Origin: a virus
Virus record (IMG/VR): IMGVR_UViG_3300032245_001170
Location: 1 to 64,000 of that record
Reading direction: 5' to 3' (one strand)
Length of the DNA stretch: 64,000 nucleotides
The notes below the pieces were generated by a model. The model did no database searches and was not told the origin of the DNA. It worked only from the letters and a program-made list of their open reading frames with translations. Each line of letters opens with the position of its first letter. Within the stretch, counting starts at the first letter, position 1. Positions 1 to 64,000 of the stretch are shown here, in pieces. A program made the translations under genes and the position numbers.

Positions 1-27
1 GACCGAGGCAAGGGAATCTTCGGGTAA
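1..27 (+). CDS. 3' end of upstream gene (…DRGKGIFG*), possibly capsid scaffold; truncated by window edge
   Basis: Open frame to TAA at 25-27 directly upstream of the capsid gene; function inferred from position only. Confidence 0.4.
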   Translation, partial: DRGKGIFG

Positions 28-72
28 GAAGTTACCTAACCAATTAAAAACTAACTAAGGAGTAACACCGAC

Positions 73-1149
73 ATGGCATCAGCCGTAACAGGTACCGGCA
101 ATTTAGCCGCAGCACCTACCGCGTACTCTGGCTCCAACAGCCAGCTTACACAAGCAATTCAGACCATCTGGTCAAAGGAAATCCTTTTCCAGTCAATGCC
201 TATTCTTCGCTTCGAACAGTTCGCTGTTAAGAAGACAGAACTAGGAGTTGCACCAGGTCTTCAGATCAACTTTATGCGTTACAACAACCTCGGCTTCGCG
301 GGTTCACTCGTTGAAGGCGTTCGTATGCAGACAAACGCACTAACAGCACAGCAGTTCTCAATCACAGTTGCAGAGCATGGCTACGCAATTGCTGTATCAG
401 AACTACTACTAAACGCATCCTTTGATGACGTAATGGCTTCTGCCTCACGTCTTCTAGGCCGCAACATGGCTCTCTACCTAGATGGCCAGGCACGCGACAC
501 ACTCATGGCTGCATCTTCTGTGATCTACGGTTATGACCGCACATCACTTAACGCAGTTAACAACTGGTATGACTACGGTACAAAGGGCACATCACGTGCA
601 TCTCTTACCGGAGCATTCGACCTAACAACAGCTGTTGTTAAGGACGCAGTTGAAACACTAGCAACCAAGAACATCCCTCGCCTAGGTGAGACATATGTTG
701 CTTTCGTTCACCCACACCAGAGCCGTAAGCTTCGTGACAACCCAGAGTTCATCGAAGTAACAAAGTACGCAGCTCCAGGTAACTTCATGCTAGGTGAAAT
801 CGGCCGTCTATATGACACAGTATTCATTGAGACCACTCAAATTGAGAAGGTAACAAATGGAGCTGGTTCAGGATACTCAGCTGACACAGCAGTAGCAGCA
901 GGATCAATCGTTTACCCAACTGGTGGAGGATACACATCACCAGTAACAAAGACAGGTAACGGTAACAAGGATCGTTATACAGCTATCTTCATTGGAGATA
1001 ACGCATTCGGTCACGCAATCTCACTTCCAGTAGAACTCCGCGATGGTGGTATTCTAGACTTCGGTCGTGAGCACGCACTTGCTTGGTACGCAATCTACGG
1101 TCTAGGTCTGATCACAGATCAGTCTGTAGTTCTAGCAGAAACCAACTAA
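73..1149 (+). CDS. Major capsid protein, N4-gp56 family (HK97 fold)
   Basis: 358 aa; strong SD (TAAGGAG); motifs YVAFVHPHQ..LRDNPEF, GEIGRLYDTVFIET, D.GR…AW. Confidence 0.9.
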   Translation: MASAVTGTGNLAAAPTAYSGSNSQLTQAIQTIWSKEILFQSMPILRFEQFAVKKTELGVAPGLQINFMRYNNLGFAGSLVEGVRMQTNALTAQQFSITVAEHGYAIAVSELLLNASFDDVMASASRLLGRNMALYLDGQARDTLMAASSVIYGYDRTSLNAVNNWYDYGTKGTSRASLTGAFDLTTAVVKDAVETLATKNIPRLGETYVAFVHPHQSRKLRDNPEFIEVTKYAAPGNFMLGEIGRLYDTVFIETTQIEKVTNGAGSGYSADTAVAAGSIVYPTGGGYTSPVTKTGNGNKDRYTAIFIGDNAFGHAISLPVELRDGGILDFGREHALAWYAIYGLGLITDQSVVLAETN

Positions 1150-1160
1150 TTCAATCAGTC

Positions 1161-1188
1161 TGGGGGCGGGCCTTAAAATCCGCCCCCA
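1161..1188 (+). terminator. GC-rich stem-loop after capsid gene (no U-tract; partial terminator or mRNA stabiliser)
   Basis: TGGGGGCGG (1161-1169) pairs with CCGCCCCCA (1180-1188). Confidence 0.55.
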
Positions 1189-1215
1189 ACACAAACTTAC
1201 AGGAGAATAATAATC

Positions 1216-1581
1216 GTGGCAAAAGCAAAAGTAACAGACGTCACTGGACGTCAACGCGAAGAGCAAATTAAAGCTCACGCAGAAGAGCTTGCACAACGTG
1301 CAGGCGAAATGTCAATGGCTACTGCAAATGCTGCAGCTAAGCTAGAGACAGAAGTTGTGGATCTTACAGTTCCAAGCAATCCAACAGTTATTGACGAAGT
1401 CGAAACCGTAGGCGTAAGTCTTGCAGATGACTCACAAGTAATTCGTGTCGCTGAAGACCTAGATTTTGTAACAATTGGCGCAGGGAATCACTATTCCTTT
1501 AAAGCCGGACAGAAGTACAAAGTAGCAAAGCATGTTGCTCAGCACTTGCAAGAAAAGGGCTATTTGTACGATCGTCTCTAA
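1216..1581 (+). CDS. Hypothetical head-associated protein
   Basis: 121 aa; SD AGGAG, GTG start; follows capsid gene. Confidence 0.7.
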   Translation: MAKAKVTDVTGRQREEQIKAHAEELAQRAGEMSMATANAAAKLETEVVDLTVPSNPTVIDEVETVGVSLADDSQVIRVAEDLDFVTIGAGNHYSFKAGQKYKVAKHVAQHLQEKGYLYDRL

Positions 1582-1600
1582 GAGAGACACAATCTAGAAC

Positions 1601-1636
1601 GCCCTCATGGACAAGCCGCCCTTCGTCCATGAGGGC
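1601..1636 (+). terminator. 12-bp stem-loop, putative terminator or processing signal
   Basis: GCCCTCATGGAC / GTCCATGAGGGC perfect inverted repeat; weak U-tract. Confidence 0.55.
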
Positions 1637-1707
1637 CCTTAACGTTTGCGCTGACTTATGGAGATAATCACGGGATTATTTGAACATTAACTTCATCGGA
1701 GGAATCA

Positions 1708-2781
1708 GTGGCAACACTTGCAGCACTATCTGAACGTCTTCGCTTTGAACTTGGTGATCAGGGCAAGTCCTTTGTTGAAACCTTTAAGGGCGATGGGGTT
1801 ACTACCCGCTTTAATCTGACGACCTCTCCAGTAGACGGCGCAACTATGACCGTACGAGTAGGGTCAACTAACGTCTCAGGAACTACATCTGTAGAAGAAC
1901 GAACAGGCTTGATTGTATTAGCCTCCCCACCCAATGACGGGGTGATAGTTACCGTCTCAGGAACAACCTTTAAGTATTTTACTACCGCAGAAATTAACCA
2001 GTACATTACTACTGCTTTTGCCGAACATGCTAATGCCGCTACCGACACTAATGGTAGTAGAGCAACAATGCTTACGCTTCCAGTTATTGACGAATACCCA
2101 TTAGTTCTTTTAGCAACTACTATGGCTTTATACACACTAGCCACAGATGCTTCATTTGATATTGATATTATTTCTCCTGACGGGGTATCTATCCCACGTA
2201 CAGAGCGTTTCCGTCAGCTAACTGACATTATTAATCAACGTAAAGAACAGTATCGAGAACTATGTAATCTTCTTGGTATTGGTCTATACAAGATTGATGT
2301 ATTTAGTCTACGACGTATCAGCCGTATGACTAATAAACTTGTACCAATCTACAGACCACAGGAGATAGACGATGCTTCTCTTCCACAACGAGTACGGTTG
2401 TCACTCCCTGATTATGGAGATGTCACTCCCGAGGGTGACGTTATTAACAGGGACCTCTCTATGTATGCGGGAGACGACTTTGCTGTTAAGCTCAAATTCT
2501 CAATGGATCTCGCTACCTACACGCCTAAATCTCAACTACGCCTATTCCACACTGGGGGCCGTGCACAAGTAGGTCCAGTAATTGTTGGTGAGTTTGTAAT
2601 TACTAAACTTCAATCAACTGTTGGCGGTATCTATGACACTATTCAACTTGCACTTCCAGGATCAGTTACAAAAGAACTTCCATACGCCTGTTACTACGAT
2701 GTACAACTAACTGGTACAGATGGAAAGACCAGAACATTTATGACTGGAAAAGTCTTTACTGAGAAGCAGGTAACTCTGTAA
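1708..2781 (+). CDS. Putative head-tail adaptor/neck protein with accessory beta domains
   Basis: 357 aa; helical N-terminus ([11 protein letters not shown]), [10 protein letters not shown] insert, C-terminal Ig-like YYDVQL…GKV domain; position. Confidence 0.6.
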
Positions 2782-3893
2782 TGGCCGATCCAGAGATCAT
2801 TGAGATAATTGAGCAACCTACAACAGTAATTACTATTGGTTCTGATCAAGCAGGTGCCACAGGTCCACAAGGTCCGATTGGACCTACGGGTCCGCAAGGT
2901 TTAACTGGTGCGACAGGACCTACTGGAGCAACAGGTGCACAAGGTGCAACAGGAGCTACTGGTGCAACTGGAGCTGCTTCTACAGTAACTGGTCCACAAG
3001 GACCGCAAGGAATTCAAGGACCAACTGGTCCAACAGGATCAACGGGACCTCAAGGTGCTGCATCAACTGTAACGGGACCTATTGGACATACTGGTCCTGC
3101 TGGACCAATGGGACCAACAGGTGCTCGTGGTGATGTTGGTGCAACAGGTGCAACAGGATCTACTGGCCCTACAGGAGCAGTCGGTGCTGTAGGACCTACT
3201 GGCGCACAAGGATTAACTGGAACTGCTGGAGCAACTGGTCCAACTGGACCAACTGGTGCTCGCGGTCAACAAGGCGTATCAATTAATTTTCGTGGATCAA
3301 CATCCACATTTAGTTCTTTACCTTCAGTCGGTAATGCAGTAAATGATGCATACCTAGTAAATGATGAGGGTGATCTTTATGTTTGGGACGGTGCTGCTTG
3401 GGATAACGTAGGACAGATTGTAGGCCCGCAAGGCGCTACTGGTCCTCGAGGATTTGAAGGACCTACTGGTCCTACTGGAGCAACTGGATCTGTTGGACCA
3501 ACTGGTGCCACGGGTGCAGCTAGCACAGTAACTGGACCTACAGGTCCAACTGGTGGTCTTGGACCAAGAGGTTTGCAAGGAGAAGTAGGACCTACTGGTT
3601 CTACAGGTCCTACAGGTTCTACTGGACCAACGGGTTCTCAAGGCGTAACTGGACCTACTGGAACACAAGGACCTACAGGTCCACTTGGTCCAACAGGTGC
3701 ACAAGGAATTATTGGTCCTACAGGATCTACTGGTCCAACTGGATCACAAGGTGTAACAGGACCAACAGGTCCGCAAGGTTTGCAAGGATTAACTGGTGCA
3801 GCAGGAAGTACAATACTTAACGTAGATGCAGGCGCTCCCAACACAAACTATGGCGGAGTAGATACTATTGATTGCGGAGGAGTTAACGGCTAA
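2781..3893 (+). CDS. Collagen-like fibre protein
   Basis: Long Gly-X-Y (GPT/GAT/GPQ) tract interrupted by one small knob domain. Confidence 0.9.
2853..3807 (+). repeat. Coding 9-bp-period collagen (Gly-Pro-Thr) repeats
   Basis: GGN-CCN-ACN periodicity; boundaries approximate. Confidence 0.85.
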
Positions 3894-5194
3894 TGGCAGT
3901 TAAAGTACAGTTTAGACGTGGCACCGCAGCAGAATGGTCTGCAGCAAATCCCGTTCTTGCACAGGGTGAAGCCGGGTATGAATATGACACCGGTAAATTT
4001 AAAATTGGTAATGGCACACTTGCGTGGAGTTCATTATCTTATTCTTCTGGAGTTCAAGGACCTACTGGTCCATCAGGTCCATCAGGACCAACAGGTCCCG
4101 CATCAACAGTAACCGGCCCTACTGGCTCCACTGGTCCTACAGGACCCACCGGTCCGCAAGGAACTAGCATCAATGTTCGTGGAACAGTAGCCGCAGTAGT
4201 AAATCTTCCTGCTTCAGGAAACGCAGTTAATGATGCCTACATTGTTACTGCAAACGGTAACTTATATGTTTGGAATGGATCAACTTGGTCTAACGTTGGT
4301 GCAATTGTTGGGCCTGCAGGTGCAACAGGAGCAACGGGCCCTACTGGATTAACTGGACCTACTGGACCTACTGGACCAGTACCTTTTAGCTATGCAGGAA
4401 TTTATAATAGCGGTACTGCGTACGCTTTAAATCAAATTGTTTACTACTCAGGTTCAACTTGGATAAGAAAAAATGTACCGCTTGTAATTAGTGGCCTAAT
4501 GAACTTTGCGGGTCAAACATCAGTTCAACTAAACTCTGCAAATGCTGGGTTAGGTAACCCTGCTTGGGGCCCTGCAATTCAAGCAAACCCTACAAACTAT
4601 CAAATTACTTTTAACGGTGGGCTAACAGCTACTATTACTGGGGCTAGCGGAACCGCATCTCCAGGTGCTCAATGGACCTTTACAGGTGTCTGGCCAGCAA
4701 ATGCTACCGGCGCTCCATTTACAATTACTCAAATTGGTTTTACTGCTTACGCAGCTGGTCAAGCACCCGAGTCTTCAAGTAACTATTGGGAATTATTTGT
4801 TGCCGGAGGAACCGGCCCTACAGGCGCTACAGGAGCAGCGTCTACAGTTACTGGTCCTACAGGCCCATTAGGTCCAACAGGTCCTCAAGGATTACAAGGT
4901 CAGCTTGGACCAACAGGTCCTACTGGAGCTGCGTCTCAGGTAACAGGTCCAACAGGCCCAACTGGACCTACCGGTAATACTGGCCCTGCAGGTAAGTTTA
5001 CAGCTAGCTCAACAGCACCTAGCATTTCAACAGCTGCTGCTGGAGATGGCTGGTTTAACACTGAAACAGCAAAAACATACGTCTTCTTCAACAATGTCTG
5101 GACAGAAGTAGGTTCAGGAACAGTAGGTCCAACAGGCCCTGCAGGTGTTCCAGGAAATCTACAAATAGGCACAATGTGGTGGTTTGGAATTTAA
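3893..5194 (+). CDS. Collagen-like fibre protein with Mtd/hyaluronidase-type N-terminal domain
   Basis: [34 protein letters not shown]-terminus plus GPT repeats. Confidence 0.85.
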
Positions 5195-5269
5195 AGGTAA
5201 GTATACCCCGTAAAAAAATGCAATAACAAGTATCTTGTACTAGGTGCAGGTAAAGAGAGGTAAAAATCA

Positions 5270-8071
5270 ATGCCAGGTTTTCTAGGCGGTAGTTCAGGCA
5301 GTGGCACAGGCGGAGAAATCCGTTTCCCAGCCGAATTAATTGATCCGGTTACCAAGCTCCGTGTCTCCGAACCGCAGACACTTATTGATACCGACTTTGA
5401 GTATGGTCTACAGCCTACCAAGTGGGAAACAGTTGAGCTTATTAACAACACTCCATCGTTCTTTTCTAAGAGCGGTGATACAACCATCCCTAATATTGAG
5501 GCAATCACTACAACTGCAACCTCTCGTGAAATCAAAGTAACAACTGCTTTAGCTCACGGACTTGCTGTTGGTATCCCAATCAACGTAAGCGGTACTAAAT
5601 CTCTTACTGCTGATGGTTCTTATATTATTAACTCTGTTCCTACACCAACTACTTTTACATACCTATGTAAGCAAAATCAAGCGGATGCGTCTTCTATTGA
5701 AGACTTGTATACATCTATTATTACTGGTGAGTTCTTTCAAGGATCACAGATTAAGATTGCTGATTCTGACGGTATTGTTACTGACGCTCAAGGAGCATCT
5801 ACTCTAACCGTAAAGACTGAGTCTCCACACGGTTTTGGTCTTGCTACCCCATTCTATTTCCTAAACCTTAACTCAACAGTTTCTCAAGAGTTTGACTCTT
5901 CTAATACAAGCTCTAAAGCATTTGATGCTTCTAACTCTGCTACTGCTCAAGTATTTGACGGCTCTAACACTCTTACTTCATATCGACTTGACTTAGATAA
6001 CAATGCAGTGTCTACAGGAACTGTTAGCTCAATCTCAACTTACAACCCAACCCTTAATACAATTACTGTATCTCATACAACAGAGAACTTCTTAGGTTCT
6101 TCCGTAGGAACTCCCCTATACCATAACGTAACAACTGCTGGTGGGTACTTTGCTTCTAATCCTAGAGGCGTTGTATTTTTAAAGTCATTAAACACTGCAA
6201 CAACAAATGGTTCTATCTTTACCGTAAGTCAAGTTCCTAATGGACCAGAAATAGCTATTACAAATGCTTTAACTGGAACATTTCAGTTAGCAAATGAAGC
6301 TCGTTTATTTGCAGGTAACAATATTAACACTGCGACAGAAACATCTATTACTTTAATTGAAGAATCAGAAAAAACTTTTAATGGTACAAATACTGGAGGG
6401 CAGTTTTTAAATAACTGCTCGTTTAGCGGATCTAACGTTACTGGAGCTAGCGGATCTGGAATTGCAAATTTAGATTTATACCAAGGTTTAATGGTTAAGT
6501 ATGAAACTACAGGTACGCCACCAACAATTAACGCTGGTGGAGATACTGTTAATGGCGGATCAACAACTTCCCTAGTAAACGGTCGTACATACTTTATTGA
6601 AAGTTTTTTCCAAATAGGAACCTCTATTAACTACGTAGTTGTTCTTAAAGAGTTTCCTACTAGCGCCTCTAATATTAACTTTACATCTACTGGTACTGGT
6701 ACACATAAGTTTACTGCTATTGGAGTTGCTACAGATAAAGACGTATTTCACGTAAAAAATCATGGCTACTCTGTGGGAGATATGCTTAGATACACTTATC
6801 CTAGTGGGGCGAGATTTTCTGTAAACACTCCAGTTACTGAAGAAAAAGACTATTATTTTGTTGAAAGACTTTATGGTACCCATAACTTCAACCTTAACTT
6901 TACTATCGGAGAGTTAACTCCAAAGTTACAAGAATTTATTGGACTTACTGCAAGCAGTTCTTCTGTTAATATTTCCTTTACAGCAAGTGGGTTCACTTCT
7001 CCGCTTACTTTTAGCGTAACTAGCGGTACTTTACCTGCAGGATTAACTTTAAATCCGTCTACGGGAAACATTACCGGAACCCCTACTTCAGCCTATTCCC
7101 AAGCAACCGTTAGAATTACTGTTGTAGATGCTGCAGCCTCTACTGATTTTGCTGACGTTACTTTTCAAATCAATCCCCCACCATTCTTGTACGATCAAGT
7201 ATCTGTTACCTTTACTCCGGGAGGAGCAACTGGGGCTAATGGACCGTCAGATGCACAGGCCAGGTCTGGTGCGGGAAGCCCTTCTTGGGGAAACACGTAC
7301 ATTAGTACATCCGCCGGAATTATTCTGTGGACAGTCGGAAGAACTGGCACATACAACTTTACTTTGGCTGGTGCACGAGGAGGTACTAACTCAGGTGGCG
7401 GCCAACAAGGCGGTCAAGGAGCAGTTGGTTTTATAAACGGAGTTTCTCTTACTCAAGGAGAAGTTCTTAGAATTGTAGTTGGTCAAGTAGGTAGCAATGG
7501 CCCTGGTTCTACCGGAGAAGAATCCGGTGGAGGTGGAGGAGCTACGTTTGTACAAAGAAACGGAAATGCATCTCCAATTGCAGTAGCTGGTGGCGGTGGC
7601 GGTGGTTCTGCAAACCAAACAGGTATGAGCACAACTTCCGATAACAGAGGTTTGGCAGCTCGTCTTTCTAACTCTGGATCTACTAGCGGCGGTACAGGAG
7701 CATACGCACAGTTTGTTAACGGTACTCACGAAGGTGGTGGAGGTGGAGGCTGGGCTTCTAATGGAACCTGGTGGGTTGGTGGAATTACAACTAACCGTTT
7801 AGGAAAAGCTCTTAACTCTAGCGCTCAAGGAGGAGTTGCTGGTGACGGCGGAGGTCAAGGCGGATTTGGCGGCGGAGGTCAAGGCGGAAGAAATAACGGA
7901 GCAGCCGGTGGTGGTGGAGGCTATCAAGGTGGCTGGGGTGGAGTTTATCAAGATCCCGGACAAGGTTCCTCAGGTACTGGTGGACAGTCTGGTTCTGGTG
8001 GTTGGGGATTTGGTCTTTCATACACAGGTTACAACAACGGTAACGGATACGTAACCGTTACGAGGGTATAA
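5270..8071 (+). CDS. Large virion structural/fibre protein with Ig-like and C-terminal glycine-rich domains
   Basis: 933 aa; KLRVSEPQTLIDTDFEYGLQPTKWE N-terminus, HG-repeat beta domains, putative Ig (GTLPAGLTLNPSTGNITGTPT), Gly-rich C-terminus. Confidence 0.8.
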   Translation: MPGFLGGSSGSGTGGEIRFPAELIDPVTKLRVSEPQTLIDTDFEYGLQPTKWETVELINNTPSFFSKSGDTTIPNIEAITTTATSREIKVTTALAHGLAVGIPINVSGTKSLTADGSYIINSVPTPTTFTYLCKQNQADASSIEDLYTSIITGEFFQGSQIKIADSDGIVTDAQGASTLTVKTESPHGFGLATPFYFLNLNSTVSQEFDSSNTSSKAFDASNSATAQVFDGSNTLTSYRLDLDNNAVSTGTVSSISTYNPTLNTITVSHTTENFLGSSVGTPLYHNVTTAGGYFASNPRGVVFLKSLNTATTNGSIFTVSQVPNGPEIAITNALTGTFQLANEARLFAGNNINTATETSITLIEESEKTFNGTNTGGQFLNNCSFSGSNVTGASGSGIANLDLYQGLMVKYETTGTPPTINAGGDTVNGGSTTSLVNGRTYFIESFFQIGTSINYVVVLKEFPTSASNINFTSTGTGTHKFTAIGVATDKDVFHVKNHGYSVGDMLRYTYPSGARFSVNTPVTEEKDYYFVERLYGTHNFNLNFTIGELTPKLQEFIGLTASSSSVNISFTASGFTSPLTFSVTSGTLPAGLTLNPSTGNITGTPTSAYSQATVRITVVDAAASTDFADVTFQINPPPFLYDQVSVTFTPGGATGANGPSDAQARSGAGSPSWGNTYISTSAGIILWTVGRTGTYNFTLAGARGGTNSGGGQQGGQGAVGFINGVSLTQGEVLRIVVGQVGSNGPGSTGEESGGGGGATFVQRNGNASPIAVAGGGGGGSANQTGMSTTSDNRGLAARLSNSGSTSGGTGAYAQFVNGTHEGGGGGGWASNGTWWVGGITTNRLGKALNSSAQGGVAGDGGGQGGFGGGGQGGRNNGAAGGGGGYQGGWGGVYQDPGQGSSGTGGQSGSGGWGFGLSYTGYNNGNGYVTVTRV

Positions 8072-8082
8072 GGAGATATACA

Positions 8083-11000
8083 GTGCCAATTAATATTACC
8101 GCAGCTGGTGGAGAAGGTACTCACTCTTTTGCCAAAACAAATGTAAACGTTGCTGAAGACTACATTTATTATAAGAATACTGGTGCGGATATTATCCCTG
8201 CCAACATGTCTTTAGGTAAAACCTTTATTTATACTCCTGGAGTAGGATCTCTTTCAGGAATTTCTTCTGGAGACCTGCTTTATGTCGTAACCTCTAACCC
8301 TAAACAACTCAAATTTAGTGCTAGCTCAGGTGGAGCAGCTGTAAATATTACTGCTGAGACCGCGGGATCAATTAAATTTAATACTCCAATTGTGTACGCT
8401 AATAAACTTAATATTGACGGACAAACAGCTAATCGTCAAGCAGTTAAGTACTTTACAGATAGCACTCCACTTACAGGGCTTGTTAGCGGCAGTACATACT
8501 TCTTGCGTAACGTTTCTATTTCTGACTTTGCTGGAGCTCAAGCTCTATATACCTTAACAAGCAACACCCATACATTTACAAGTGGAGGCGTAACAGGGGC
8601 TAATCCACCAACTATTGCACAACTTCGTGCAGCTTATACAACCGCCACTGCTTGGAGAGATACTTATCTTCGTCAAGGCGACTATCAAGGTTACCAAGAT
8701 TGGACAGTCCCTGTATCAGGTACTTACTCATTTAACGTAAAGGGTGCTTCGGGTTACGAAGGTTCTGGTGGTGGTGCTGCGGGACGAGGAGCAATTGTCG
8801 AAGGTCGTATACAGCTTACTAAAGGCGAAATTATTACAGTTGTTGTTGGACAAAGAGGTGCTGCACCATCCTCAGGAACTATTTGGGGAGGTTCTGGCGG
8901 TGGAACATTCGTTGTTCGTAAAACAGGTAAACAACCACTATTTATTGCTGGTGGAGGATCTGCAGATGCAAATGGTGCTGCAGGTAGAGACGGTCATTTA
9001 GGAAATATTGCCGCAACATCTACTTCAGGAATTGCTTCGGGCGGTAACACAGGTTTTGGTGGTCTTTCTACTCCGGGATATTCTGCTGGTGGAGGAGGGT
9101 TCCTGGGTGTTGGAGAAAATGCAACTACAGGTGAACTTGGAGGTGGAAGTTTCCAAAATGGTTTAGGAATTACCTCGTCTAACCTCAGAGTTGGAGGTTA
9201 CGGTGGCTTTGGTGGTGGAGGTCAATCAGACGGCCAACAACAGGGTCAGTCCGGAGGAGCCGGTGGCTATTCTGGTGGCGGTGGAGCTAGAAATACACTT
9301 CCACAACAAGCTGGTGGCGGTGGAGGTTCATTCATTACCACCCTTGCAACTAACGTAGCTACTTCTACAGGTCTTTGGGAAGGCTCTGCAACATTTGGCG
9401 CTGCGGGTGCTATTACTAACCTTAACGCCTATAACACAGGCGACGGAAACGTTGTAGTTTCTCTTGTAAACTCCTTTACAACTGGACACACTGTTCACCC
9501 AACAGCGGCAGATGCTGATGCAGGAACTAACGCAATTGCAATTGCTCCTGCTGGATCGTCTTTCCATGCATTTGTTCCTATCACGGTAGATCTTGGAAGT
9601 AACACTTTCCATTTTCCAGACGCACACAACCTTATTACTAACGATGCAATTACCTATACATCTAGTGGAACACTAGTTGGGGGTATGGCATTAAATACAA
9701 TCTACTATGTAGAAAAAATTAATAACTTTAGCTATCAAATTAGCGCATCTCCTACATTAACCCCTAAGGTAGATTTAACTACTCCAAGCTTTAGTACAGA
9801 CGATACCTTTGCTAAGGTAATCGTAAACATTGCCACAAATACTCTTACTATCCCATCCCACGGTTTCTTGGCTAATCAGCCAATTAGATACCAGACAAAT
9901 GGTGGAACACCTATTGCTCCACTACAAAACAACGCTACTTACTATGTAAAGCAAGTAGTAGACAATAACAACATTACTCTTAGCCAATCTCTAAACGGCC
10001 CAGTTATTGATCTAACTGCTGCTGGAACTGGCGTTGGTCACTCTTTCGTATACGTTGTTGTAAACATCGTAGAAGACAGTATTTACATTCCAGGTCACGA
10101 TTTAGTTACCGGACAAAGAGTTGTTTACTCTAACGGTGGAGGAACAGGAATTGGCGGACTAACTAACGGAGCCCAGTACTTTATTTTCAAGGTAGATAAC
10201 AACATTGTTAAACTATCTACAAATAAGGCTGGAACTGCAATTGTTAACCTAACCTCTGTAGGAACCGGTAACCATACCCTAACTACAGCCTCTGTAGACT
10301 TTGCAACAGAAACAATCTCTATCCCATCACACGGCTTTAGCCAAGGTGAATTGGTCCAGTATGACGCAGTAGGTCAGACAGCTATCGGAGGCTTAACCTC
10401 AGGTAACCCTTACTACATCATCCTGATTGACGGAGATAACATCAAGCTTGCTACCTCTCTTGAAAACGCTACATCTGGAACAGCGGTTAACTTAACCACT
10501 GCTGGTGTTGGACGTCACAGAATTTTATCTCTATCTAAATCCCCAGACGGAACTTACACAATTGCGTCTATTCCATCTCCAACTACCTTTACGGTATCCG
10601 CAGGAGGTTTTGTACCTGCAATTGTAAAAACCTTTACACCTCGTACAGTTATTGATACTCAACAAAATAACTTAAAGTTAGTTTCACACGGTTTCTTGAC
10701 TACTACAAAAGTTCGGTATAACAATAACGGTGGAACAAGTATTGGTGGCTTAACCCACAATACTGACTACTACGTAGTTGTTATCAACAAAGACTATGTT
10801 CGACTTGCAACAACTGCAGAAAACGCAGCATCTGGTGTTGTTATTTCCTTTACTGACTTTGGTGCTGGAGTAGACCATTCACTCACTAGCTTCCAAATTA
10901 ACGGAAACGTTACCGGTTCAGGTACAGTGTCCACTGCTTCTGGAGGAACTCTAGTTACAGGCTTTAATACAGCTTTCTCTAAGATTCTTAAGGTTGGAGA

Positions 11001-13671
11001 TCGTTTACGTATCTTCCCACCAAATACAACTAATACAAAGACATTTGCCGCAGCTAACGTAAATACCGGTGCGGATACAATTACTATTACTTCCCACGGT
11101 TACGTAACTACAGACGTTGTTCAGTTCCTTCAAGGAACTGGTGTTGCCCCTGGTGGTACTACAACTGCACAGTACTACTACATTGGTCGCGTAGATGCTA
11201 ATACCGTAAAACTGTATAACAGCGCTGCAGATGCGAACTCTGGTACTGGCGCGGTAGACTTAACAACTACAGGTACTGGAACAGACTTTACTTTAACTAA
11301 GACTACTCCTTCAGCACCAATCATTCGTCGTATTACAGCTATTGGTTCTGATACACAGGTAACTGTTGACCGAGCTTATGCAACTACTTACACAGCAGTT
11401 TCTTACGCTTACTCAACCTTTATTTACACACGACCTCAAGGATATAACCTACACCGCCCATTTGATGGTGGAGTTGAGATGTCCGTAGGTATTGGTAGCT
11501 CTTGGGCTCAAATTATTCGACAAACACGTAAGTACTTCCGTTACCAGTCAGGTAAGGGTTTACAAACTTCGTTTGGTATCAACTTCAAACCAACTATTGA
11601 CCTTGAAGATCTAAAGCGTATTAGCTCAACTACATTTCAAGCTACTACTCGTAGACCTCACGGTTTAATTAACGGTTTGTATATCGAGATCTCTCAGGCT
11701 GAAACTTCTACCGGTGAGACAAGCACCCTATACAACGGTATTTTCCAAGTAACGGTTCTTGATCCAACAAACTTTACATGCCTTGCAACTAGTACTCTAC
11801 CTACAGGAGCTGAGTCTAAAGCTTACGGATTCCCACAATTCTATGTACGTTATTGGACAAACGGAGCTGTACGTGCAGGTATGTTTGATTTCCAGAACGG
11901 CATGTTCTTCGAATACGACGGTCAAAAGATTTGGGCTGTTCGTAGATCTTCTACTCAACAGATTGCCGGAACAGTGGCCGCTTTACAGGGAACTGAGTTC
12001 GTATTTGGTAGTGGAACTACTTTTACTACCCAACTAGATGTTGGTGACTATATTGTTATGCGTGGACAGTCCTATAAGATTTCTAGCATTATCAGCGATA
12101 CTCGCCTAACTATTAAGCCAGAGTACAAGGGTTCTACTGGAACTGAAAAAGAATTTGATCCAGGTAATGGAACTACCGGCGTTGTAAGAGTTGCTACCGA
12201 TACTTTTAATATCATTGGTCACGGTTTTAGCAATAACTTACCTGTAACCTACAACTCTATTGATGGAACTCCTATCGGAGGTCTTATCAACGGCCGTACA
12301 TATTACATTGATTTAATTGATAACAATAACTTTGCTCTGAAGGCAACTCCAGACTCAGTAACAGACGTAGCTATTGCGGATGCCGGTGCGGGAACACCTC
12401 ACTCATTTACTCCAGCAAAGTCTGGAATCATTGTTACTAAGACAGTGGATACACGTACCCCTCAAGAAGAGTGGAGCCTAGACAAGTGCGATGGCACCGG
12501 AGTCACAGGCTACAACCTTAACCTAGGTACTATTCAGATGGCCTACATGGACTACTCTTGGTACGGTGCGGGTAAGATCCGTTACGGCTTTAAGACAAAA
12601 GAGGGTGAAGTTCAATATGTACATGAGTACATTCACAACAACTTCCAGCTTGAGTCTTACTTCCGTTCAGGTAACTTGCCTACTCGCTATGAGGTAGTGA
12701 CCTTTGATAACCCAACTTACATTCCGTTCCTATTCCACTGGGGTACCTCAGTTATTATGGACGGTAAATTTGATGATGACAAGGCCTACTTGTTCTCTCA
12801 GAACAGTAACACACTTGCTATCTCAGGAACAACAACCAAAACCTTTGGTTCTACGGCAGTTATAACAGCCACAGATAGAATTAACATTCCGTCTCACGGT
12901 TTTGCTACTGGTGATGCAGTTGTGTTTGAAGGACGTACTCGTACAGGCTTGATTGGTACAAACATCAACAACCCTCAAACTGCAAACACTGTGTTCCATC
13001 CCTATACGAATCTTCAAAATGCCCTTACATACTATGTAAGAAGTATCGATGCAAACAATATTGCCTTGCATGGATCTGCTGCGGACGCTACGTTTAGTTC
13101 GGGTACTGGTCAAAACACAATTGACCTACAGACTCAAGGTAACAGTCAGTTTACCTTCTACATCTACCCAGCTGGTGCGTACAACAATGCCTCCGGAGCT
13201 GCTTATCAACCACTCATCTCAGTTCGTTTGTCACCATCAGTATCAAGCGGTTTAACAGGTAAGCTTGGTGATCGAGATGTTATTAACCGAATGCAGCTAC
13301 GTATGAAAGAAGTTGCGGTATCCACTACTCAGCTTGTAGACGTTAAGCTCCTTATCAACCCTCGTCTAAATAACCTTAACTTTACTGGAGTTGTTTCTCC
13401 ATCACTTACTCAGATCATCCAGCACACTGGTAACGATACTGTTTCGGGTGGAACTCAGATTTACAACTTCCGTGCTTCAGGTGGTGCTAGCGGTGCGGAT
13501 CAAGCAACCAGCGTAACTATTGACGATTTGTTTGAACTTTCGAACTCTATCTTAGGTGGAGACTCTGTGTTCCCAGACGGACCGGATATTCTAACTGTTG
13601 CGGTTTCTCGTTTAACAGGTAGTACAACACAAACATCTGCTAAGTTAACGTGGACTGAAGCACAGGCATAG
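8083..13671 (+). CDS. Giant virion structural/fibre protein (glycine-rich domain plus tandem beta repeats)
   Basis: 1862 aa; repeated TITIPSHGF…IGGL…YY…IKLA units; RQTRKYFRYQSGKG and DYSWYGAGKIRYG motifs. Confidence 0.8.
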   Translation: MPINITAAGGEGTHSFAKTNVNVAEDYIYYKNTGADIIPANMSLGKTFIYTPGVGSLSGISSGDLLYVVTSNPKQLKFSASSGGAAVNITAETAGSIKFNTPIVYANKLNIDGQTANRQAVKYFTDSTPLTGLVSGSTYFLRNVSISDFAGAQALYTLTSNTHTFTSGGVTGANPPTIAQLRAAYTTATAWRDTYLRQGDYQGYQDWTVPVSGTYSFNVKGASGYEGSGGGAAGRGAIVEGRIQLTKGEIITVVVGQRGAAPSSGTIWGGSGGGTFVVRKTGKQPLFIAGGGSADANGAAGRDGHLGNIAATSTSGIASGGNTGFGGLSTPGYSAGGGGFLGVGENATTGELGGGSFQNGLGITSSNLRVGGYGGFGGGGQSDGQQQGQSGGAGGYSGGGGARNTLPQQAGGGGGSFITTLATNVATSTGLWEGSATFGAAGAITNLNAYNTGDGNVVVSLVNSFTTGHTVHPTAADADAGTNAIAIAPAGSSFHAFVPITVDLGSNTFHFPDAHNLITNDAITYTSSGTLVGGMALNTIYYVEKINNFSYQISASPTLTPKVDLTTPSFSTDDTFAKVIVNIATNTLTIPSHGFLANQPIRYQTNGGTPIAPLQNNATYYVKQVVDNNNITLSQSLNGPVIDLTAAGTGVGHSFVYVVVNIVEDSIYIPGHDLVTGQRVVYSNGGGTGIGGLTNGAQYFIFKVDNNIVKLSTNKAGTAIVNLTSVGTGNHTLTTASVDFATETISIPSHGFSQGELVQYDAVGQTAIGGLTSGNPYYIILIDGDNIKLATSLENATSGTAVNLTTAGVGRHRILSLSKSPDGTYTIASIPSPTTFTVSAGGFVPAIVKTFTPRTVIDTQQNNLKLVSHGFLTTTKVRYNNNGGTSIGGLTHNTDYYVVVINKDYVRLATTAENAASGVVISFTDFGAGVDHSLTSFQINGNVTGSGTVSTASGGTLVTGFNTAFSKILKVGDRLRIFPPNTTNTKTFAAANVNTGADTITITSHGYVTTDVVQFLQGTGVAPGGTTTAQYYYIGRVDANTVKLYNSAADANSGTGAVDLTTTGTGTDFTLTKTTPSAPIIRRITAIGSDTQVTVDRAYATTYTAVSYAYSTFIYTRPQGYNLHRPFDGGVEMSVGIGSSWAQIIRQTRKYFRYQSGKGLQTSFGINFKPTIDLEDLKRISSTTFQATTRRPHGLINGLYIEISQAETSTGETSTLYNGIFQVTVLDPTNFTCLATSTLPTGAESKAYGFPQFYVRYWTNGAVRAGMFDFQNGMFFEYDGQKIWAVRRSSTQQIAGTVAALQGTEFVFGSGTTFTTQLDVGDYIVMRGQSYKISSIISDTRLTIKPEYKGSTGTEKEFDPGNGTTGVVRVATDTFNIIGHGFSNNLPVTYNSIDGTPIGGLINGRTYYIDLIDNNNFALKATPDSVTDVAIADAGAGTPHSFTPAKSGIIVTKTVDTRTPQEEWSLDKCDGTGVTGYNLNLGTIQMAYMDYSWYGAGKIRYGFKTKEGEVQYVHEYIHNNFQLESYFRSGNLPTRYEVVTFDNPTYIPFLFHWGTSVIMDGKFDDDKAYLFSQNSNTLAISGTTTKTFGSTAVITATDRINIPSHGFATGDAVVFEGRTRTGLIGTNINNPQTANTVFHPYTNLQNALTYYVRSIDANNIALHGSAADATFSSGTGQNTIDLQTQGNSQFTFYIYPAGAYNNASGAAYQPLISVRLSPSVSSGLTGKLGDRDVINRMQLRMKEVAVSTTQLVDVKLLINPRLNNLNFTGVVSPSLTQIIQHTGNDTVSGGTQIYNFRASGGASGADQATSVTIDDLFELSNSILGGDSVFPDGPDILTVAVSRLTGSTTQTSAKLTWTEAQA

Positions 13672-13680
13672 GGGGAGACC

Positions 13681-14856
13681 ATGGCGATTGTTCGACTTGG
13701 GGCTTACACACCTGCCGCCAATACTTCATATGCACTTTATAATGTTACTACTTCGCACCTTGTATCTGTAATAGCTGCTAATACTTTAACCTCTAGCACA
13801 ACAGCTACTAAGGTAGATATTTGGGTTGTTCCTCAAGGAGTGTCTACTACTAGTGGGTACGCGTATGTTACTTCTAACTTAGAAGTCGGTTTGGGTCAGG
13901 CTTTTGAAACCTTTAAGTTTGGCGTAGTTGCTGGAGATACTTTATTTGTTAAGTCTACGACTGCCGGAACTTCTTTTTTAGTTCAAGGAATGTCTCAAGA
14001 TTCTGAATACAGCATTAATGATGTGCCAATTACTTTCACTAATAAAATCATTAGGGGAAATAATAATACTGTATACCCGGAAATAGGAACGACCTCAGAA
14101 AGACCAAGTGCTGCTGAAGTAGGCTATTGGCGGTATAACACTGATTTAAATTACATTGAATTTAAAACACCTACAGGTTGGGCAGCAGCTGCTGGACCTA
14201 CCGGGCCTGCTGGATCAACGGGTAGTTCTGGACAAGGTTTATCTTTAAAAGGAACTTACGCAAGTCTTGCAGCATTGCAGGCTGCAGTTCCTACCGGAAC
14301 TATCGGTGATGGGTACTTAGTTGGACAAAACCTATACGTATGGTCTGCAACAAATAATGCTTGGGTAGACACGGGACAAATTGTGGGGCCAACTGGTCCT
14401 ACTGGCCCTTCAGGAGGCCCTACAGGCCCTACAGGTCCACAAGGACTTCAAGGATCCACTGGACCTACAGGTCCTGCGGGAGCAGACGGTAGTCCAGGAA
14501 GCGTAGGACCAACAGGCCCTACAGGTTCAAGTGGATTAAGTATTGTTGATAATTTTCAAGTAACAAATGCTGGAACAGGTTCCTACACTATAGACGGAGT
14601 TACTAGTAACCCCACTTTAACTTTAGTAAGAAATCAAACTTACTTTTTTACGGTAAATGCATCTGGCCATCCATTTTGGTTTCAAACAACCTCTGGAGCT
14701 TACAATTCAGCAAATACTTACAGTACTGGGGTAACAAACGGCGGAGATGATGTGGGCGGTATTACATTTACTGTTCCTGCCGAAGCTCCCAATACGTTAT
14801 ACTACATATGTCAATTCCATTCATCTATGAATGGCACGATTAACGTGATTGGTTAG
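13681..14856 (+). CDS. Collagen-like fibre protein with C-terminal cupredoxin-like domain
   Basis: GPT repeats; C-terminal GHPFWF…[13 protein letters not shown]. Confidence 0.8.
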
Positions 14857-14866
14857 GGGTAAATAA

Positions 14867-16348
14867 ATGCCAGTAGTACGTTTAGGAAGCTCTAACCCTC
14901 TAAAAGATGTACAAACTACCCTAGTTACTGCTACTCGGGGATATGTTGTTTCGGTTATTGCTGCTAATAAAGGTGAGGTAAGCGCTACCTGCAGTGTTGC
15001 TGTGATACCTTCTGGTGGAACTTTAAATTCTAATGGAGTCTATATTATTAGAAACATTAGTGTTGGGGCCGGGCAGTCTTTTGAAACTTTTAGGTTTGCA
15101 ATAAATATTGGAGATGTTGTTACAGTAATAGGAAGCAGCGATAATTTTTCTTATTATGTAAACGGCGCTTATGAAAATATTGGAAATCAGTACGTAACCT
15201 ATAACGCAGGGCCACCACCGTTTCCGTCTATTGGAGATATTTGGATTAGCTCTATAACAAACGCTACCTCATTTTGGAATGGTTCTGAGTGGAACGTGGC
15301 TATATCTCAAGGACCAACCGGACCTACAGGTTCTTTTGGTGCTACAGGTCCACAAGGCTTAACTGGATTAACTGGTCAAACTGGAGCTACCGGCCCAACA
15401 GGTCCAATAGGCGCTGGACTTAATATCCTCGGATCTTTTTCTACATATGCAGCTTTGATCGCAGCGTACCCTACAGGAAGTATCGGAGATGCTTACTTAA
15501 TCTCTGGAGATCTTTGGGTATGGTCTGGAACTCAATGGCTTAACACTGGAAACATCCTTGGCCCAACTGGTCCTACCGGCCCTACTGGAGCTGCTTCACA
15601 GGTAACTGGGCCTACTGGGCCTACCGGACCAGTTTCCACAGTTCCATCTACAGTAACGGGCCCTACAGGCCCTACTGGATCTACAGGGCCGACTGGACCT
15701 CTTGGACCCACGGGACCAACTGGACCTCAAGGAGTTATTGCCGGAACTTCTCCTATTGTTTATAACGCGGGTACCTCTACAGTATCGTTTGATACAGATG
15801 CTTATGAGACTACGTTAGTTGGGTCTACTAATCAAGGGGCTACCACAGTAGATGTGTTCCCACGCATTGGAAACTTTACTGGCACGCCTTCTAGCGAAAC
15901 AACTTACTTTACTTTCTTTACGCCACGCATAACTACCTCTGTAACTTCTATCTCTGTAGCATCAGCCTCAACACAAACAACTGGGCAAAGCCTAGTTAGG
16001 TTTGGTCTATACACAGTAGATGGTTCTGGCAATGCAACATTGGTAGCTAGAACATCCTCAGACAGTACGATCTTTAGTGCCCTAAATACCGTTTATACCA
16101 GAACCTTTAATACAACTGGTGGGTATCCAGCAAGTTATACGTTGACTGCTGGCACTAGGTATGCAATTGGCGTAGTAGTTGTAGCCTCCACTGTCGGAAC
16201 TGTGTACACCGCCTTTAATGCTATTCCTGCTCCATTAAGCACCTTATCACCACGAGTTACAGGATTAGTAGCTTCAACTAGCGATCTACCTACCAGCGCT
16301 ACTAGCTACTCAACAAGCACGGTAGGAATTTGGGCGAGGTTATCATGA
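14867..16348 (+). CDS. Collagen-like fibre protein (N-terminus paralogous to 13681..14856)
   Basis: VRLG…VSVIAAN…GQ.FETF.F shared N-terminus; GPT repeats; Ser/Thr-rich beta C-terminus. Confidence 0.8.
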
Positions 16349-16464
16349 GTGTAACTAAGGTAAGCTTAGGAACTGATCCGGAGACCGGAGCAGAAAAGTT
16401 TGAAGTAAAAGATGAAACCGGAGCTGTTATTGGCTACGATCTAGTTTACCCAACAGAGGAGTAA
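16345..16464 (+). CDS. 39-aa hypothetical protein (possible fibre chaperone); not in ORF track
   Basis: ATGA overlap with upstream stop, SD GAGG; [39 protein letters not shown]. Confidence 0.6.
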   Translation: MSVTKVSLGTDPETGAEKFEVKDETGAVIGYDLVYPTEE

Positions 16465-16466
16465 TA

Positions 16467-16643
16467 ATGAGCGAAGAAACAACCCCAAAGGTTAGCGCAG
16501 CAACATACGAAGAAGGTATCGTATTACTAGAGTCTGAACTAGAGCGTATTAAGACAATGCCTGCTCTAGACACTCGTGCAAAAGACCGTATTGAAGCAGC
16601 ACTAGAAGATTTGAAAAAGAAGGCCGCAGCAGCAGCTGAGTAA
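16467..16643 (+). CDS. 58-aa helical hypothetical protein; not in ORF track
   Basis: SD GAGGAG; MSEETTPKVSAATYEEGIVLLESELERIKTMPALDTRAKDRIEAALEDLKKKAAAAAE. Confidence 0.65.
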   Translation: MSEETTPKVSAATYEEGIVLLESELERIKTMPALDTRAKDRIEAALEDLKKKAAAAAE

Positions 16644-16666
16644 TCCCTACAAAATCGGAGCATAAT

Positions 16667-17743
16667 ATGAAGGTAGCTGTATACACGATTGCATTAAACG
16701 AAGTTCAGTTTGTAAAGAAATGGTACGAGTCTGCAAAAGAAGCGGATTATCTTTTAATTGCTGATACCGGCTCTACAGATGACACAGTAGCGTTAGCTAA
16801 GGGACTGGGAATAAACGTAATAAGCATTGGTGTAAAGCCTTGGAGATTTGATGACGCTAGAAATGCATCTTTAGCCGCCCTACCTTTAGATATAGATTAC
16901 TGCATCGCTTTGGATATGGATGAAGTTCTTATTGAGGGCTGGAGACCAGAGTTAGAAAAAGCCTTAAAAGAAGGTTGGACTCGCCCTAGGTATCAATATA
17001 CGTGGAATTGGAAAGAGGATGGCACCCCTGGATTGCAGTACGGTGGGGATAAGATCCATACTCGTAAGGGGTATCGTTGGAAACATCCAGTACACGAAGT
17101 TCTAACTACCAATCAAAGTAATGAAATACAGGGTTGGATAGGATTACAGATACACCATCATGCCGATAATAGTAAGTCTCGTGCTCAATACATGGACCTA
17201 CTTCAACAATCTGTAATAGAAGATCCTCATGATGATAGAAATGCTTTTTACTTTGCTAGAGAACTATTCTTTCATAATCAAAGTGAGAGGGCTATACAAG
17301 AGTTTGAACGTCACCTTTCCCTTCCTAAAGCTAAATGGCCACCAGAAAGAGCAGCCTCTATGCGCTACCTGGCTCGTCTAGTAATAGACACCCGGGAAAA
17401 AGAAGAGTGGTTAAAGAAAGCAGTTCGTGAAGCCCCCAATAGACGAGAGGCGTTTGTAGAGCTAGCTGAGTTCTACCACGACCACAGACGTTGGGAAGAA
17501 TGCCTTACTGCTGCTGAAAATGCAATATCTATAACAGAAAAGCCTATGGAGTACCTGTGCGAAGAGTTTGCTTGGGGACACATGCCTTATGATTTTGCTG
17601 CTTTAGCTGCCCATAATCTAGGAAATTCAGAGAAAGCCCTGACTTACGGCACTAAAGCTGTAGAATTAAATCCAGACGAACTCAGGCTTCAGTCTAACTT
17701 AGCCTTTTATTCACGGGAGACCCTAGATGCCAACAATTTATAA
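16667..17743 (+). CDS. Glycosyltransferase family 2 with C-terminal TPR repeats
   Basis: DTGSTDDT, FDDARNASL, LDMDE (DxD), W..PVHE motifs; helical TPR-like C-terminal half. Confidence 0.9.
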   Translation: MKVAVYTIALNEVQFVKKWYESAKEADYLLIADTGSTDDTVALAKGLGINVISIGVKPWRFDDARNASLAALPLDIDYCIALDMDEVLIEGWRPELEKALKEGWTRPRYQYTWNWKEDGTPGLQYGGDKIHTRKGYRWKHPVHEVLTTNQSNEIQGWIGLQIHHHADNSKSRAQYMDLLQQSVIEDPHDDRNAFYFARELFFHNQSERAIQEFERHLSLPKAKWPPERAASMRYLARLVIDTREKEEWLKKAVREAPNRREAFVELAEFYHDHRRWEECLTAAENAISITEKPMEYLCEEFAWGHMPYDFAALAAHNLGNSEKALTYGTKAVELNPDELRLQSNLAFYSRETLDANNL

Positions 17744-18062
17744 GATACTAGCTCAATCATCTCCAATTGCAAATACCCCCACCTTGCTTTATGGCCCTGT
17801 AGGTGCAGGTATTAATACTGTAGTTTCTACACTTGCAATTTGTAATAGGGGAAATAGTTCTTCTACATTTAGAGTTTCAATCCGTGAAAACGGAGCCGCT
17901 GACAACCCAAAACAGTATATTGCTTTTGATACTACAGTTCCAGCAACATCTACTATTACCTATACCCTAGGCATCACTTTAAAAACAGGAGATGCCGTGT
18001 ACGTGTATAGCTCTACTAACAATGTTTCATATAATGCCTTTGGATCGGAGATATCAGACTAA
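17727..18062 (+). CDS. Small beta-sandwich structural protein
   Basis: 111 aa; resembles the N-terminal domains of 13681 and 14867. Confidence 0.65.
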   Translation: MPTIYKILAQSSPIANTPTLLYGPVGAGINTVVSTLAICNRGNSSSTFRVSIRENGAADNPKQYIAFDTTVPATSTITYTLGITLKTGDAVYVYSSTNNVSYNAFGSEISD

Positions 18063-18655
18063 TGGCAATCAGAATAAATGGACAAGAAGCAGGTCCAATT
18101 AGATTTACTGATGATCGCCCAGGAACAACAATTCATATTGGGCCGTATCTTCCAACTACTGCCGCAGACGGCGATGTTTGGATAGACTCTGATACTCAAA
18201 ATAATGCTGGAAAAAATCTCTTACAAACTCTAAACTTAGCTACAATTGTTGGAAGAACTGTAAGTTTATCAGTAAATGCAAACTACAAAGATTTATATAT
18301 AGTTATACGAGGATTAGTTTTATCAACAGACGCTGATTTATTAGTGCGATGCAATAACGACGTAACAAGCTATATAGATAGTAGTGGTGTATCTTCAACA
18401 GAAATTGTAAAACTTGCGGGAATTAAAGGCGGAATTACAACTAACAAATACTCCCTTACTTTTGAAGACACGCAAGATAGTCAAGGTTTCTCAACTTGTC
18501 TTGCTCAAGGCGTATACAGAGCAGTGAATAACTCAATTGTGCCAGTACTTAGAGCTGGGGTATGGTTGCAAGTTCAACCAATTTCTTCTATTCAACTAAC
18601 AATTACTGCCGGCGGTTTTACCGCAGGTACGGTACTAGTGTTTGGAGTTAATTAA
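18062..18655 (+). CDS. Tail fibre-associated protein
   Basis: DGDVWID motif; C-terminal YKDL.IV…ISSIQL…GT..VFGV fibre-tip domain. Confidence 0.65.
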   Translation: MAIRINGQEAGPIRFTDDRPGTTIHIGPYLPTTAADGDVWIDSDTQNNAGKNLLQTLNLATIVGRTVSLSVNANYKDLYIVIRGLVLSTDADLLVRCNNDVTSYIDSSGVSSTEIVKLAGIKGGITTNKYSLTFEDTQDSQGFSTCLAQGVYRAVNNSIVPVLRAGVWLQVQPISSIQLTITAGGFTAGTVLVFGVN

Positions 18656-18936
18656 TGGGACTAAGGCGTTGGAATCAAGTAGCAAACACTTGGGAATCTT
18701 TTGGAACCGCTCAAGCTGATCCCGCATCTATTGGAGCAGCGGCATCTTTGCACGCCACTCAACACGCTCAAGGTGGCTTAGACCCAGTCCTACCAACAGC
18801 TATTGGAGCAGTAAGCGTAACTAATGGATCAGTAACAACTGCTAGTACTAGCTCTGGCGTTGTAAGAAACATTTTTACCTCTACTGGAACTCCTGTTGGC
18901 GGTAACGATGGGGACATCTGGCTGAAGTACGTGTAA
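18655..18936 (+). CDS. Short tail fibre/adaptor protein
   Basis: HATQHAQGGLDP and RNIFTSTGTPVGGNDGDIWLKY fibre motifs. Confidence 0.65.
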   Translation: MGLRRWNQVANTWESFGTAQADPASIGAAASLHATQHAQGGLDPVLPTAIGAVSVTNGSVTTASTSSGVVRNIFTSTGTPVGGNDGDIWLKYV

Positions 18937-18939
18937 GCC

Positions 18940-21162
18940 ATGGCAACATACGCTAAAGTTGCCGGGACTTGGAGAACAGTTACTACTGACTCTCCTACCA
19001 ATGGTGTTTGTGGTTATGTAAAAGTAAACGGAACTTGGCGTACAGTAAATCAATCTTATGTAAGAATAAGCGGTGTCTGGAGATCAACCTGTACAGCTCC
19101 GGGTCAACAACCGGCAGCAATACCTGAGAGCATTTGTTATCGCCCAAATTATTGTTTAAATGGCACTAACGGCGTTATTCTTCCTACCACAGAGCCTTGC
19201 TATTTAGCTGACGGAGTTACCTTAGGAACAAGAACTGCTCCGTACACTTGTCAAACAGATCCTGGGTGCATAACGTACACAGTACCCGCAGGAGTGTGTT
19301 CTTCTCCAGATCCAATTATTTCAGTAGTGTCTGAAGAAATTGGAGACTGTGAGTTTTGGGGAGGTTTGTCAGGCTGTACTAGTGGTTATGCAAAACGCAT
19401 AACAAGACGTATGAGTGATTCATCTTTAAAGGTTTCATACAGCTGCTGTAATCCTTTAGACCCTAACTTAAAATATTACTGCACACTACGTCCATTTTCA
19501 ACAGGACAATGTTTGAATGAATTAAAAAGTACTGATTTTACAGGAGTTGTTGTCGCTGGTCAGGGAGAGTGGGTTTGTGAAGAGTTAGGCATAACTTCAT
19601 ATCCTTCTTGCTCTACTGCTGAAAACTGCAACGTTCCAAAAACAACTTCATCTACTTATGAAAGTTGCGGCTATTTAAACACAGGTCAACGCCTTGTAAC
19701 TACCAATACTTACCAAAGCTGGTGTGTAAAAACTTTAGAAACTGTTATTGGTGATTGTGTTGGAGCAGACGACCCTTGTGGTGGAAAATATTGTGGTGAT
19801 GGTAGTGGAGAAGAAGAGTATGCCATTAGCACCTCTACGTGTCCATCGGGAAGTGCTATTAGATACAAATGTCTAACTCCTGAAGGTTGTGCAGTCAAAT
19901 ATACTTTTAGACGATGCACTGCGTACACTCCACCTGTAGTTATTGGAGACGTGTTTCAACAAATCTACTACATTACTGAGGTTTGTAGGAATGCTTTAGG
20001 ATCTGCAATAAGCTGTAATCAATATTCTTCGTATACTGTTCCTGCCTCTACAAGCAGTTGTACAGTAACTTCAAGTACAAGTTCTTATTCTCCTTGTCCA
20101 CAAATAACAACAAATCCTACTGGACCTACAGCGCCAACTGGACCTACAGGACCTTCTGGTTGCGGTTGTATAGATGATGATGCAGGTTATTGCAACAATG
20201 GGGTTTGGTATCAATATCAATATGATCCAAACCCAGCATGTCCAAACTGTCCTGCAAGAAATACTGGTGGTAGCTGTATATCAGAGAGTTTACCAGCTCA
20301 ATGTAACGGCACCTGTGTTTACGGAAGCGGAACACAAAGTTGTGGTATAGGTGGTACACAAACATACTGTATTACAGCAGTAGGATGTCCTGACATCTAC
20401 GGACCTTGTATTGTTCCAGGATCAGGAGCAACAACTCCTACAGAACCTCCACCAAGTAACCCAACAGGCCCTACCTTTACGGTAGTTCCAGGAACTACAG
20501 TAACTAGTCCTGGACCAACTGGAGACACCGGAGGTACAACTACTTGGACAACAACTCAAACAACTGATGGTGGATCCGTATTAAATTTAATAGATGACAC
20601 TACTGGGCAAACTATTAACACAGAGCCTATTGTATTCCCACCTCCAAATGAGTTCTTTAATATTGGCGGGGGTGGTACAGGTAAGAGTATTAACATCAAT
20701 ACTTTAGTACGAACTCGTGATGGATTAGTTCCTGCTTTTGATCTAAAAGTTGGAGATAAGCTGCTGTCTGCAGATATTGATACTTTCCCATACGACAACT
20801 TACTTACTACAGATATGGAGCTTATTGAGTGGACTGCTCAAAACCCTCACATTAACCTTGTAGAAACTGAAATTGTCAATCTTCGTACCCGCATATCTAA
20901 GTGGGCAATCATTGTTGACTCAGACATATTCTCAGACACCCACTACATCCTAGTTAACCGTAATGATGTGACTAAGTTTGTAAAGGCTATAGATCTTGAA
21001 AGCACTGACCTTATCTGGTCAAATACTTACCATAACTGGGTAGCTATTGGGGTGTTGAGGAAGGTAGACGTAGACCACGAAGTGGTTTCTATTGACTGCG
21101 AACCTTATGATATATTCTTCACTGAAAGGATGTTGACCCACGACTCAAATACGGTTGACTAA
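18940..21162 (+). CDS. Cys-rich fibre-tip-type protein with C-terminal Hint (intein-like) domain
   Basis: N-terminal Y.KV.GTWRTV repeats; 42 Cys in first ~490 aa; Hint blocks SININTLVRT…DLKVGDKLLS, SDTH, VVSIDCEPYDIFFTERMLTHD. Confidence 0.8.
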   Translation: MATYAKVAGTWRTVTTDSPTNGVCGYVKVNGTWRTVNQSYVRISGVWRSTCTAPGQQPAAIPESICYRPNYCLNGTNGVILPTTEPCYLADGVTLGTRTAPYTCQTDPGCITYTVPAGVCSSPDPIISVVSEEIGDCEFWGGLSGCTSGYAKRITRRMSDSSLKVSYSCCNPLDPNLKYYCTLRPFSTGQCLNELKSTDFTGVVVAGQGEWVCEELGITSYPSCSTAENCNVPKTTSSTYESCGYLNTGQRLVTTNTYQSWCVKTLETVIGDCVGADDPCGGKYCGDGSGEEEYAISTSTCPSGSAIRYKCLTPEGCAVKYTFRRCTAYTPPVVIGDVFQQIYYITEVCRNALGSAISCNQYSSYTVPASTSSCTVTSSTSSYSPCPQITTNPTGPTAPTGPTGPSGCGCIDDDAGYCNNGVWYQYQYDPNPACPNCPARNTGGSCISESLPAQCNGTCVYGSGTQSCGIGGTQTYCITAVGCPDIYGPCIVPGSGATTPTEPPPSNPTGPTFTVVPGTTVTSPGPTGDTGGTTTWTTTQTTDGGSVLNLIDDTTGQTINTEPIVFPPPNEFFNIGGGGTGKSININTLVRTRDGLVPAFDLKVGDKLLSADIDTFPYDNLLTTDMELIEWTAQNPHINLVETEIVNLRTRISKWAIIVDSDIFSDTHYILVNRNDVTKFVKAIDLESTDLIWSNTYHNWVAIGVLRKVDVDHEVVSIDCEPYDIFFTERMLTHDSNTVD

Positions 21163-21164
21163 AT

Positions 21165-21680
21165 ATGACTACAGACGGCGCACAATATCTACAGTTTGAG
21201 TTTCCCGAGAAATTAACGGGGTTTTGGGTACATGTTTGTGTTGGGTTAGAAAGTTCTTCGTTTACCTATATTGTCTCAATATATAAGAACGATGACTACC
21301 CTACAGGTACCGTAATAATATCTAAACACCTGCCCTATGCCTATCCGGATATGTATGGCTGTTTTGATAATGGGTACCAAGTTCAAAGGATGTATACAAA
21401 CCCTATACACAGACGTAATGGGTACTGGGTTCCTTTTGGAGTGTTTTTAAAGAAGTTCTTTGCAGATCAGTTTGGCGTAAATGTAGATGGCACTGGAGAC
21501 CGCAGTAAGCAGACCGATAGAATCTACGCTAGAACTAGAGCTGTGTTGGGAGAGTCTTCTTATGTGCCCCCTATCAAAGGTGGACGGATTGAGTATGATG
21601 AGGCGGAGCCTCCTAGGGATCCAGCGTTTCCCTTGATATGGTTTGGTCAAAGAATTGGGGGTTTTAATGAGCAAGGGTGA
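21165..21680 (+). CDS. Hypothetical protein with GNAT-like acetyl-CoA binding motif
   Basis: VQRMYTNPIHRRNGY resembles GNAT motif A. Confidence 0.45.
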   Translation: MTTDGAQYLQFEFPEKLTGFWVHVCVGLESSSFTYIVSIYKNDDYPTGTVIISKHLPYAYPDMYGCFDNGYQVQRMYTNPIHRRNGYWVPFGVFLKKFFADQFGVNVDGTGDRSKQTDRIYARTRAVLGESSYVPPIKGGRIEYDEAEPPRDPAFPLIWFGQRIGGFNEQG

Positions 21681-22128
21681 AGAGCATATTCTTTTAAGCG
21701 TATTGACTAAGCCGGTAAAAGTATTTTCCTCAAATGTACCTATTGGTACAGAGCCGTCAATTAACTATGCTCATAAAGAAATTAAAAAGTTGCTAGACGA
21801 TTCCTGCAGCTACTACGAATTGAGTCGAACCCACTCAACTTTCTATCTATCATCCGAGTTAATTAAGGGCGTTCGAACAGATGTTTGGTATGACACCGGA
21901 GGGGTTAGGATTCCCTGTTTCTCGGGAGTGTATGTGCTCGAGGCTGAAGAAGGTAGCTTTATTACCGTAGGTGGGGTTTCTAATTTGCTAGCTTCTGGTG
22001 ATATATACCTTTGGGAAGCAGGAAAAAAGATTACCTATAGTCATGAAAATACAGTTATGCTAGGATTCAATATTGCACCGAAATCAATGCTTAAAAATCA
22101 AGACCTCAGTATGTGGTCAGAAATCTAG
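21667..22128 (+). CDS. Degenerate 2OG-Fe(II) oxygenase-like (DSBH) protein
   Basis: FSGVYVL…GDIYLW…LGFNI pattern; HxD/H position reads WYD; ATG 21667 preferred. Confidence 0.45.
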   Translation: MSKGEEHILLSVLTKPVKVFSSNVPIGTEPSINYAHKEIKKLLDDSCSYYELSRTHSTFYLSSELIKGVRTDVWYDTGGVRIPCFSGVYVLEAEEGSFITVGGVSNLLASGDIYLWEAGKKITYSHENTVMLGFNIAPKSMLKNQDLSMWSEI

Positions 22129-22137
22129 GAGAATAAT

Positions 22138-22416
22138 ATGTCTGAAGATAACCTATCCTTATGGCAAAAATATAAGAAAAACTTAGGCGACACTCGTCCA
22201 TGGGACCTCTTAGATAAGAACGTACCTCGTACTACAGATGCGGTTGCCAAGAAACGTTTAGAAATATGTAATGGTTGCGCCCACCTAACTAAGGTAACTC
22301 AGCAATGTAAGAAGTGTGGATGTTTCATGCACCTTAAAGTTAAGATTTCGGCTGCTGAATGTCCTATTGGTAAGTGGAGTAAAGTAGAGGAAGTTAAGGG
22401 GCCGGAGAGTGAATAG
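22138..22416 (+). CDS. Small Cys-rich metal-binding protein (DUF6171-like)
   Basis: RLEICNGC…QCKKCGCFM..K…ECPIGKW; SD AGGAG. Confidence 0.7.
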   Translation: MSEDNLSLWQKYKKNLGDTRPWDLLDKNVPRTTDAVAKKRLEICNGCAHLTKVTQQCKKCGCFMHLKVKISAAECPIGKWSKVEEVKGPESE

Positions 22417-22885
22417 GGTTATACAGGACCTTTTTTCAGAAAGAGACTTTGAGTATCTTCAGAAGTATGCCCTAGAACATCACGAGGCTTTAAAAAAAAT
22501 CAAGCCGGAGCATGAGTCTGGCTATGGAGTTTTACAACTAAAGGATACCCCAGAATTACGCATGCTTCATGAAAAGCTTTTGCCTGTAGCTAGGCAAATG
22601 TTTGGTAGCGAGTCCCTTATACCTAATTGGCAGCACTTAGATATCTATGCTGGGCCTCAGCCAACACAAACCCCCAAGAAGTTTAGTGAAGATGCAGATT
22701 ATGTAATAAGCCTTGTTGCTTACCAGCACCTGGGGTGGGAAACCACGGTAGGTGGGGAGCTGTTTGAATTAGTAGAAAATGAGGGGCTTTTCTTTAGTGC
22801 TGACCAAGAGTTTATACGTTCAGCCTTTCCAGAACCGTTTAATAACGTGGTGGCTAACGCTTTCTTTTTCTTTATTCAGCCTTAA
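22409..22885 (+). CDS. Degenerate 2OG-Fe(II) oxygenase-like protein
   Basis: ARQMFGSESLIP…W…FP.P.NNVV pattern of phage oxygenases, but iron ligands not recognisable. Confidence 0.45.
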   Translation: MNRVIQDLFSERDFEYLQKYALEHHEALKKIKPEHESGYGVLQLKDTPELRMLHEKLLPVARQMFGSESLIPNWQHLDIYAGPQPTQTPKKFSEDADYVISLVAYQHLGWETTVGGELFELVENEGLFFSADQEFIRSAFPEPFNNVVANAFFFFIQP

Positions 22886-22894
22886 AATGTAAGC

Positions 22895-23461
22895 ATGCGT
22901 GGAGACCAAGTACAAGGTAGATTTACTGTAGCCTCTGAAAAAGAGTCTATTAAACTAGGCGTAACCAAAGATATGGTGCGTACCGTTGGTATGTCCGTAG
23001 ATTGGTGGGCTTGGGATCCCGTAGCTAGTCAGGTAGACCCAATCTATGATGTGGGTTCCTCTAGCGTAGGTCGTAGGTGGAAGAAAGAAACAACCCTGCC
23101 GGTAATCTCAGCTAAGCTTGAACAAGGCGTAATGATGAGAAATGATCGCGGTCTTTATACCGTTGACCAGTTACGTTTGACCTTTAACGTAGACGTTATC
23201 AGGAACAACGTATCCAAACTTCGGGGAACAACAACCACAGATGATGATTACTTTAGTCAAGATCCAGACCGTTACTTAAGAGATCGTATAGTCTTTAGAA
23301 GTACTGTTTGGTCTCCATCTAAATTCTTACCTAGAGGTCTTATGGGTAATGACTACACACTTGTCAGCCTAGATCTCAACCAGGTAAACGCGGAAGAGTT
23401 GGTCAACGACCCACAATTCCTACAATATGCAAACTACAACCCATTTATCCCAGGAGTCTAA
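22895..23461 (+). CDS. Putative head closure / head-tail joining protein
   Basis: 188 aa; DPIYD, DRIVFR motifs; position before tail genes. Confidence 0.5.
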   Translation: MRGDQVQGRFTVASEKESIKLGVTKDMVRTVGMSVDWWAWDPVASQVDPIYDVGSSSVGRRWKKETTLPVISAKLEQGVMMRNDRGLYTVDQLRLTFNVDVIRNNVSKLRGTTTTDDDYFSQDPDRYLRDRIVFRSTVWSPSKFLPRGLMGNDYTLVSLDLNQVNAEELVNDPQFLQYANYNPFIPGV

Positions 23462-23463
23462 CT

Positions 23464-23748
23464 ATGCCTATTGAACATCAAGCTTTTACAGTTGGTACTA
23501 CCGCAACTTTAATCGCACAAATTCCTGAAGGAAACCCAAAGACATCTGTGTTTATTTATAATAATGATAACAGTCAAATATACATTGGAGACTCTGCAGT
23601 GACTGTTAGCGGAGTTGAGACCGGCCTTCATATTGCTAAACAAACTGTTTTTGAAATTGAATTAAACGCTGAAGATAAGCTATACGCTGTATCTGCGGCA
23701 GGTACCTCAGCTAACGCTGTAGTAACCCTATTTTCACGGGTGATCTGA
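23464..23748 (+). CDS. Small beta-rich structural protein
   Basis: 94 aa; SD AGGAG; IYNN…IYIG…LYAV pattern. Confidence 0.6.
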   Translation: MPIEHQAFTVGTTATLIAQIPEGNPKTSVFIYNNDNSQIYIGDSAVTVSGVETGLHIAKQTVFEIELNAEDKLYAVSAAGTSANAVVTLFSRVI

Positions 23749-23879
23749 TGCCTTTTAAGTCTCAAGCTCAACGTAAGTGGATGTACTCCAACGATCCTAA
23801 GATGGCTGAAAAGTGGGAGAAAGAAACCCCCAAAGGTAAGCTGCCTACAAAGGTAAAGAAGAAAGCGAAGAAAAAATAA
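23748..23879 (+). CDS. 43-aa Lys-rich microprotein; not in ORF track
   Basis: TGATG coupling; MPFKSQAQRKWMYSNDPKMAEKWEKETPKGKLPTKVKKKAKKK. Confidence 0.7.
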   Translation: MPFKSQAQRKWMYSNDPKMAEKWEKETPKGKLPTKVKKKAKKK

Positions 23880-24085
23880 TGCCTAAAATCAAAGCTGGTG
23901 GAGCTGACCACGTTGTAAAAAAGAACAAAAAAGGTGAAATTATTGTGGATCACGCTGCCAGCGCCAAGGCGGGAAAGTACGATAAGATTAACCTCACCAA
24001 AAAAGCTGGGGCTAAGACAGTCAAGGAAGGCATAAAAGCCACCAAAGACTGGCACAAAAAGAACCCCCACAAGAAGGGTAAGTAA
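23879..24085 (+). CDS. 68-aa Lys-rich small protein
   Basis: TAATG coupling at both ends. Confidence 0.7.
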   Translation: MPKIKAGGADHVVKKNKKGEIIVDHAASAKAGKYDKINLTKKAGAKTVKEGIKATKDWHKKNPHKKGK

Positions 24086-24219
24086 TGGCTAAGAATCCAT
24101 GCTGGGACGGCTATGTCCAAGTTGGTATGAAGACTCAAAATGGTAAAAAGGTGCCAAACTGTGTACCTGAAGGCAAAGGCAAGGACAAAGTCCCTGCCCC
24201 TAAGAAAGGTAAAAAATAA
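24085..24219 (+). CDS. 44-aa Lys-rich microprotein with PCWDGY…KVPNCVP motif; not in ORF track
   Basis: TAATG coupling; MAKNPCWDGYVQVGMKTQNGKKVPNCVPEGKGKDKVPAPKKGKK. Confidence 0.7.
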   Translation: MAKNPCWDGYVQVGMKTQNGKKVPNCVPEGKGKDKVPAPKKGKK

Positions 24220-24344
24220 TGTGCGCTGTATGTGGTTGTGGACAGAAAGATAAGAGCCATCCAAAGTATGGTTCAGGCCCAAAGAAGGGCAAGATGATTA
24301 AGAAGGCTGTTAAGAAGGCTGCGCCAAAGAAGGAGAAAAAGTAA
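24219..24344 (+). CDS. 41-aa Lys-rich microprotein with N-terminal CxxCGC; not in ORF track
   Basis: TAATG coupling; MCAVCGCGQKDKSHPKYGSGPKKGKMIKKAVKKAAPKKEKK. Confidence 0.7.
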   Translation: MCAVCGCGQKDKSHPKYGSGPKKGKMIKKAVKKAAPKKEKK

Positions 24345-24505
24345 TGGCAATGTCAGATAAGCAAAAGAAGCTGGCCAAGACAGCTGGCAATCCTAATAAG
24401 ATTGACTCAGCAGACTTTAAGATGCTTCGTAACAAAAAGAAGGCGGACCCAAATGCTCGTCCAATGACTAAGAAGAAGTCAATGGTACGAAAGAAGGGCA
24501 TGTAA
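24344..24505 (+). CDS. 53-aa Lys-rich microprotein (KIDSADFKMLR motif); not in ORF track
   Basis: TAATG coupling, SD AAGGAG; MAMSDKQKKLAKTAGNPNKIDSADFKMLRNKKKADPNARPMTKKKSMVRKKGM. Confidence 0.7.
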   Translation: MAMSDKQKKLAKTAGNPNKIDSADFKMLRNKKKADPNARPMTKKKSMVRKKGM

Positions 24506-24506
24506 C

Positions 24507-24593
24507 ATGTGCGTAGAGTGCTGTGCAGCCTGGGTAGAGCCGGCAGACCTTACCTGCGAAAAGTGTAGTTGTCGTGATAAGAAGGAGGACTAA
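24507..24593 (+). CDS. 28-aa Cys-rich peptide; not in ORF track
   Basis: MCVECCAAWVEPADLTCEKCSCRDKKED; fills the gap exactly and is TAATG-coupled to next gene. Confidence 0.5.
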   Translation: MCVECCAAWVEPADLTCEKCSCRDKKED

Positions 24594-24847
24594 TGTCTAA
24601 GTACACAAAGTCTTCAGATAAGAAGCAAGATGCTAAGACCACAAAGGGTCTTGACAAGGAACAAAAAGAGAAGTTTGAAAAGATGGACAAGAAGCACCGT
24701 AAGCCTAAGTCTCAGGAAGACGACCGTGCTATGGACGTCAAAAACGTTAAGAAGATTAAGTCTATGGAAAAGCGCCACGAAGCCAAGGAAGGCAAGAAGG
24801 GCGAAAAGGCCGAGGACAAGCGAGAGAAAAAGTCCAAAAAGAAGTAA
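24593..24847 (+). CDS. 84-aa highly charged Lys-rich protein
   Basis: SD AAGGAGG; last gene before terminator. Confidence 0.75.
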   Translation: MSKYTKSSDKKQDAKTTKGLDKEQKEKFEKMDKKHRKPKSQEDDRAMDVKNVKKIKSMEKRHEAKEGKKGEKAEDKREKKSKKK

Positions 24848-24853
24848 ATGATT

Positions 24854-24876
24854 AGCCCCCGAAAGGGGGCTTTTTC
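24854..24876 (+). terminator. Rho-independent terminator
   Basis: AGCCCCC-GAAA-GGGGGCT followed by T-run. Confidence 0.85.
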
Positions 24877-24951
24877 ATTTACTCTTGTTCTTGACGCCGG
24901 AGTAATCCGGACCCTGCAGCTTTACCCCGCATCTTCTTTTGGAGGATTCTG

Positions 24952-25113
24952 ATGATTTACTTACTTGACCGTTTGGCACGTGAAGAAAGCGATGCTGATC
25001 GAGAACAATTCGTACGCGGTGTACTTGGCTTAGACAAATTTCACGCTGGCTCTATGGTAGCTGGCTGGATTGCAGGGAGTCTAACGGCTAAAGTAATCGC
25101 GGGTCGTAAGTGA
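24952..25113 (+). CDS. 53-aa hypothetical protein; not in ORF track
   Basis: SD GGAGG; MIYLLDRLAREESDADREQFVRGVLGLDKFHAGSMVAGWIAGSLTAKVIAGRK; GTGA overlap with next gene. Confidence 0.65.
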   Translation: MIYLLDRLAREESDADREQFVRGVLGLDKFHAGSMVAGWIAGSLTAKVIAGRK

Positions 25114-25433
25114 AGCTATCAGAACTCATACTTAATGCGATTCCTGTAGGCGAACAAGAGGACTCTTTCTCTACTACCCAACGCCTTAGAGCTTGGTGCC
25201 GTTGGAACAACTGGCCTGAAGATATTGTTTCTCAGGTTTACTGGGTACAAAAAAATGGTGAGGGCACTGTTTTTTATCCCCCACACATCTCAGCTCGAGT
25301 ACTCTTTTTAGAGTATGGAGATCAAGATACTCCCCCATCTGCTGTGCTCAGAAACTTTATGACCAACTTAAAAGACGACGAAGCTTTTATTTCGGGGTTC
25401 TCTCGAGGCCTAAAGAGACTGGGAGTTAAGTAA
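25110..25433 (+). CDS. Putative tail completion/neck protein (HK97 gp10-like)
   Basis: FLEYG…PP..VLRNF motif; position. Confidence 0.55.
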   Translation: MKLSELILNAIPVGEQEDSFSTTQRLRAWCRWNNWPEDIVSQVYWVQKNGEGTVFYPPHISARVLFLEYGDQDTPPSAVLRNFMTNLKDDEAFISGFSRGLKRLGVK

Positions 25434-26062
25434 TGCCTATTATTCTTAATGAAGATAAAGCCTTAAAGACAGCTCTACAAGGAATCAAGGTTTCCGACAG
25501 TGCAAACGCTGAGCGTCCTGTGGGTGTCTGGTACGGACAACCTGATATGGAAATCAGAGATCAGGTATATCCATATATTACTATTGACTTTATTGGTTAC
25601 TCTGAAGACTTTGAACGAGCTCATCGCGGAGAGATTAGTATGCGCTACTATCCAGAAGGTGTTGACACTGGAACAGTAGGTGTAGACGGATCTGGGTCAA
25701 AGCAGTATCAAACTGAAGTACCTATCCCAATAAATCTTGATTATCAAATTACAACCTATGCACGTCAACCTAGACATGATCGTGCAATTATGGCTGCAAT
25801 GCTATCTGGTCATCGCATTCCAATGCGCTTTGGCCGCCTTATTGTTCCAGAAGACAAAACGCTTAGGCGTGTTGAATTTCTGGGAATGTCTAAAAAAGAT
25901 ACTACCGATCAAAACGGTAAAAGATTATTCTCTAATGTGTACAACATACGCATTAGTGCTGAAGTCTTGCCTACCGCCATTGCTCAGCAGTACCCAGTAC
26001 AAACACCTCCTCTAATATCGTTTAATAGTCAGCCTACCCCGTTTGAAACAATACAGATATAA
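25433..26062 (+). CDS. Putative tail terminator protein
   Basis: YPYITID, P.PINLDYQITTYAR motifs; directly upstream of sheath. Confidence 0.6.
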   Translation: MPIILNEDKALKTALQGIKVSDSANAERPVGVWYGQPDMEIRDQVYPYITIDFIGYSEDFERAHRGEISMRYYPEGVDTGTVGVDGSGSKQYQTEVPIPINLDYQITTYARQPRHDRAIMAAMLSGHRIPMRFGRLIVPEDKTLRRVEFLGMSKKDTTDQNGKRLFSNVYNIRISAEVLPTAIAQQYPVQTPPLISFNSQPTPFETIQI

Positions 26063-26106
26063 CTAGGAACCCAGAGAAAATAACTCAACCCTAAGGAGTA
26101 ACAAGA

Positions 26107-27633
26107 ATGACAACTTACAGCAGACCGGGAGTCTTCATCAATGAAGTGCCCCTGCCTCAACAAGTTGAACTAGCGAACAATGGACAGGCTCGTGGAGCGT
26201 TCCTTGGTGCATTTGCACAAGGACCTACAGACGCACCAGTTCTAATTCAAAGCTGGTACGACTTTGGAAAAACTTTTGGAAGCCTATCAGATAGCTACCC
26301 AGCTACTTGGTCAGTCTATTCGTTTTTCGCAAACGGTGGGCGTAGTGCATATATTAAGCGTGTTACGGGTGCAGGTGCTACAGCAGCATCAGTAGTACTA
26401 CGTGACCGTGCAGCTACACCTCTTAGCACACTTCGAGTAACAGCAAAAAGCGCTGGTGCTTGGGGTAACGGATTAAAGGCAGAAGTTAGATCCTCATCTA
26501 CAACAACCTTTAACTTAATCATTTCAGATGCAAATGGAATCCTAGAACAGTTTACTGATCTAAGCATGTCCACAACAAACAGCCGCTATTGCGTAGCATA
26601 CGTAAACTCAGCTTCATATTACGTAACACTTACTAACCTAGCAGCTGGTACAGCAGCACCAGACAACCAACCAGAAATTGCTGGACAAAAGGCATTTACA
26701 TCTGGAGCAGATGGTTCAGCACCTACACGTGCTAACTACCAAACTGCACTTACCACATTTGATGCAATTACTAATCCAATGCTTCTAATTAACGCAGACG
26801 CATCTTATGCTTTCGCATCAGGCGGAGAAACTAACGCCCGTGCAGCTAAGGTTCTTCTAGATAACGACGTGACTGCTTATGCAGATGCTCGTGGAGATGT
26901 ATTTGCCCTAATTGATCCACCAGCTGGAAGCACAGCTGCGGAAGCAATTACTTACGCAATTGATGGCTGTGGAGCAGTAGACGGCGGAAACGCAGCAACC
27001 TACTTCCCATGGGTAGTAATTCCAGACCTACTAAAGTCTGCACCTGGTGCAACTCGTGTAGTTGGTCCTGCAGCAATTGCAGCAGGTAAGTACCTAGAAA
27101 CAGATGCTTCTCGTGGCGTATTCAAGACCCCAGCTGGTTTTGGAACAAAAATTGGAAGCGCAGTTGCTTTAGAGCGTTCACTTACAAATGCTGAACTAGA
27201 CTCTCTAAACTCAGCTTCTAAGCCAGTAAACGCTATTCGTAACGTTCCTGGTGCAGGAATTGTAATTATGGGTGGTCGCACTCTAAATAACTCAACTGGA
27301 GAACGCTACATTAACGTACGTCGTTCATTGATTTTCTTGAAGAAAGAACTCACTGATCGCAGTAATTTTGCAGTGTTTGAGAACAACAGCGAAGTGCTTT
27401 GGTCTCAACTTCGTAACGCACTAGGCAATTTCCTTCGGGAATACTGGTCTCAAGGTGGGCTACGTGGATCAACTCCAAGTGAAGCATTTTACGTAAGATG
27501 TGATGCTTCAAACAACACAGCTACAGATATTTTAAACGGTCGAGTAAACATCGAAATTGGTGTAGCTGTTGAATATCCTGCAGAATTCATTGTGATCAGC
27601 ATTGGGCAGATCACCGGAAGCGCTTCGGCGTAG
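26107..27633 (+). CDS. Tail sheath protein
   Basis: YSRPGVFINE start; RGVFKTPAG, GGRTL, RYINVRR, AVFENN, PAEFIVI. Confidence 0.95.
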   Translation: MTTYSRPGVFINEVPLPQQVELANNGQARGAFLGAFAQGPTDAPVLIQSWYDFGKTFGSLSDSYPATWSVYSFFANGGRSAYIKRVTGAGATAASVVLRDRAATPLSTLRVTAKSAGAWGNGLKAEVRSSSTTTFNLIISDANGILEQFTDLSMSTTNSRYCVAYVNSASYYVTLTNLAAGTAAPDNQPEIAGQKAFTSGADGSAPTRANYQTALTTFDAITNPMLLINADASYAFASGGETNARAAKVLLDNDVTAYADARGDVFALIDPPAGSTAAEAITYAIDGCGAVDGGNAATYFPWVVIPDLLKSAPGATRVVGPAAIAAGKYLETDASRGVFKTPAGFGTKIGSAVALERSLTNAELDSLNSASKPVNAIRNVPGAGIVIMGGRTLNNSTGERYINVRRSLIFLKKELTDRSNFAVFENNSEVLWSQLRNALGNFLREYWSQGGLRGSTPSEAFYVRCDASNNTATDILNGRVNIEIGVAVEYPAEFIVISIGQITGSASA

Positions 27634-27653
27634 TAAGGAAAGGATAATAGACT

Positions 27654-28301
27654 ATGGCAACAGCAGCAAAAAAGACCGCGTTTACTAACGTGTTAAGTTC
27701 GCTTGCTACAGATCCCGTTCGTAATTTTCGGTTTCTTGTAGACTTCCTACCTAACTCCCAAACGCCGGCCTATGGTTTCGACACTAAAATGGGTTTCACC
27801 TCAGTATCAGGCTTAACAGTCTCTACTGAAGCAATCCAATACCGTGAGGGTGGGTACAACACCACTGTTCACCAATTACCTGGACAAACTTCTTTTAGTC
27901 CAATCACACTTAGCAAGGGCGTAATGTTGGGGGATTCCTCACAGGTCGCTTGGATGAAGCGTTTATTCTCTGTAATTAGCTCAGGCGCTAAAGGTGGAGT
28001 AGGAGCAGATTTCCGATGCAATTTGGATATTCGTGTTCTTAGTCATCCAAACCCTGCAGGAATTAATGGAAGTGCGGCTAACGCAACACTTTCAGCAGCA
28101 GGAACTACAAACTCAGATGCGCCACACGTAGCTATTCGCTTTAAAGTGTACAATGCTTGGATCACAAACCTTTCATACAGCAACCTAGATGCTGGTGGAA
28201 ATAGTTTGATGGTAGAAGAAATGACCCTAGTTCATGAAGGTTGGGAAGCATCCTATGCTTCAGACCTAACAGTTGCTGGGTCAGCAGCAGATATCTCATA
28301 A
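27654..28301 (+). CDS. Tail tube protein (T4 gp19-like)
   Basis: DPVRNFRF, GFTSVSGL, YREGG, ITLSKG, YNAW, LDA…EEMTLVHEG. Confidence 0.92.
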   Translation: MATAAKKTAFTNVLSSLATDPVRNFRFLVDFLPNSQTPAYGFDTKMGFTSVSGLTVSTEAIQYREGGYNTTVHQLPGQTSFSPITLSKGVMLGDSSQVAWMKRLFSVISSGAKGGVGADFRCNLDIRVLSHPNPAGINGSAANATLSAAGTTNSDAPHVAIRFKVYNAWITNLSYSNLDAGGNSLMVEEMTLVHEGWEASYASDLTVAGSAADIS

Positions 28302-28325
28302 CTAGACTAAGAAAAGGAACATAAA

Positions 28326-29153
28326 ATGTCTACAACTATTAATGCCTCAGAAAATCCGGCATTGGCAAACAAACTGTTAGAAGATGTAAACAAGCTTGTT
28401 AATGAGGAAGTGGTGGGATCTTTACCACAAGTAGTGCTCCCATCACTCCCTCAAACAGCGGTTATTCTTCCAGCGGGTTTTATTGACCCGCTTGAAGGAA
28501 CCGTGTACAGAGATGCTGAGGTCAGGGAACTTAACGGCGCAGATGAAGAGGCGATCGTAAAGATTTCAGACCCGGGCAAAGCACTGTTAGCTATCCTAGA
28601 GAGAGCAACAGTTTCTGTGGGAGGACAACCAGCTGACAAGGCAATTCTAAATTCCTTGCTTGCTGGAGATAGAGAAGCGTTGCTTTTAGCAATTAGAAAA
28701 GCAACTTTTGGTGCTGAAGTAGAGGTTTCTAACGTATGCGATAAGTGCCCTGAACTTCAAGTGTTCAAGGTGGATTTAGACGAAGACGTAGAAACTAAAG
28801 AATTAGCTGATCCTATCAATGACCGTAGATTTACAGTCGACCTAAAAGCTGGCCTTGCAAAGGTTAGCCTTCCAACAGGAGATGTTCAAACAAAGATCAT
28901 TAATGCTACGGACAAAAACTCTGCGGAATTAGACACTTTGCTTTTAACATCTTGTGTGCTTGAGATTGCGGATCAACCAATCCTAAACTCTACTCGAATT
29001 AGAAATCTAGGAATCAATGATCGTAGAACACTTCTAGAAGAGCTAGCAAAACGTAACCCTGGACCACAACTAAGCGAAATTAAAAAGGCTTGCAAAAACT
29101 GCGGCCAGGAGGTAAGCCTGCCACTAACCCTGGCAGAGTTGTTTCGTCAATGA
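28326..29153 (+). CDS. Tail assembly chaperone / hub assembly protein with CxxC pairs
   Basis: Between tube and tape measure; VRELNGADEE, GDREALLLAIRKATFG, CDKC and CKNC. Confidence 0.75.
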   Translation: MSTTINASENPALANKLLEDVNKLVNEEVVGSLPQVVLPSLPQTAVILPAGFIDPLEGTVYRDAEVRELNGADEEAIVKISDPGKALLAILERATVSVGGQPADKAILNSLLAGDREALLLAIRKATFGAEVEVSNVCDKCPELQVFKVDLDEDVETKELADPINDRRFTVDLKAGLAKVSLPTGDVQTKIINATDKNSAELDTLLLTSCVLEIADQPILNSTRIRNLGINDRRTLLEELAKRNPGPQLSEIKKACKNCGQEVSLPLTLAELFRQ

Positions 29154-29301
29154 AATAACTTATCAAGACACTATTGATTCTTATGATCTTCTAGCCCAGT
29201 TCTATCCGGGCTGGTCATTACAGGAGTTAAGAAGCCTTACAGTAAGAGAAAGATTAGTTTTTTTATCTAAAGCAGTAACCAGACCTAAGGTGGTGAGATA
29301 A
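29143..29301 (+). CDS. Frameshift extension of tail assembly chaperone (+1 frame, no usable start codon of its own)
   Basis: FVNEITYQDTIDSYDLLAQFYPGWSLQELRSLTVRERLVFLSKAVTRPKVVR*; GW…L…RER chaperone-like motif; entry at TTT_CGT. Confidence 0.7.
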   Translation, partial: FVNEITYQDTIDSYDLLAQFYPGWSLQELRSLTVRERLVFLSKAVTRPKVVR

Positions 29302-29302
29302 C

Positions 29303-32248
29303 TTGGCAAATGCGTATGAGAACCTAGGCATTGACGACGAAGCGTTTACTGGGCAAAAAAGCGCTAACAAGTTCTTTGGAACCATCAACAAAGAGATTAA
29401 AAGTTTCCATAAAGAAATGGAAGCTATTGAAAAGCGTGCAGAAGCCTTCCGTGAACACATGGAGGCTGCAAGTAAGCTAGACCTTGACGGTACCGGTAAA
29501 TCTGGTAACACTATGGGTCGAAGTCTTGCAGACATGCCTGGAGGTGCTAAAAGAAGTACCGCTGCAAACGTTGGTTTAGGTGTAGCAGCCTTAGGTGCGG
29601 GTGCTATGGGCATCATGCCTAACACTATGACAGCAGTAACCCAAAGACTAACCGCTGAGGGTGTTGCAATGTACAGCTCTGGAGGAATGGGCTCCAAAGG
29701 AGTAATTGCTTCTGCCAACTCTACGATTGGTCGCGGTAATGCAACCAGTGCCATGGGACCAACTATGGCTATGGGGCAAATCCTGTCTCAAGGTGGTTAC
29801 GGTTCTCAATCAGTAAGCACACAGAGAATCATGAGCCAACTTGGTGGCATGAGCGCCATCAGTGGTATGAGCAATGAACAAGCCGCGGGAGCATACGCTG
29901 GACAAAACGGCATGAATATGCTGCGCCTAGGAATAAGACTTCGTGATCGAGAAGGAAATCTTAGAGCTCCTAATGAGATTATTAATGAGCTTTATTCAAA
30001 GATATATCGGGGTAAGACACCTAAGAATCCCGAGGTAATGTTTAGCCCTAACAGCATTGAATATCAGACAATCATGAACATTGCTGGTGGCGATCCAAAC
30101 CTCTTTAACGTATATACCAGCGGACTTATGGCTCGGTTTAAAAACAATAAGCCTCTTACAGCAAAGCAAATGTCCAGTGCTAAGGGCATGCTTGGAACTA
30201 TGGGCGTAGGCGGCGGAGTTCAAGCAAGTAACTTTAATTTTCAAAGCTCACAAAATAGAGCTTTAGGAGCAACAGAAGAAGGATTAGTTGGCGGGTATCA
30301 AGGTGCGCTTAGCGCAGCCGCTGCAGTCAACAACGGGTTCTCAGCCATGGCAGAGACACTACCAGGTGTTGTAAACGGCTTAGCAGCCCTTAAGGGAGTG
30401 CTACAGACCCTTCCTATGGCAGGCGGTGCAGGTGCCACAATGTCTGGCGCAGCAGGCATGCTTTCAAATGCATTAATGATGAAAATGATGTTTGGTCGGG
30501 GAGCAACAAGCCTCATACCTACAGTAGGGGCTGGAGCTGCAACAGGTGCGGGTGCAGGTGCGGCCGCTACCGCAGCAGGAGCAGGCGCCGCTGCAAGTAA
30601 GTTTGGTAAGTTTGCTGGAATGGGCAAAGCAGTACCAATTTTAGGTTCAGCTCTTTCTGCTTTTGGTGGATATCAAACTGCAAAAACAAAAAAGAAATTT
30701 GATTGGGGATCTGTACTATCTAGCGCAGCAATCGGAGGAGGTACGGGAGCTCTTATGGGCTCCGCAACTGGCCCTGGAGCACTAGTGACAGGACTAATTG
30801 GTGCGCTAATTGGTGGAGGATCAAACGCAGCAGGACAACTTCTAGGTGGTATGGGTGGTGGAGAGAGTACTGGACCATCCTCTAATTCTCCAGGAACCAC
30901 GCCTATGGCTATCAATCCTGCGCCAAACTATCAAAGAATTTCTTCTCAATATGGAATGAGAAACGATCCAAACAATCCTAAAGAAAGACATCACCACGGC
31001 GGTATTGATTACGCTATGCCTGTAGGAAGTCCCGTACTTGCTGCAGCAGATGGCATTGTAGATCAAGTAACTACTCAACCTAACTCTTCAAGAAGTTTTG
31101 GACACTATGTAGTTATTAAGCACGAAGGTTTTTTTACATACTACGCTCACTTAAGCAAGTCCGTAGTCAAGGTTGGACAAGAGGTTCGTCAGGGGCAGCT
31201 CATTGCTTATTCTGGTGGTAAGAAAGGTGCTTGGGGATCTGGAAGCTCTACAGGACCACACTTGCACTTTGAAGTTAGATTAAGTAAGGGAAGTAAGCAG
31301 TCTGTAGATCCTCAAAGTATCTTTGGAAAAATTAAATCAAAAGTATCTAGTATCTTTACTGGCAAAAGTTCTAAAGACGAAATAAGCGAAGAAGATCTCT
31401 CACAGTTTGTGTTGGGCGGTAATACGCCAAAAAGCACTCAATTTGCTGGTGGTCAACTACTTGCTGCAATTCAACGCGGAGGTCCGCTTAGCTACGGAGA
31501 TATATCTAAAGATGGTGCTTTAGATTACGCTAAAAAAGTCGGAGAAAGCTCTAGCGTATTAGACGGTCTTATGGGAGACAGTCAAATGACCGCTGCAAGC
31601 GGAGACAGCGGTGGCATGGCTTTTGGTTCTCGTAAAGGACTAGTAAATGCACTGTACAAAGAAGGCTTTCGTGGGAAGTCTTTGCAAACAGCTTTTGCGG
31701 TTGCTTTAGCTGAGTCTGGTGGCAGAGCTAAGGCGGTAGGGGACGAAAACTTAGTAAACAAAAAATATGGCCCAAGTTTAGGCCTATTCCAGATTAGAAG
31801 TTTAAAGGACCCTAAAAAGTATGGTGGAGGGGAATGGAGAGACGGAAAACGTTTAACTGACCCTTCGTTTAACGTTAAGGCCGCCTGGAACATTTCTAAT
31901 CAGGGTCAAAATTGGAAAGCTTGGTCTGCATATAATAACGGATCTTTTTCTAAGTTTTTAGATGATGCAGAATCTGCTTCAAAAGCAGCTGGAATTCCTG
32001 GTTACTTTTATGGCACTGACCGTACTAAAGAAGGTTTGGCTTACCTTCACCCAGACGAGATGGTTCTTAATAAAGGTCAAGCAGACCTTGTTAGAAACAA
32101 CCGCGGTAATGGTGGGGCAACGAGCATTAATGTTAGTATGACCGTTAATATTGCTAAAGCAGGAGATCAAGAAGTACTGGTTATGCTAGACAAATTTAAG
32201 AAAGCTATAGCTTCAGATCGAGATCTTGAACAGTTAGGTAAATACTAA
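29303..32248 (+). CDS. Tape measure protein with M23 peptidase and lytic transglycosylase-like domains
   Basis: Ala/Gly/Met-rich N-half; HGGIDY…YAHL…STGPHLHFEVR (M23); AESGG…GLFQI…WKAWSAY (lysozyme-like). Confidence 0.9.
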   Translation: MANAYENLGIDDEAFTGQKSANKFFGTINKEIKSFHKEMEAIEKRAEAFREHMEAASKLDLDGTGKSGNTMGRSLADMPGGAKRSTAANVGLGVAALGAGAMGIMPNTMTAVTQRLTAEGVAMYSSGGMGSKGVIASANSTIGRGNATSAMGPTMAMGQILSQGGYGSQSVSTQRIMSQLGGMSAISGMSNEQAAGAYAGQNGMNMLRLGIRLRDREGNLRAPNEIINELYSKIYRGKTPKNPEVMFSPNSIEYQTIMNIAGGDPNLFNVYTSGLMARFKNNKPLTAKQMSSAKGMLGTMGVGGGVQASNFNFQSSQNRALGATEEGLVGGYQGALSAAAAVNNGFSAMAETLPGVVNGLAALKGVLQTLPMAGGAGATMSGAAGMLSNALMMKMMFGRGATSLIPTVGAGAATGAGAGAAATAAGAGAAASKFGKFAGMGKAVPILGSALSAFGGYQTAKTKKKFDWGSVLSSAAIGGGTGALMGSATGPGALVTGLIGALIGGGSNAAGQLLGGMGGGESTGPSSNSPGTTPMAINPAPNYQRISSQYGMRNDPNNPKERHHHGGIDYAMPVGSPVLAAADGIVDQVTTQPNSSRSFGHYVVIKHEGFFTYYAHLSKSVVKVGQEVRQGQLIAYSGGKKGAWGSGSSTGPHLHFEVRLSKGSKQSVDPQSIFGKIKSKVSSIFTGKSSKDEISEEDLSQFVLGGNTPKSTQFAGGQLLAAIQRGGPLSYGDISKDGALDYAKKVGESSSVLDGLMGDSQMTAASGDSGGMAFGSRKGLVNALYKEGFRGKSLQTAFAVALAESGGRAKAVGDENLVNKKYGPSLGLFQIRSLKDPKKYGGGEWRDGKRLTDPSFNVKAAWNISNQGQNWKAWSAYNNGSFSKFLDDAESASKAAGIPGYFYGTDRTKEGLAYLHPDEMVLNKGQADLVRNNRGNGGATSINVSMTVNIAKAGDQEVLVMLDKFKKAIASDRDLEQLGKY

Positions 32249-34158
32249 TGGCAGTTAAATATTGGGCTGAAATTGTTCGTGAGACACCTGCTACCAAAAA
32301 TCTTTGTGGGGAGCAGGTATTTTACGCTGTACGAGTATTTAAGGGTGATACAACTGACCCATCAATTGAGTATCAACTTGAATCTTTTAACCGAATAGAA
32401 TTATCCGGCGACGATTCTCGTAGAGCTGTAGTAACTACTAAGGACGTTAAAGATCTTTCAGAGGGTGCCGTAATAAAGACTGGGGACCCGTTTAGAAAAC
32501 CTTTAGATAGGGATTATTTTAGGGTTTCATTTACTGCAAGTAAACCAGGTACTTACACGCCTAAGTTTACAATTAGAGTTTACCAACCATTTCAGTCTAT
32601 TATTCCGGGTTTTTCTAACGCTTCAACTAGCCAATTAAGAGCAAGCACTGAGCAAGCAGACATAAACACCGGAGTTCCGGAAATACAAATAATTGCTCCT
32701 AGACAAAATAGTACTTTTAACTGGGGTCAAATTGGTTACAACCCCACAAAATGGCAAACAGTTACTATCCCTACAATTACATTTACAAAAGCAGCTGTAA
32801 CTCCAGATAGAGATTCCGTACTAGCAGAAGCTACTACAGTTGATGGTTGGACTTGGGATGAATGTACAGGAAAACGTTGGGTAGCCGTATTTGCAACATA
32901 CCGCTATGTTTTAACTAAGAGTCCATATACTGTAGCGTCAAATTTAACCGCAACTGGTTCTAGTCCAAACGTAGACGGTGCGTATTCAAAACAAATTAAA
33001 TACACAGTTAGAGCCCTTTCTCAAACAGATTTAAAAGCCTATCCAAACGCTTCTTTTGCAGAACATAAGGAAGCTGGACGTGTAAAAGTTATTTGGACTG
33101 CTTCTGGTTGGGATTGGGCAGCTACAGGTAAGGCGTTTGTTGATCCAAAAACTCCTAAACCAAGCATTACTGCCCAGTCTTATAAAAATGAAGCTATCGC
33201 TACACGTAAAAAGTTTTCTGTAGCTATTTGCGGTGGTGGTGGTGGTGGCGGTAATAATACGCCTCCTGCCACAGTAACTCCTACTCCAGAAACAGTAAAA
33301 GCAGCAAGCAACTTTAATCCGTATCCACACATAACTACTAGACATTTTGCTGGTCGTATTTGGAAAGACGCCCCACAAGGTAGCGGAGACAACCAATACG
33401 ATCAATTAGCTTCTTTTTATATAGACCCTGAAATTGTTAATTTACCAGATAAAAAATTAGATCTTTTGCCTGGAGGACAATCTGCTAATTTAAATCGTTT
33501 CTGGGGATTTAGGTTCTTATACAACCCTCAGTATATTAGTTATAACATGAGTTCCAATAACAAGGTGGACTGGACACGTCCAAATGAAAACGACGCAGTT
33601 TTAGTAGCCTCTGGCATTGGAGGAAGTATTACTGTAAATATTTTGTTAGACCGAGTAGCAGACATGGTTACTATGCGTCAATGGAAAGAGTCTGGAAAAA
33701 CACTTGATCTTCAGCCATACTACCCAACGGGTATGACAGCTGAACAGTGCGCCGGCATTCTCCATAGAGGTACAGAATACGACCTTGAATATTTATTTAG
33801 AGTTATAAATGGAAATCCTCAAGCAGTTACTCTTATGGGTTCAGACCCTAAGGATGGGCTTGAGTTACTTAGTGCTAACATGGGCTACTTAACCCAACTT
33901 CCGTTTATATTTAAAGTTTCTGAGAGAATGCGATACAAAGTTATTATGCAAAGCATAAGCGTAGAGCATAGTATGTTTACTCGAGAAATGATCCCTATTA
34001 GGTCTGTTGTACAGATTAATCTTGAGCGTATCCCAGATCTTGCGAGTTCATTTGATGTATTTAAAAATGCTGAGGAACTTAATAGGGTTACTCCGGTTGT
34101 TAAGATGAGTTCTTCAGACATTGTCGCTTCTAGACGAGCAAGGGATGGGTTCTTATAA
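32248..34158 (+). CDS. Baseplate/tube-initiator-like protein with long N-terminal extension
   Basis: GFRFLYNP…ITVNILLDR…HSMFTREMIPIRS C-terminal part; position after tape measure. Confidence 0.55.
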   Translation: MAVKYWAEIVRETPATKNLCGEQVFYAVRVFKGDTTDPSIEYQLESFNRIELSGDDSRRAVVTTKDVKDLSEGAVIKTGDPFRKPLDRDYFRVSFTASKPGTYTPKFTIRVYQPFQSIIPGFSNASTSQLRASTEQADINTGVPEIQIIAPRQNSTFNWGQIGYNPTKWQTVTIPTITFTKAAVTPDRDSVLAEATTVDGWTWDECTGKRWVAVFATYRYVLTKSPYTVASNLTATGSSPNVDGAYSKQIKYTVRALSQTDLKAYPNASFAEHKEAGRVKVIWTASGWDWAATGKAFVDPKTPKPSITAQSYKNEAIATRKKFSVAICGGGGGGGNNTPPATVTPTPETVKAASNFNPYPHITTRHFAGRIWKDAPQGSGDNQYDQLASFYIDPEIVNLPDKKLDLLPGGQSANLNRFWGFRFLYNPQYISYNMSSNNKVDWTRPNENDAVLVASGIGGSITVNILLDRVADMVTMRQWKESGKTLDLQPYYPTGMTAEQCAGILHRGTEYDLEYLFRVINGNPQAVTLMGSDPKDGLELLSANMGYLTQLPFIFKVSERMRYKVIMQSISVEHSMFTREMIPIRSVVQINLERIPDLASSFDVFKNAEELNRVTPVVKMSSSDIVASRRARDGFL

Positions 34159-34439
34159 TGGCTGTATATAGAAACTCTCGTTATGACGACGGAGACGCAC
34201 AACAAATTAAAAATAAGACTACGGGAGCTTACGCTTGGACTGTTTACCGTACTTTCCCAGGAGCCAGCTTTATTTCTTATATTGACTACACTTGGGTAGA
34301 CGGAGATAGGTTAGATTATCTAGCTGCAACCTACCTTAGAGACTCTACCTTATGGTGGCAAATATTAGACATAAATCCAGGACTACCAGACGCTTTAGAA
34401 ATATCTCCTGGAACTATTATAAGAATTCCACGGGTGTAA
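34158..34439 (+). CDS. LysM-like baseplate protein (P2 gpX-like)
   Basis: NSRY…GDRLDYLA…LWWQILDINP…PGTIIRIP. Confidence 0.8.
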   Translation: MAVYRNSRYDDGDAQQIKNKTTGAYAWTVYRTFPGASFISYIDYTWVDGDRLDYLAATYLRDSTLWWQILDINPGLPDALEISPGTIIRIPRV

Positions 34440-34440
34440 T

Positions 34441-35277
34441 ATGGCCACTCCTTTATACAAAAGAAACGCTGTTAAAACACCTATTGAAAGGTTTCCTGAA
34501 AGAAAAGTCAGTTTTCCTTTAAGCCCTTCTTTTAATTTAGTGCTTTTAAACGCACAATTAGAGCAAGAGTTTGATTCTCACGACAAACTAGTATTAAAGT
34601 TTGCTGGAAAAATTGAAAACGTAAATGGTTTTGTTAGCTCTGGAGACCCAGTTCAATTTGATTATTCTGGTTCTGGAAGCTCATCAAGTTGGGTGGGGTA
34701 TGTTCACAAAATTATACCTTCTACGGTAAGAGACAACATGACCACAGTTATTTGCATATCTCCAACCTATTTATTAAAAACAACTAAACAAAAAATCTAT
34801 AAAAATGTAACTGCGGATCAAGTTGTTCAAAAAATTTGTAAACAGTACGGGTTGAAAGCAGTAACTCAACGACATCCAAGAGTATTTGCTACTATTGGTC
34901 AAGCAGGGCAGAGTGATTGGCAATTGCTTCGAAGACTAGCTAAGCAAACAGGTTTTGGATTAAAAATTACGGGTACAACCGTGTATTTTATGTCAAAAAA
35001 CAAATTAAGTTCTGCTAGTACTGCCAGATCTCCGTATTTCTTTAGAGAAACGGCAGCTCCAAGCGTACGAGGCATTATTGCAATGGGTACAATCCTTGAC
35101 TTCATACCTCAAATTTCTGATGAAGCCCCAGATATGATTGGCGCCACTGTAGACCGAGTAGTTAGCGGATTACACTCTACAAATAACAAGGCCATCACTA
35201 CTAAGCATAAAATTGCCCCTGCTAAAAAGAAAACAAACGGTACAGTAACCCCTAACAAGAAATTTCTTAAAAAATGA
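34441..35277 (+). CDS. Baseplate hub protein, N-terminal part (gpD/gp27-like)
   Basis: TADQVV.KI…QAGQSDWQLLRRLAKQTGF. Confidence 0.75.
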   Translation: MATPLYKRNAVKTPIERFPERKVSFPLSPSFNLVLLNAQLEQEFDSHDKLVLKFAGKIENVNGFVSSGDPVQFDYSGSGSSSSWVGYVHKIIPSTVRDNMTTVICISPTYLLKTTKQKIYKNVTADQVVQKICKQYGLKAVTQRHPRVFATIGQAGQSDWQLLRRLAKQTGFGLKITGTTVYFMSKNKLSSASTARSPYFFRETAAPSVRGIIAMGTILDFIPQISDEAPDMIGATVDRVVSGLHSTNNKAITTKHKIAPAKKKTNGTVTPNKKFLKK

Positions 35278-35867
35278 CAAAAAACGTACATAGTAAAACC
35301 TCTAAAAAAGCAAAATTTGTAAAACATTTACCTTTTGAGGTTGCAAAAACCATTTCTGAAGCAAAATTTATTGCAGAGGATTTAGCAGAAGCTAATAGAT
35401 ACAACTATAGAGCTGTTGCCACCCTTAACGGTAACTCTGACGTCAGAGTTGGAGAAACAATCTATTTAGACAAGTTAGCACAAAATATGTCGGGGTATTG
35501 GACTGTGCTTTCAATTAGTCATCGTTTTGGTACAGGAAACACCACCTACCAGATGGACGTTTTGCTTGGAGCAGATTCCATAGGAAACGCAGATAACAAA
35601 AATGTCAGCAAAATTTCTGGAAAAAGAGATTTTGAGGCAGAGCTTTCAAACCAATCTTTAAAACCAAAGGGACCTAAGTTAAACAACTATACTATTGGTG
35701 TGAACAACGGAAGAACAGACTTAGGGGTTAAGGCTACTAAGTCATCTAAAAACATACCTGGTCCTAATACCAAACCCTTAGCTACAAAGTACACTCCAAA
35801 TATCTACAAAAATGAAGTTCCTGACTTTTCACAAGTTGGCAGACAAGTTACTTGGACGGCAAGATGA
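35274..35867 (+). CDS. Baseplate hub protein, C-terminal part
   Basis: A.ATLNGNSDVRVGETIYL…SGYWTV.SISHRF is typical of gpD/VgrG-like C-terminal halves. Confidence 0.6.
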   Translation: MTKNVHSKTSKKAKFVKHLPFEVAKTISEAKFIAEDLAEANRYNYRAVATLNGNSDVRVGETIYLDKLAQNMSGYWTVLSISHRFGTGNTTYQMDVLLGADSIGNADNKNVSKISGKRDFEAELSNQSLKPKGPKLNNYTIGVNNGRTDLGVKATKSSKNIPGPNTKPLATKYTPNIYKNEVPDFSQVGRQVTWTAR

Positions 35868-36397
35868 CTACAGGTATGGATTCAGAGTACATGCAAGACC
35901 CGCAGGGTCGAGTTAGGTTTTACGGAATCTATGAAGGCATTGTCAAAGAAATAAACGACCCCTTAAAAAAGGGAAGAATAAAAGTTCAGGTTACGGTTAC
36001 TGGACAAGAAGTGACCGACTGGGCTCGAGCAGTGCTGCCCATTACCTATAACGCAAATCACCCTGACCACCAAGAGCATACCGCCGCCCAAATAGCAGCG
36101 CTCCTAACAACCACCCCCGTTTCTGTAACAGACTCTAGGGGCGATACCGAGACTGTCCCTGCGTTAACCGTGGTGGCAAAAGCGGGGGCTGGTACCCTTA
36201 AACATCCACATAAAACTGCGGTAAACGCCGCAAAAGGGTGGAACGGGTCGGATCCTAAAACAAGTATGTTTAACGATGCGACTAATACGGACGAACACAC
36301 ACCACACCGTTTTGTTCCAAATAAGGGGCAAAGAGTGTGGATTATGTTTGTTGCAGGATTACTTGAAGAACCAGTTTGGATAGGAGTGCAGGCATGA
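35864..36397 (+). CDS. Baseplate spike OB-fold protein (gp5/gpV/Vgr-like)
   Basis: FYGIYEGIV…DPLKKGRIKVQV…WAR…VP.KG.RVWIMF..G…PVWIG. Confidence 0.8.
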   Translation: MTTGMDSEYMQDPQGRVRFYGIYEGIVKEINDPLKKGRIKVQVTVTGQEVTDWARAVLPITYNANHPDHQEHTAAQIAALLTTTPVSVTDSRGDTETVPALTVVAKAGAGTLKHPHKTAVNAAKGWNGSDPKTSMFNDATNTDEHTPHRFVPNKGQRVWIMFVAGLLEEPVWIGVQA

Positions 36398-36780
36398 AGT
36401 CAATCTCTTTTCCGTTTACCTTAGATGATTTTGGCAAAGTAACTAGCACTACTGATCAAAAAAAGATATATCAAGATAAGCTTTTAACTTTGTTATCTAC
36501 AGCCGTGGGTGAGCGCCCTATGAGACCTACTTACGGAACCAACATTGCTTCCGCGATGTTTGAAAATCAAGGTAAAGTAGAAGCAGCAATCAATCAGGCA
36601 ATACGTACAGCTATTGGTAACTGGATTCCAGACGTAACAGTTGAACGAATAAACGTTAAAGGATTTTTAGACACGGGTGCAGTAACCGTGGAGTTAAATG
36701 TAACTTTACCTGATTTTGAAGAACTTAGCATTACGGTTGTAAGTACAACTTTAAATCCAGACGCGACTACTACGAGGTGA
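36394..36780 (+). CDS. Baseplate wedge protein (gp25/gpW-like)
   Basis: ISFPF…LLST..GERPMRPTYG. Confidence 0.9.
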   Translation: MKSISFPFTLDDFGKVTSTTDQKKIYQDKLLTLLSTAVGERPMRPTYGTNIASAMFENQGKVEAAINQAIRTAIGNWIPDVTVERINVKGFLDTGAVTVELNVTLPDFEELSITVVSTTLNPDATTTR

Positions 36781-36786
36781 TGAAAA

Positions 36787-38343
36787 ATGGCTAATGACGT
36801 ACCTTCCCAGATAGATTACACTTCTAGAGACTATCAAGCTTTGGTAGAGGATTTAACAAGTCTAGTCAATGTTAGAACAAACTATGCCTGGGCAGCAGAT
36901 GATCCCAACGATCTTGGGTCTATTCTACTAGAATCATTTGCTTATATGGGGGACATTATGTCCTACTATATTGACAGAGTAGCTAATGAGCTAAGTATTG
37001 ATACTGCTGCACGTAGAAAAACAATCATTGATATTGGAAAACTTTACGGGTACCGTGTTTCTGGACCTACTCCTGCACGTGTTAATGTGCTATTTGAAAA
37101 CATCAGTGATCAAGCAATTGACATTCCAGTAGGAACTCAAGTGCTTGCAACTCTTTTATACGGAGATTTTACAGAAATTTATTTTGAAACAACTGCTAGC
37201 GCTACTCAATTAGCAGCTGGAGATACTGTGACTCTTGCCTGTCAAGAAGGAAAGACAGTAAATACAGACCGTCCAGACTTAATCAGCCCAACTACAAACA
37301 AACCTCTTCCAGTAAACCTTGGAATATCTGACGGAACTGCTGCTCAAACTCTAGAGCTTATCGATAGTAATATCGTAGATAACTCTGTAATTGTTTATGT
37401 TGGGCAAGGAGTAGCGTTTACCCCATGGAGTTATGTAGAGTCTTTAACTGAGGCGGGTCCTAATCAATTGGTATTTACTACCAGTGTTGATGATGAAGGC
37501 ACTACCTCAATTGAGTTTGGTGACGGCATTAACGGAGCTATTCCACCATCTAATCAAGTTATCAGTGCTCTTTACAGAATTAGCGCAGGAGCGGCTGGAA
37601 ACCTAAACTCAGGAACAATTGAAGAAGTAACTTTTATTCCTGGAAACATTGTTCCAGAGGCTATTGGTTACCTTGCAGTTTCTAACCCTTCTGCCTCCTT
37701 TGGAGGAGCTGATGGTGATGATAATGATCAGATACGGTCAAAGGTTAAGAAAGCAATCAGCACTCGTCGTAGAGCAATAACTATTGCAGACTATGCGGCA
37801 TTAGCTTCACAAGTACCTGGGGTGGGACGAACAAAAACTGTAGCTGCTGTATACAGCGCCGTAACCCTATATCTACAGTCTCAAAATGATGATTCAGTAA
37901 CTCCTGGAATTGTTAGCGGATCCCCTACGTTAAATTGGACAGAGCTATCTGCGGCGGTTTCCTCATACCTTTCAGATAAAATACCTGTAGGAACCACAGT
38001 TACTATTCAACCACCTACATACGTAGATTTTTATGTAACGCTAACTGTTACTGCAAATTCGTCATACAACAATGCAGATGTTGAGCAGGATATTAGAGAT
38101 GTATTCTTAAACCCTGGCGGTTTGTTTGCTTATGAAAGCGTTAGTTTTGGTCAACTAGTTGCTTATTCAGCAGTCATGGCTAAAGCTGCGGGAGTAGAAG
38201 GCGTGGAGTCCATCGTAATTGCAAAGCTAAACACAGACAACACAAGTACGGCTCCTACCTCTGGAGTCCAATTAACCAATGGTCAGATACCGGTATTGCA
38301 AACTACAAACCTAATCATTAACGTAACTGGTGGTTTGTCATGA
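36787..38343 (+). CDS. Baseplate J-like protein
   Basis: IDYTSRDY, LLESFAYMGD..SYYIDR.ANE, FGDG..GAIP, RRAIT..DY. Confidence 0.9.
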   Translation: MANDVPSQIDYTSRDYQALVEDLTSLVNVRTNYAWAADDPNDLGSILLESFAYMGDIMSYYIDRVANELSIDTAARRKTIIDIGKLYGYRVSGPTPARVNVLFENISDQAIDIPVGTQVLATLLYGDFTEIYFETTASATQLAAGDTVTLACQEGKTVNTDRPDLISPTTNKPLPVNLGISDGTAAQTLELIDSNIVDNSVIVYVGQGVAFTPWSYVESLTEAGPNQLVFTTSVDDEGTTSIEFGDGINGAIPPSNQVISALYRISAGAAGNLNSGTIEEVTFIPGNIVPEAIGYLAVSNPSASFGGADGDDNDQIRSKVKKAISTRRRAITIADYAALASQVPGVGRTKTVAAVYSAVTLYLQSQNDDSVTPGIVSGSPTLNWTELSAAVSSYLSDKIPVGTTVTIQPPTYVDFYVTLTVTANSSYNNADVEQDIRDVFLNPGGLFAYESVSFGQLVAYSAVMAKAAGVEGVESIVIAKLNTDNTSTAPTSGVQLTNGQIPVLQTTNLIINVTGGLS

Positions 38344-38395
38344 CAGCAGAACTAAAGTCTTAGAGAATAACCCAAGAGAATAGAATAGGTGAGAA

Positions 38396-38917
38396 ATGGC
38401 TGCTCAGTACCCGTCGTCAATTAGGTCTTTTACCCCAAAGGTAGACCTTGTAGATACAGTATTTGCTGATCACGTAAACGTCTTACAGGACGAGACACGT
38501 GCCCTGCAGGTATCCCTTGGAACTAGCCTACTATCGTCTAACTACTCAGGTACTCATGCCCCTACAACTACCTGGTCATCTTTATCTGCTCGATTAGCTA
38601 ACATTGAGTTTGGCTTAGCTACAGGAGTAGCCACTGCCCCTTACTTTAAGAAAACCGGAGATACCGTTTCTCCAGCTTCTGGAATAGTAGGGCTTACAGC
38701 AAAAACAACCGCTGGAACTGCAAACCTCATTGAAACAAGGAACGCAGCAAATACTCTTAGATTTAATGTTGACTTTGATGGCCTACCAAAAGTAGGTACC
38801 GCAGAAGTTCTTTATGTAGGTGGAACTGCTTATACAAGTCTTACTACCGTAGTAAATGCTATCGAAACAATCGCAAAAGGAAATAGATTTAATCCATTTT
38901 TACTAGCTGGTATGTAA
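38396..38917 (+). CDS. Tail/baseplate-associated protein
   Basis: YPSSI…ADHVNVLQDE..ALQVSLG; C-terminal FNPFLLAGM. Confidence 0.6.
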   Translation: MAAQYPSSIRSFTPKVDLVDTVFADHVNVLQDETRALQVSLGTSLLSSNYSGTHAPTTTWSSLSARLANIEFGLATGVATAPYFKKTGDTVSPASGIVGLTAKTTAGTANLIETRNAANTLRFNVDFDGLPKVGTAEVLYVGGTAYTSLTTVVNAIETIAKGNRFNPFLLAGM

Positions 38918-38934
38918 ACTAATAGGGGCAAAAC

Positions 38935-41900
38935 ATGGCAAAATATGCATTTGGGATTTATGGCGATCCTAGTTTTAAGTACGGTCAAAGCGATGCTGAC
39001 CGCCTGTACTACTCCTCCCAAATTACTGCATGGGCATACGACTACGGAGTTATTTCCCTTCGTTGGAAAGCGGTTACCGCAAACCCTGCATCTATTGCCT
39101 TAGGAGAACAGTTAACTCACTGGAGATTAACAAAAACTTTTACTGGTACTCCAGACGGTGCTTATGTTGGAGACGTTGTTCTATCTGGCAGCACTGGATC
39201 ATATTTAACTAGCTATATAGATACTGCTTCAGACCTGTCTCAAGAAAACAGAGAAGTTACCTATACTCTATGGATTTTCAGTACTTTAAATGGTTGGATT
39301 AATTGTGGCACCTCTAAAGTAAACACAATTATTGAAAATAAAACTCAACGTTATTTTAAAAATTGGCTTCCAGCTGCTTGGCTAAACGAAGTTGAAGGTG
39401 TTGGGGATGCCGTTGGAGAGTACGAAGAAAATGAATTTACTGCTGTTCTGGATGCGTATGGTTTTGAGTATGACAAGATAAAAGCTCAGGCAGAACTTCT
39501 ATATAACTCTTTTGACGCTTATAAAATTCCATCTAACCTGTTAAAAAACAAAATTACAGATTTAGGGTTTATTTACGAACCCGCTCTTGGAGACACTTAC
39601 CATAGATCCCTGTATAAAACAGGAAACTTCATAAACTCAGCTAAAGGAACTAGTGCTGGCATTACAACCTACACCACTGCTTTAACTCACTGGGATAGTG
39701 GCATTGCCTATGGAAATAATTTATTTTTAGACTACAACGATTCTTCTTTTGAAGAGTCCGTAGGTCGTTGGGCGGCAACTAACGGCACTGTGGGCATCTG
39801 TACATATGCAAACACCTTATCTACTTTAGGGGTTGGTTTAACACCTCCAAAGCCAACTTTGGTAAATAAAGACTACCCTCTACGTCAAATATCTTTAGGA
39901 GTAGTGACAGCTTCAAGTACTAGTGATATTACCTTACGCTGCCCATCAAGCTCTGCAAGTGCAATTCTTTACGGAATTCCAGTAGAAGCCAACTCTAGGT
40001 ATATGTTTAAAGGATTTATTAGAGCAATAACTAATTCTTTTACCGCAGTAGCTAAAATTCAATGGTTTGATAGCGCCGGTAATTCTATATCTACAAGTAC
40101 TTCAGGACCAACTCTTTCGGCTACTACCGGTTACTGGTCTGAGTTTAGATCAGCATCTTCTGGTGTAGAAGACGGCTTAGTAGCCCCAAGTAATGCTGTA
40201 TATGCTAAACCTACTTTAGTTATTACTCCTACAGCTGGGTCAGATAAGTTTGTATTAGATATGCTTCAGTTTAGAAAACTTCCAGTTAGTGAAATTACAA
40301 TTAGTGGTAAATTGCCAGCTTTAGTATACGAAGACCCTAGACTTGTTAAGTTAAACATTAAAACAGACTTAGAAAACTTAATCCCTAATCCAGGTTTTGA
40401 TTTAGGAACTACTGGTTGGGAACCATTTAATGCTGAGTTAATACAGGTAACGCCTGCCCCAGCAAACTCTGCTATTTTTGGTAACGCTGTAGCAAAGCTC
40501 ACTGCTCTATCTAACGGAAGAGTAGCGCTTGTATCTGATTGGATTCCAGTAACCCCGGGAGCTCCGCATAATTTTGCTATTTACGCAAGTGGAGCAGCAA
40601 AAGTAGCAAAAGCAAGAATTGAATTTTCTGCACCGCAAACACAAGAAGAGCAGACTACCGTTCTTATTGATGGGGATGGGCGATACTTCAAATCAGAACC
40701 TTATTACGTCGATGGAGACCCACTAACACTTACAAACAGCGCAACACGTTTGTATGTGCAGGCAGTATCGGCTGTTTCTACACCGGATTACGGCAACCCC
40801 CTATGTAAAGTATCTATTTACATAGATAATGCTGTGGCAGGTGACGTATTTTATTTTGATGGCGCTATTTTAGCAGAAGCAACTAAAGTTGTTGATTATT
40901 TCCAAGGTAACGGTGCTCCAGTGCCTAATGACCCAAACGTTAATTATTATTACAAAACTAGTGATTGTTTTTGGGAGCGTAGGAATCAAGTAAACCTAGT
41001 GTCTATTTCCTCTTTAGAAAATGCAAGTAAATGGACGGCAGCTTCCGGAACTACCTTGACTATAAGTACTTCCGAATTTAAGTACGGAACCAGTTCTTTA
41101 AGCGTATCTGCCTCAGGAGGTGGCTCTGCATCTACGGTAGTAAAACTTCCTATGGGGGCAGCGTTGGGCGGGGAAGACTTAATCATCTCTACCTACGTAA
41201 AGGGAGTAGCTGGTCTTTACTCGATCAGCACTAACGGTCAAATGTCAGGTAATTTTAGAATTACTGTTCCAAACGTTTGGACCCGTATTGAAACTAAAAG
41301 AGTTTCTGTAGCAGGAGAAACGCAGTTTACTATTACAGTTTCTTTAACAGAAGCTGGTACCGGAACTAAAGTATTTTTCTTAGACGGCATTCAAGCAGAA
41401 TATGGAAGAGTAGCAACTCCTTACATCGACCCCGCTGATCCAGAAACATCTGTGTTTACAAATCCATCTGATGCACTAGAGACTTTGTCTGTAGCTAATA
41501 GTCTTATGGTAGGTAGTGGTACAAGTTATTATGCAAATCGCTATATACAAAAGACAGCTAGATTAAAATCAACACTAGGAAGCTTTATGCCCGCAGGATC
41601 CACGTGGTCTATTGAACCTTCTTCAGAATTACTTGGTTTTCCGGATGTTGAAGACAATCTTGCTCCTTCAGGATCATTTGAAAACAGTACCTATGGATGG
41701 TCTGGTGTTTCTGCAACCCTTACTAGAACTACTGCTAGAGGAAGCATCTTTGATGAGACCCTTGTTCAAGGTGCCGCTTACGCAAAAGTAAAAGCTTCTG
41801 GCTCAGGAACTTTTGGTGCTATAACAAATCTAATCTCAGTAATACCTGGAAAGGGATACTACGGATCTGTAGCAATCCGCCCAGAAAACGAAGATGCATA

Positions 41901-42363
41901 TGGAACTTATGTTATGACCCTTAAATGGTACGACTTAGCGCAAAACTTCTTAAGAGAAAAGACAGACACTGTAGTATTGAATCGTGGAGATCGCTGGGCA
42001 TACTTAAACATTGTTGCTCCCGGATCTAAGACGGTTACTTTATCTTCTCTTTCCGTAGCATCTAACGTAGTTACTGTAACTACTGTAGGAAATCACGGAT
42101 TCTCAATAGGTGAAGAACTATACGTAGGTATTGGTGAGTCGGCCTATGCCGCCCTTAACGGCAGTGTTACTATTACGGCAGTAACCCCCAATACCTTTTC
42201 ATATAGCCAGACTTTTGCTAATACGGCGTCTACTGAAATAACCGGAAGAGCAACATTTGCTAATACCAGCATTGGTTTTGCAAAAATTCAGGTTACCTGC
42301 ACCCCTTCAGTTTCAGGAACAGGCCGAGTCTTCCACCTTGACAAGGTTTTGTTTAGAAGGTAG
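38935..42363 (+). CDS. Tail protein (P2 gpI-like) with tandem carbohydrate-binding-like domains
   Basis: KGTSAGI motif; repeated NL..NP.F/SFE…GW jelly-roll units. Confidence 0.7.
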   Translation: MAKYAFGIYGDPSFKYGQSDADRLYYSSQITAWAYDYGVISLRWKAVTANPASIALGEQLTHWRLTKTFTGTPDGAYVGDVVLSGSTGSYLTSYIDTASDLSQENREVTYTLWIFSTLNGWINCGTSKVNTIIENKTQRYFKNWLPAAWLNEVEGVGDAVGEYEENEFTAVLDAYGFEYDKIKAQAELLYNSFDAYKIPSNLLKNKITDLGFIYEPALGDTYHRSLYKTGNFINSAKGTSAGITTYTTALTHWDSGIAYGNNLFLDYNDSSFEESVGRWAATNGTVGICTYANTLSTLGVGLTPPKPTLVNKDYPLRQISLGVVTASSTSDITLRCPSSSASAILYGIPVEANSRYMFKGFIRAITNSFTAVAKIQWFDSAGNSISTSTSGPTLSATTGYWSEFRSASSGVEDGLVAPSNAVYAKPTLVITPTAGSDKFVLDMLQFRKLPVSEITISGKLPALVYEDPRLVKLNIKTDLENLIPNPGFDLGTTGWEPFNAELIQVTPAPANSAIFGNAVAKLTALSNGRVALVSDWIPVTPGAPHNFAIYASGAAKVAKARIEFSAPQTQEEQTTVLIDGDGRYFKSEPYYVDGDPLTLTNSATRLYVQAVSAVSTPDYGNPLCKVSIYIDNAVAGDVFYFDGAILAEATKVVDYFQGNGAPVPNDPNVNYYYKTSDCFWERRNQVNLVSISSLENASKWTAASGTTLTISTSEFKYGTSSLSVSASGGGSASTVVKLPMGAALGGEDLIISTYVKGVAGLYSISTNGQMSGNFRITVPNVWTRIETKRVSVAGETQFTITVSLTEAGTGTKVFFLDGIQAEYGRVATPYIDPADPETSVFTNPSDALETLSVANSLMVGSGTSYYANRYIQKTARLKSTLGSFMPAGSTWSIEPSSELLGFPDVEDNLAPSGSFENSTYGWSGVSATLTRTTARGSIFDETLVQGAAYAKVKASGSGTFGAITNLISVIPGKGYYGSVAIRPENEDAYGTYVMTLKWYDLAQNFLREKTDTVVLNRGDRWAYLNIVAPGSKTVTLSSLSVASNVVTVTTVGNHGFSIGEELYVGIGESAYAALNGSVTITAVTPNTFSYSQTFANTASTEITGRATFANTSIGFAKIQVTCTPSVSGTGRVFHLDKVLFRR

Positions 42364-42373
42364 GTTTCTGGCT

Positions 42374-42649
42374 ATGACAGAACTTCTAGTGGCAGCTTGG
42401 GCAACAGCCTGTCTATTAACAGCCATAGAAGAACTATTAATATCCTTAGGAAAATGGAGGGGCCTACTTGCCCTCTCTATGAGCACAGTAGCGTGCTTAG
42501 TTCTTATGCCGATAGGGTGGAATTTAATTTTCTACGTCCTCGCCTCCGCTTTTGTGGGGCTAACCTCTTCTGTGGTTATTGAAAATCTTGTAACGGGAAC
42601 CCCAGAAAGAATTCAACGCGGCTTGCCAAGAAGGGTACCTCCCCTATAG
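42374..42649 (+). CDS. Small membrane protein (holin-like)
   Basis: Three hydrophobic segments and basic C-tail; ATG 42374 preferred. Confidence 0.55.
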   Translation: MTELLVAAWATACLLTAIEELLISLGKWRGLLALSMSTVACLVLMPIGWNLIFYVLASAFVGLTSSVVIENLVTGTPERIQRGLPRRVPPL

Positions 42650-42652
42650 AGT
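42623..42652 (+). promoter_or_regulatory. Putative housekeeping-sigma promoter for replication operon
   Basis: TTGCCA-N18-TAGAGT; same CTTGC…TATAG spacing as site at 50220. Confidence 0.5.
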
Positions 42653-42674
42653 CTGCTCCGACAAGGAGGAGACT

Positions 42675-43577
42675 ATGAAGTCACCATATTCAGACCCAAA
42701 CCTTTCGCTACGTGCTAGAGGTTTATTTGCCTATTACGTTGAAGTTGGACGTGTGTTATCTGCCGACGAAATGTCTGCATCTGTACCAGAAGGTCGAGAT
42801 GCAATTAGAAATGCTATGGCAGAATTAAAACTGCATCGATATATAAAAGCCGTAAGGCATCAAGATAATTCTGGTCAATGGAGAACAAATCTCAAATTCA
42901 CCGACGACGGATTATCAGGCGTTCTATACATTGACAGAGGTACAATGACTAATACTAATACTAGTGATATGTCTACTAGAGTTAAGAGTATAGATACAGT
43001 TACTAACGTAACTGTATCTATAGAGGCTGCGCCTCAAACAGAGAAAGGAACTGAGATGGCATGGGATATGTTCGAAGACAGCACAGACCCGAAACCTAAG
43101 AAGAAGGTTTTGGATACTGAAGATGATTCTGGTGCTATAGGAAAAGTTAATACTTTGAAGGTGGGCGGTGCTCGCCGTAAAAAAACTAGGGTTGAGGTAG
43201 AGGCCCGTAATAGAATCAATGTTCCGGAAGAAGACTGGTCAACTAATGATCTTGTTGCAGAATTCTACGACCTGTACATGGCTACCTGCGGTGGCAGTGG
43301 CGCAGTAAATCAAATCTCTGGAAAACAACTTGCTACTTGGATTAACAAACGAGTTGGTGAAGGTGTTGAACGCATTCACATTCTCAAGGGCATGCGGATG
43401 TTCTTTGGAGATACCCGAGTTATCGCAGACCCCGGTTTTGGACTTCCGATGTATCAAAGATTTATGAAGTACTACGGAATGATTCACGGAATGGTAAGTC
43501 GAGTTGACGAACCGATTGGTTTGGACGAAGATACGTTAGCGCATCAGGAAAAGATGCTGAAACTATTGGAGAGCTAA
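42675..43577 (+). CDS. Putative replication initiator (N-terminal winged HTH)
   Basis: DPNLSLRARGL…EGRDAIRNAMAEL..HRYI; upstream of DnaC-like loader; SD AAGGAGG. Confidence 0.7.
   Translation: MKSPYSDPNLSLRARGLFAYYVEVGRVLSADEMSASVPEGRDAIRNAMAELKLHRYIKAVRHQDNSGQWRTNLKFTDDGLSGVLYIDRGTMTNTNTSDMSTRVKSIDTVTNVTVSIEAAPQTEKGTEMAWDMFEDSTDPKPKKKVLDTEDDSGAIGKVNTLKVGGARRKKTRVEVEARNRINVPEEDWSTNDLVAEFYDLYMATCGGSGAVNQISGKQLATWINKRVGEGVERIHILKGMRMFFGDTRVIADPGFGLPMYQRFMKYYGMIHGMVSRVDEPIGLDEDTLAHQEKMLKLLES
42989..43022. repeat. Perfect 15-bp inverted repeat within initiator gene; candidate replication origin element
   Basis: TATAGATACAGTTAC-TAAC-GTAACTGTATCTATA. Confidence 0.7.
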
Positions 43578-44251
43578 TGTACAAACTTGAAGACGTGGCT
43601 CCTAGCCTTAGAGCACAGATCAGGGCAGCCAACCTCCCAATGAAAACCGTTGGGTTGGAGTTCTCTGATTTGACTCCAAACAGCTCCTTTGAAAAGGTTC
43701 AAAAATGGATCGATTCAGTTAAGGCTGGCAAAGTCGTACAAGCGGCTGGAAGCCCTAATTGCGGTAAGGGTCTACTGCTCCTAGGTAAACCTGGTCACGG
43801 CAAGACTACTATCGCCTCTGTGGCCCTCCAGGAGCTTATTAGGGGTATGTCAGCCGAGACCTGGGGCTCCCCAAATACGACCCTTAGGCGTCCAGGGCTT
43901 TTTATGGACTATCCAAGGCTTCTTCGAATCGAGAAGTCTCAATGGGATGACTTTGATGATGCGACTGAAACTATGATCAATGGGATCTATGGAGACGGTC
44001 CCAAGGAAAACGTCATTCGAACATTTGTTCTAGACGATATCGGTAAAGAGCACAAAACCGCATCCGGTTGGGCAGAAGACAAGTTTGACGAATTGCTTCG
44101 TTCACGCTTTAATTCGGGATTACCAACTATCGTTACAAGTAATACACCGCTTAGTAGGTGGGAAGAGCAATACGGCGCACCAATGGCTAGCTTTGCCTAT
44201 GAAGCATTCATCATACTTGAGGTAAACTCTGGAAAGGATCTACGAAAATGA
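43577..44251 (+). CDS. DnaC/IstB-like helicase loader ATPase
   Basis: GKPGHGKT Walker A, VLDDIGKE Walker B, PTIVTSN. Confidence 0.85.
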   Translation: MYKLEDVAPSLRAQIRAANLPMKTVGLEFSDLTPNSSFEKVQKWIDSVKAGKVVQAAGSPNCGKGLLLLGKPGHGKTTIASVALQELIRGMSAETWGSPNTTLRRPGLFMDYPRLLRIEKSQWDDFDDATETMINGIYGDGPKENVIRTFVLDDIGKEHKTASGWAEDKFDELLRSRFNSGLPTIVTSNTPLSRWEEQYGAPMASFAYEAFIILEVNSGKDLRK

Positions 44252-44544
44252 GGTTTGCAGTGAAGAACTGGCAAGTGTCACAATTGTTTTTATCTGACAC
44301 TGGCGTGCACGAAGTTGATATCGAAACTAGCTCTTTAAAGTTACGTTGCAACTGCCCTGGGTTTAAAAATAGAAGTTCCTGTAAGCACGTTCGTTTTGTT
44401 CGTGAACGCATGTCTGAAAACGACGGAGTCTACCCAACACAAATCTCTACGAAAGCCCCAGTGCTTGAGGCCAACCTCGCTGTCGGCTCTCCAGAAGCTT
44501 TTAGAAAACTATTAATTAATTACGGCAAGATCGAAGTAATTTAG
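44248..44544 (+). CDS. SWIM zinc-finger protein
   Basis: CNCPGF…CKHV. Confidence 0.75.
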   Translation: MRFAVKNWQVSQLFLSDTGVHEVDIETSSLKLRCNCPGFKNRSSCKHVRFVRERMSENDGVYPTQISTKAPVLEANLAVGSPEAFRKLLINYGKIEVI

Positions 44545-44948
44545 TGAAGGGCGGGGACATCTCAAATGAGGTCCCTCTTCGAGTAGTAGTAACACTGGAT
44601 TGCGTTCTTGATAGAAAACCAACTGTTAAGAAAGTTTTAGGTGTCCCTGTATTCGGAGAAGAGTCTCAGTATAACCGGCAGTCTCTTTCTCTATTTTGGC
44701 GTTTTGCAGAAAAGTACGGGTATGCACTAGAGCTAGTAGGGTTTGGTTATACAAAAAAAGAAATGGAAGAAGTCTTTGAAGATTTAAACAATCTCGGGAC
44801 TAACCCATTCAACTATGTACAAAGGTATGAGTCAGTAGCAGATTTGGTTGGAGAACTTCCCTATCGTCCAGAACTCAAAGGAGTTGTGGATATCCCCTCT
44901 AGGGGGCTAAGGTATGGCAGTAAATATTTAGACATGGGGAGGTTGTAA
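44544..44948 (+). CDS. Hypothetical protein
   Basis: 134 aa, coupled to both neighbours. Confidence 0.65.
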   Translation: MKGGDISNEVPLRVVVTLDCVLDRKPTVKKVLGVPVFGEESQYNRQSLSLFWRFAEKYGYALELVGFGYTKKEMEEVFEDLNNLGTNPFNYVQRYESVADLVGELPYRPELKGVVDIPSRGLRYGSKYLDMGRL

Positions 44949-46189
44949 TGGCAGCAGATAACGAAGTGCGACTCCTGTCCCGTGCAATACGTACCAGAGA
45001 CATTTCAGTTCTACTTGAAGCCGGAGTACAAGACGACTGGTTTTTTGTTGAAGAGAATAAAGCTGTTTGGAAGTTTATTCGTCAACACTGGACCAGGTAT
45101 CAAGAAGTGCCTACCGGAGTTACTGTATTAGATAACTTCCCTATGTATCGTTTACTTGCAGTAGACGACAACATTGATTATTTATTAGATCAGTTAATTG
45201 AATACCGCAAACGTCAAAGCACTATCTCAGTAGTTCAAGATGCATCAGAGGCAATTGCTTCGGGTGATCACAACACTGCTATTGCAGTACTTGGACAAGG
45301 CGTAGCAAAGTTACTTGATGAAGGTTCTCGGGAGAGCACTGACATTGATTTAACTAACAATGCCACTAAACGATTTGAAGAGTATCTAAATGTTAAGACT
45401 CGTCCAAATGGTTTACTAGGAATCGCTACCGGTTTTAAAACTATTGATCAAGCAACTGCGGGTTTACAGCCAGGTCAGTTAATTACAATTATCGCTCCAC
45501 CTAAGACAGGTAAGTCAGTACTTGCTTTGCAGGTAGCGGTTAATGTTCACAAAGATGGTTTCGTTCCTTTGTTCCAGTCTTTCGAGATGAACAACATTGA
45601 GCAACAACATCGACACGATGCAATGCGTTCCCATATTGCTCACTCTCGGTTGATTCGCGGGGGCCTGACTAAAGAAGAAGAAGCTCGATATCAAAAGGTT
45701 CTTGAAGAGATGGAGAGCATGCACAAGTTCTACTTAACAGATGCAGTATCTGCAATGACTGTTACAGGACTTGCTGCAAAGATCGACAAGCTTCGTCCAG
45801 ACATCGTATTTGTAGATGGTGTGTATTTGATGGTTGATGAGATTACTGGGGAGCAGAACAGCCCTCAGGCGTTAACTAATATAACTCGTGGCCTAAAGCA
45901 ACTTGCTATGGCTAAGAAAATTCCTATTGTTATTTCTACTCAGGTTCTATTGTGGAAGATGAAGAAGCGCCAGGTATCAGCAGATGCAATTGGTTACTCA
46001 TCATCTTTCTATCAAGACTCTGATGTAATTCTTGGATTGCAAAAGCAAGATGAAGAAGACGATACTTCCCGTGAACTACGTATCGTAGCAAGTCGTAATT
46101 GTGGGCCAGCATCAAGTGACCTGTTATGGGACTGGGAAGAAGGGAAGTTTGAAGAGTATGGATCTCTATTCGGAATCAGCACCATTTGA
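44948..46189 (+). CDS. dnaB: DnaB-like replicative helicase
   Basis: TGFKTID…GLQPGQL…APPKTGKS, SFEM, VFVDG, QDSDVILGL. Confidence 0.9.
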   Translation: MAADNEVRLLSRAIRTRDISVLLEAGVQDDWFFVEENKAVWKFIRQHWTRYQEVPTGVTVLDNFPMYRLLAVDDNIDYLLDQLIEYRKRQSTISVVQDASEAIASGDHNTAIAVLGQGVAKLLDEGSRESTDIDLTNNATKRFEEYLNVKTRPNGLLGIATGFKTIDQATAGLQPGQLITIIAPPKTGKSVLALQVAVNVHKDGFVPLFQSFEMNNIEQQHRHDAMRSHIAHSRLIRGGLTKEEEARYQKVLEEMESMHKFYLTDAVSAMTVTGLAAKIDKLRPDIVFVDGVYLMVDEITGEQNSPQALTNITRGLKQLAMAKKIPIVISTQVLLWKMKKRQVSADAIGYSSSFYQDSDVILGLQKQDEEDDTSRELRIVASRNCGPASSDLLWDWEEGKFEEYGSLFGISTI

Positions 46190-46412
46190 TGGGACTCAAC
46201 TTTGCAAGTCTGTTGATCCAGATTTGTTTTTTCCTGAGGACTACACAGACCGTTTGAGCGTGATGAGCGCCAAAGCTGTGTGCCAGGGCTGTCCGCTAAC
46301 CATTGCTTGTTTAGAGTATGCTATGTCAGATAGCAGTCTTGATGGTGTTTGGGGCGGAACTACCCCCCAAGAAAGAAAGAACCTAAGAAGACGGAAACGA
46401 GCCCTAGTATGA
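46158..46412 (+). CDS. whiB: WhiB family transcription factor (copy 1)
   Basis: C…DPDLFFP…AKAVCQGCP…CLEYA…GVWGG; ATG 46158. Confidence 0.92.
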   Translation: MDLYSESAPFDGTQLCKSVDPDLFFPEDYTDRLSVMSAKAVCQGCPLTIACLEYAMSDSSLDGVWGGTTPQERKNLRRRKRALV

Positions 46413-46597
46413 GTTTAGATCTACGAGATAAGGATGCTCCACTTCACGTTTGCGTGTGCGGTTCTACTTTATGGAACGTAAAAGCAATGTTTGAAGATGG
46501 CGAAATTTCTTTATATATGTTAGACATGGAATGTGCGTTATGTGACGCACTTGCAACAGCACCGACACCAATTGATGGGATGGATTACAGTGGCTAA
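46409..46597 (+). CDS. Small zinc-ribbon protein
   Basis: CVCG…CALC; ATGA overlap start at 46409. Confidence 0.65.
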   Translation: MSLDLRDKDAPLHVCVCGSTLWNVKAMFEDGEISLYMLDMECALCDALATAPTPIDGMDYSG

Positions 46598-46805
46598 ACT
46601 TAGAATGCCTACCGACGAACAGCTTATGGAACGTGGGTACATGACCGTTGATGAGTTTGTAGATAAGTTTGCTGAAAGCTTGCGTGGTTACATGCACTCT
46701 AACTGGCCAAGCACAGCTGAAGAGTTGCATCACCCAGAAGACCTGGCAGCTAATGCTGCTATTTACACTGAGGTTATGTACCGAGTTATTGGGGACTTTT
46801 CTTAG
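46590..46805 (+). CDS. Hypothetical protein
   Basis: GTG start at 46590; fills gap before primase. Confidence 0.55.
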   Translation: MAKLRMPTDEQLMERGYMTVDEFVDKFAESLRGYMHSNWPSTAEELHHPEDLAANAAIYTEVMYRVIGDFS

Positions 46806-47789
46806 ATGTACCGCGACGGGGATATTGAGAAGGTACTCCTTCGTCTAGGCGTAGATGGAACCCAACGTAATCGTGAGATTACCGGTTTATGCCCAATGCA
46901 TTTAGAACGTGTTGGTCGTCAAGATAATAATCCGTCTTGGTCAATCAATGCTGAAACTGGTGTCCACCACTGCTTCTCCTGTGGATACAAAGGTATTTTG
47001 CTTGGTCTTATAGCGGATGTACTTGAACTTAAAACTAAGTTTGATCGTCCTGACTATGAGGCTGCAAAGGCATGGCTACAGCAAGAGATCGAAGTTGACT
47101 TTGAAGAGCTCGCTAAACAGCTTGAAGAGATGCGTAACGCTTATGTTGGTCCATCACCGCGTCCAATTGAAATGAGCGAGGCTCGTTTGGCTGTATTTGA
47201 TGAGGTTCCGGATTGGGCTTTGCAAGCACGTCAGTTAACCCAGAGTGCTGCTTGGAATCACGGACTTAAGTGGGATACAAAACAAGAGGCTTGGATTATT
47301 CCAATTAGGAATGCTGAGAGTTCTAAACTTATGGGTTGGCAAGAAAAGGGCCAGACAAATCGGACATTTCGTAACAGACCCGCTGGAGTTCAGAAGTCAT
47401 TAACTCTTTTTGGAATTGACTCGTTACTCAACACATCTATGATGGTAGTTGAGTCTCCATTGGATGTTGTAAAGCTCAGCTCATCTAAGCTTCAGGTAGG
47501 CGGAGTAGCGACCTACGGAGCATCAGTAAGTCAGGCCCAGTTTGATTTGTTCAGACGAGCTGAGAAGTTGATTTTTGCTTTTGATAACCCTAGGATTGAT
47601 GCAGCGGGAGAAAAAGCATCTAAAGAAATGTTTGCTAAGTGTAAAGAAGCCGGCATGGAGTGTTGGTTTTTTAATTACGCTGGCACTGATATAAAAGATA
47701 TAGGAGACATGTCTCGTGAGCAGATCGAGTACGGCATTGAAAAAGCTAAACACTTCGTATTTGGTGAGCAAGCAATTTACGGAGACTGA
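46806..47789 (+). CDS. dnaG: DNA primase (CHC2 zinc finger + Toprim)
   Basis: CPMH…CFSCG; VVESPLD, FAFDN, KDIGDM. Confidence 0.88.
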   Translation: MYRDGDIEKVLLRLGVDGTQRNREITGLCPMHLERVGRQDNNPSWSINAETGVHHCFSCGYKGILLGLIADVLELKTKFDRPDYEAAKAWLQQEIEVDFEELAKQLEEMRNAYVGPSPRPIEMSEARLAVFDEVPDWALQARQLTQSAAWNHGLKWDTKQEAWIIPIRNAESSKLMGWQEKGQTNRTFRNRPAGVQKSLTLFGIDSLLNTSMMVVESPLDVVKLSSSKLQVGGVATYGASVSQAQFDLFRRAEKLIFAFDNPRIDAAGEKASKEMFAKCKEAGMECWFFNYAGTDIKDIGDMSREQIEYGIEKAKHFVFGEQAIYGD

Positions 47790-47913
47790 GGCTGCTTTAC
47801 GAGAAAAGATCATTAAAGAGATTGCTCACGTAAACGAGTACTACCGGAACGGTTCGCCCAAGTCCGCTACTGCTATACTTGTAGAGGTAATGGCAATCAT
47901 TCGGGGGAACTAA
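47764..47913 (+). CDS. Small hypothetical protein
   Basis: Fills gap; TAATG-coupled to helicase; start uncertain. Confidence 0.45.
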   Translation: MSKQFTETEAALREKIIKEIAHVNEYYRNGSPKSATAILVEVMAIIRGN

Positions 47914-49475
47914 TGACGTTTACGGGCACCCTGCTTCCCTATCAACCGGAGGCTGTAGATGCCATGTGCGATCGTGGCAAGATGTTAGTTGCTTACGACC
48001 TTGGTTTGGGTAAAACTGTTCTTACTATCGCTGCAGTAGAGCGTCTTATGGACGAACAAAAGATTACAGAGCCGGGTATAGTTATCTGCCTGTCCAGTTT
48101 AAAATATCAGTGGGCAGAACAGATTAGGAAATTTACAGATGGAACTTCAACACCTTTGGTCATTGATGGAACGCCAAAACAAAGAGAAGCCCAGTACCAA
48201 GAGGCGTTCGACTGGGGGCATACACTCGTTGATTACGTTATTCTCAACTACGAGCAAGTTGTTAACGACTGGGAGTATGTACGACAGCTCCCTACAGGAT
48301 TCATTATCTGTGACGAAGCAACCGCAATCAAAAGTTTTAGATCCAAACGCTCCAAGTACGTAAAGAAACTAAAGAGCGATTACAAGTTTGCTCTTACTGG
48401 TACACCGGTAGAAAACGGAAAACCAGAAGAGCTCTACTCAATCATGCAGTTTGTAGACAATAGTCTATTAGGTCGTTTTGATTTATTTGATCAAACCTTT
48501 ATTGTTAGAAACAGATTTGGCGGAGTAGACCGTTACCGTAATCTTCCTTTATTAAATACGACCTTGTCTGCTGCTTGCGTAAGAAAGCGTCAATCAGATC
48601 CAGATGTCGCTCCATATTTGCCTGAAACTATTTTTGCTGAGCCCATCTTAATTCAATTTGATTCAGCTGGTTCTAAACTCTATAAGAGCATAGCGAACGA
48701 AATACTTACAGATTTAGAAGAAGCTATGGAATCTTATGGAACTAACTTTGACATTTTTTCTCATTACGGTCAAGCAAACTCCTTTGATGGCGCTGACGCA
48801 TTACGTGGAAAGATCATGTCTAAACTAACGTCATTAAGAATGTTATGTGATCACCCTGAATTGCTTCAGGTATCTGCAAAATCATCAGGTTATGTAGCTG
48901 ACTTAAAAGAGACGGGTCGCCTAGATGCCGTTACAAAAGCACCTAAACTCTCTGCATTAAAAGAGTACGTAGACAACTTCTTAAGCCAGTATGAAGGAAA
49001 TAAGGTTGTTATATTTACTAGTTATGTCCATATGGTGGACATTATTAGGAACACTTTACTTGTAGACTGGGGTAGTACGCCCTACACCGGAGAAATGAAT
49101 GCAAAGGACAAAGAAGAGTCTAAGCTTCTGTTTCAGACTGATCCTAATGTTAGGATCCTTGTTAGCTCTGACGCTGGTGGCTACGGCGTGGACTTGCCTC
49201 AAGCTAACCTACTTATTAATTATGACTTGCCGTGGAATGCTGGCTTGGCTGTACAACGTAACGGAAGAATTCGTAGGGCGTCATCTACCTGGACGTCGAT
49301 AGTTATTCAAGATTTCCTTATGGAGGGGTCTATTGAAGAGCGTCAACACGCTATGTTGCAACAAAAAATAGCTGTAGCTGCTGCTGTATTAGACGGTGAG
49401 GGCATAGATGATAAGGGCGGAGTTGCTTTAACTGCAGGATCACTTAAGGCTTTTTTGCAGAATATAACGGTTTAA
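47913..49475 (+). CDS. SNF2-like SF2 helicase
   Basis: DLGLGKT, ICDEA, LTGTPVEN, GGYGVDL, YDLPWN, QRNGRIRR. Confidence 0.9.
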   Translation: MTFTGTLLPYQPEAVDAMCDRGKMLVAYDLGLGKTVLTIAAVERLMDEQKITEPGIVICLSSLKYQWAEQIRKFTDGTSTPLVIDGTPKQREAQYQEAFDWGHTLVDYVILNYEQVVNDWEYVRQLPTGFIICDEATAIKSFRSKRSKYVKKLKSDYKFALTGTPVENGKPEELYSIMQFVDNSLLGRFDLFDQTFIVRNRFGGVDRYRNLPLLNTTLSAACVRKRQSDPDVAPYLPETIFAEPILIQFDSAGSKLYKSIANEILTDLEEAMESYGTNFDIFSHYGQANSFDGADALRGKIMSKLTSLRMLCDHPELLQVSAKSSGYVADLKETGRLDAVTKAPKLSALKEYVDNFLSQYEGNKVVIFTSYVHMVDIIRNTLLVDWGSTPYTGEMNAKDKEESKLLFQTDPNVRILVSSDAGGYGVDLPQANLLINYDLPWNAGLAVQRNGRIRRASSTWTSIVIQDFLMEGSIEERQHAMLQQKIAVAAAVLDGEGIDDKGGVALTAGSLKAFLQNITV

Positions 49476-49484
49476 ACTTATTCA

Positions 49485-49628
49485 ATGCCTAACGCACCTA
49501 AGACACCAACACGGACTATTCGTGTAGCCAGCGACCTTTGGGCTGCTGTAAAAGACAAAGCCGCCATCGAGGGTCGCACAGTGACCGACGTAATCGTTGA
49601 GGCATTAAAGAAGTACGTCTCGGAATAA
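49485..49628 (+). CDS. Ribbon-helix-helix DNA-binding protein (47 aa); not in ORF track
   Basis: MPNAPKTPTRTIRVASDLWAAVKDKAAIEGRTVTDVIVEALKKYVSE. Confidence 0.75.
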   Translation: MPNAPKTPTRTIRVASDLWAAVKDKAAIEGRTVTDVIVEALKKYVSE

Positions 49629-49655
49629 ATTCCGTAGTACTATTGTTACACCCTA

Positions 49656-49711
49656 AGACCTGCTCACAATGAGGGGTCTATTACTAGTTATCGTCTAAGG
49701 AGATAATTATG
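49656..49711 (+). promoter_or_regulatory. Putative ROSE-like RNA thermometer in hsp20 leader
   Basis: Two hairpins; the 3' one (TAGTTATC-G-TC-TAAG-GA-GATAATTA) pairs the SD with a bulged G opposite. Confidence 0.55.
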
Positions 49712-50218
49712 GCTCTTATACCTATGCCTGGAAAAGGCTATCCAGATCACGATTGGCACAAAAAGCAAGTAGCTGTGCCGCCAAAATCAATAACAATCAA
49801 TTCCCTATTCCCAAACTTTGATCGTTGGGCTATTGGGTTTGGACCTATGTTAACTACCTTTAACGAGGTATCAGCTTCGGCTAAACAGGCTTCCTACCCT
49901 CCGTACAATATTCGGCAAATTAACAAAGATCTTTATTACATTGAGATGGCTTTGGCAGGCTTTAACAAAGAAGGCCTAAGCGTGACAGTCCAAGAAAACA
50001 TCTTAACTATTTCTGGCGAGGGAATCAATAGTTTCCTAGGAAATAGTGAGTTTGACTATGTACACCAAGGCTTGGCTAGACGGGACTTTGACCAAGAGTT
50101 CACCCTTGCTGAGCACGTAGAAGTTACCTCCGCTGAATTTAAGGATGGGCTTCTAACTATTACCCTAGAACGAATCCTCCCTAAAGAAAAGCAAGCTAAA
50201 GCTATTACCATCCAGTAA
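49709..50218 (+). CDS. hsp20: Small heat-shock protein (Hsp20/IbpA-like)
   Basis: SYPPYNI, IEMALAGF, HQGLARRDF…FTLAEHVEV..AEFKDGLLTITLER. Confidence 0.93.
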   Translation: MALIPMPGKGYPDHDWHKKQVAVPPKSITINSLFPNFDRWAIGFGPMLTTFNEVSASAKQASYPPYNIRQINKDLYYIEMALAGFNKEGLSVTVQENILTISGEGINSFLGNSEFDYVHQGLARRDFDQEFTLAEHVEVTSAEFKDGLLTITLERILPKEKQAKAITIQ

Positions 50219-50219
50219 C

Positions 50220-50249
50220 TTGCACTTTGTCGGTGGGGTGGTATAGGAT
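50220..50249 (+). promoter_or_regulatory. Putative housekeeping-sigma promoter
   Basis: TTGCAC-N18-TAGGAT upstream of SD AAGGAGG. Confidence 0.55.
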
Positions 50250-50267
50250 GTTTCTAAAGGAGGCAAC

Positions 50268-50702
50268 ATGCCAAATATCATCCCACCGGACAAAAAGCCG
50301 GTAAGTTCAGTACTAAGTAAGGTTCAACAATTTATTGCTATTAAGCGTCAATTAGACGACTTAACTAAAGAGCAGACACAGCTTAAAAATTATCTTTCTG
50401 ATCTAGTAGATAAAGAGGGTGAGCCTGACGATAAGGGTCATCTCTGGTATCCACTAGAAGAAGAAGTAGATGGCTATCGTTCATTACAGCGTCAACGTAA
50501 AGTCTCTCAAAGCCTTGATGCAGATGCTGCTACTCGTATCCTTGCTGAACGAGGATTAGCAGATCGCTGTTACTCTATGCAACCAGTATTAAATGAGGAC
50601 GAGGTTATGGCCTGTCTTTATGAAGGAAAGTTGTCAGAAGAGGATATCGATACGATGTTCCCTAAGAAAATTATTTGGGCCTTTATTCCTTCTAAATCTT
50701 AA
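50268..50702 (+). CDS. Hypothetical protein (N-terminal coiled coil)
   Basis: 144 aa, strong SD. Confidence 0.7.
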   Translation: MPNIIPPDKKPVSSVLSKVQQFIAIKRQLDDLTKEQTQLKNYLSDLVDKEGEPDDKGHLWYPLEEEVDGYRSLQRQRKVSQSLDADAATRILAERGLADRCYSMQPVLNEDEVMACLYEGKLSEEDIDTMFPKKIIWAFIPSKS

Positions 50703-50709
50703 GGTAGAT

Positions 50710-51177
50710 ATGAACGACGAAGTTGACAAACTGTTTGAAGGCCTGGATGATTACTACCCTGGCTCAAAACGTAAACGTCGTAAACCAGATCCAAATGTAA
50801 AACCACGCAAAGTTTCTGCACCAAATGCTTGGAATGCTGACCCTCAAGTCAAAGCATTACCAAACGGAAAGGTGATAGAATTGTTTAGTGCCGGAGCTAT
50901 GGCTCTTGCATTAGGCAGACCGTTAGTTACTTTGAGACTTTGGGAACGAAAAGGTTATATACCACGTGCACCCTATCGCCTGAAGTCAATGATTGTGAAT
51001 GGTGTAAAGAAGCCCGGATGGCGGATGTACAGCAAAGCAATTGTCGAAGCAACTATTGAGAGCTTTCAATCTAGAGGACTTCTTGAAGCACCTCGGGTTG
51101 ATTGGAATCGGCATCATGATCTATCAATTGAATTGATGGAGAAATGGACTAAGATTCATACTCAAGAAACAACTTAA
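50710..51177 (+). CDS. MerR-like HTH DNA-binding protein
   Basis: FSAGAMALALGRPLVTLRLWERKGYIP…RMYS; ATG 50710. Confidence 0.7.
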   Translation: MNDEVDKLFEGLDDYYPGSKRKRRKPDPNVKPRKVSAPNAWNADPQVKALPNGKVIELFSAGAMALALGRPLVTLRLWERKGYIPRAPYRLKSMIVNGVKKPGWRMYSKAIVEATIESFQSRGLLEAPRVDWNRHHDLSIELMEKWTKIHTQETT

Positions 51178-51223
51178 TATGACCATCAACCAATGATCCA
51201 CTGACTATGAAAGGAATATCCAA

Positions 51224-51925
51224 ATGGGTATCCGCATTGAAAGCCAAGCAACACCAAACGTCGATTCTTATGTAGTCGACACCCCTACTACCGAAGTTCT
51301 CGAAGAGATCTTCCAAGCTGAAGACGAATCAGAAGTTCCTGAGCGTTCTTCAGTAATTCAAACAGGTTGGGCAGCAGCTAAGAAAGCTGTAGCAAAGTCC
51401 AACAAAACATTCGCAACTGACTTCCGCTTTGACGAGGATGTCCAACTAATTAAATTCATTGGTAATGAACCAATGTCCTTTATGCAGCACTGGGTAAACC
51501 GTCCTGGAAAGAAGTCCTTTATTAGCATTGGTGAGGGTGACCCGCTAGTTGCTGTAGGAAGTAAGCCAGATCAAAAGTTTGCGTTTACTGTACTTAACCT
51601 ATCTGACGAAGATCCACAACTACAACTAATGATTGTTGGAGTTCGTCTCTGCGGACAACTTGAGAAGCTTGATTCTGATAAGAAGACAGGTCCACTTAAT
51701 CGTCCTGACATTTACTGGGCAGTCAGCAAGTCTGGCACCGGTACAAAAACATCATACTCAGTTACACCTGTAAAAGAGCGTGACCTTGCTGAGGATTGGG
51801 GTATTGACCCTGTTGCAGCCTCAGAGCTAATCAAAACAATGAAGCCACTAGGACCAGATGCGTTACATACATCTACCAAGGCTGAACTTGCTGAGATTGC
51901 TCGTGAAATTGCATCCGGTAACTAA
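51224..51925 (+). CDS. Single-stranded DNA-binding protein (gp32-like)
   Basis: IKF…FMQHWV…VSKSGTGTKTSYSVTP; upstream of polymerase; SD GAAAGGA. Confidence 0.65.
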   Translation: MGIRIESQATPNVDSYVVDTPTTEVLEEIFQAEDESEVPERSSVIQTGWAAAKKAVAKSNKTFATDFRFDEDVQLIKFIGNEPMSFMQHWVNRPGKKSFISIGEGDPLVAVGSKPDQKFAFTVLNLSDEDPQLQLMIVGVRLCGQLEKLDSDKKTGPLNRPDIYWAVSKSGTGTKTSYSVTPVKERDLAEDWGIDPVAASELIKTMKPLGPDALHTSTKAELAEIAREIASGN

Positions 51926-51937
51926 TCCCAAATAATC

Positions 51938-52001
51938 GTGCTGGGGGCTCAGTCTCTTGTCTCCTTTCTCTAATGAGCCCCCAGCGCACCTAATCAAGGA
52001 G
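51938..52001 (+). promoter_or_regulatory. Stem-loop with anti-SD loop; putative pseudoknot over polA RBS
   Basis: GTGCTGGGGGCTC / GAGCCCCCAGCGC stem; loop CTCCTT complementary to AAGGAG at 51996-52001. Confidence 0.5.
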
Positions 52002-52005
52002 CGCT

Positions 52006-53982
52006 ATGAATATTATTACTACAGAAAAACAACTTAAAGATCTTGTTGCTGCCTACGATAAAGTAGATGCGTTTTGTTTCGACGTAGAAACAGTTGGCAA
52101 CCATAGAGGAGACCCACGTCAAAATATTGTTACGTGGATTGCGTTAGCTACTCATGATCGGGTAGATGTTATTCCAATGGGACACCCAAATGGTGAGTAT
52201 TTGCGTACCGAATACCCTTTGCTTCCTTCTGCCGTAGTCAGAGTATCTAAAGGCATGGAGTTAAGAGATTCTGATTACAGTAAGGATGAGCGCAAAGCAA
52301 CTCGTATCTTTGGCCCAGCACCTGAGCAGTTAACTGCGGGAGAAGTGTTTAAGGCTTTAAAGCCCCTATTACATAGTGACAAGGTAAAGATTGGTCACAA
52401 CCTTAAGTTTGATTTACAAAGCGTTACTAAATACATTGGGCAATTGCCTACACCAAATTACTTCTGCACATTGAATGCTGCGTTTATCTTAGATAACCAG
52501 AACCGCAACGATCTTGGATTAGATGATTGTTTAAAGCGCGAGTTCGGTTATCACATGGTCAAAGGAGTAGGTAAAGAAGTAGAGAAGCACAGTTTTGACG
52601 AGGTTGCTACATACGCTGCGTTAGATGCTGAGTGGACTTGGAAGTTGTACCTCCTTTACTCTATTAATCTTGAGAAGGACGGTCTCCGTGGCATTTTTAA
52701 CTTAGAGATGGATGTTCTAGAAGTTATCTGCCGTATGGAATTACGCGGTGCGGATATAGATGTTGCAGAGCTAGAAAACTTGAAGGCCAACCTTGAAGTT
52801 CAGCTTGAGACTTGTAAGGCTACTATCTATCGTCTTGCAGGAAAAGCTTTTAACATCAACAGTGTTCCTGAAAAACAAAAGATGCTGTATTCACCTAAAA
52901 AAGATGGTGGCAGAGGGTTGCGTCCAAAGGTACTTACTCCTGCTGGACAGAAGCGGGCAGAGGAAGGTCAGCCCTCCTCGGTAGCTGACTACTCAGTAGC
53001 AGAGCCTGCGTTACAGGCCTTTGCAGGAAAGGATCCATTAGTTGATGCTCTTATTGAGTATTCAGATTTAAACAAATTATTAACTACTTATGTAATTCCG
53101 TATATGGGTGGGGATATAACTAGAACTTTGGCGGGTAAATCTAAAGTTACCGCTAAGAAGAGCATCATGTTCAAGGGCAGAATCCACACAGACTTTGTTC
53201 AGTATGGCGCAGAGACTGGTCGTTTTTCTAGTCGTAATCCAAATCTTCAAAATGTACCTGCTCCACACACATTTAACGGAAAAGCCATTCGTAATCTTTT
53301 TGTTGCTCCGGAGGGGCACTCTTTAGTAGTTGCCGACTACAGTCAGATCGAACCTAGAGTTATTGCTTCATTTAGCCAAGATCGAATTATGTGTGGGGCT
53401 TATCTAAATGGAGAGGATATCTATACCACTATCGGTAACACTATGGGTGTAGATAGAAAAGCGGGTAAGGTCTTAGTTTTATCCTTAGCTTACGGTGTGG
53501 GTCCAGATAAAATTTCTGATTCAATTGGTTGTTCTTTACCTGAAGCTAGAGAGCTATTGGATGAGTTCGTCCGCAAATTCCCATCTGTTGCTAGGTACAA
53601 GAAACAGGTTATCAGCGATAGCCGTAGGCAAGCTCCAATCCCCTTTGCTAGTACTTTGTTAAAACGTCGCCGGTATCTACCTGACCTGAGATCCCCAGAG
53701 GTTTGGAAGCGTTCTAGGGCTGAACGTCAGGCTTTTAACACGGTTATTCAAGGGTCGGCAGCCGACCTCATTAAACTTGCTATGATTAGGGCTAACAAAA
53801 TGATCCCAGAAAGGGCTTCTCTAATTTTAACTGTGCATGATGAGTTAGTTACTGTTACCCCTAATGAGATTGCAGAAGAAACGGCTGAACAGATTCGTAA
53901 AGCTATGGAAGAAATTAAAGCATTGAATGTTCCGATGCTCGCAGACATCACGATTGTAAAGCGATGGGGAGAGGCTAAATGA
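52006..53982 (+). CDS. polA: Family A DNA polymerase with 3'-5' exonuclease
   Basis: FDVET, GHNLKFD, YAALDA; TGRFSSRNPNLQN, ADYSQIEPR, K…YG, VHDEL. Confidence 0.95.
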   Translation: MNIITTEKQLKDLVAAYDKVDAFCFDVETVGNHRGDPRQNIVTWIALATHDRVDVIPMGHPNGEYLRTEYPLLPSAVVRVSKGMELRDSDYSKDERKATRIFGPAPEQLTAGEVFKALKPLLHSDKVKIGHNLKFDLQSVTKYIGQLPTPNYFCTLNAAFILDNQNRNDLGLDDCLKREFGYHMVKGVGKEVEKHSFDEVATYAALDAEWTWKLYLLYSINLEKDGLRGIFNLEMDVLEVICRMELRGADIDVAELENLKANLEVQLETCKATIYRLAGKAFNINSVPEKQKMLYSPKKDGGRGLRPKVLTPAGQKRAEEGQPSSVADYSVAEPALQAFAGKDPLVDALIEYSDLNKLLTTYVIPYMGGDITRTLAGKSKVTAKKSIMFKGRIHTDFVQYGAETGRFSSRNPNLQNVPAPHTFNGKAIRNLFVAPEGHSLVVADYSQIEPRVIASFSQDRIMCGAYLNGEDIYTTIGNTMGVDRKAGKVLVLSLAYGVGPDKISDSIGCSLPEARELLDEFVRKFPSVARYKKQVISDSRRQAPIPFASTLLKRRRYLPDLRSPEVWKRSRAERQAFNTVIQGSAADLIKLAMIRANKMIPERASLILTVHDELVTVTPNEIAEETAEQIRKAMEEIKALNVPMLADITIVKRWGEAK

Positions 53983-54398
53983 GGTTCTGGAGATCAAAGA
54001 AACGTAAGGTAAATGTTACTCAAGTGCCCTTAAGTGTTTTGATGCGTCAAATTGTTTATGATGCAATGCTAACACCTACAGAGGGCATAGCAGAAATGAT
54101 GGGGCTCCCACCTATTTCTGATGAGGTAGCGGATATGGAACAAGAAGCTCATGAAACTCGTTTAGGAAAGATTGCAGGCTTACTTCCCTTTATCGATGCT
54201 CACGCAGAAATACTGGCAAAGATTGCAACTGCTGCGTATACGCTAGACCATGACTTTGATGAAAGAATACCTGAGGAAGGTTTAGATCAATTAAGTGAGT
54301 TGTTTAAGATGGTTGCCTTGGCTTCTTCAGTCTCTTGTGTATCAACACTAAATAATATTGGGTTAATTCATTCGAAAGTGAGTATGGACGATGAGTAA
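53979..54398 (+). CDS. Hypothetical protein
   Basis: 139 aa; ATGA overlap, SD GAGG. Confidence 0.65.
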   Translation: MRFWRSKKRKVNVTQVPLSVLMRQIVYDAMLTPTEGIAEMMGLPPISDEVADMEQEAHETRLGKIAGLLPFIDAHAEILAKIATAAYTLDHDFDERIPEEGLDQLSELFKMVALASSVSCVSTLNNIGLIHSKVSMDDE

Positions 54399-54513
54399 GT
54401 TTATTTGTAAAATTTTTGGTCATAAGATGTATAACATCTCTTGGGGTGAGTCTGAGTTTACAGTGCTCTGCACTCGTTGCGAAAATCAATGGGGAACTAG
54501 AAATGTCAAATAA
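54391..54513 (+). CDS. 40-aa Cys/His protein (DUF1660-like); not in ORF track
   Basis: MSKFICKIFGHKMYNISWGESEFTVLCTRCENQWGTRNVK. Confidence 0.55.
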   Translation: MSKFICKIFGHKMYNISWGESEFTVLCTRCENQWGTRNVK

Positions 54514-54892
54514 TTGGTGGGCAAATAAGCTAGGCACCCCTGTACAGCCTTCTTCTACTCCAAATACAAACCTTCCATCAGGAACTGTTTATCGTCCCCC
54601 ACAACAAACTCCTAACGTACAGGTTTCTTATGATCCAAACCAAGATCAATTAGTTACCAGAGCGCAGAGCGCCAGGGATTCAGAACGTTGTCCTGGCTGT
54701 ATGTCTGGCAACTATATGGCCCCAGTTGGCACTCAACGTAAACGTTGTTATGATTGCGGCTATCCAATTGTTCAGGCAGGTACTGGAGCAGGCGGTACAG
54801 GTGCGTCTAGTAGCGGTCCAACGATTGCAGCTAAACAACCAAATCAAAGCGGTGGATTTAATCCAACAACAATCGTAGGGAGACTTGAATAA
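54503..54892 (+). CDS. Zinc-ribbon protein
   Basis: CPGC.SGNY…RCYDCGYP; ATG 54503. Confidence 0.7.
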   Translation: MSNNWWANKLGTPVQPSSTPNTNLPSGTVYRPPQQTPNVQVSYDPNQDQLVTRAQSARDSERCPGCMSGNYMAPVGTQRKRCYDCGYPIVQAGTGAGGTGASSSGPTIAAKQPNQSGGFNPTTIVGRLE

Positions 54893-55941
54893 TGGCATTA
54901 AGTACAGAAGCATTAAAGATCGCAGCAGGAATTAATAAGAAGCTTGGTGCTAACACAGTTATTCTTGCTGGAGAGGCACAGTTGTCTCAACGCATTACGT
55001 CTGGCTCTTTGACTCTAGATGTTGTTCTTGGTGGTGGTTGGCCTATGAATCGTTGGGTTGAACTAGTTGGTGAGGCTTCTCATGGAAAGACTGCAATTGC
55101 TCTAAGAACTATTGCAGCTAACCAAAAACTTAATCCAGACTTTACTGCTGTATGGATTGCCGCAGAAGACTTTGACGCTAAGTATGCAGAGCTTTGCGGA
55201 GTAGATAACAGTCGTGTATTACTTGTAGAAACTAATAGTATGGAGGATGCTTTTGATTCGGTTATTCAATTCATGGAGAGCAAGGCTGTTGACATGGTTG
55301 TTGTGGATTCCCTTCCAGCCCTTGTTCCTGGCGCAGAAGATGAAAAGCATATGGAAGAATTTACTGTGGGTCGTGGCGCACTTATTACCAATAAGTTCTT
55401 TAGAAAAGTGGCGTCAGCTACCAAACGAGACCTCATCGAATCAGAACGACCAGTCCTAGGAATTATGATTAACCAGTATCGTATGAAGATTGGCGTTATG
55501 CACGGAGATCCTAGAACCACTCCTGGAGGTTTGGGCAAGGATTATGCGTATAGCGTACGTTGCGAAGTAAAGCGTGATGACTGGGTAGAAGTAGGGACCG
55601 GAGAAAGCAAGCGTCGAGTAGGTCAAACTATTCGTGTTCGTACAATTAAGAACAAGACTTTTCCTCCACAACAGACTGCTTACCTAGACTTTTACTTTGC
55701 AGACGGCGGTGCAATTGATGCCGGTGGATATGACACTGGTAAAGAGATTGTTGCTCTATCTATTCTTAACGGGATTGTTGAGCGACGCGGTGGATGGATG
55801 TACTACGGAGACCGCAAATGGCAGGGAGCACAGGCTCTTATTGATTCTCTTAGAGAAGAGATTGAGCTACGTGAAGAGTTAAGTAAGGCGGTAATGAGCA
55901 CTATTAAGGCTCAACCGATTTTGGCTATTGATGAAGAGTAA
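54892..55941 (+). CDS. recA: RecA-family recombinase
   Basis: SGSLTLDVVLGGG.P, GEASHGKT, VVVDS, INQYRMKIGVMHGDPRTTPGG. Confidence 0.95.
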   Translation: MALSTEALKIAAGINKKLGANTVILAGEAQLSQRITSGSLTLDVVLGGGWPMNRWVELVGEASHGKTAIALRTIAANQKLNPDFTAVWIAAEDFDAKYAELCGVDNSRVLLVETNSMEDAFDSVIQFMESKAVDMVVVDSLPALVPGAEDEKHMEEFTVGRGALITNKFFRKVASATKRDLIESERPVLGIMINQYRMKIGVMHGDPRTTPGGLGKDYAYSVRCEVKRDDWVEVGTGESKRRVGQTIRVRTIKNKTFPPQQTAYLDFYFADGGAIDAGGYDTGKEIVALSILNGIVERRGGWMYYGDRKWQGAQALIDSLREEIELREELSKAVMSTIKAQPILAIDEE

Positions 55942-56248
55942 GGGACAAAAAGAATCTCTAAAGCATGAGAAGCGTTTAGAGAAGTTGGTGGATGGTCAGC
56001 GTTCTGCAGCGTCAGGCGCTTTCTGGTCACGTAAAGGGGATGTACGGAGTGATGATCTTTTGATTGAGCACAAATGGACTGGCAAAAAGTCAGTAACCAT
56101 TAAATCAGAAGTTCTTAAGAAGATTACTACCGAAGCTATCCTTGATAGTCGTATTCCGGTTTTAGGTCTTCACCTTGATGGCGAGAACTATGTAGTTTTA
56201 GGAGAGGAGGATTTCTTTGAACTTCGTAACGCACTCAGGGGTGACTAA
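55928..56248 (+). CDS. PD-(D/E)XK nuclease / Holliday junction resolvase-like
   Basis: ASGA…KGDV…LLIEHK. Confidence 0.7.
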   Translation: MMKSKGQKESLKHEKRLEKLVDGQRSAASGAFWSRKGDVRSDDLLIEHKWTGKKSVTIKSEVLKKITTEAILDSRIPVLGLHLDGENYVVLGEEDFFELRNALRGD

Positions 56249-56578
56249 ATGGAACATGACAATGAGCCTAGTTGGGCTTGGAGATACGACGCTAAATGTC
56301 GAGGAGAAGATACAGAGATATTCTTTCCTCCGAGAGATAAGGCGTTATACAAACCTATAGCTAACAAAGCGAAAGCTATTTGTTGGGGGAAAGACGGTAG
56401 ACCCGCTTGCCCGGTTAGGAAAAATTGCCTTAAAGAGGCTATCATTAACGATGAGTTGCATGGCATCTTTGGTGGAATGTCTCACCGAGAAAGAAATGCA
56501 GCAAAGCGTAAGTATGAAAAACAAGGTTTAACACTAGACGAATGGATAGAACAAGATGGCAAATACGGGCAAACCTAA
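56249..56578 (+). CDS. whiB: WhiB family transcription factor (copy 2)
   Basis: C.GED..IFFP…AKAIC…CPV..NCL…GIFGG…ER. Confidence 0.88.
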   Translation: MEHDNEPSWAWRYDAKCRGEDTEIFFPPRDKALYKPIANKAKAICWGKDGRPACPVRKNCLKEAIINDELHGIFGGMSHRERNAAKRKYEKQGLTLDEWIEQDGKYGQT

Positions 56579-57452
56579 GACGGTTTCTTTAAAGGCATAT
56601 CTAGACGCTAATAAACGAGATACTCGTTTGGTAGGTGCTGTTGAGCGCCACTTGTTAGCAAAGCCTTTTGATAATCGTAAGATGGATATCATTCACCCAT
56701 CTGACATGATTAAGCCCGAATGGTGCCACCTTGCTCAGTATCATGCAATTAAAGGTAATTACAAAGAGGTTCGTGAAAAGCCTACCCTTCGCCTGCAGTC
56801 TATATTTGACGAAGGCCACACTATCCACGCTAAGTGGCAGAAGTGGTTAACAGAGATGGGCGTTCTATTTGGTAAATGGGATTGCTCAGAATGTGGCCCA
56901 TCCGATTGGGAGTTGGCTTCTGACTTAAACTTTAATGATCCAGACTGCGGAGTATTTGAATATCGAGAAGTACCTTTGTGGAGCAATAAGCACCGGATCG
57001 GTGGTCACTCTGATGGTTGGGTAAAGGGTTTGGGAGATGACTTCCTTATAGAGATTAAGTCTATTGGCGCAGGCACTCTTCGCTTTGAAGCACCAGCTTT
57101 ACTGGCTCAAGCAGATGGAGACTTAGAAAAAGCATGGCGCAATATTCGTGCTCCTTTTCGTTCGCATCAGTTGCAAGGTCAGGTATACCTGCATCTAACT
57201 CATTTGATGGTTGAGAGCGGAGACCTACCTTCTGCACCAAATGAGATCGTATATATCTATGAGCTTAAAGCCAACCAAGATTACAAAGAGTTTACGGTCC
57301 AGTACAACCCGGACTTTACAAAAGAGCTCTTTGATCAAGCATTGGATATTGCGTGGGCAGTTGACAACGACCGTCCACCTGTGTGTAGTATTGACCCTAT
57401 CAAGGGCTGTAAACGTTGCGAACCCTTTAGGAGTCAAGATGCCAAACTATGA
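56556..57452 (+). CDS. Solo Cas4-like PD-(D/E)XK exonuclease
   Basis: HPS…WC, GH.IH, GHSDG…IEIKS, QGQVY, C-terminal C…CKRC. Confidence 0.8.
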   Translation: MANTGKPKTVSLKAYLDANKRDTRLVGAVERHLLAKPFDNRKMDIIHPSDMIKPEWCHLAQYHAIKGNYKEVREKPTLRLQSIFDEGHTIHAKWQKWLTEMGVLFGKWDCSECGPSDWELASDLNFNDPDCGVFEYREVPLWSNKHRIGGHSDGWVKGLGDDFLIEIKSIGAGTLRFEAPALLAQADGDLEKAWRNIRAPFRSHQLQGQVYLHLTHLMVESGDLPSAPNEIVYIYELKANQDYKEFTVQYNPDFTKELFDQALDIAWAVDNDRPPVCSIDPIKGCKRCEPFRSQDAKL

Positions 57453-57609
57453 ATACAAGTGTGTTAAGTGTCAGTCTAGTTTTGAAAGTTTTTTCCCAAT
57501 TGCAGAAGGTCCAGCACCTGCTGTAGTGTGTGAGTGTGGGGGAGAGGCGTTTCGCCAGTACTCAACATTTGGTATTCAACTTAAAGGCGGAGGGTGGGGC
57601 GGTCAATGA
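57439..57609 (+). CDS. FmdB-family zinc ribbon protein
   Basis: MPNYEYKCVKC…CECGG…LKGGGW; SD AGGAG. Confidence 0.8.
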   Translation: MPNYEYKCVKCQSSFESFFPIAEGPAPAVVCECGGEAFRQYSTFGIQLKGGGWGGQ

Positions 57610-57770
57610 TTAAGTACCCGGGGTTGTTAGAGGTTGGGCTTGATCTTCCAGTATTAGTGGGAGATGACGACTTTATAGAACATCTACACGAAAACGGTTT
57701 TACAGATACGATTGATATTAACGACTTAATGTTTGAGTGGATTGACTGGGCAAAGGAGAACGTAGCATGA
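57606..57770 (+). CDS. 54-aa acidic hypothetical protein; not in ORF track
   Basis: ATGA overlaps at both ends; MIKYPGLLEVGLDLPVLVGDDDFIEHLHENGFTDTIDINDLMFEWIDWAKENVA. Confidence 0.6.
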   Translation: MIKYPGLLEVGLDLPVLVGDDDFIEHLHENGFTDTIDINDLMFEWIDWAKENVA

Positions 57771-58264
57771 GTCCAATTGAGTTAAGAGTTGCAGAGGCTA
57801 GTCGTAAGACTATTGAAGCTTTACAGCTTCAGGGTATGAGTGTAAATCAGAGCTATGGCTACGACGCACCATCCCTTCCTTCAGACATTACAGATCTTAT
57901 GGAAGAACAAGTTATGGATCTCTACAGTAAGTACGTTGCTTACTTGGAGTTTATTAGCCTACAACTTTGGTGTGCAGAGGTAGACAGAGCAGAGGCAGAT
58001 AAGAACTTATCTTTTATAAAGTCACAGAAAAGGTTGGCTTTAAAGAAAGCGGGAACTTCTGTATCTATGATTGATGCAGAGATCGATGTAGATCCAGACT
58101 ACAAAGCTAAGCTAGATGCTCTACAGGAGCTATCTAACTACCGTGGCCTTATTCACATCATCTCTGAACGTCTTTCAAAAGACATTTCGTTAATCAACAG
58201 AGAGATTACACGCAGAGTTAATATTAATAAAGCAACCGTTAGAAGTTCATGGACAACGCCATGA
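57767..58264 (+). CDS. Helical protein, possibly UvsY-like recombination mediator
   Basis: Coiled-coil pattern, D.DPDY…REITRR; context near recA. Confidence 0.45.
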   Translation: MSPIELRVAEASRKTIEALQLQGMSVNQSYGYDAPSLPSDITDLMEEQVMDLYSKYVAYLEFISLQLWCAEVDRAEADKNLSFIKSQKRLALKKAGTSVSMIDAEIDVDPDYKAKLDALQELSNYRGLIHIISERLSKDISLINREITRRVNINKATVRSSWTTP

Positions 58265-58884
58265 AGCAAGAATGGGAGCAGCTTTCTTTATTCACTGATG
58301 ATGAGTTAGGTTTACCCAAAGGCCCTACTGGTTGGCCTGGATATGAAATCATTGGCCTTACTGGTTACGCACAATCCGGTAAAGACACTGTTGCCTCTAT
58401 CTTGGTAGAGAAGTATGGCTACCGTCGCATTGCCTTTGCAGACACAATTAGAGATTTTTTGTATGGGATTAACCCTATGGTTGCATGCAGTCCTACTGGT
58501 TATCTGCAAGATCTTGTAAACCTAGTTGGTTGGGATACCGCAAAACAAGAGCCTCAAGTTCGTCGTTTATTGCAGGACTTGGGTATCTCTGCAAGAGATC
58601 TACTTGACAAAGACATTTGGATTACTAGCGCATTGAACAAAGTAAACAGTGGTGATCGTGTGGTAGTAACAGACGTTAGGTTTGAAAACGAAGCTGAAAA
58701 AGTTAAATCTTTGGGCGGTCAACTCTGGCGTATAAAGCGTGTTGGGTTTGGTCCAGTAAACGAACACGTTTCAGAATCTGAATTAGACGGATATAAAGTA
58801 GATCAAATTTTTGTAAACAACGGGTCTATTGAAGATTTAGAGGTTTTAATTACTACTAGGATGCGTAATGCCCTCCCAGAGTAG
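58261..58884 (+). CDS. Deoxynucleoside monophosphate kinase (T4 gp1-like)
   Basis: IGLTGYAQSGKDT, AFAD, RRLLQDLG, TDVRFENE, HVSE. Confidence 0.9.
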   Translation: MKQEWEQLSLFTDDELGLPKGPTGWPGYEIIGLTGYAQSGKDTVASILVEKYGYRRIAFADTIRDFLYGINPMVACSPTGYLQDLVNLVGWDTAKQEPQVRRLLQDLGISARDLLDKDIWITSALNKVNSGDRVVVTDVRFENEAEKVKSLGGQLWRIKRVGFGPVNEHVSESELDGYKVDQIFVNNGSIEDLEVLITTRMRNALPE

Positions 58885-59218
58885 AAAACATCGTGGCTAC
58901 AAGTCACAAAAAATTGTGGCTAATTACCTGGTAGAACATGGCTGGCCTTATGCGGAGTCAACCGGTGCCGGTAGGTCTGGTACTGACGTTACAGGAACTA
59001 TTGGCATTGATTGGGAAGTAAAGGCTAGAAAAGATTTCAACCCATCTGCAGCTATAAAACAGCTAAAAGAACGCCATAACGGTAAAGATTTGCCGGTAGC
59101 TGTCCTTCGTCTTAATGGCCAAGGTGAGGCAAATATTGGGGAATGGCCGGTAATGCTAAGGCTAGAAGACTTTGTCAATCTGCTGAAAGAGGCTGGATAC
59201 GCTGACGGAGCCTCCTAA
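58868..59218 (+). CDS. Holliday junction resolvase-like nuclease
   Basis: SRKHRG…GTDV…WEVKAR. Confidence 0.7.
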   Translation: MPSQSRKHRGYKSQKIVANYLVEHGWPYAESTGAGRSGTDVTGTIGIDWEVKARKDFNPSAAIKQLKERHNGKDLPVAVLRLNGQGEANIGEWPVMLRLEDFVNLLKEAGYADGAS

Positions 59219-59277
59219 ATCACGTACCTTTTACCTTAGAGGGCGACTCTAAATCGAAACCTAAGGACTACAAAAAC

Positions 59278-59562
59278 GTGATTGAAAAAGATTCAGGTGA
59301 GGAACAGTTCCTGCGTGTAAGCGCTGGTTCTAATGCACAGTCGGTAGGCTCGGCTATTGCTCATGCACTGTATGAGCGCCCACAAGTAAAGTTGAGGGCA
59401 GTAGGGGCTTCCGCAGTAAATCAAGCAGTAAAAGCTATTGCTATCGCCCGTGGCTATGTTGCACCTAGAGGTTTAGACCTCAGTTGTAGGCCAGGATTTA
59501 CCACAGTAGATTCTCGTGACGGACAAATTTCTGCAATAGTCTTTACTATCAATGTAAATTGA
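59278..59562 (+). CDS. spoVS: SpoVS-family (Alba-like) protein
   Basis: LRVSA.S…SVGSAIA…AVGASAVNQAVKAIAIARGYVAP.G.DL.C.PGF…ISAIVF. Confidence 0.9.
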   Translation: MIEKDSGEEQFLRVSAGSNAQSVGSAIAHALYERPQVKLRAVGASAVNQAVKAIAIARGYVAPRGLDLSCRPGFTTVDSRDGQISAIVFTINVN

Positions 59563-59604
59563 TATATTCTTTATTACAAGAGATCTCTAACAGTTAGGAA
59601 CACC

Positions 59605-59973
59605 ATGGCAAAAGGCTCAATCCCAAGCCCTGACGAGGCGCTTGCAGGTATGGCAAAACAAGGTCGCAAGCCTATGATGAAAGATGGAATTAAGTTTACT
59701 TCTCCATCTGCATCACCTAAGGCAGGAACACTTGTACCAAAAAAGGGAGCACAGTCTGGAGACCCATACGGTCAAAAGGGTGCACCACGTAGCAACATTT
59801 CTGCAACAGGTCAAGACCGTGCAGGAGCAGCTTATTCAATCAAGGGCGGACCTCGATATACAAAGATGGTCGATCCATCAGCAGGAGCAACACAGGCTAA
59901 CGGAAGAATCATTAGCACTGCTGCAAAGCGTGATCGTATGAACTTTGATTCAGGTGCTGGCACTTCGTACTAA
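59605..59973 (+). CDS. Basic low-complexity hypothetical protein
   Basis: 122 aa, Gly/Ala/Lys/Pro-rich; SD AGGA. Confidence 0.65.
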   Translation: MAKGSIPSPDEALAGMAKQGRKPMMKDGIKFTSPSASPKAGTLVPKKGAQSGDPYGQKGAPRSNISATGQDRAGAAYSIKGGPRYTKMVDPSAGATQANGRIISTAAKRDRMNFDSGAGTSY

Positions 59974-59989
59974 TTTGATGTATGCTAGT

Positions 59990-60022
59990 TACTAGGCCTT
60001 GGGGTTTCCTCAGGGCCTAGTA
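59990..60022 (+). terminator. 15-bp stem-loop (terminator or processing site)
   Basis: TACTAGGCCTTGGGG-TTT-CCTCAGGGCCTAGTA with two G-U pairs; no U-tract. Confidence 0.5.
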
Positions 60023-60049
60023 CTATAATCGGAGCAATAGGAGGCGGAT

Positions 60050-60283
60050 ATGTCGTTGCAAGATTTGTATGCTGAAGTGAAGTCATCAGGTAACTTAAAG
60101 CTTTGCATTGTAGGGCAATGGGCAGAGTCGCTACCAGAAGAAGATAAAAAAATACTTGAAGTAGCCATTGAAGATGACGATCTAAGCACAAAAGATTTAT
60201 TTTTACTACTCCGCCGTGCCGGTGGAACATTTGGCAAAACTGCCGTTCGTGACCACCGACGAGGAGATTGTGTATGTCTTTAG
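60050..60283 (+). CDS. Small Cys/His hypothetical protein
   Basis: C.VG…HRRGDCVC; SD AGGAGG. Confidence 0.65.
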   Translation: MSLQDLYAEVKSSGNLKLCIVGQWAESLPEEDKKILEVAIEDDDLSTKDLFLLLRRAGGTFGKTAVRDHRRGDCVCL

Positions 60284-61452
60284 CAGATGATTACAACGAA
60301 ATTATAAAAGCTGGACAAGAAGGTTCAGATAAAGTAAGTAAAAGTATTCCGGAAGCATGGCGACCACGTTCTGAAATAGGAACAGATGGCGGCTTTATTG
60401 TTTCTACACCACGTCCAGATGGTAATACTCCTGGAGCAGAAGAAATTCTTATTGAAGCAAAGCTAGATCCAGCAGAGTGGGTTATTGTTTCTCACCGACG
60501 CTCACGTTGGCAAACATTTAACGGTGATTGGTTAGAGTCTTTTAGAGTTAACGTTGTACCTTCAGGTAAGACCAATGCACCAGATTATGACTTAGAGCAA
60601 TTATTATCTGTAATTGTTAATTGGACTCCAGGAGAAGTTTTTAGTTCTAAAGGTGATTTAACTGCTGTTTATAGTATTGGCGATACGCAATATGGTAAGG
60701 ATGATACTCCTGCAATTATAGATAGAGTTCTTACATCTCTTGATGAGGCTGTTGCACACCACAAGTATCTTGCTAGCAAGTATTCAATCGGACAGATTGC
60801 ACTACCTCAATTGGGTGACTGTATTGAGGGAATGACAAGTCAAAAGGGTAAAGTAATGGGACGCCATGACATTGGTGTTTCAGAGCAAGTCCGTGTAGGA
60901 CGCCGTATGTTACTTGCACAGATTAAGGCTTTAGCCCCATTAGCTGAAAAGATTATTGTTCCTGTGGTTCCAGGTAACCATGATGAGGTACAGCGTTTCT
61001 TAGTTGGTCGTCCAGAAGATTCTTGGCAGATCGATGTTGTAGCTCAGGTAGAGGACATTTGCAAGGAAAGCGAGTTCCTTAGGGATCGTGTTGAATTTAG
61101 ATACCCAGCAGCAGATGACAGCACGCTAACTGTAAACCTAAGCGGGGTTATGTATGGCATGGCACACGGGCATCAAGCACGTGACATGGTTAAGTGGTGG
61201 CAAGGTCAAGTTATGGGACGTTGTTCTGTAGCGGACGCAGACATTCTTAACGTAGGCCATTACCATCATTATCGTTCACAGAATGTTGGACCACGTTTGT
61301 TTATTCAAAACCCAGCAATGGATAATGGGTCAGCTTGGTTTAGAGATAAGTCTGGGCTTGAAAGCGCACCAGGAATTATTTCTTTAGTTGTTGGTGAGGG
61401 TATAGATCCTCGAAGAGAACTTATTGTACTCGGCGGTAAAAACGACCGATAA
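60274..61452 (+). CDS. Calcineurin-like metallophosphoesterase (Mre11/SbcD-like)
   Basis: GDTQYG, LGDCIEG, PGNHD, AHGH, GHYH. Confidence 0.85.
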   Translation: MSLADDYNEIIKAGQEGSDKVSKSIPEAWRPRSEIGTDGGFIVSTPRPDGNTPGAEEILIEAKLDPAEWVIVSHRRSRWQTFNGDWLESFRVNVVPSGKTNAPDYDLEQLLSVIVNWTPGEVFSSKGDLTAVYSIGDTQYGKDDTPAIIDRVLTSLDEAVAHHKYLASKYSIGQIALPQLGDCIEGMTSQKGKVMGRHDIGVSEQVRVGRRMLLAQIKALAPLAEKIIVPVVPGNHDEVQRFLVGRPEDSWQIDVVAQVEDICKESEFLRDRVEFRYPAADDSTLTVNLSGVMYGMAHGHQARDMVKWWQGQVMGRCSVADADILNVGHYHHYRSQNVGPRLFIQNPAMDNGSAWFRDKSGLESAPGIISLVVGEGIDPRRELIVLGGKNDR

Positions 61453-61490
61453 TAAAAAACCCCCGGTTATTAGCCGGGGGTTCTTTATTT
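61452..61490. terminator. Bidirectional rho-independent terminator between convergent modules
   Basis: A-tract, AACCCCCGGTTA / TAGCCGGGGGTT stem, T-rich tail. Confidence 0.85.
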
Positions 61491-61492
61491 AA

Positions 61493-62041
61493 TTACTTAC
61501 CGCAGCAAGAACATTTCGTAGCTGCAGGGGTTGCAGGAGCTGCGCCAAACTTAGGGCGACCAAATCCTACAATAGAGATCATAACTTTCTTAGGGTTTTT
61601 CTTATAAGCACGAAGCTTCTTAGATACCTGTCCACCATTGCGTTGTGAGCCTTTATCATCTGGGCTTGTGTTTCCTTCGATACACCATACAGTTCCATCG
61701 CCATTATCTTTTACAACAATGCCTACGTGACTGATTCTATCGACACCGTCTGAGGGAAAATCAAAATAGGCGATATCACCTGGTTCTGGATCTGCAACAT
61801 CTCCATCAATCCATGATCCAGCTTTCTTAAACGCTGCTGCTCCACCTGGGGTGTAAACGGTATTAGGTACCTTTACTCCAGCTTCGTTAGCGCACCAGTT
61901 TACGAAAGATCCACACCATGGCTGGAAATTAGCCTTGGTATAGGCACCGTACTTTGTTTCATTATCCTTTGGACCTTCAATGGTTCCAAGTTCCGCTGTC
62001 GCTACTTCAATGAGTTTAGCTGCTGTTCCTTTGTCCGCCAT
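61493..62041 (-). CDS. CHAP-domain endolysin
   Basis: PWCGSFVNWC, PGDI..FD, SHVGIV, IEGNT, IVGFGRP. Confidence 0.88.
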   Translation of the reverse strand: MADKGTAAKLIEVATAELGTIEGPKDNETKYGAYTKANFQPWCGSFVNWCANEAGVKVPNTVYTPGGAAAFKKAGSWIDGDVADPEPGDIAYFDFPSDGVDRISHVGIVVKDNGDGTVWCIEGNTSPDDKGSQRNGGQVSKKLRAYKKNPKKVMISIVGFGRPKFGAAPATPAATKCSCCGK

Positions 62042-62424
62042 TACTTATTCCAATCTTCGTCTACAGGTTGTTCTGCGGGTACTTCTCCATCAGGCTTAGC
62101 TGCAGCTGCATAAGAAACAGCGCCTGCTGAGCTGATTACGATATCTGTACCGTTTTGCTTAGCCTCAACCTTTAGATCAGACTCAGTCTTAGCCTTAGTA
62201 TCAACTGCAGAGAAAGCTGAGTTAATTTCTTCTAAGTCAAGTTTGCCATCATTCATAAAGCCACGTGCTAGCTTCTCTACGACTGCGGCAACCGCTGTAA
62301 GACCAGCAACTGTTACTGCTGTAAGGGTGTCAACACCTGCAATGGCACCAGCACCGATTACTGACAAACCGCTAGCTGCAAATACAGCTACGATTCTCAA
62401 TAAGATATTTCCGATTGATTTCAT
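62041..62424 (-). CDS. Membrane protein (holin-like)
   Basis: Two hydrophobic helices, acidic C-tail; adjacent to endolysin. Confidence 0.6.
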   Translation of the reverse strand: MKSIGNILLRIVAVFAASGLSVIGAGAIAGVDTLTAVTVAGLTAVAAVVEKLARGFMNDGKLDLEEINSAFSAVDTKAKTESDLKVEAKQNGTDIVISSAGAVSYAAAAKPDGEVPAEQPVDEDWNK

Positions 62425-62594
62425 TATTCCTCATCCTTTGGGTTACGAAGGGGATAGGTAACGGCCCAAGCAAACAAAGTTCCAATAATTGCGTAACCAA
62501 CAACAGTCTTTGCAGATCCGTCAAGAACAACCCAGGCAATAAACATGCCTAACAATGTCCATAGTTGATCAATCATGTCTTTAATAATCTTCAA
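62424..62594 (-). CDS. 56-aa two-TM membrane protein; not in ORF track
   Basis: TTG start overlapping upstream TGA; [56 protein letters not shown]; TAATG-coupled. Confidence 0.65.
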
Positions 62595-64000
62595 GGTTTA
62601 CGTCTCCTAACGCCTTTAGAATCTCCGGAAGCTCCACCGCCACCGGATCCACCACCGCTACCACCACCGGATGATGGTGCTGCGGGTCCACCTGCTGCAG
62701 ATGCAGCAATACCTACCGCATTAAGCGCAGCATTACCTGCGATAATTGCGGCAACTACCATTTGTTGTGCTTCTTCACGTTCTTGTGGGGACATATCAGC
62801 ACCTATACTTCCAAGTGCTTGTAGGGCTTCGCCCGGATCGCTAAATATTGCGCCAATTAATTCTGCAGGGTTCTCAAGTAGTACGAGGGCTGCAGCAACG
62901 TCTGCCGTAATGATAACTTTATTTCCGTTTTCATCCTGCCTAACCTCGACAGGAGTCTTTGGGGGAAGGTCCTTATACTCAAGTCCCGCTTCAGCAATTG
63001 CTTCAGCAGTTACTGCTTCGCCAGGTTTTAGGTCTTCTATAAGTGTGTTAACCTTTTCCTCTATTGATGGAGGTTCAGGTGATTCTGGTAACGGATTTTG
63101 TGGCTCTGGCTCTGGTGACACTGGTGCTGGTTCTTGTTCCAAAGGTGGTTCGACTTCCGCAGGAGGCTCCTCGGGTTCTACGGGTGGCGCTTCGGGTTCT
63201 ACCGGTGGTAGTGGCTCTTCTGTGGGTGGTAATGGCTCTTCTGTGGGAGGTTCAGTAGGCAATGGCTCAGGATCAGGAATTGCTACAGGTGGCTCCTCAG
63301 GTTCTGGAGCAGGTTCTGGAGCAGGCTCGGGTTGCGGTTCAGGTTCTGGAACAGGTTCAGGAACGGGTTCTGGTTCAGGCGCAGGCTCAGGCGCAGGTTC
63401 TGGGGTTGGCTCTGGCAAAGGCTCAGGCTGTGGTGCAGGCTCTGGTTGAGGTTCAGGAGTCGGCGCAGGTTCAGGAGCAGGTGTCGGATTGGCCGGGACC
63501 GGGTCCACTGGTGGAGTTGTAACAGCCGCTGCTGCAGCCTCTGCCGCAATACGTGCTGCCTCCGCTGCTGCGGCTAATCTTGCTGCCTCTGCAGCTGCTG
63601 CAGCTTGTCGTTCATATTCTGCTTGTACGGCCGCTGCTTCTGCCGCAACTCTAGCCGCTTCAATTGCTGCTAATCGTGCAGCTTCAACTCTTGCTGCCTC
63701 AGCTTCTGCTGCTACACGTGCCGCTTCTGCTGCCGCTGCTTGTTCTGCAGCAATTCTTGCAGCCTCTGCGGCTGCCGCTTGTTCTGCTGCAATACGTGCA
63801 GCCTCTGCTGCTGCAGCTTGTTCAGCAGCAATTCTTGCTGCTTCTGCAGCTGCTGCTGCAGCCGCTGCTGCTGCTTGTTGTGCTTCTAATTCTGCTTGAG
63901 TTAATGCGTTTGCTGCAAGCTCTACTGGAGCGTCAATCTTTGTAACGTTTGCTTGTTCAAGGGTAGATACTGTTCCGTTTTGTAAGCGAGCACCATTACG
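62591..64000 (-). CDS. Large C-terminally anchored surface-type protein with Ala-rich helix and Pro-Glu linker; 5' truncated by window
   Basis: Frame open from 64000 (RNGARLQ…) to TGA 62591; [13 protein letters not shown] repeats, (PE)n tract, hydrophobic C-terminus then RRRKP. Confidence 0.8.
63090..63500 (-). repeat. Coding Pro-Glu (PEPAPEP) repeats
   Basis: Degenerate 6/12-bp periodicity; boundaries approximate. Confidence 0.8.
63540..63880 (-). repeat. Coding Ala-rich repeats (13-aa [13 protein letters not shown] x3 plus degenerate copies)
   Basis: 39-bp periodicity in translation; boundaries approximate. Confidence 0.8.

Follow-up and report, generated by a model that had tools for sequence, protein, structure and literature searches.

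Organization of the locus

The locus derives from an uncultured phage of 100 kb; the window, i.e. the whole stretch of DNA analysed, comprises 64,000 nt of IMG/VR record IMGVR_UViG_3300032245_001170. Gene A (18940–21162, plus strand) encodes a protein of 740 aa. The N-terminal body (residues 1–582) occupies 18940–20685 on the plus strand, and the C-terminal Hint domain (Ser583–Asp735), together with a short tail and the stop codon, occupies 20686–21162 on the same strand, as supported by sequence profiles, AF2, Foldseek and VIA. Four further genes, all on the plus strand, had been described as tightly packed behind gene A, and the coordinates bear this out. Gene B (21165–21680; 171 aa, predicted GNAT-like fold) follows after a gap of 2 nt. 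Gene C (21667–22128; 153 aa from the ATG at 21667, possible cupin/double-stranded beta-helix fold) overlaps gene B, and a TTG at 21643 is a less likely alternative start. Gene D (22138–22416; 92 aa, six cysteines) carries a DUF6171 domain and shares an 8 nt overlap with gene E (22409–22885; 158 aa), for which no family match is available. Genes B–E are assumed to be non-structural. The next ORF begins at 22895; the first-pass annotation had called it the head-closure gene, and a family search with it gave no match.

A DNA-level search of the phage collection gave no matches. At the protein level the only matches in that collection were in Erwinia jumbo phages, limited to the Hint part.

The N-terminal body of gene A

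Three [YF]xKVxGxWRxV repeats (beta-hairpin, YxKVxGxWR) are located at residues 4, 26 and 40. Gene A encodes 43 cysteines, 42 of them within residues 24–490 and one (C720) in the Hint domain, whereas the other structural proteins of the window hold 0–3 each. Approximately 35 are invariant among the 44 homologues compared, and region 24–490 is beta-rich. Pro/Thr-rich linkers are found at about 389–407 and 495–582, and the body closes with a Gly-rich ...GGGGTGK582. These features agree with the first-pass annotation, which had reported a 740-aa protein with N-terminal repeats, 42 cysteines and a Thr/Pro linker. A Pfam search with the single gene A protein returned no domains at E≤1, S74 included; the C-terminal domain carries a Hint fold instead.

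The 47 metagenomic full-length homologues are 54–67 % identical to A, and no Pfam domain was obtained for this part of the protein. When body and Hint domain are compared with the same relatives, identity is 54–64 % for the former versus 71–95 % for the latter. The conservation of the Hint domain, the highest in A, is that expected of an enzymatic or assembly module, as opposed to a tip that binds receptors. Whether the product of gene A matures into a fibre or adhesin-type protein of the virion is judged to be evenly balanced, jointly with the processing model set out below.

The C-terminal Hint domain

Residues 583–740 of A form a true Hint fold, as had been proposed. The AF2 model has a pLDDT of 93–97 across 590–735. 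In VIA it matches the Hedgehog autoprocessing domain 1at0 (Z 15.4, rmsd 2.1, 127 aligned) and BIL2 6tmm (Z 15.4), and all 29 chains at Z≥8 belong to the Hint superfamily. Foldseek matched the bacterial intein-like domain 2lwy (E 1e-5, TM 0.78); likewise, a profile search against PDB sequences recovered BIL 2lwy (2e-6) and the gp41-1 intein (5e-6), and members of the family match PT-HINT, Intein_splicing and Hint in Pfam. With regard to typing as a BIL, 2lwy is the best match by sequence and structure, with weak Pfam and PDB scores; A-type BILs are marked by a conserved C-terminal His-Asn, and B-type BILs by a different C-terminal motif. Among 106 cluster representatives the Hint domain lies at the extreme C-terminal end in nearly all, and a low-complexity linker precedes it in all; within the family, this linker between body and Hint is 30–90 residues long. 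The protein stops 5 residues past the Hint domain, leaving no sterol-recognition region.

The K582/S583 junction, suggested previously as the candidate cleavage site, aligns with Cys1 of canonical relatives (e.g. ...C/VQGDTLVRT). The putative nucleophile Ser583 is invariant across 44 homologues. So are Ser665 and His668 of block B (Ser665-Asp-Thr-His668, an SxxH variant of Thr-x-x-His), the His being at least 90 % conserved family-wide, His734 and Asp735 of block G, and Ser736 at +1; Asp735 stands where a terminal Asn is usual. More distant relatives have the canonical Cys1...His-Asn, and the family grades into them; no relative of P0140, a protein of the Cys1...His-Asn type, was found in IMG/VR. 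Judged by these alignments, the view that the residues needed for an N-terminal acyl shift are intact in A is supported.

Ester formation by N-terminal acyl shift is established for inteins, BILs and Hedgehog. The last 158 residues of A would represent a Ser-type Hint autoprocessing module on a flexible linker. Ser583, aided by the Ser665/His668 block, would turn the Lys582–Ser583 peptide bond into an ester, and resolution of this ester would detach the Hint domain, giving a mature protein with Lys582 at its C-terminus. Cleavage of A, the position of the cut and any role of genes B and C are what we infer.

It is most improbable that the Hint domain remains unprocessed and forms a lasting distal part of the fibre. 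This idea has no direct support, although Asp for Asn and Ser for Cys would slow the reactions; against it, the residues for the acyl shift are all invariant, and the domain is far better conserved than the body, unlike receptor-binding tips. True splicing, in which a mini-intein would join Lys582 to a five-residue C-extein, is very unlikely. The tail (Ser736-Asn-Thr-Val-Asp740) does begin with an invariant +1 Ser preceded by His-Asp, a tail of 4–5 residues with the pattern S-x-[ST]-[IVL] is conserved in most B-linked clades, and Asp-ending inteins have been reported to splice. However, the +1 residue is Gly, Ala, Arg, Lys or Phe in more distant members, and a gain of five residues (SNTVD) has no obvious purpose. 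Additionally, A departs from a canonical intein in ending with His734-Asp735, in having variable, unrelated host proteins with no conserved insertion site, and in the absence of a homing endonuclease.

The downstream genes

A Pfam search with gene B gave no match, and neither a Foldseek search with the AF2 model (pLDDT 83.5; best E 0.13) nor a B profile against PDB sequences gave anything significant, the latter yielding a weak alignment to RibT, a GNAT, over motif A (E 1.1). The top 50 VIA matches of the model are nearly all GNATs, with Z of only 5.0–7.0, and the GNAT-typical N-terminal helices are absent from the model. The motif-A-like stretch of B reads RVYTNPxxRRxGYW; relative to GNAT motif A (Q/R-x-x-G-x-G/A), B has Arg83-Arg-Asn-Gly86-Tyr-Trp88, with Arg83 invariant, Gly86 at least 90 % conserved and Trp, Leu or Lys at the final position. 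The tail of B (EPPRDPxxPxIWFxQRIGG) is conserved yet poorly modelled. The model and its VIA matches point to a GNAT-like fold for B, in line with the GNAT motif noted in the first-pass annotation. GNAT enzymes take thioester acyl donors as substrates and catalyse amine attack on thioesters. No fusion of B to other domains was found in a search for longer proteins, which is weak evidence.

Genes C and E had been taken for oxygenase-fold proteins that tailor the fibre. For both, a cupin or 2OG-oxygenase fold is suggested by leads only: an Atlas model for C (pLDDT 0.59) scores TM 0.65 with a 2OG-FeII_Oxy_3 cluster and TM 0.57 with cupins, and feature-based Atlas leads alone point to an oxygenase-type fold for E. 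No significant match to Pfam or PDB sequences was obtained with either, profiles included, and hhalign detected no relationship between the two. No His is conserved among the 18 C sequences compared. Distant E-like copies have HxD...H, whereas in the window E both the HxD and the distal His are gone. Because the 2OG-Fe(II) iron triad (His-x-Asp/Glu...His) is missing from both window copies, oxidative tailoring by C and E is doubtful. A RiPP-like 'precursor plus tailoring' system was rejected, since here a structural protein of 580 residues serves as substrate and catalytic residues are lacking from both C and E.

Gene D matches PF19668 (DUF6171) with 33.1 bits, above the gathering cut-off of 27 (E 7e-8), and phrog_13558 (E 3e-17). 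Its six cysteines, in the pattern PWD...CxxC-x10-CKKCGC-x13-CPxGKW, are probably metal-binding.

Co-occurrence of the Hint domain with genes B and C

In approximately 45 IMG/VR loci a Hint domain is followed by B and C, even where the N-terminal body has been exchanged for another type (Cys-rich, PASTA-like and others). In searches from either direction the association spans at least seven sequence clades and at least three unrelated N-terminal bodies. Short-tail proteins of the type K/S...HD/S for which the downstream DNA extends for 1.3 kb or more are followed by B in 24 of 24 distinct cases, 2–604 nt from the stop of the Hint gene, and by C wherever the downstream DNA is long enough. Conversely, wherever the DNA upstream of a B gene is available, a Hint domain immediately precedes that gene, and C follows B in all B-bearing loci. 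Hint proteins without Lys(-1) and Ser(+1) have no B; this correlation between Lys(-1) and B is drawn from some three independent clades. The same supported clades recur in the Hint and B trees, whereas Cys-rich bodies appear in two clades and PASTA-like bodies likewise in two. A DNA search with a degenerate pattern encoding I[DN]CEPYDxFFT retrieved a single contig of 9.6 kb; it had been placed in a Saccharimonadales MAG, in all likelihood by mis-binning of phage DNA.

The five-gene co-occurrence that had been predicted holds for Hint, B and C but not for D and E. Gene D is also found behind Hint-less homologues and B-less Hint proteins, and gene E is variable, being limited to some clades; what is portable is therefore a core of three, Hint, B and C, and not the set of five genes. 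Regarding D and E as neighbours from the fibre region and not as members of the cassette belongs to the same joint, evenly weighted judgement as the processing model. The supposed tie to a Cys-rich body did not survive the comparison either: PASTA-like proteins with 0–11 cysteines carry the same Hint, B and C, which makes folding of a disulfide-rich protein an unlikely purpose, and a 'disulfide-folding cassette' was rejected on this ground.

The explanation that we favour, at roughly even probability, is that A is a precursor with a Ser-type Hint domain and that Hint, B and C are a co-inherited portable cassette in which B and C aid processing. The three would have been grafted as a unit onto N-terminal bodies that are unrelated to one another. 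The likeliest target of B and C would be either the processing reaction or what it yields, the activated or newly formed C-terminal Lys, and they would serve as a cofactor, chaperone or acyl-transfer catalyst.

Alternatively, and with a lesser but appreciable probability, the Hint domain could be a self-removing assembly or folding module whose ester is simply hydrolysed, functionally analogous to the S74 intramolecular chaperone that tailspikes carry. B–E would be accessory genes with no link to it, lying in a variable island beside the fibre genes (e.g. fibre-modifying or host-directed enzymes). B-less Hint proteins do exist: the complete 112 kb relative G003 encodes one (YY/S...THD/G) with a C-like gene and no B, so B is not required for Hint function in general. 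L095-type genomes encode two Hint proteins and a single B. The occurrence of D behind Hint-less homologues also fits, as does the presence, in the equivalent region of relatives, of multiple C-like paralogues alongside 2OG-oxygenase-like ORFs. Additionally, all loci come from similar freshwater phages of roughly 100 kb, and synteny may in part reflect shared ancestry. Against simple self-removal, B lies only directly behind Hint genes and is kept while the body of A changes; in distant loci Hint, B and C remain detectable while flanking genes such as those at 22895 and 25433 do not; and a low-complexity linker of 30–90 residues is odd for a folding chaperone.

Comparison with known systems

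The A Hint domain resembles BIL4 of Clostridium thermocellum (2lwy) and BIL2 of the Tetrahymena BUBL (6y75/6tmm), with Z of 14.9–15.4 and rmsd of 1.8–2.0, although sequence similarity to BILs is marginal (E 2e-6, needing a profile). As in BIL domains, there is no endonuclease, the hosts are variable, non-conserved proteins, and an N-terminal nucleophile is combined with a block-B His. Unlike BIL4 and BIL2, it has Ser1 in place of Cys1 and His-Asp in place of His-Asn, lies at the very C-terminal end with a tail of only 4–5 residues, and is phage-encoded on a fibre-like protein and linked to a gene with a predicted GNAT fold. With Hog-Hint (1at0) it shares the fold and the order of cargo and Hint, an arrangement in which processing releases or modifies the new C-terminus of the cargo; it differs in Ser1 for Cys1, the missing sterol-recognition region and the absence of a known acceptor.

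Among phage proteins, Peptidase S74 (K1F endosialidase, T5 pb1) is likewise a C-terminal module portable between fibre bodies. S74 modules cleave themselves off and are removed after assembly, which for the A Hint may hold by analogy. Fold and chemistry are unrelated, as S74 hydrolyses by means of a Ser-Lys dyad and forms no acyl-shift ester, and S74 adjoins the folded fibre directly whereas the A Hint sits behind a long disordered linker. Gene B resembles the tail-fibre assembly chaperones (T4 gp38, Mu/P2 Tfa) in lying directly downstream of the fibre gene and co-varying with the C-terminal module and not the body. Unlike the Tfa families, to which it has no similarity, B is predicted to be GNAT-like, and the C-terminal module is a Hint domain and not a receptor-binding tip. 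The cultured Erwinia jumbo phage pEa_SNUABM_33 encodes gp111 (YP_010301893.1), annotated as a virion structural protein, in a tail gene cluster; the protein is collagen-repeat fibre-like and has a C-terminal Hint domain with a short tail, 25 % identical to A over residues 584–739. Its Hint is canonical (Cys1...Ala-His-Asn/Thr), unlike that of A, and the next gene is not B-like but encodes another collagen-like structural protein. In the literature searched on Hint domains with tail fibres, phages or GNATs and on DUF6171, which was incompletely covered, neither this arrangement nor a GNAT-fold protein strictly paired with a Hint domain is described.

An unlikely alternative is Hint-driven ligation, in which an amine or hydroxyl attacks the Lys582 ester, the fibre end is fixed covalently and the GNAT-like B guides the acyl transfer. 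Conceivable acceptors range from virion proteins and neighbouring subunits to small molecules and amines of the host cell wall. One precedent is Hedgehog, whose Hint domain transfers the N-terminal cargo to cholesterol. A second is BIL2 of the Tetrahymena BUBL, which is among the top structural matches of the A Hint and forms an isopeptide bond, joining its N-terminal cargo to the amine of a Lys (PMC8616854). The long flexible linker and the strictly conserved Lys(-1), both confined to loci with B, and the amine-transfer chemistry of the GNAT fold that B resembles point the same way, and the PASTA-like bodies of relatives suggest a link to peptidoglycan. Conversely, the CoA-type motif of B is degenerate, the correlation of Lys(-1) with B comes from only those few clades, and the proposal is conjectural throughout, its acceptor being hypothetical. 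In a specific form, which we consider distinctly unlikely, the Hint domain would be a stored acyl-transfer warhead: Lys582 would be kept as a latent ester on the tip of a long tether, and B would couple this protein-borne ester, and not acyl-CoA, to an amine to give an isopeptide link. Equally doubtful, as part of the same judgement, are its targets, which could be another virion protein, neighbouring subunits or host cell-wall peptides, with the PASTA-bearing relatives pointing to the last.

Biological significance

To our knowledge, S74 chaperones are the only self-cleaving C-terminal modules of phage fibres known so far. A Hint-based fibre module would bring ester chemistry, and possibly ligation or C-terminal modification, to virion assembly or host attachment. 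Should the warhead reading prove true, phages would possess an ATP-independent ligation system of a sortase-like or BUBL-like kind. Being compact, portable across unrelated fibre bodies and conserved in many abundant freshwater phages, the cassette is a candidate from which a new protein-ligation tool could tractably be developed, and it might also account for the maturation or anchoring of adhesins in some uncultured phages.

Identity of the C-terminal domain

Single-sequence searches with gene A (18940–21162, + strand, 740 aa) returned nearly no matches; profile and structure searches do match. The profile of its C-terminal domain, which begins at Ser583, matches the bacterial intein-like domain 2lwy (E 2e-6), the gp41-1 intein (5e-6) and a PolB intein, and single members of the family match PT-HINT, Intein_splicing, Hint_2 and Hint in Pfam. 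The AF2 model of A has pLDDT 93–97 across residues 590–735. In structure comparison (Foldseek was also run) the domain aligns with Hedgehog 1at0 (Z 15.4, rmsd 2.1, 127 residues), BIL2 (Z 15.4) and 2lwy (Z 14.9), and all 29 chains that reach Z≥8 belong to the Hint superfamily. Ser583, Ser665, His668, His734, Asp735 and Ser736 are invariant in the alignment of 44 homologues. The first-pass annotation had proposed a Hint domain at this position; since both profile and structure searches recover the fold, the C-terminal domain of A is a real Hint domain.

Its closest matches by fold are BIL, Hog and mini-intein domains. The missing endonuclease, the variable host proteins and a tail of only 5 residues rule out a classical intein, and the absence of a sterol-recognition region rules out a Hog domain. 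An exhaustive HMMER search gathered the family into 106 cluster representatives. In nearly all of these the Hint domain ends a few residues ahead of the stop and follows a poly-Pro, Pro/Thr or FGFTP-type linker; canonical Cys1 and His-Asn are seen in the most distant members.

Gene block and genomic setting

Genes A to E lie where they had first been placed, and the ORF coordinates bear out their tight packing. B (21165–21680) starts after a gap of 2 nt and overlaps C (21667–22128) by 14 nt; D (22138–22416) follows after 9 nt and overlaps E (22409–22885) by 8 nt. The ORF list starts C at TTG 21643, but the same stretch (21643–21680) holds a stop codon in relatives, and ATG 21667 is thus the likely start.

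The description of the A body also holds. Its N-terminal repeats comprise three [YF]xKVxGxWR copies, predicted to form beta-hairpins; 42 Cys fall within residues 24–490, in addition to C720, and Pro/Thr-rich linkers are present. Other structural proteins have 0–3 Cys each. The 44 full-length homologues, all metagenomic, are 54–67 % identical to A and keep approximately 35 of its Cys invariant; they contain no Pfam domains and their only source name is 'hypothetical protein'.

The window takes up the first 64 kb of an IMG/VR virus record of 101,587 bp, rated complete by CheckV. The structural module is myovirus-type, with a major head protein (73–1149), collagen-like fibre genes (2781–5194 and 13681–16348), sheath (26107–27633), tube (27654–28301), a tape-measure-sized protein with an M23-type metallopeptidase/endolysin-like domain at residues ~545–690 (29303–32248) and a baseplate wedge (36787–38343). 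A DNA search of the phage collection found no DNA in common between the region and any annotated phage. Between the fibre genes lies an ORF of 1862 aa with only 2 Cys (8083–13671). Thr-rich collagen-like fibre genes surround a GT2-TPR glycosyltransferase gene (16667–17743), which has C-terminal TPR repeats and weakly matches the TPR_P4H substrate-binding domain. Its possible glycosylation targets are the fibres or the Pro/Thr linkers.

Co-occurrence across related loci

Searching IMG/VR from A yielded 37 loci, and in 11 of them the Cys-rich protein is present at full length. For most of the remainder similarity is confined to the Hint domain (43–50 % identity), which is attached there to a different body: a second Cys-rich type, PASTA-like proteins of ~370–460 aa with 1–11 Cys, or proteins of 844–973 aa with WxxVK repeats. 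In these loci B comes directly after the Hint gene and C, D and/or E are nearby; the remaining flanking genes of the window are not detectable there. A search from B yielded 45 loci, and in every one having upstream DNA a Hint domain is immediately 5′ of B.

Pairing was tabulated for 42 distinct Hint ORFs. Of these, 24 are short-tail K/S...HD/S proteins (slashes mark predicted junctions) followed by 1.3 kb of DNA or more; all 24 have B 2–604 nt past the stop, and C is also present where there is enough DNA. The Hint and B trees have at least 7 supported clades in common, and body types reappear in separate clades.

There are exceptions to the pairing. Hint proteins of type YY/S...THD/G are followed by D or C-like genes, never B; the divergent Hint of one locus, L037 (37 % identity; F/S...VYN), is without B; B is absent throughout the complete relative G003; and L095-type genomes encode two K/S Hint proteins alongside a single B. 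D is found after Hint-less homologues too. The proposed five-gene co-occurrence thus stands for B and C with the K/S-type Hint but not for D, and the supposed tie to the Cys-rich body fails, as the same Hint, B and C occur behind PASTA-like and other bodies. From this pattern and its exceptions, what is conserved and portable is the Hint domain with its −1 Lys and +1 Ser, together with B and C, whether or not the body is of the Cys-rich type.

Loci L095–L101 and L104 (G006:63000–79000) each encode two Hint-ending proteins, of 917–977 aa and 459–464 aa. Both are VK/S...VHD/S with a conserved tail of 38–45 aa (..LYQ[EQ]WKLSQ..) rather than 4–5 residues, and B and C follow the shorter protein only. 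L104 and the G003 locus L103 (G003:79000–87000) have several C-like paralogues 3′ of the fibre genes, as well as ORFs whose C-termini look like the 2OG-binding ends of 2OG-oxygenases (..RYT..W..), which points to an island of variable content made up of cupin/oxygenase-fold genes. A Hint motif is also carried by L105 (JBBRXZ010000043.1, 9.6 kb), binned into a Saccharimonadales MAG; as a probable mis-binned phage contig, it gives no evidence on the host.

Downstream genes

B had been called a GNAT-motif protein. Of the 50 top matches to its AF2 model (pLDDT 83.5; 48,161 chains searched), nearly every one is a GNAT acyltransferase, and the conserved motif RVYTNPxxRRxGYW fits GNAT motif A; however, Z is only 5–7, the last motif position is degenerate, and Foldseek gave no significant match to the model. 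The B family has ~49 clusters, all metagenomic and unannotated. The Atlas model of C (pLDDT 0.59) resembles 2OG-oxygenase and cupin clusters (TM 0.57–0.65); an alignment of C sequences has no conserved His. D is a DUF6171 protein with a conserved six-Cys pattern. For E there are feature-based leads and no stronger match; HxD...H, kept in distant E-like copies, is missing from the E of the window. Comparison of C with E detected no relation.

Possible fate of the Lys582 ester

In relatives the Hint domain is 71–95 % identical and the body 54–64 %, which argues against the Hint domain being the receptor-binding tip. Ser583 would form an ester through an N–O acyl shift at Lys582-Ser583, and resolving that ester would release the Hint domain. 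Because the acyl-shift residues are intact, self-release is the most economical reading. The ester could be resolved by water, by the +1 Ser, amounting to splicing, or by an external nucleophile. GNATs catalyse amine attack on thioesters. Transfer of the Lys582 ester to an amine is a serious though unproven option, given the long disordered linker, a strict −1 Lys confined to cases in which B is present, the GNAT-like fold of B and the precedent of isopeptide formation by BIL2 (PMC8616854).

Known relatives and novelty

Among known phage modules, the one closest in function is the S74 intramolecular chaperone; its fold is unrelated. The bare presence of Hint on phage structural proteins is already on record, since a collagen-like virion protein from a cultured Erwinia jumbo phage terminates in a canonical Hint domain and UniProt auto-annotations of uncultured phages already use 'Hint domain containing protein'. 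The Erwinia protein is gp111 of pEa_SNUABM_33 (locus L102; NC_061447.1, 72756–74195), a collagen-repeat protein annotated as a virion structural protein, with Cys1...THEH...AHN/T and a tail of 10 residues; the next gene encodes another collagen-like structural protein. No paper describing Hint on phage structural proteins, or a link between Hint and a gene of GNAT-like fold, was found in the literature searched, the coverage of which is incomplete. The first interpretation of the locus is partly supported: the Hint domain and its pairing with B and C stand; Cys-rich specificity and D as a cassette member do not. There is a modest chance that this is a really new ligation system.
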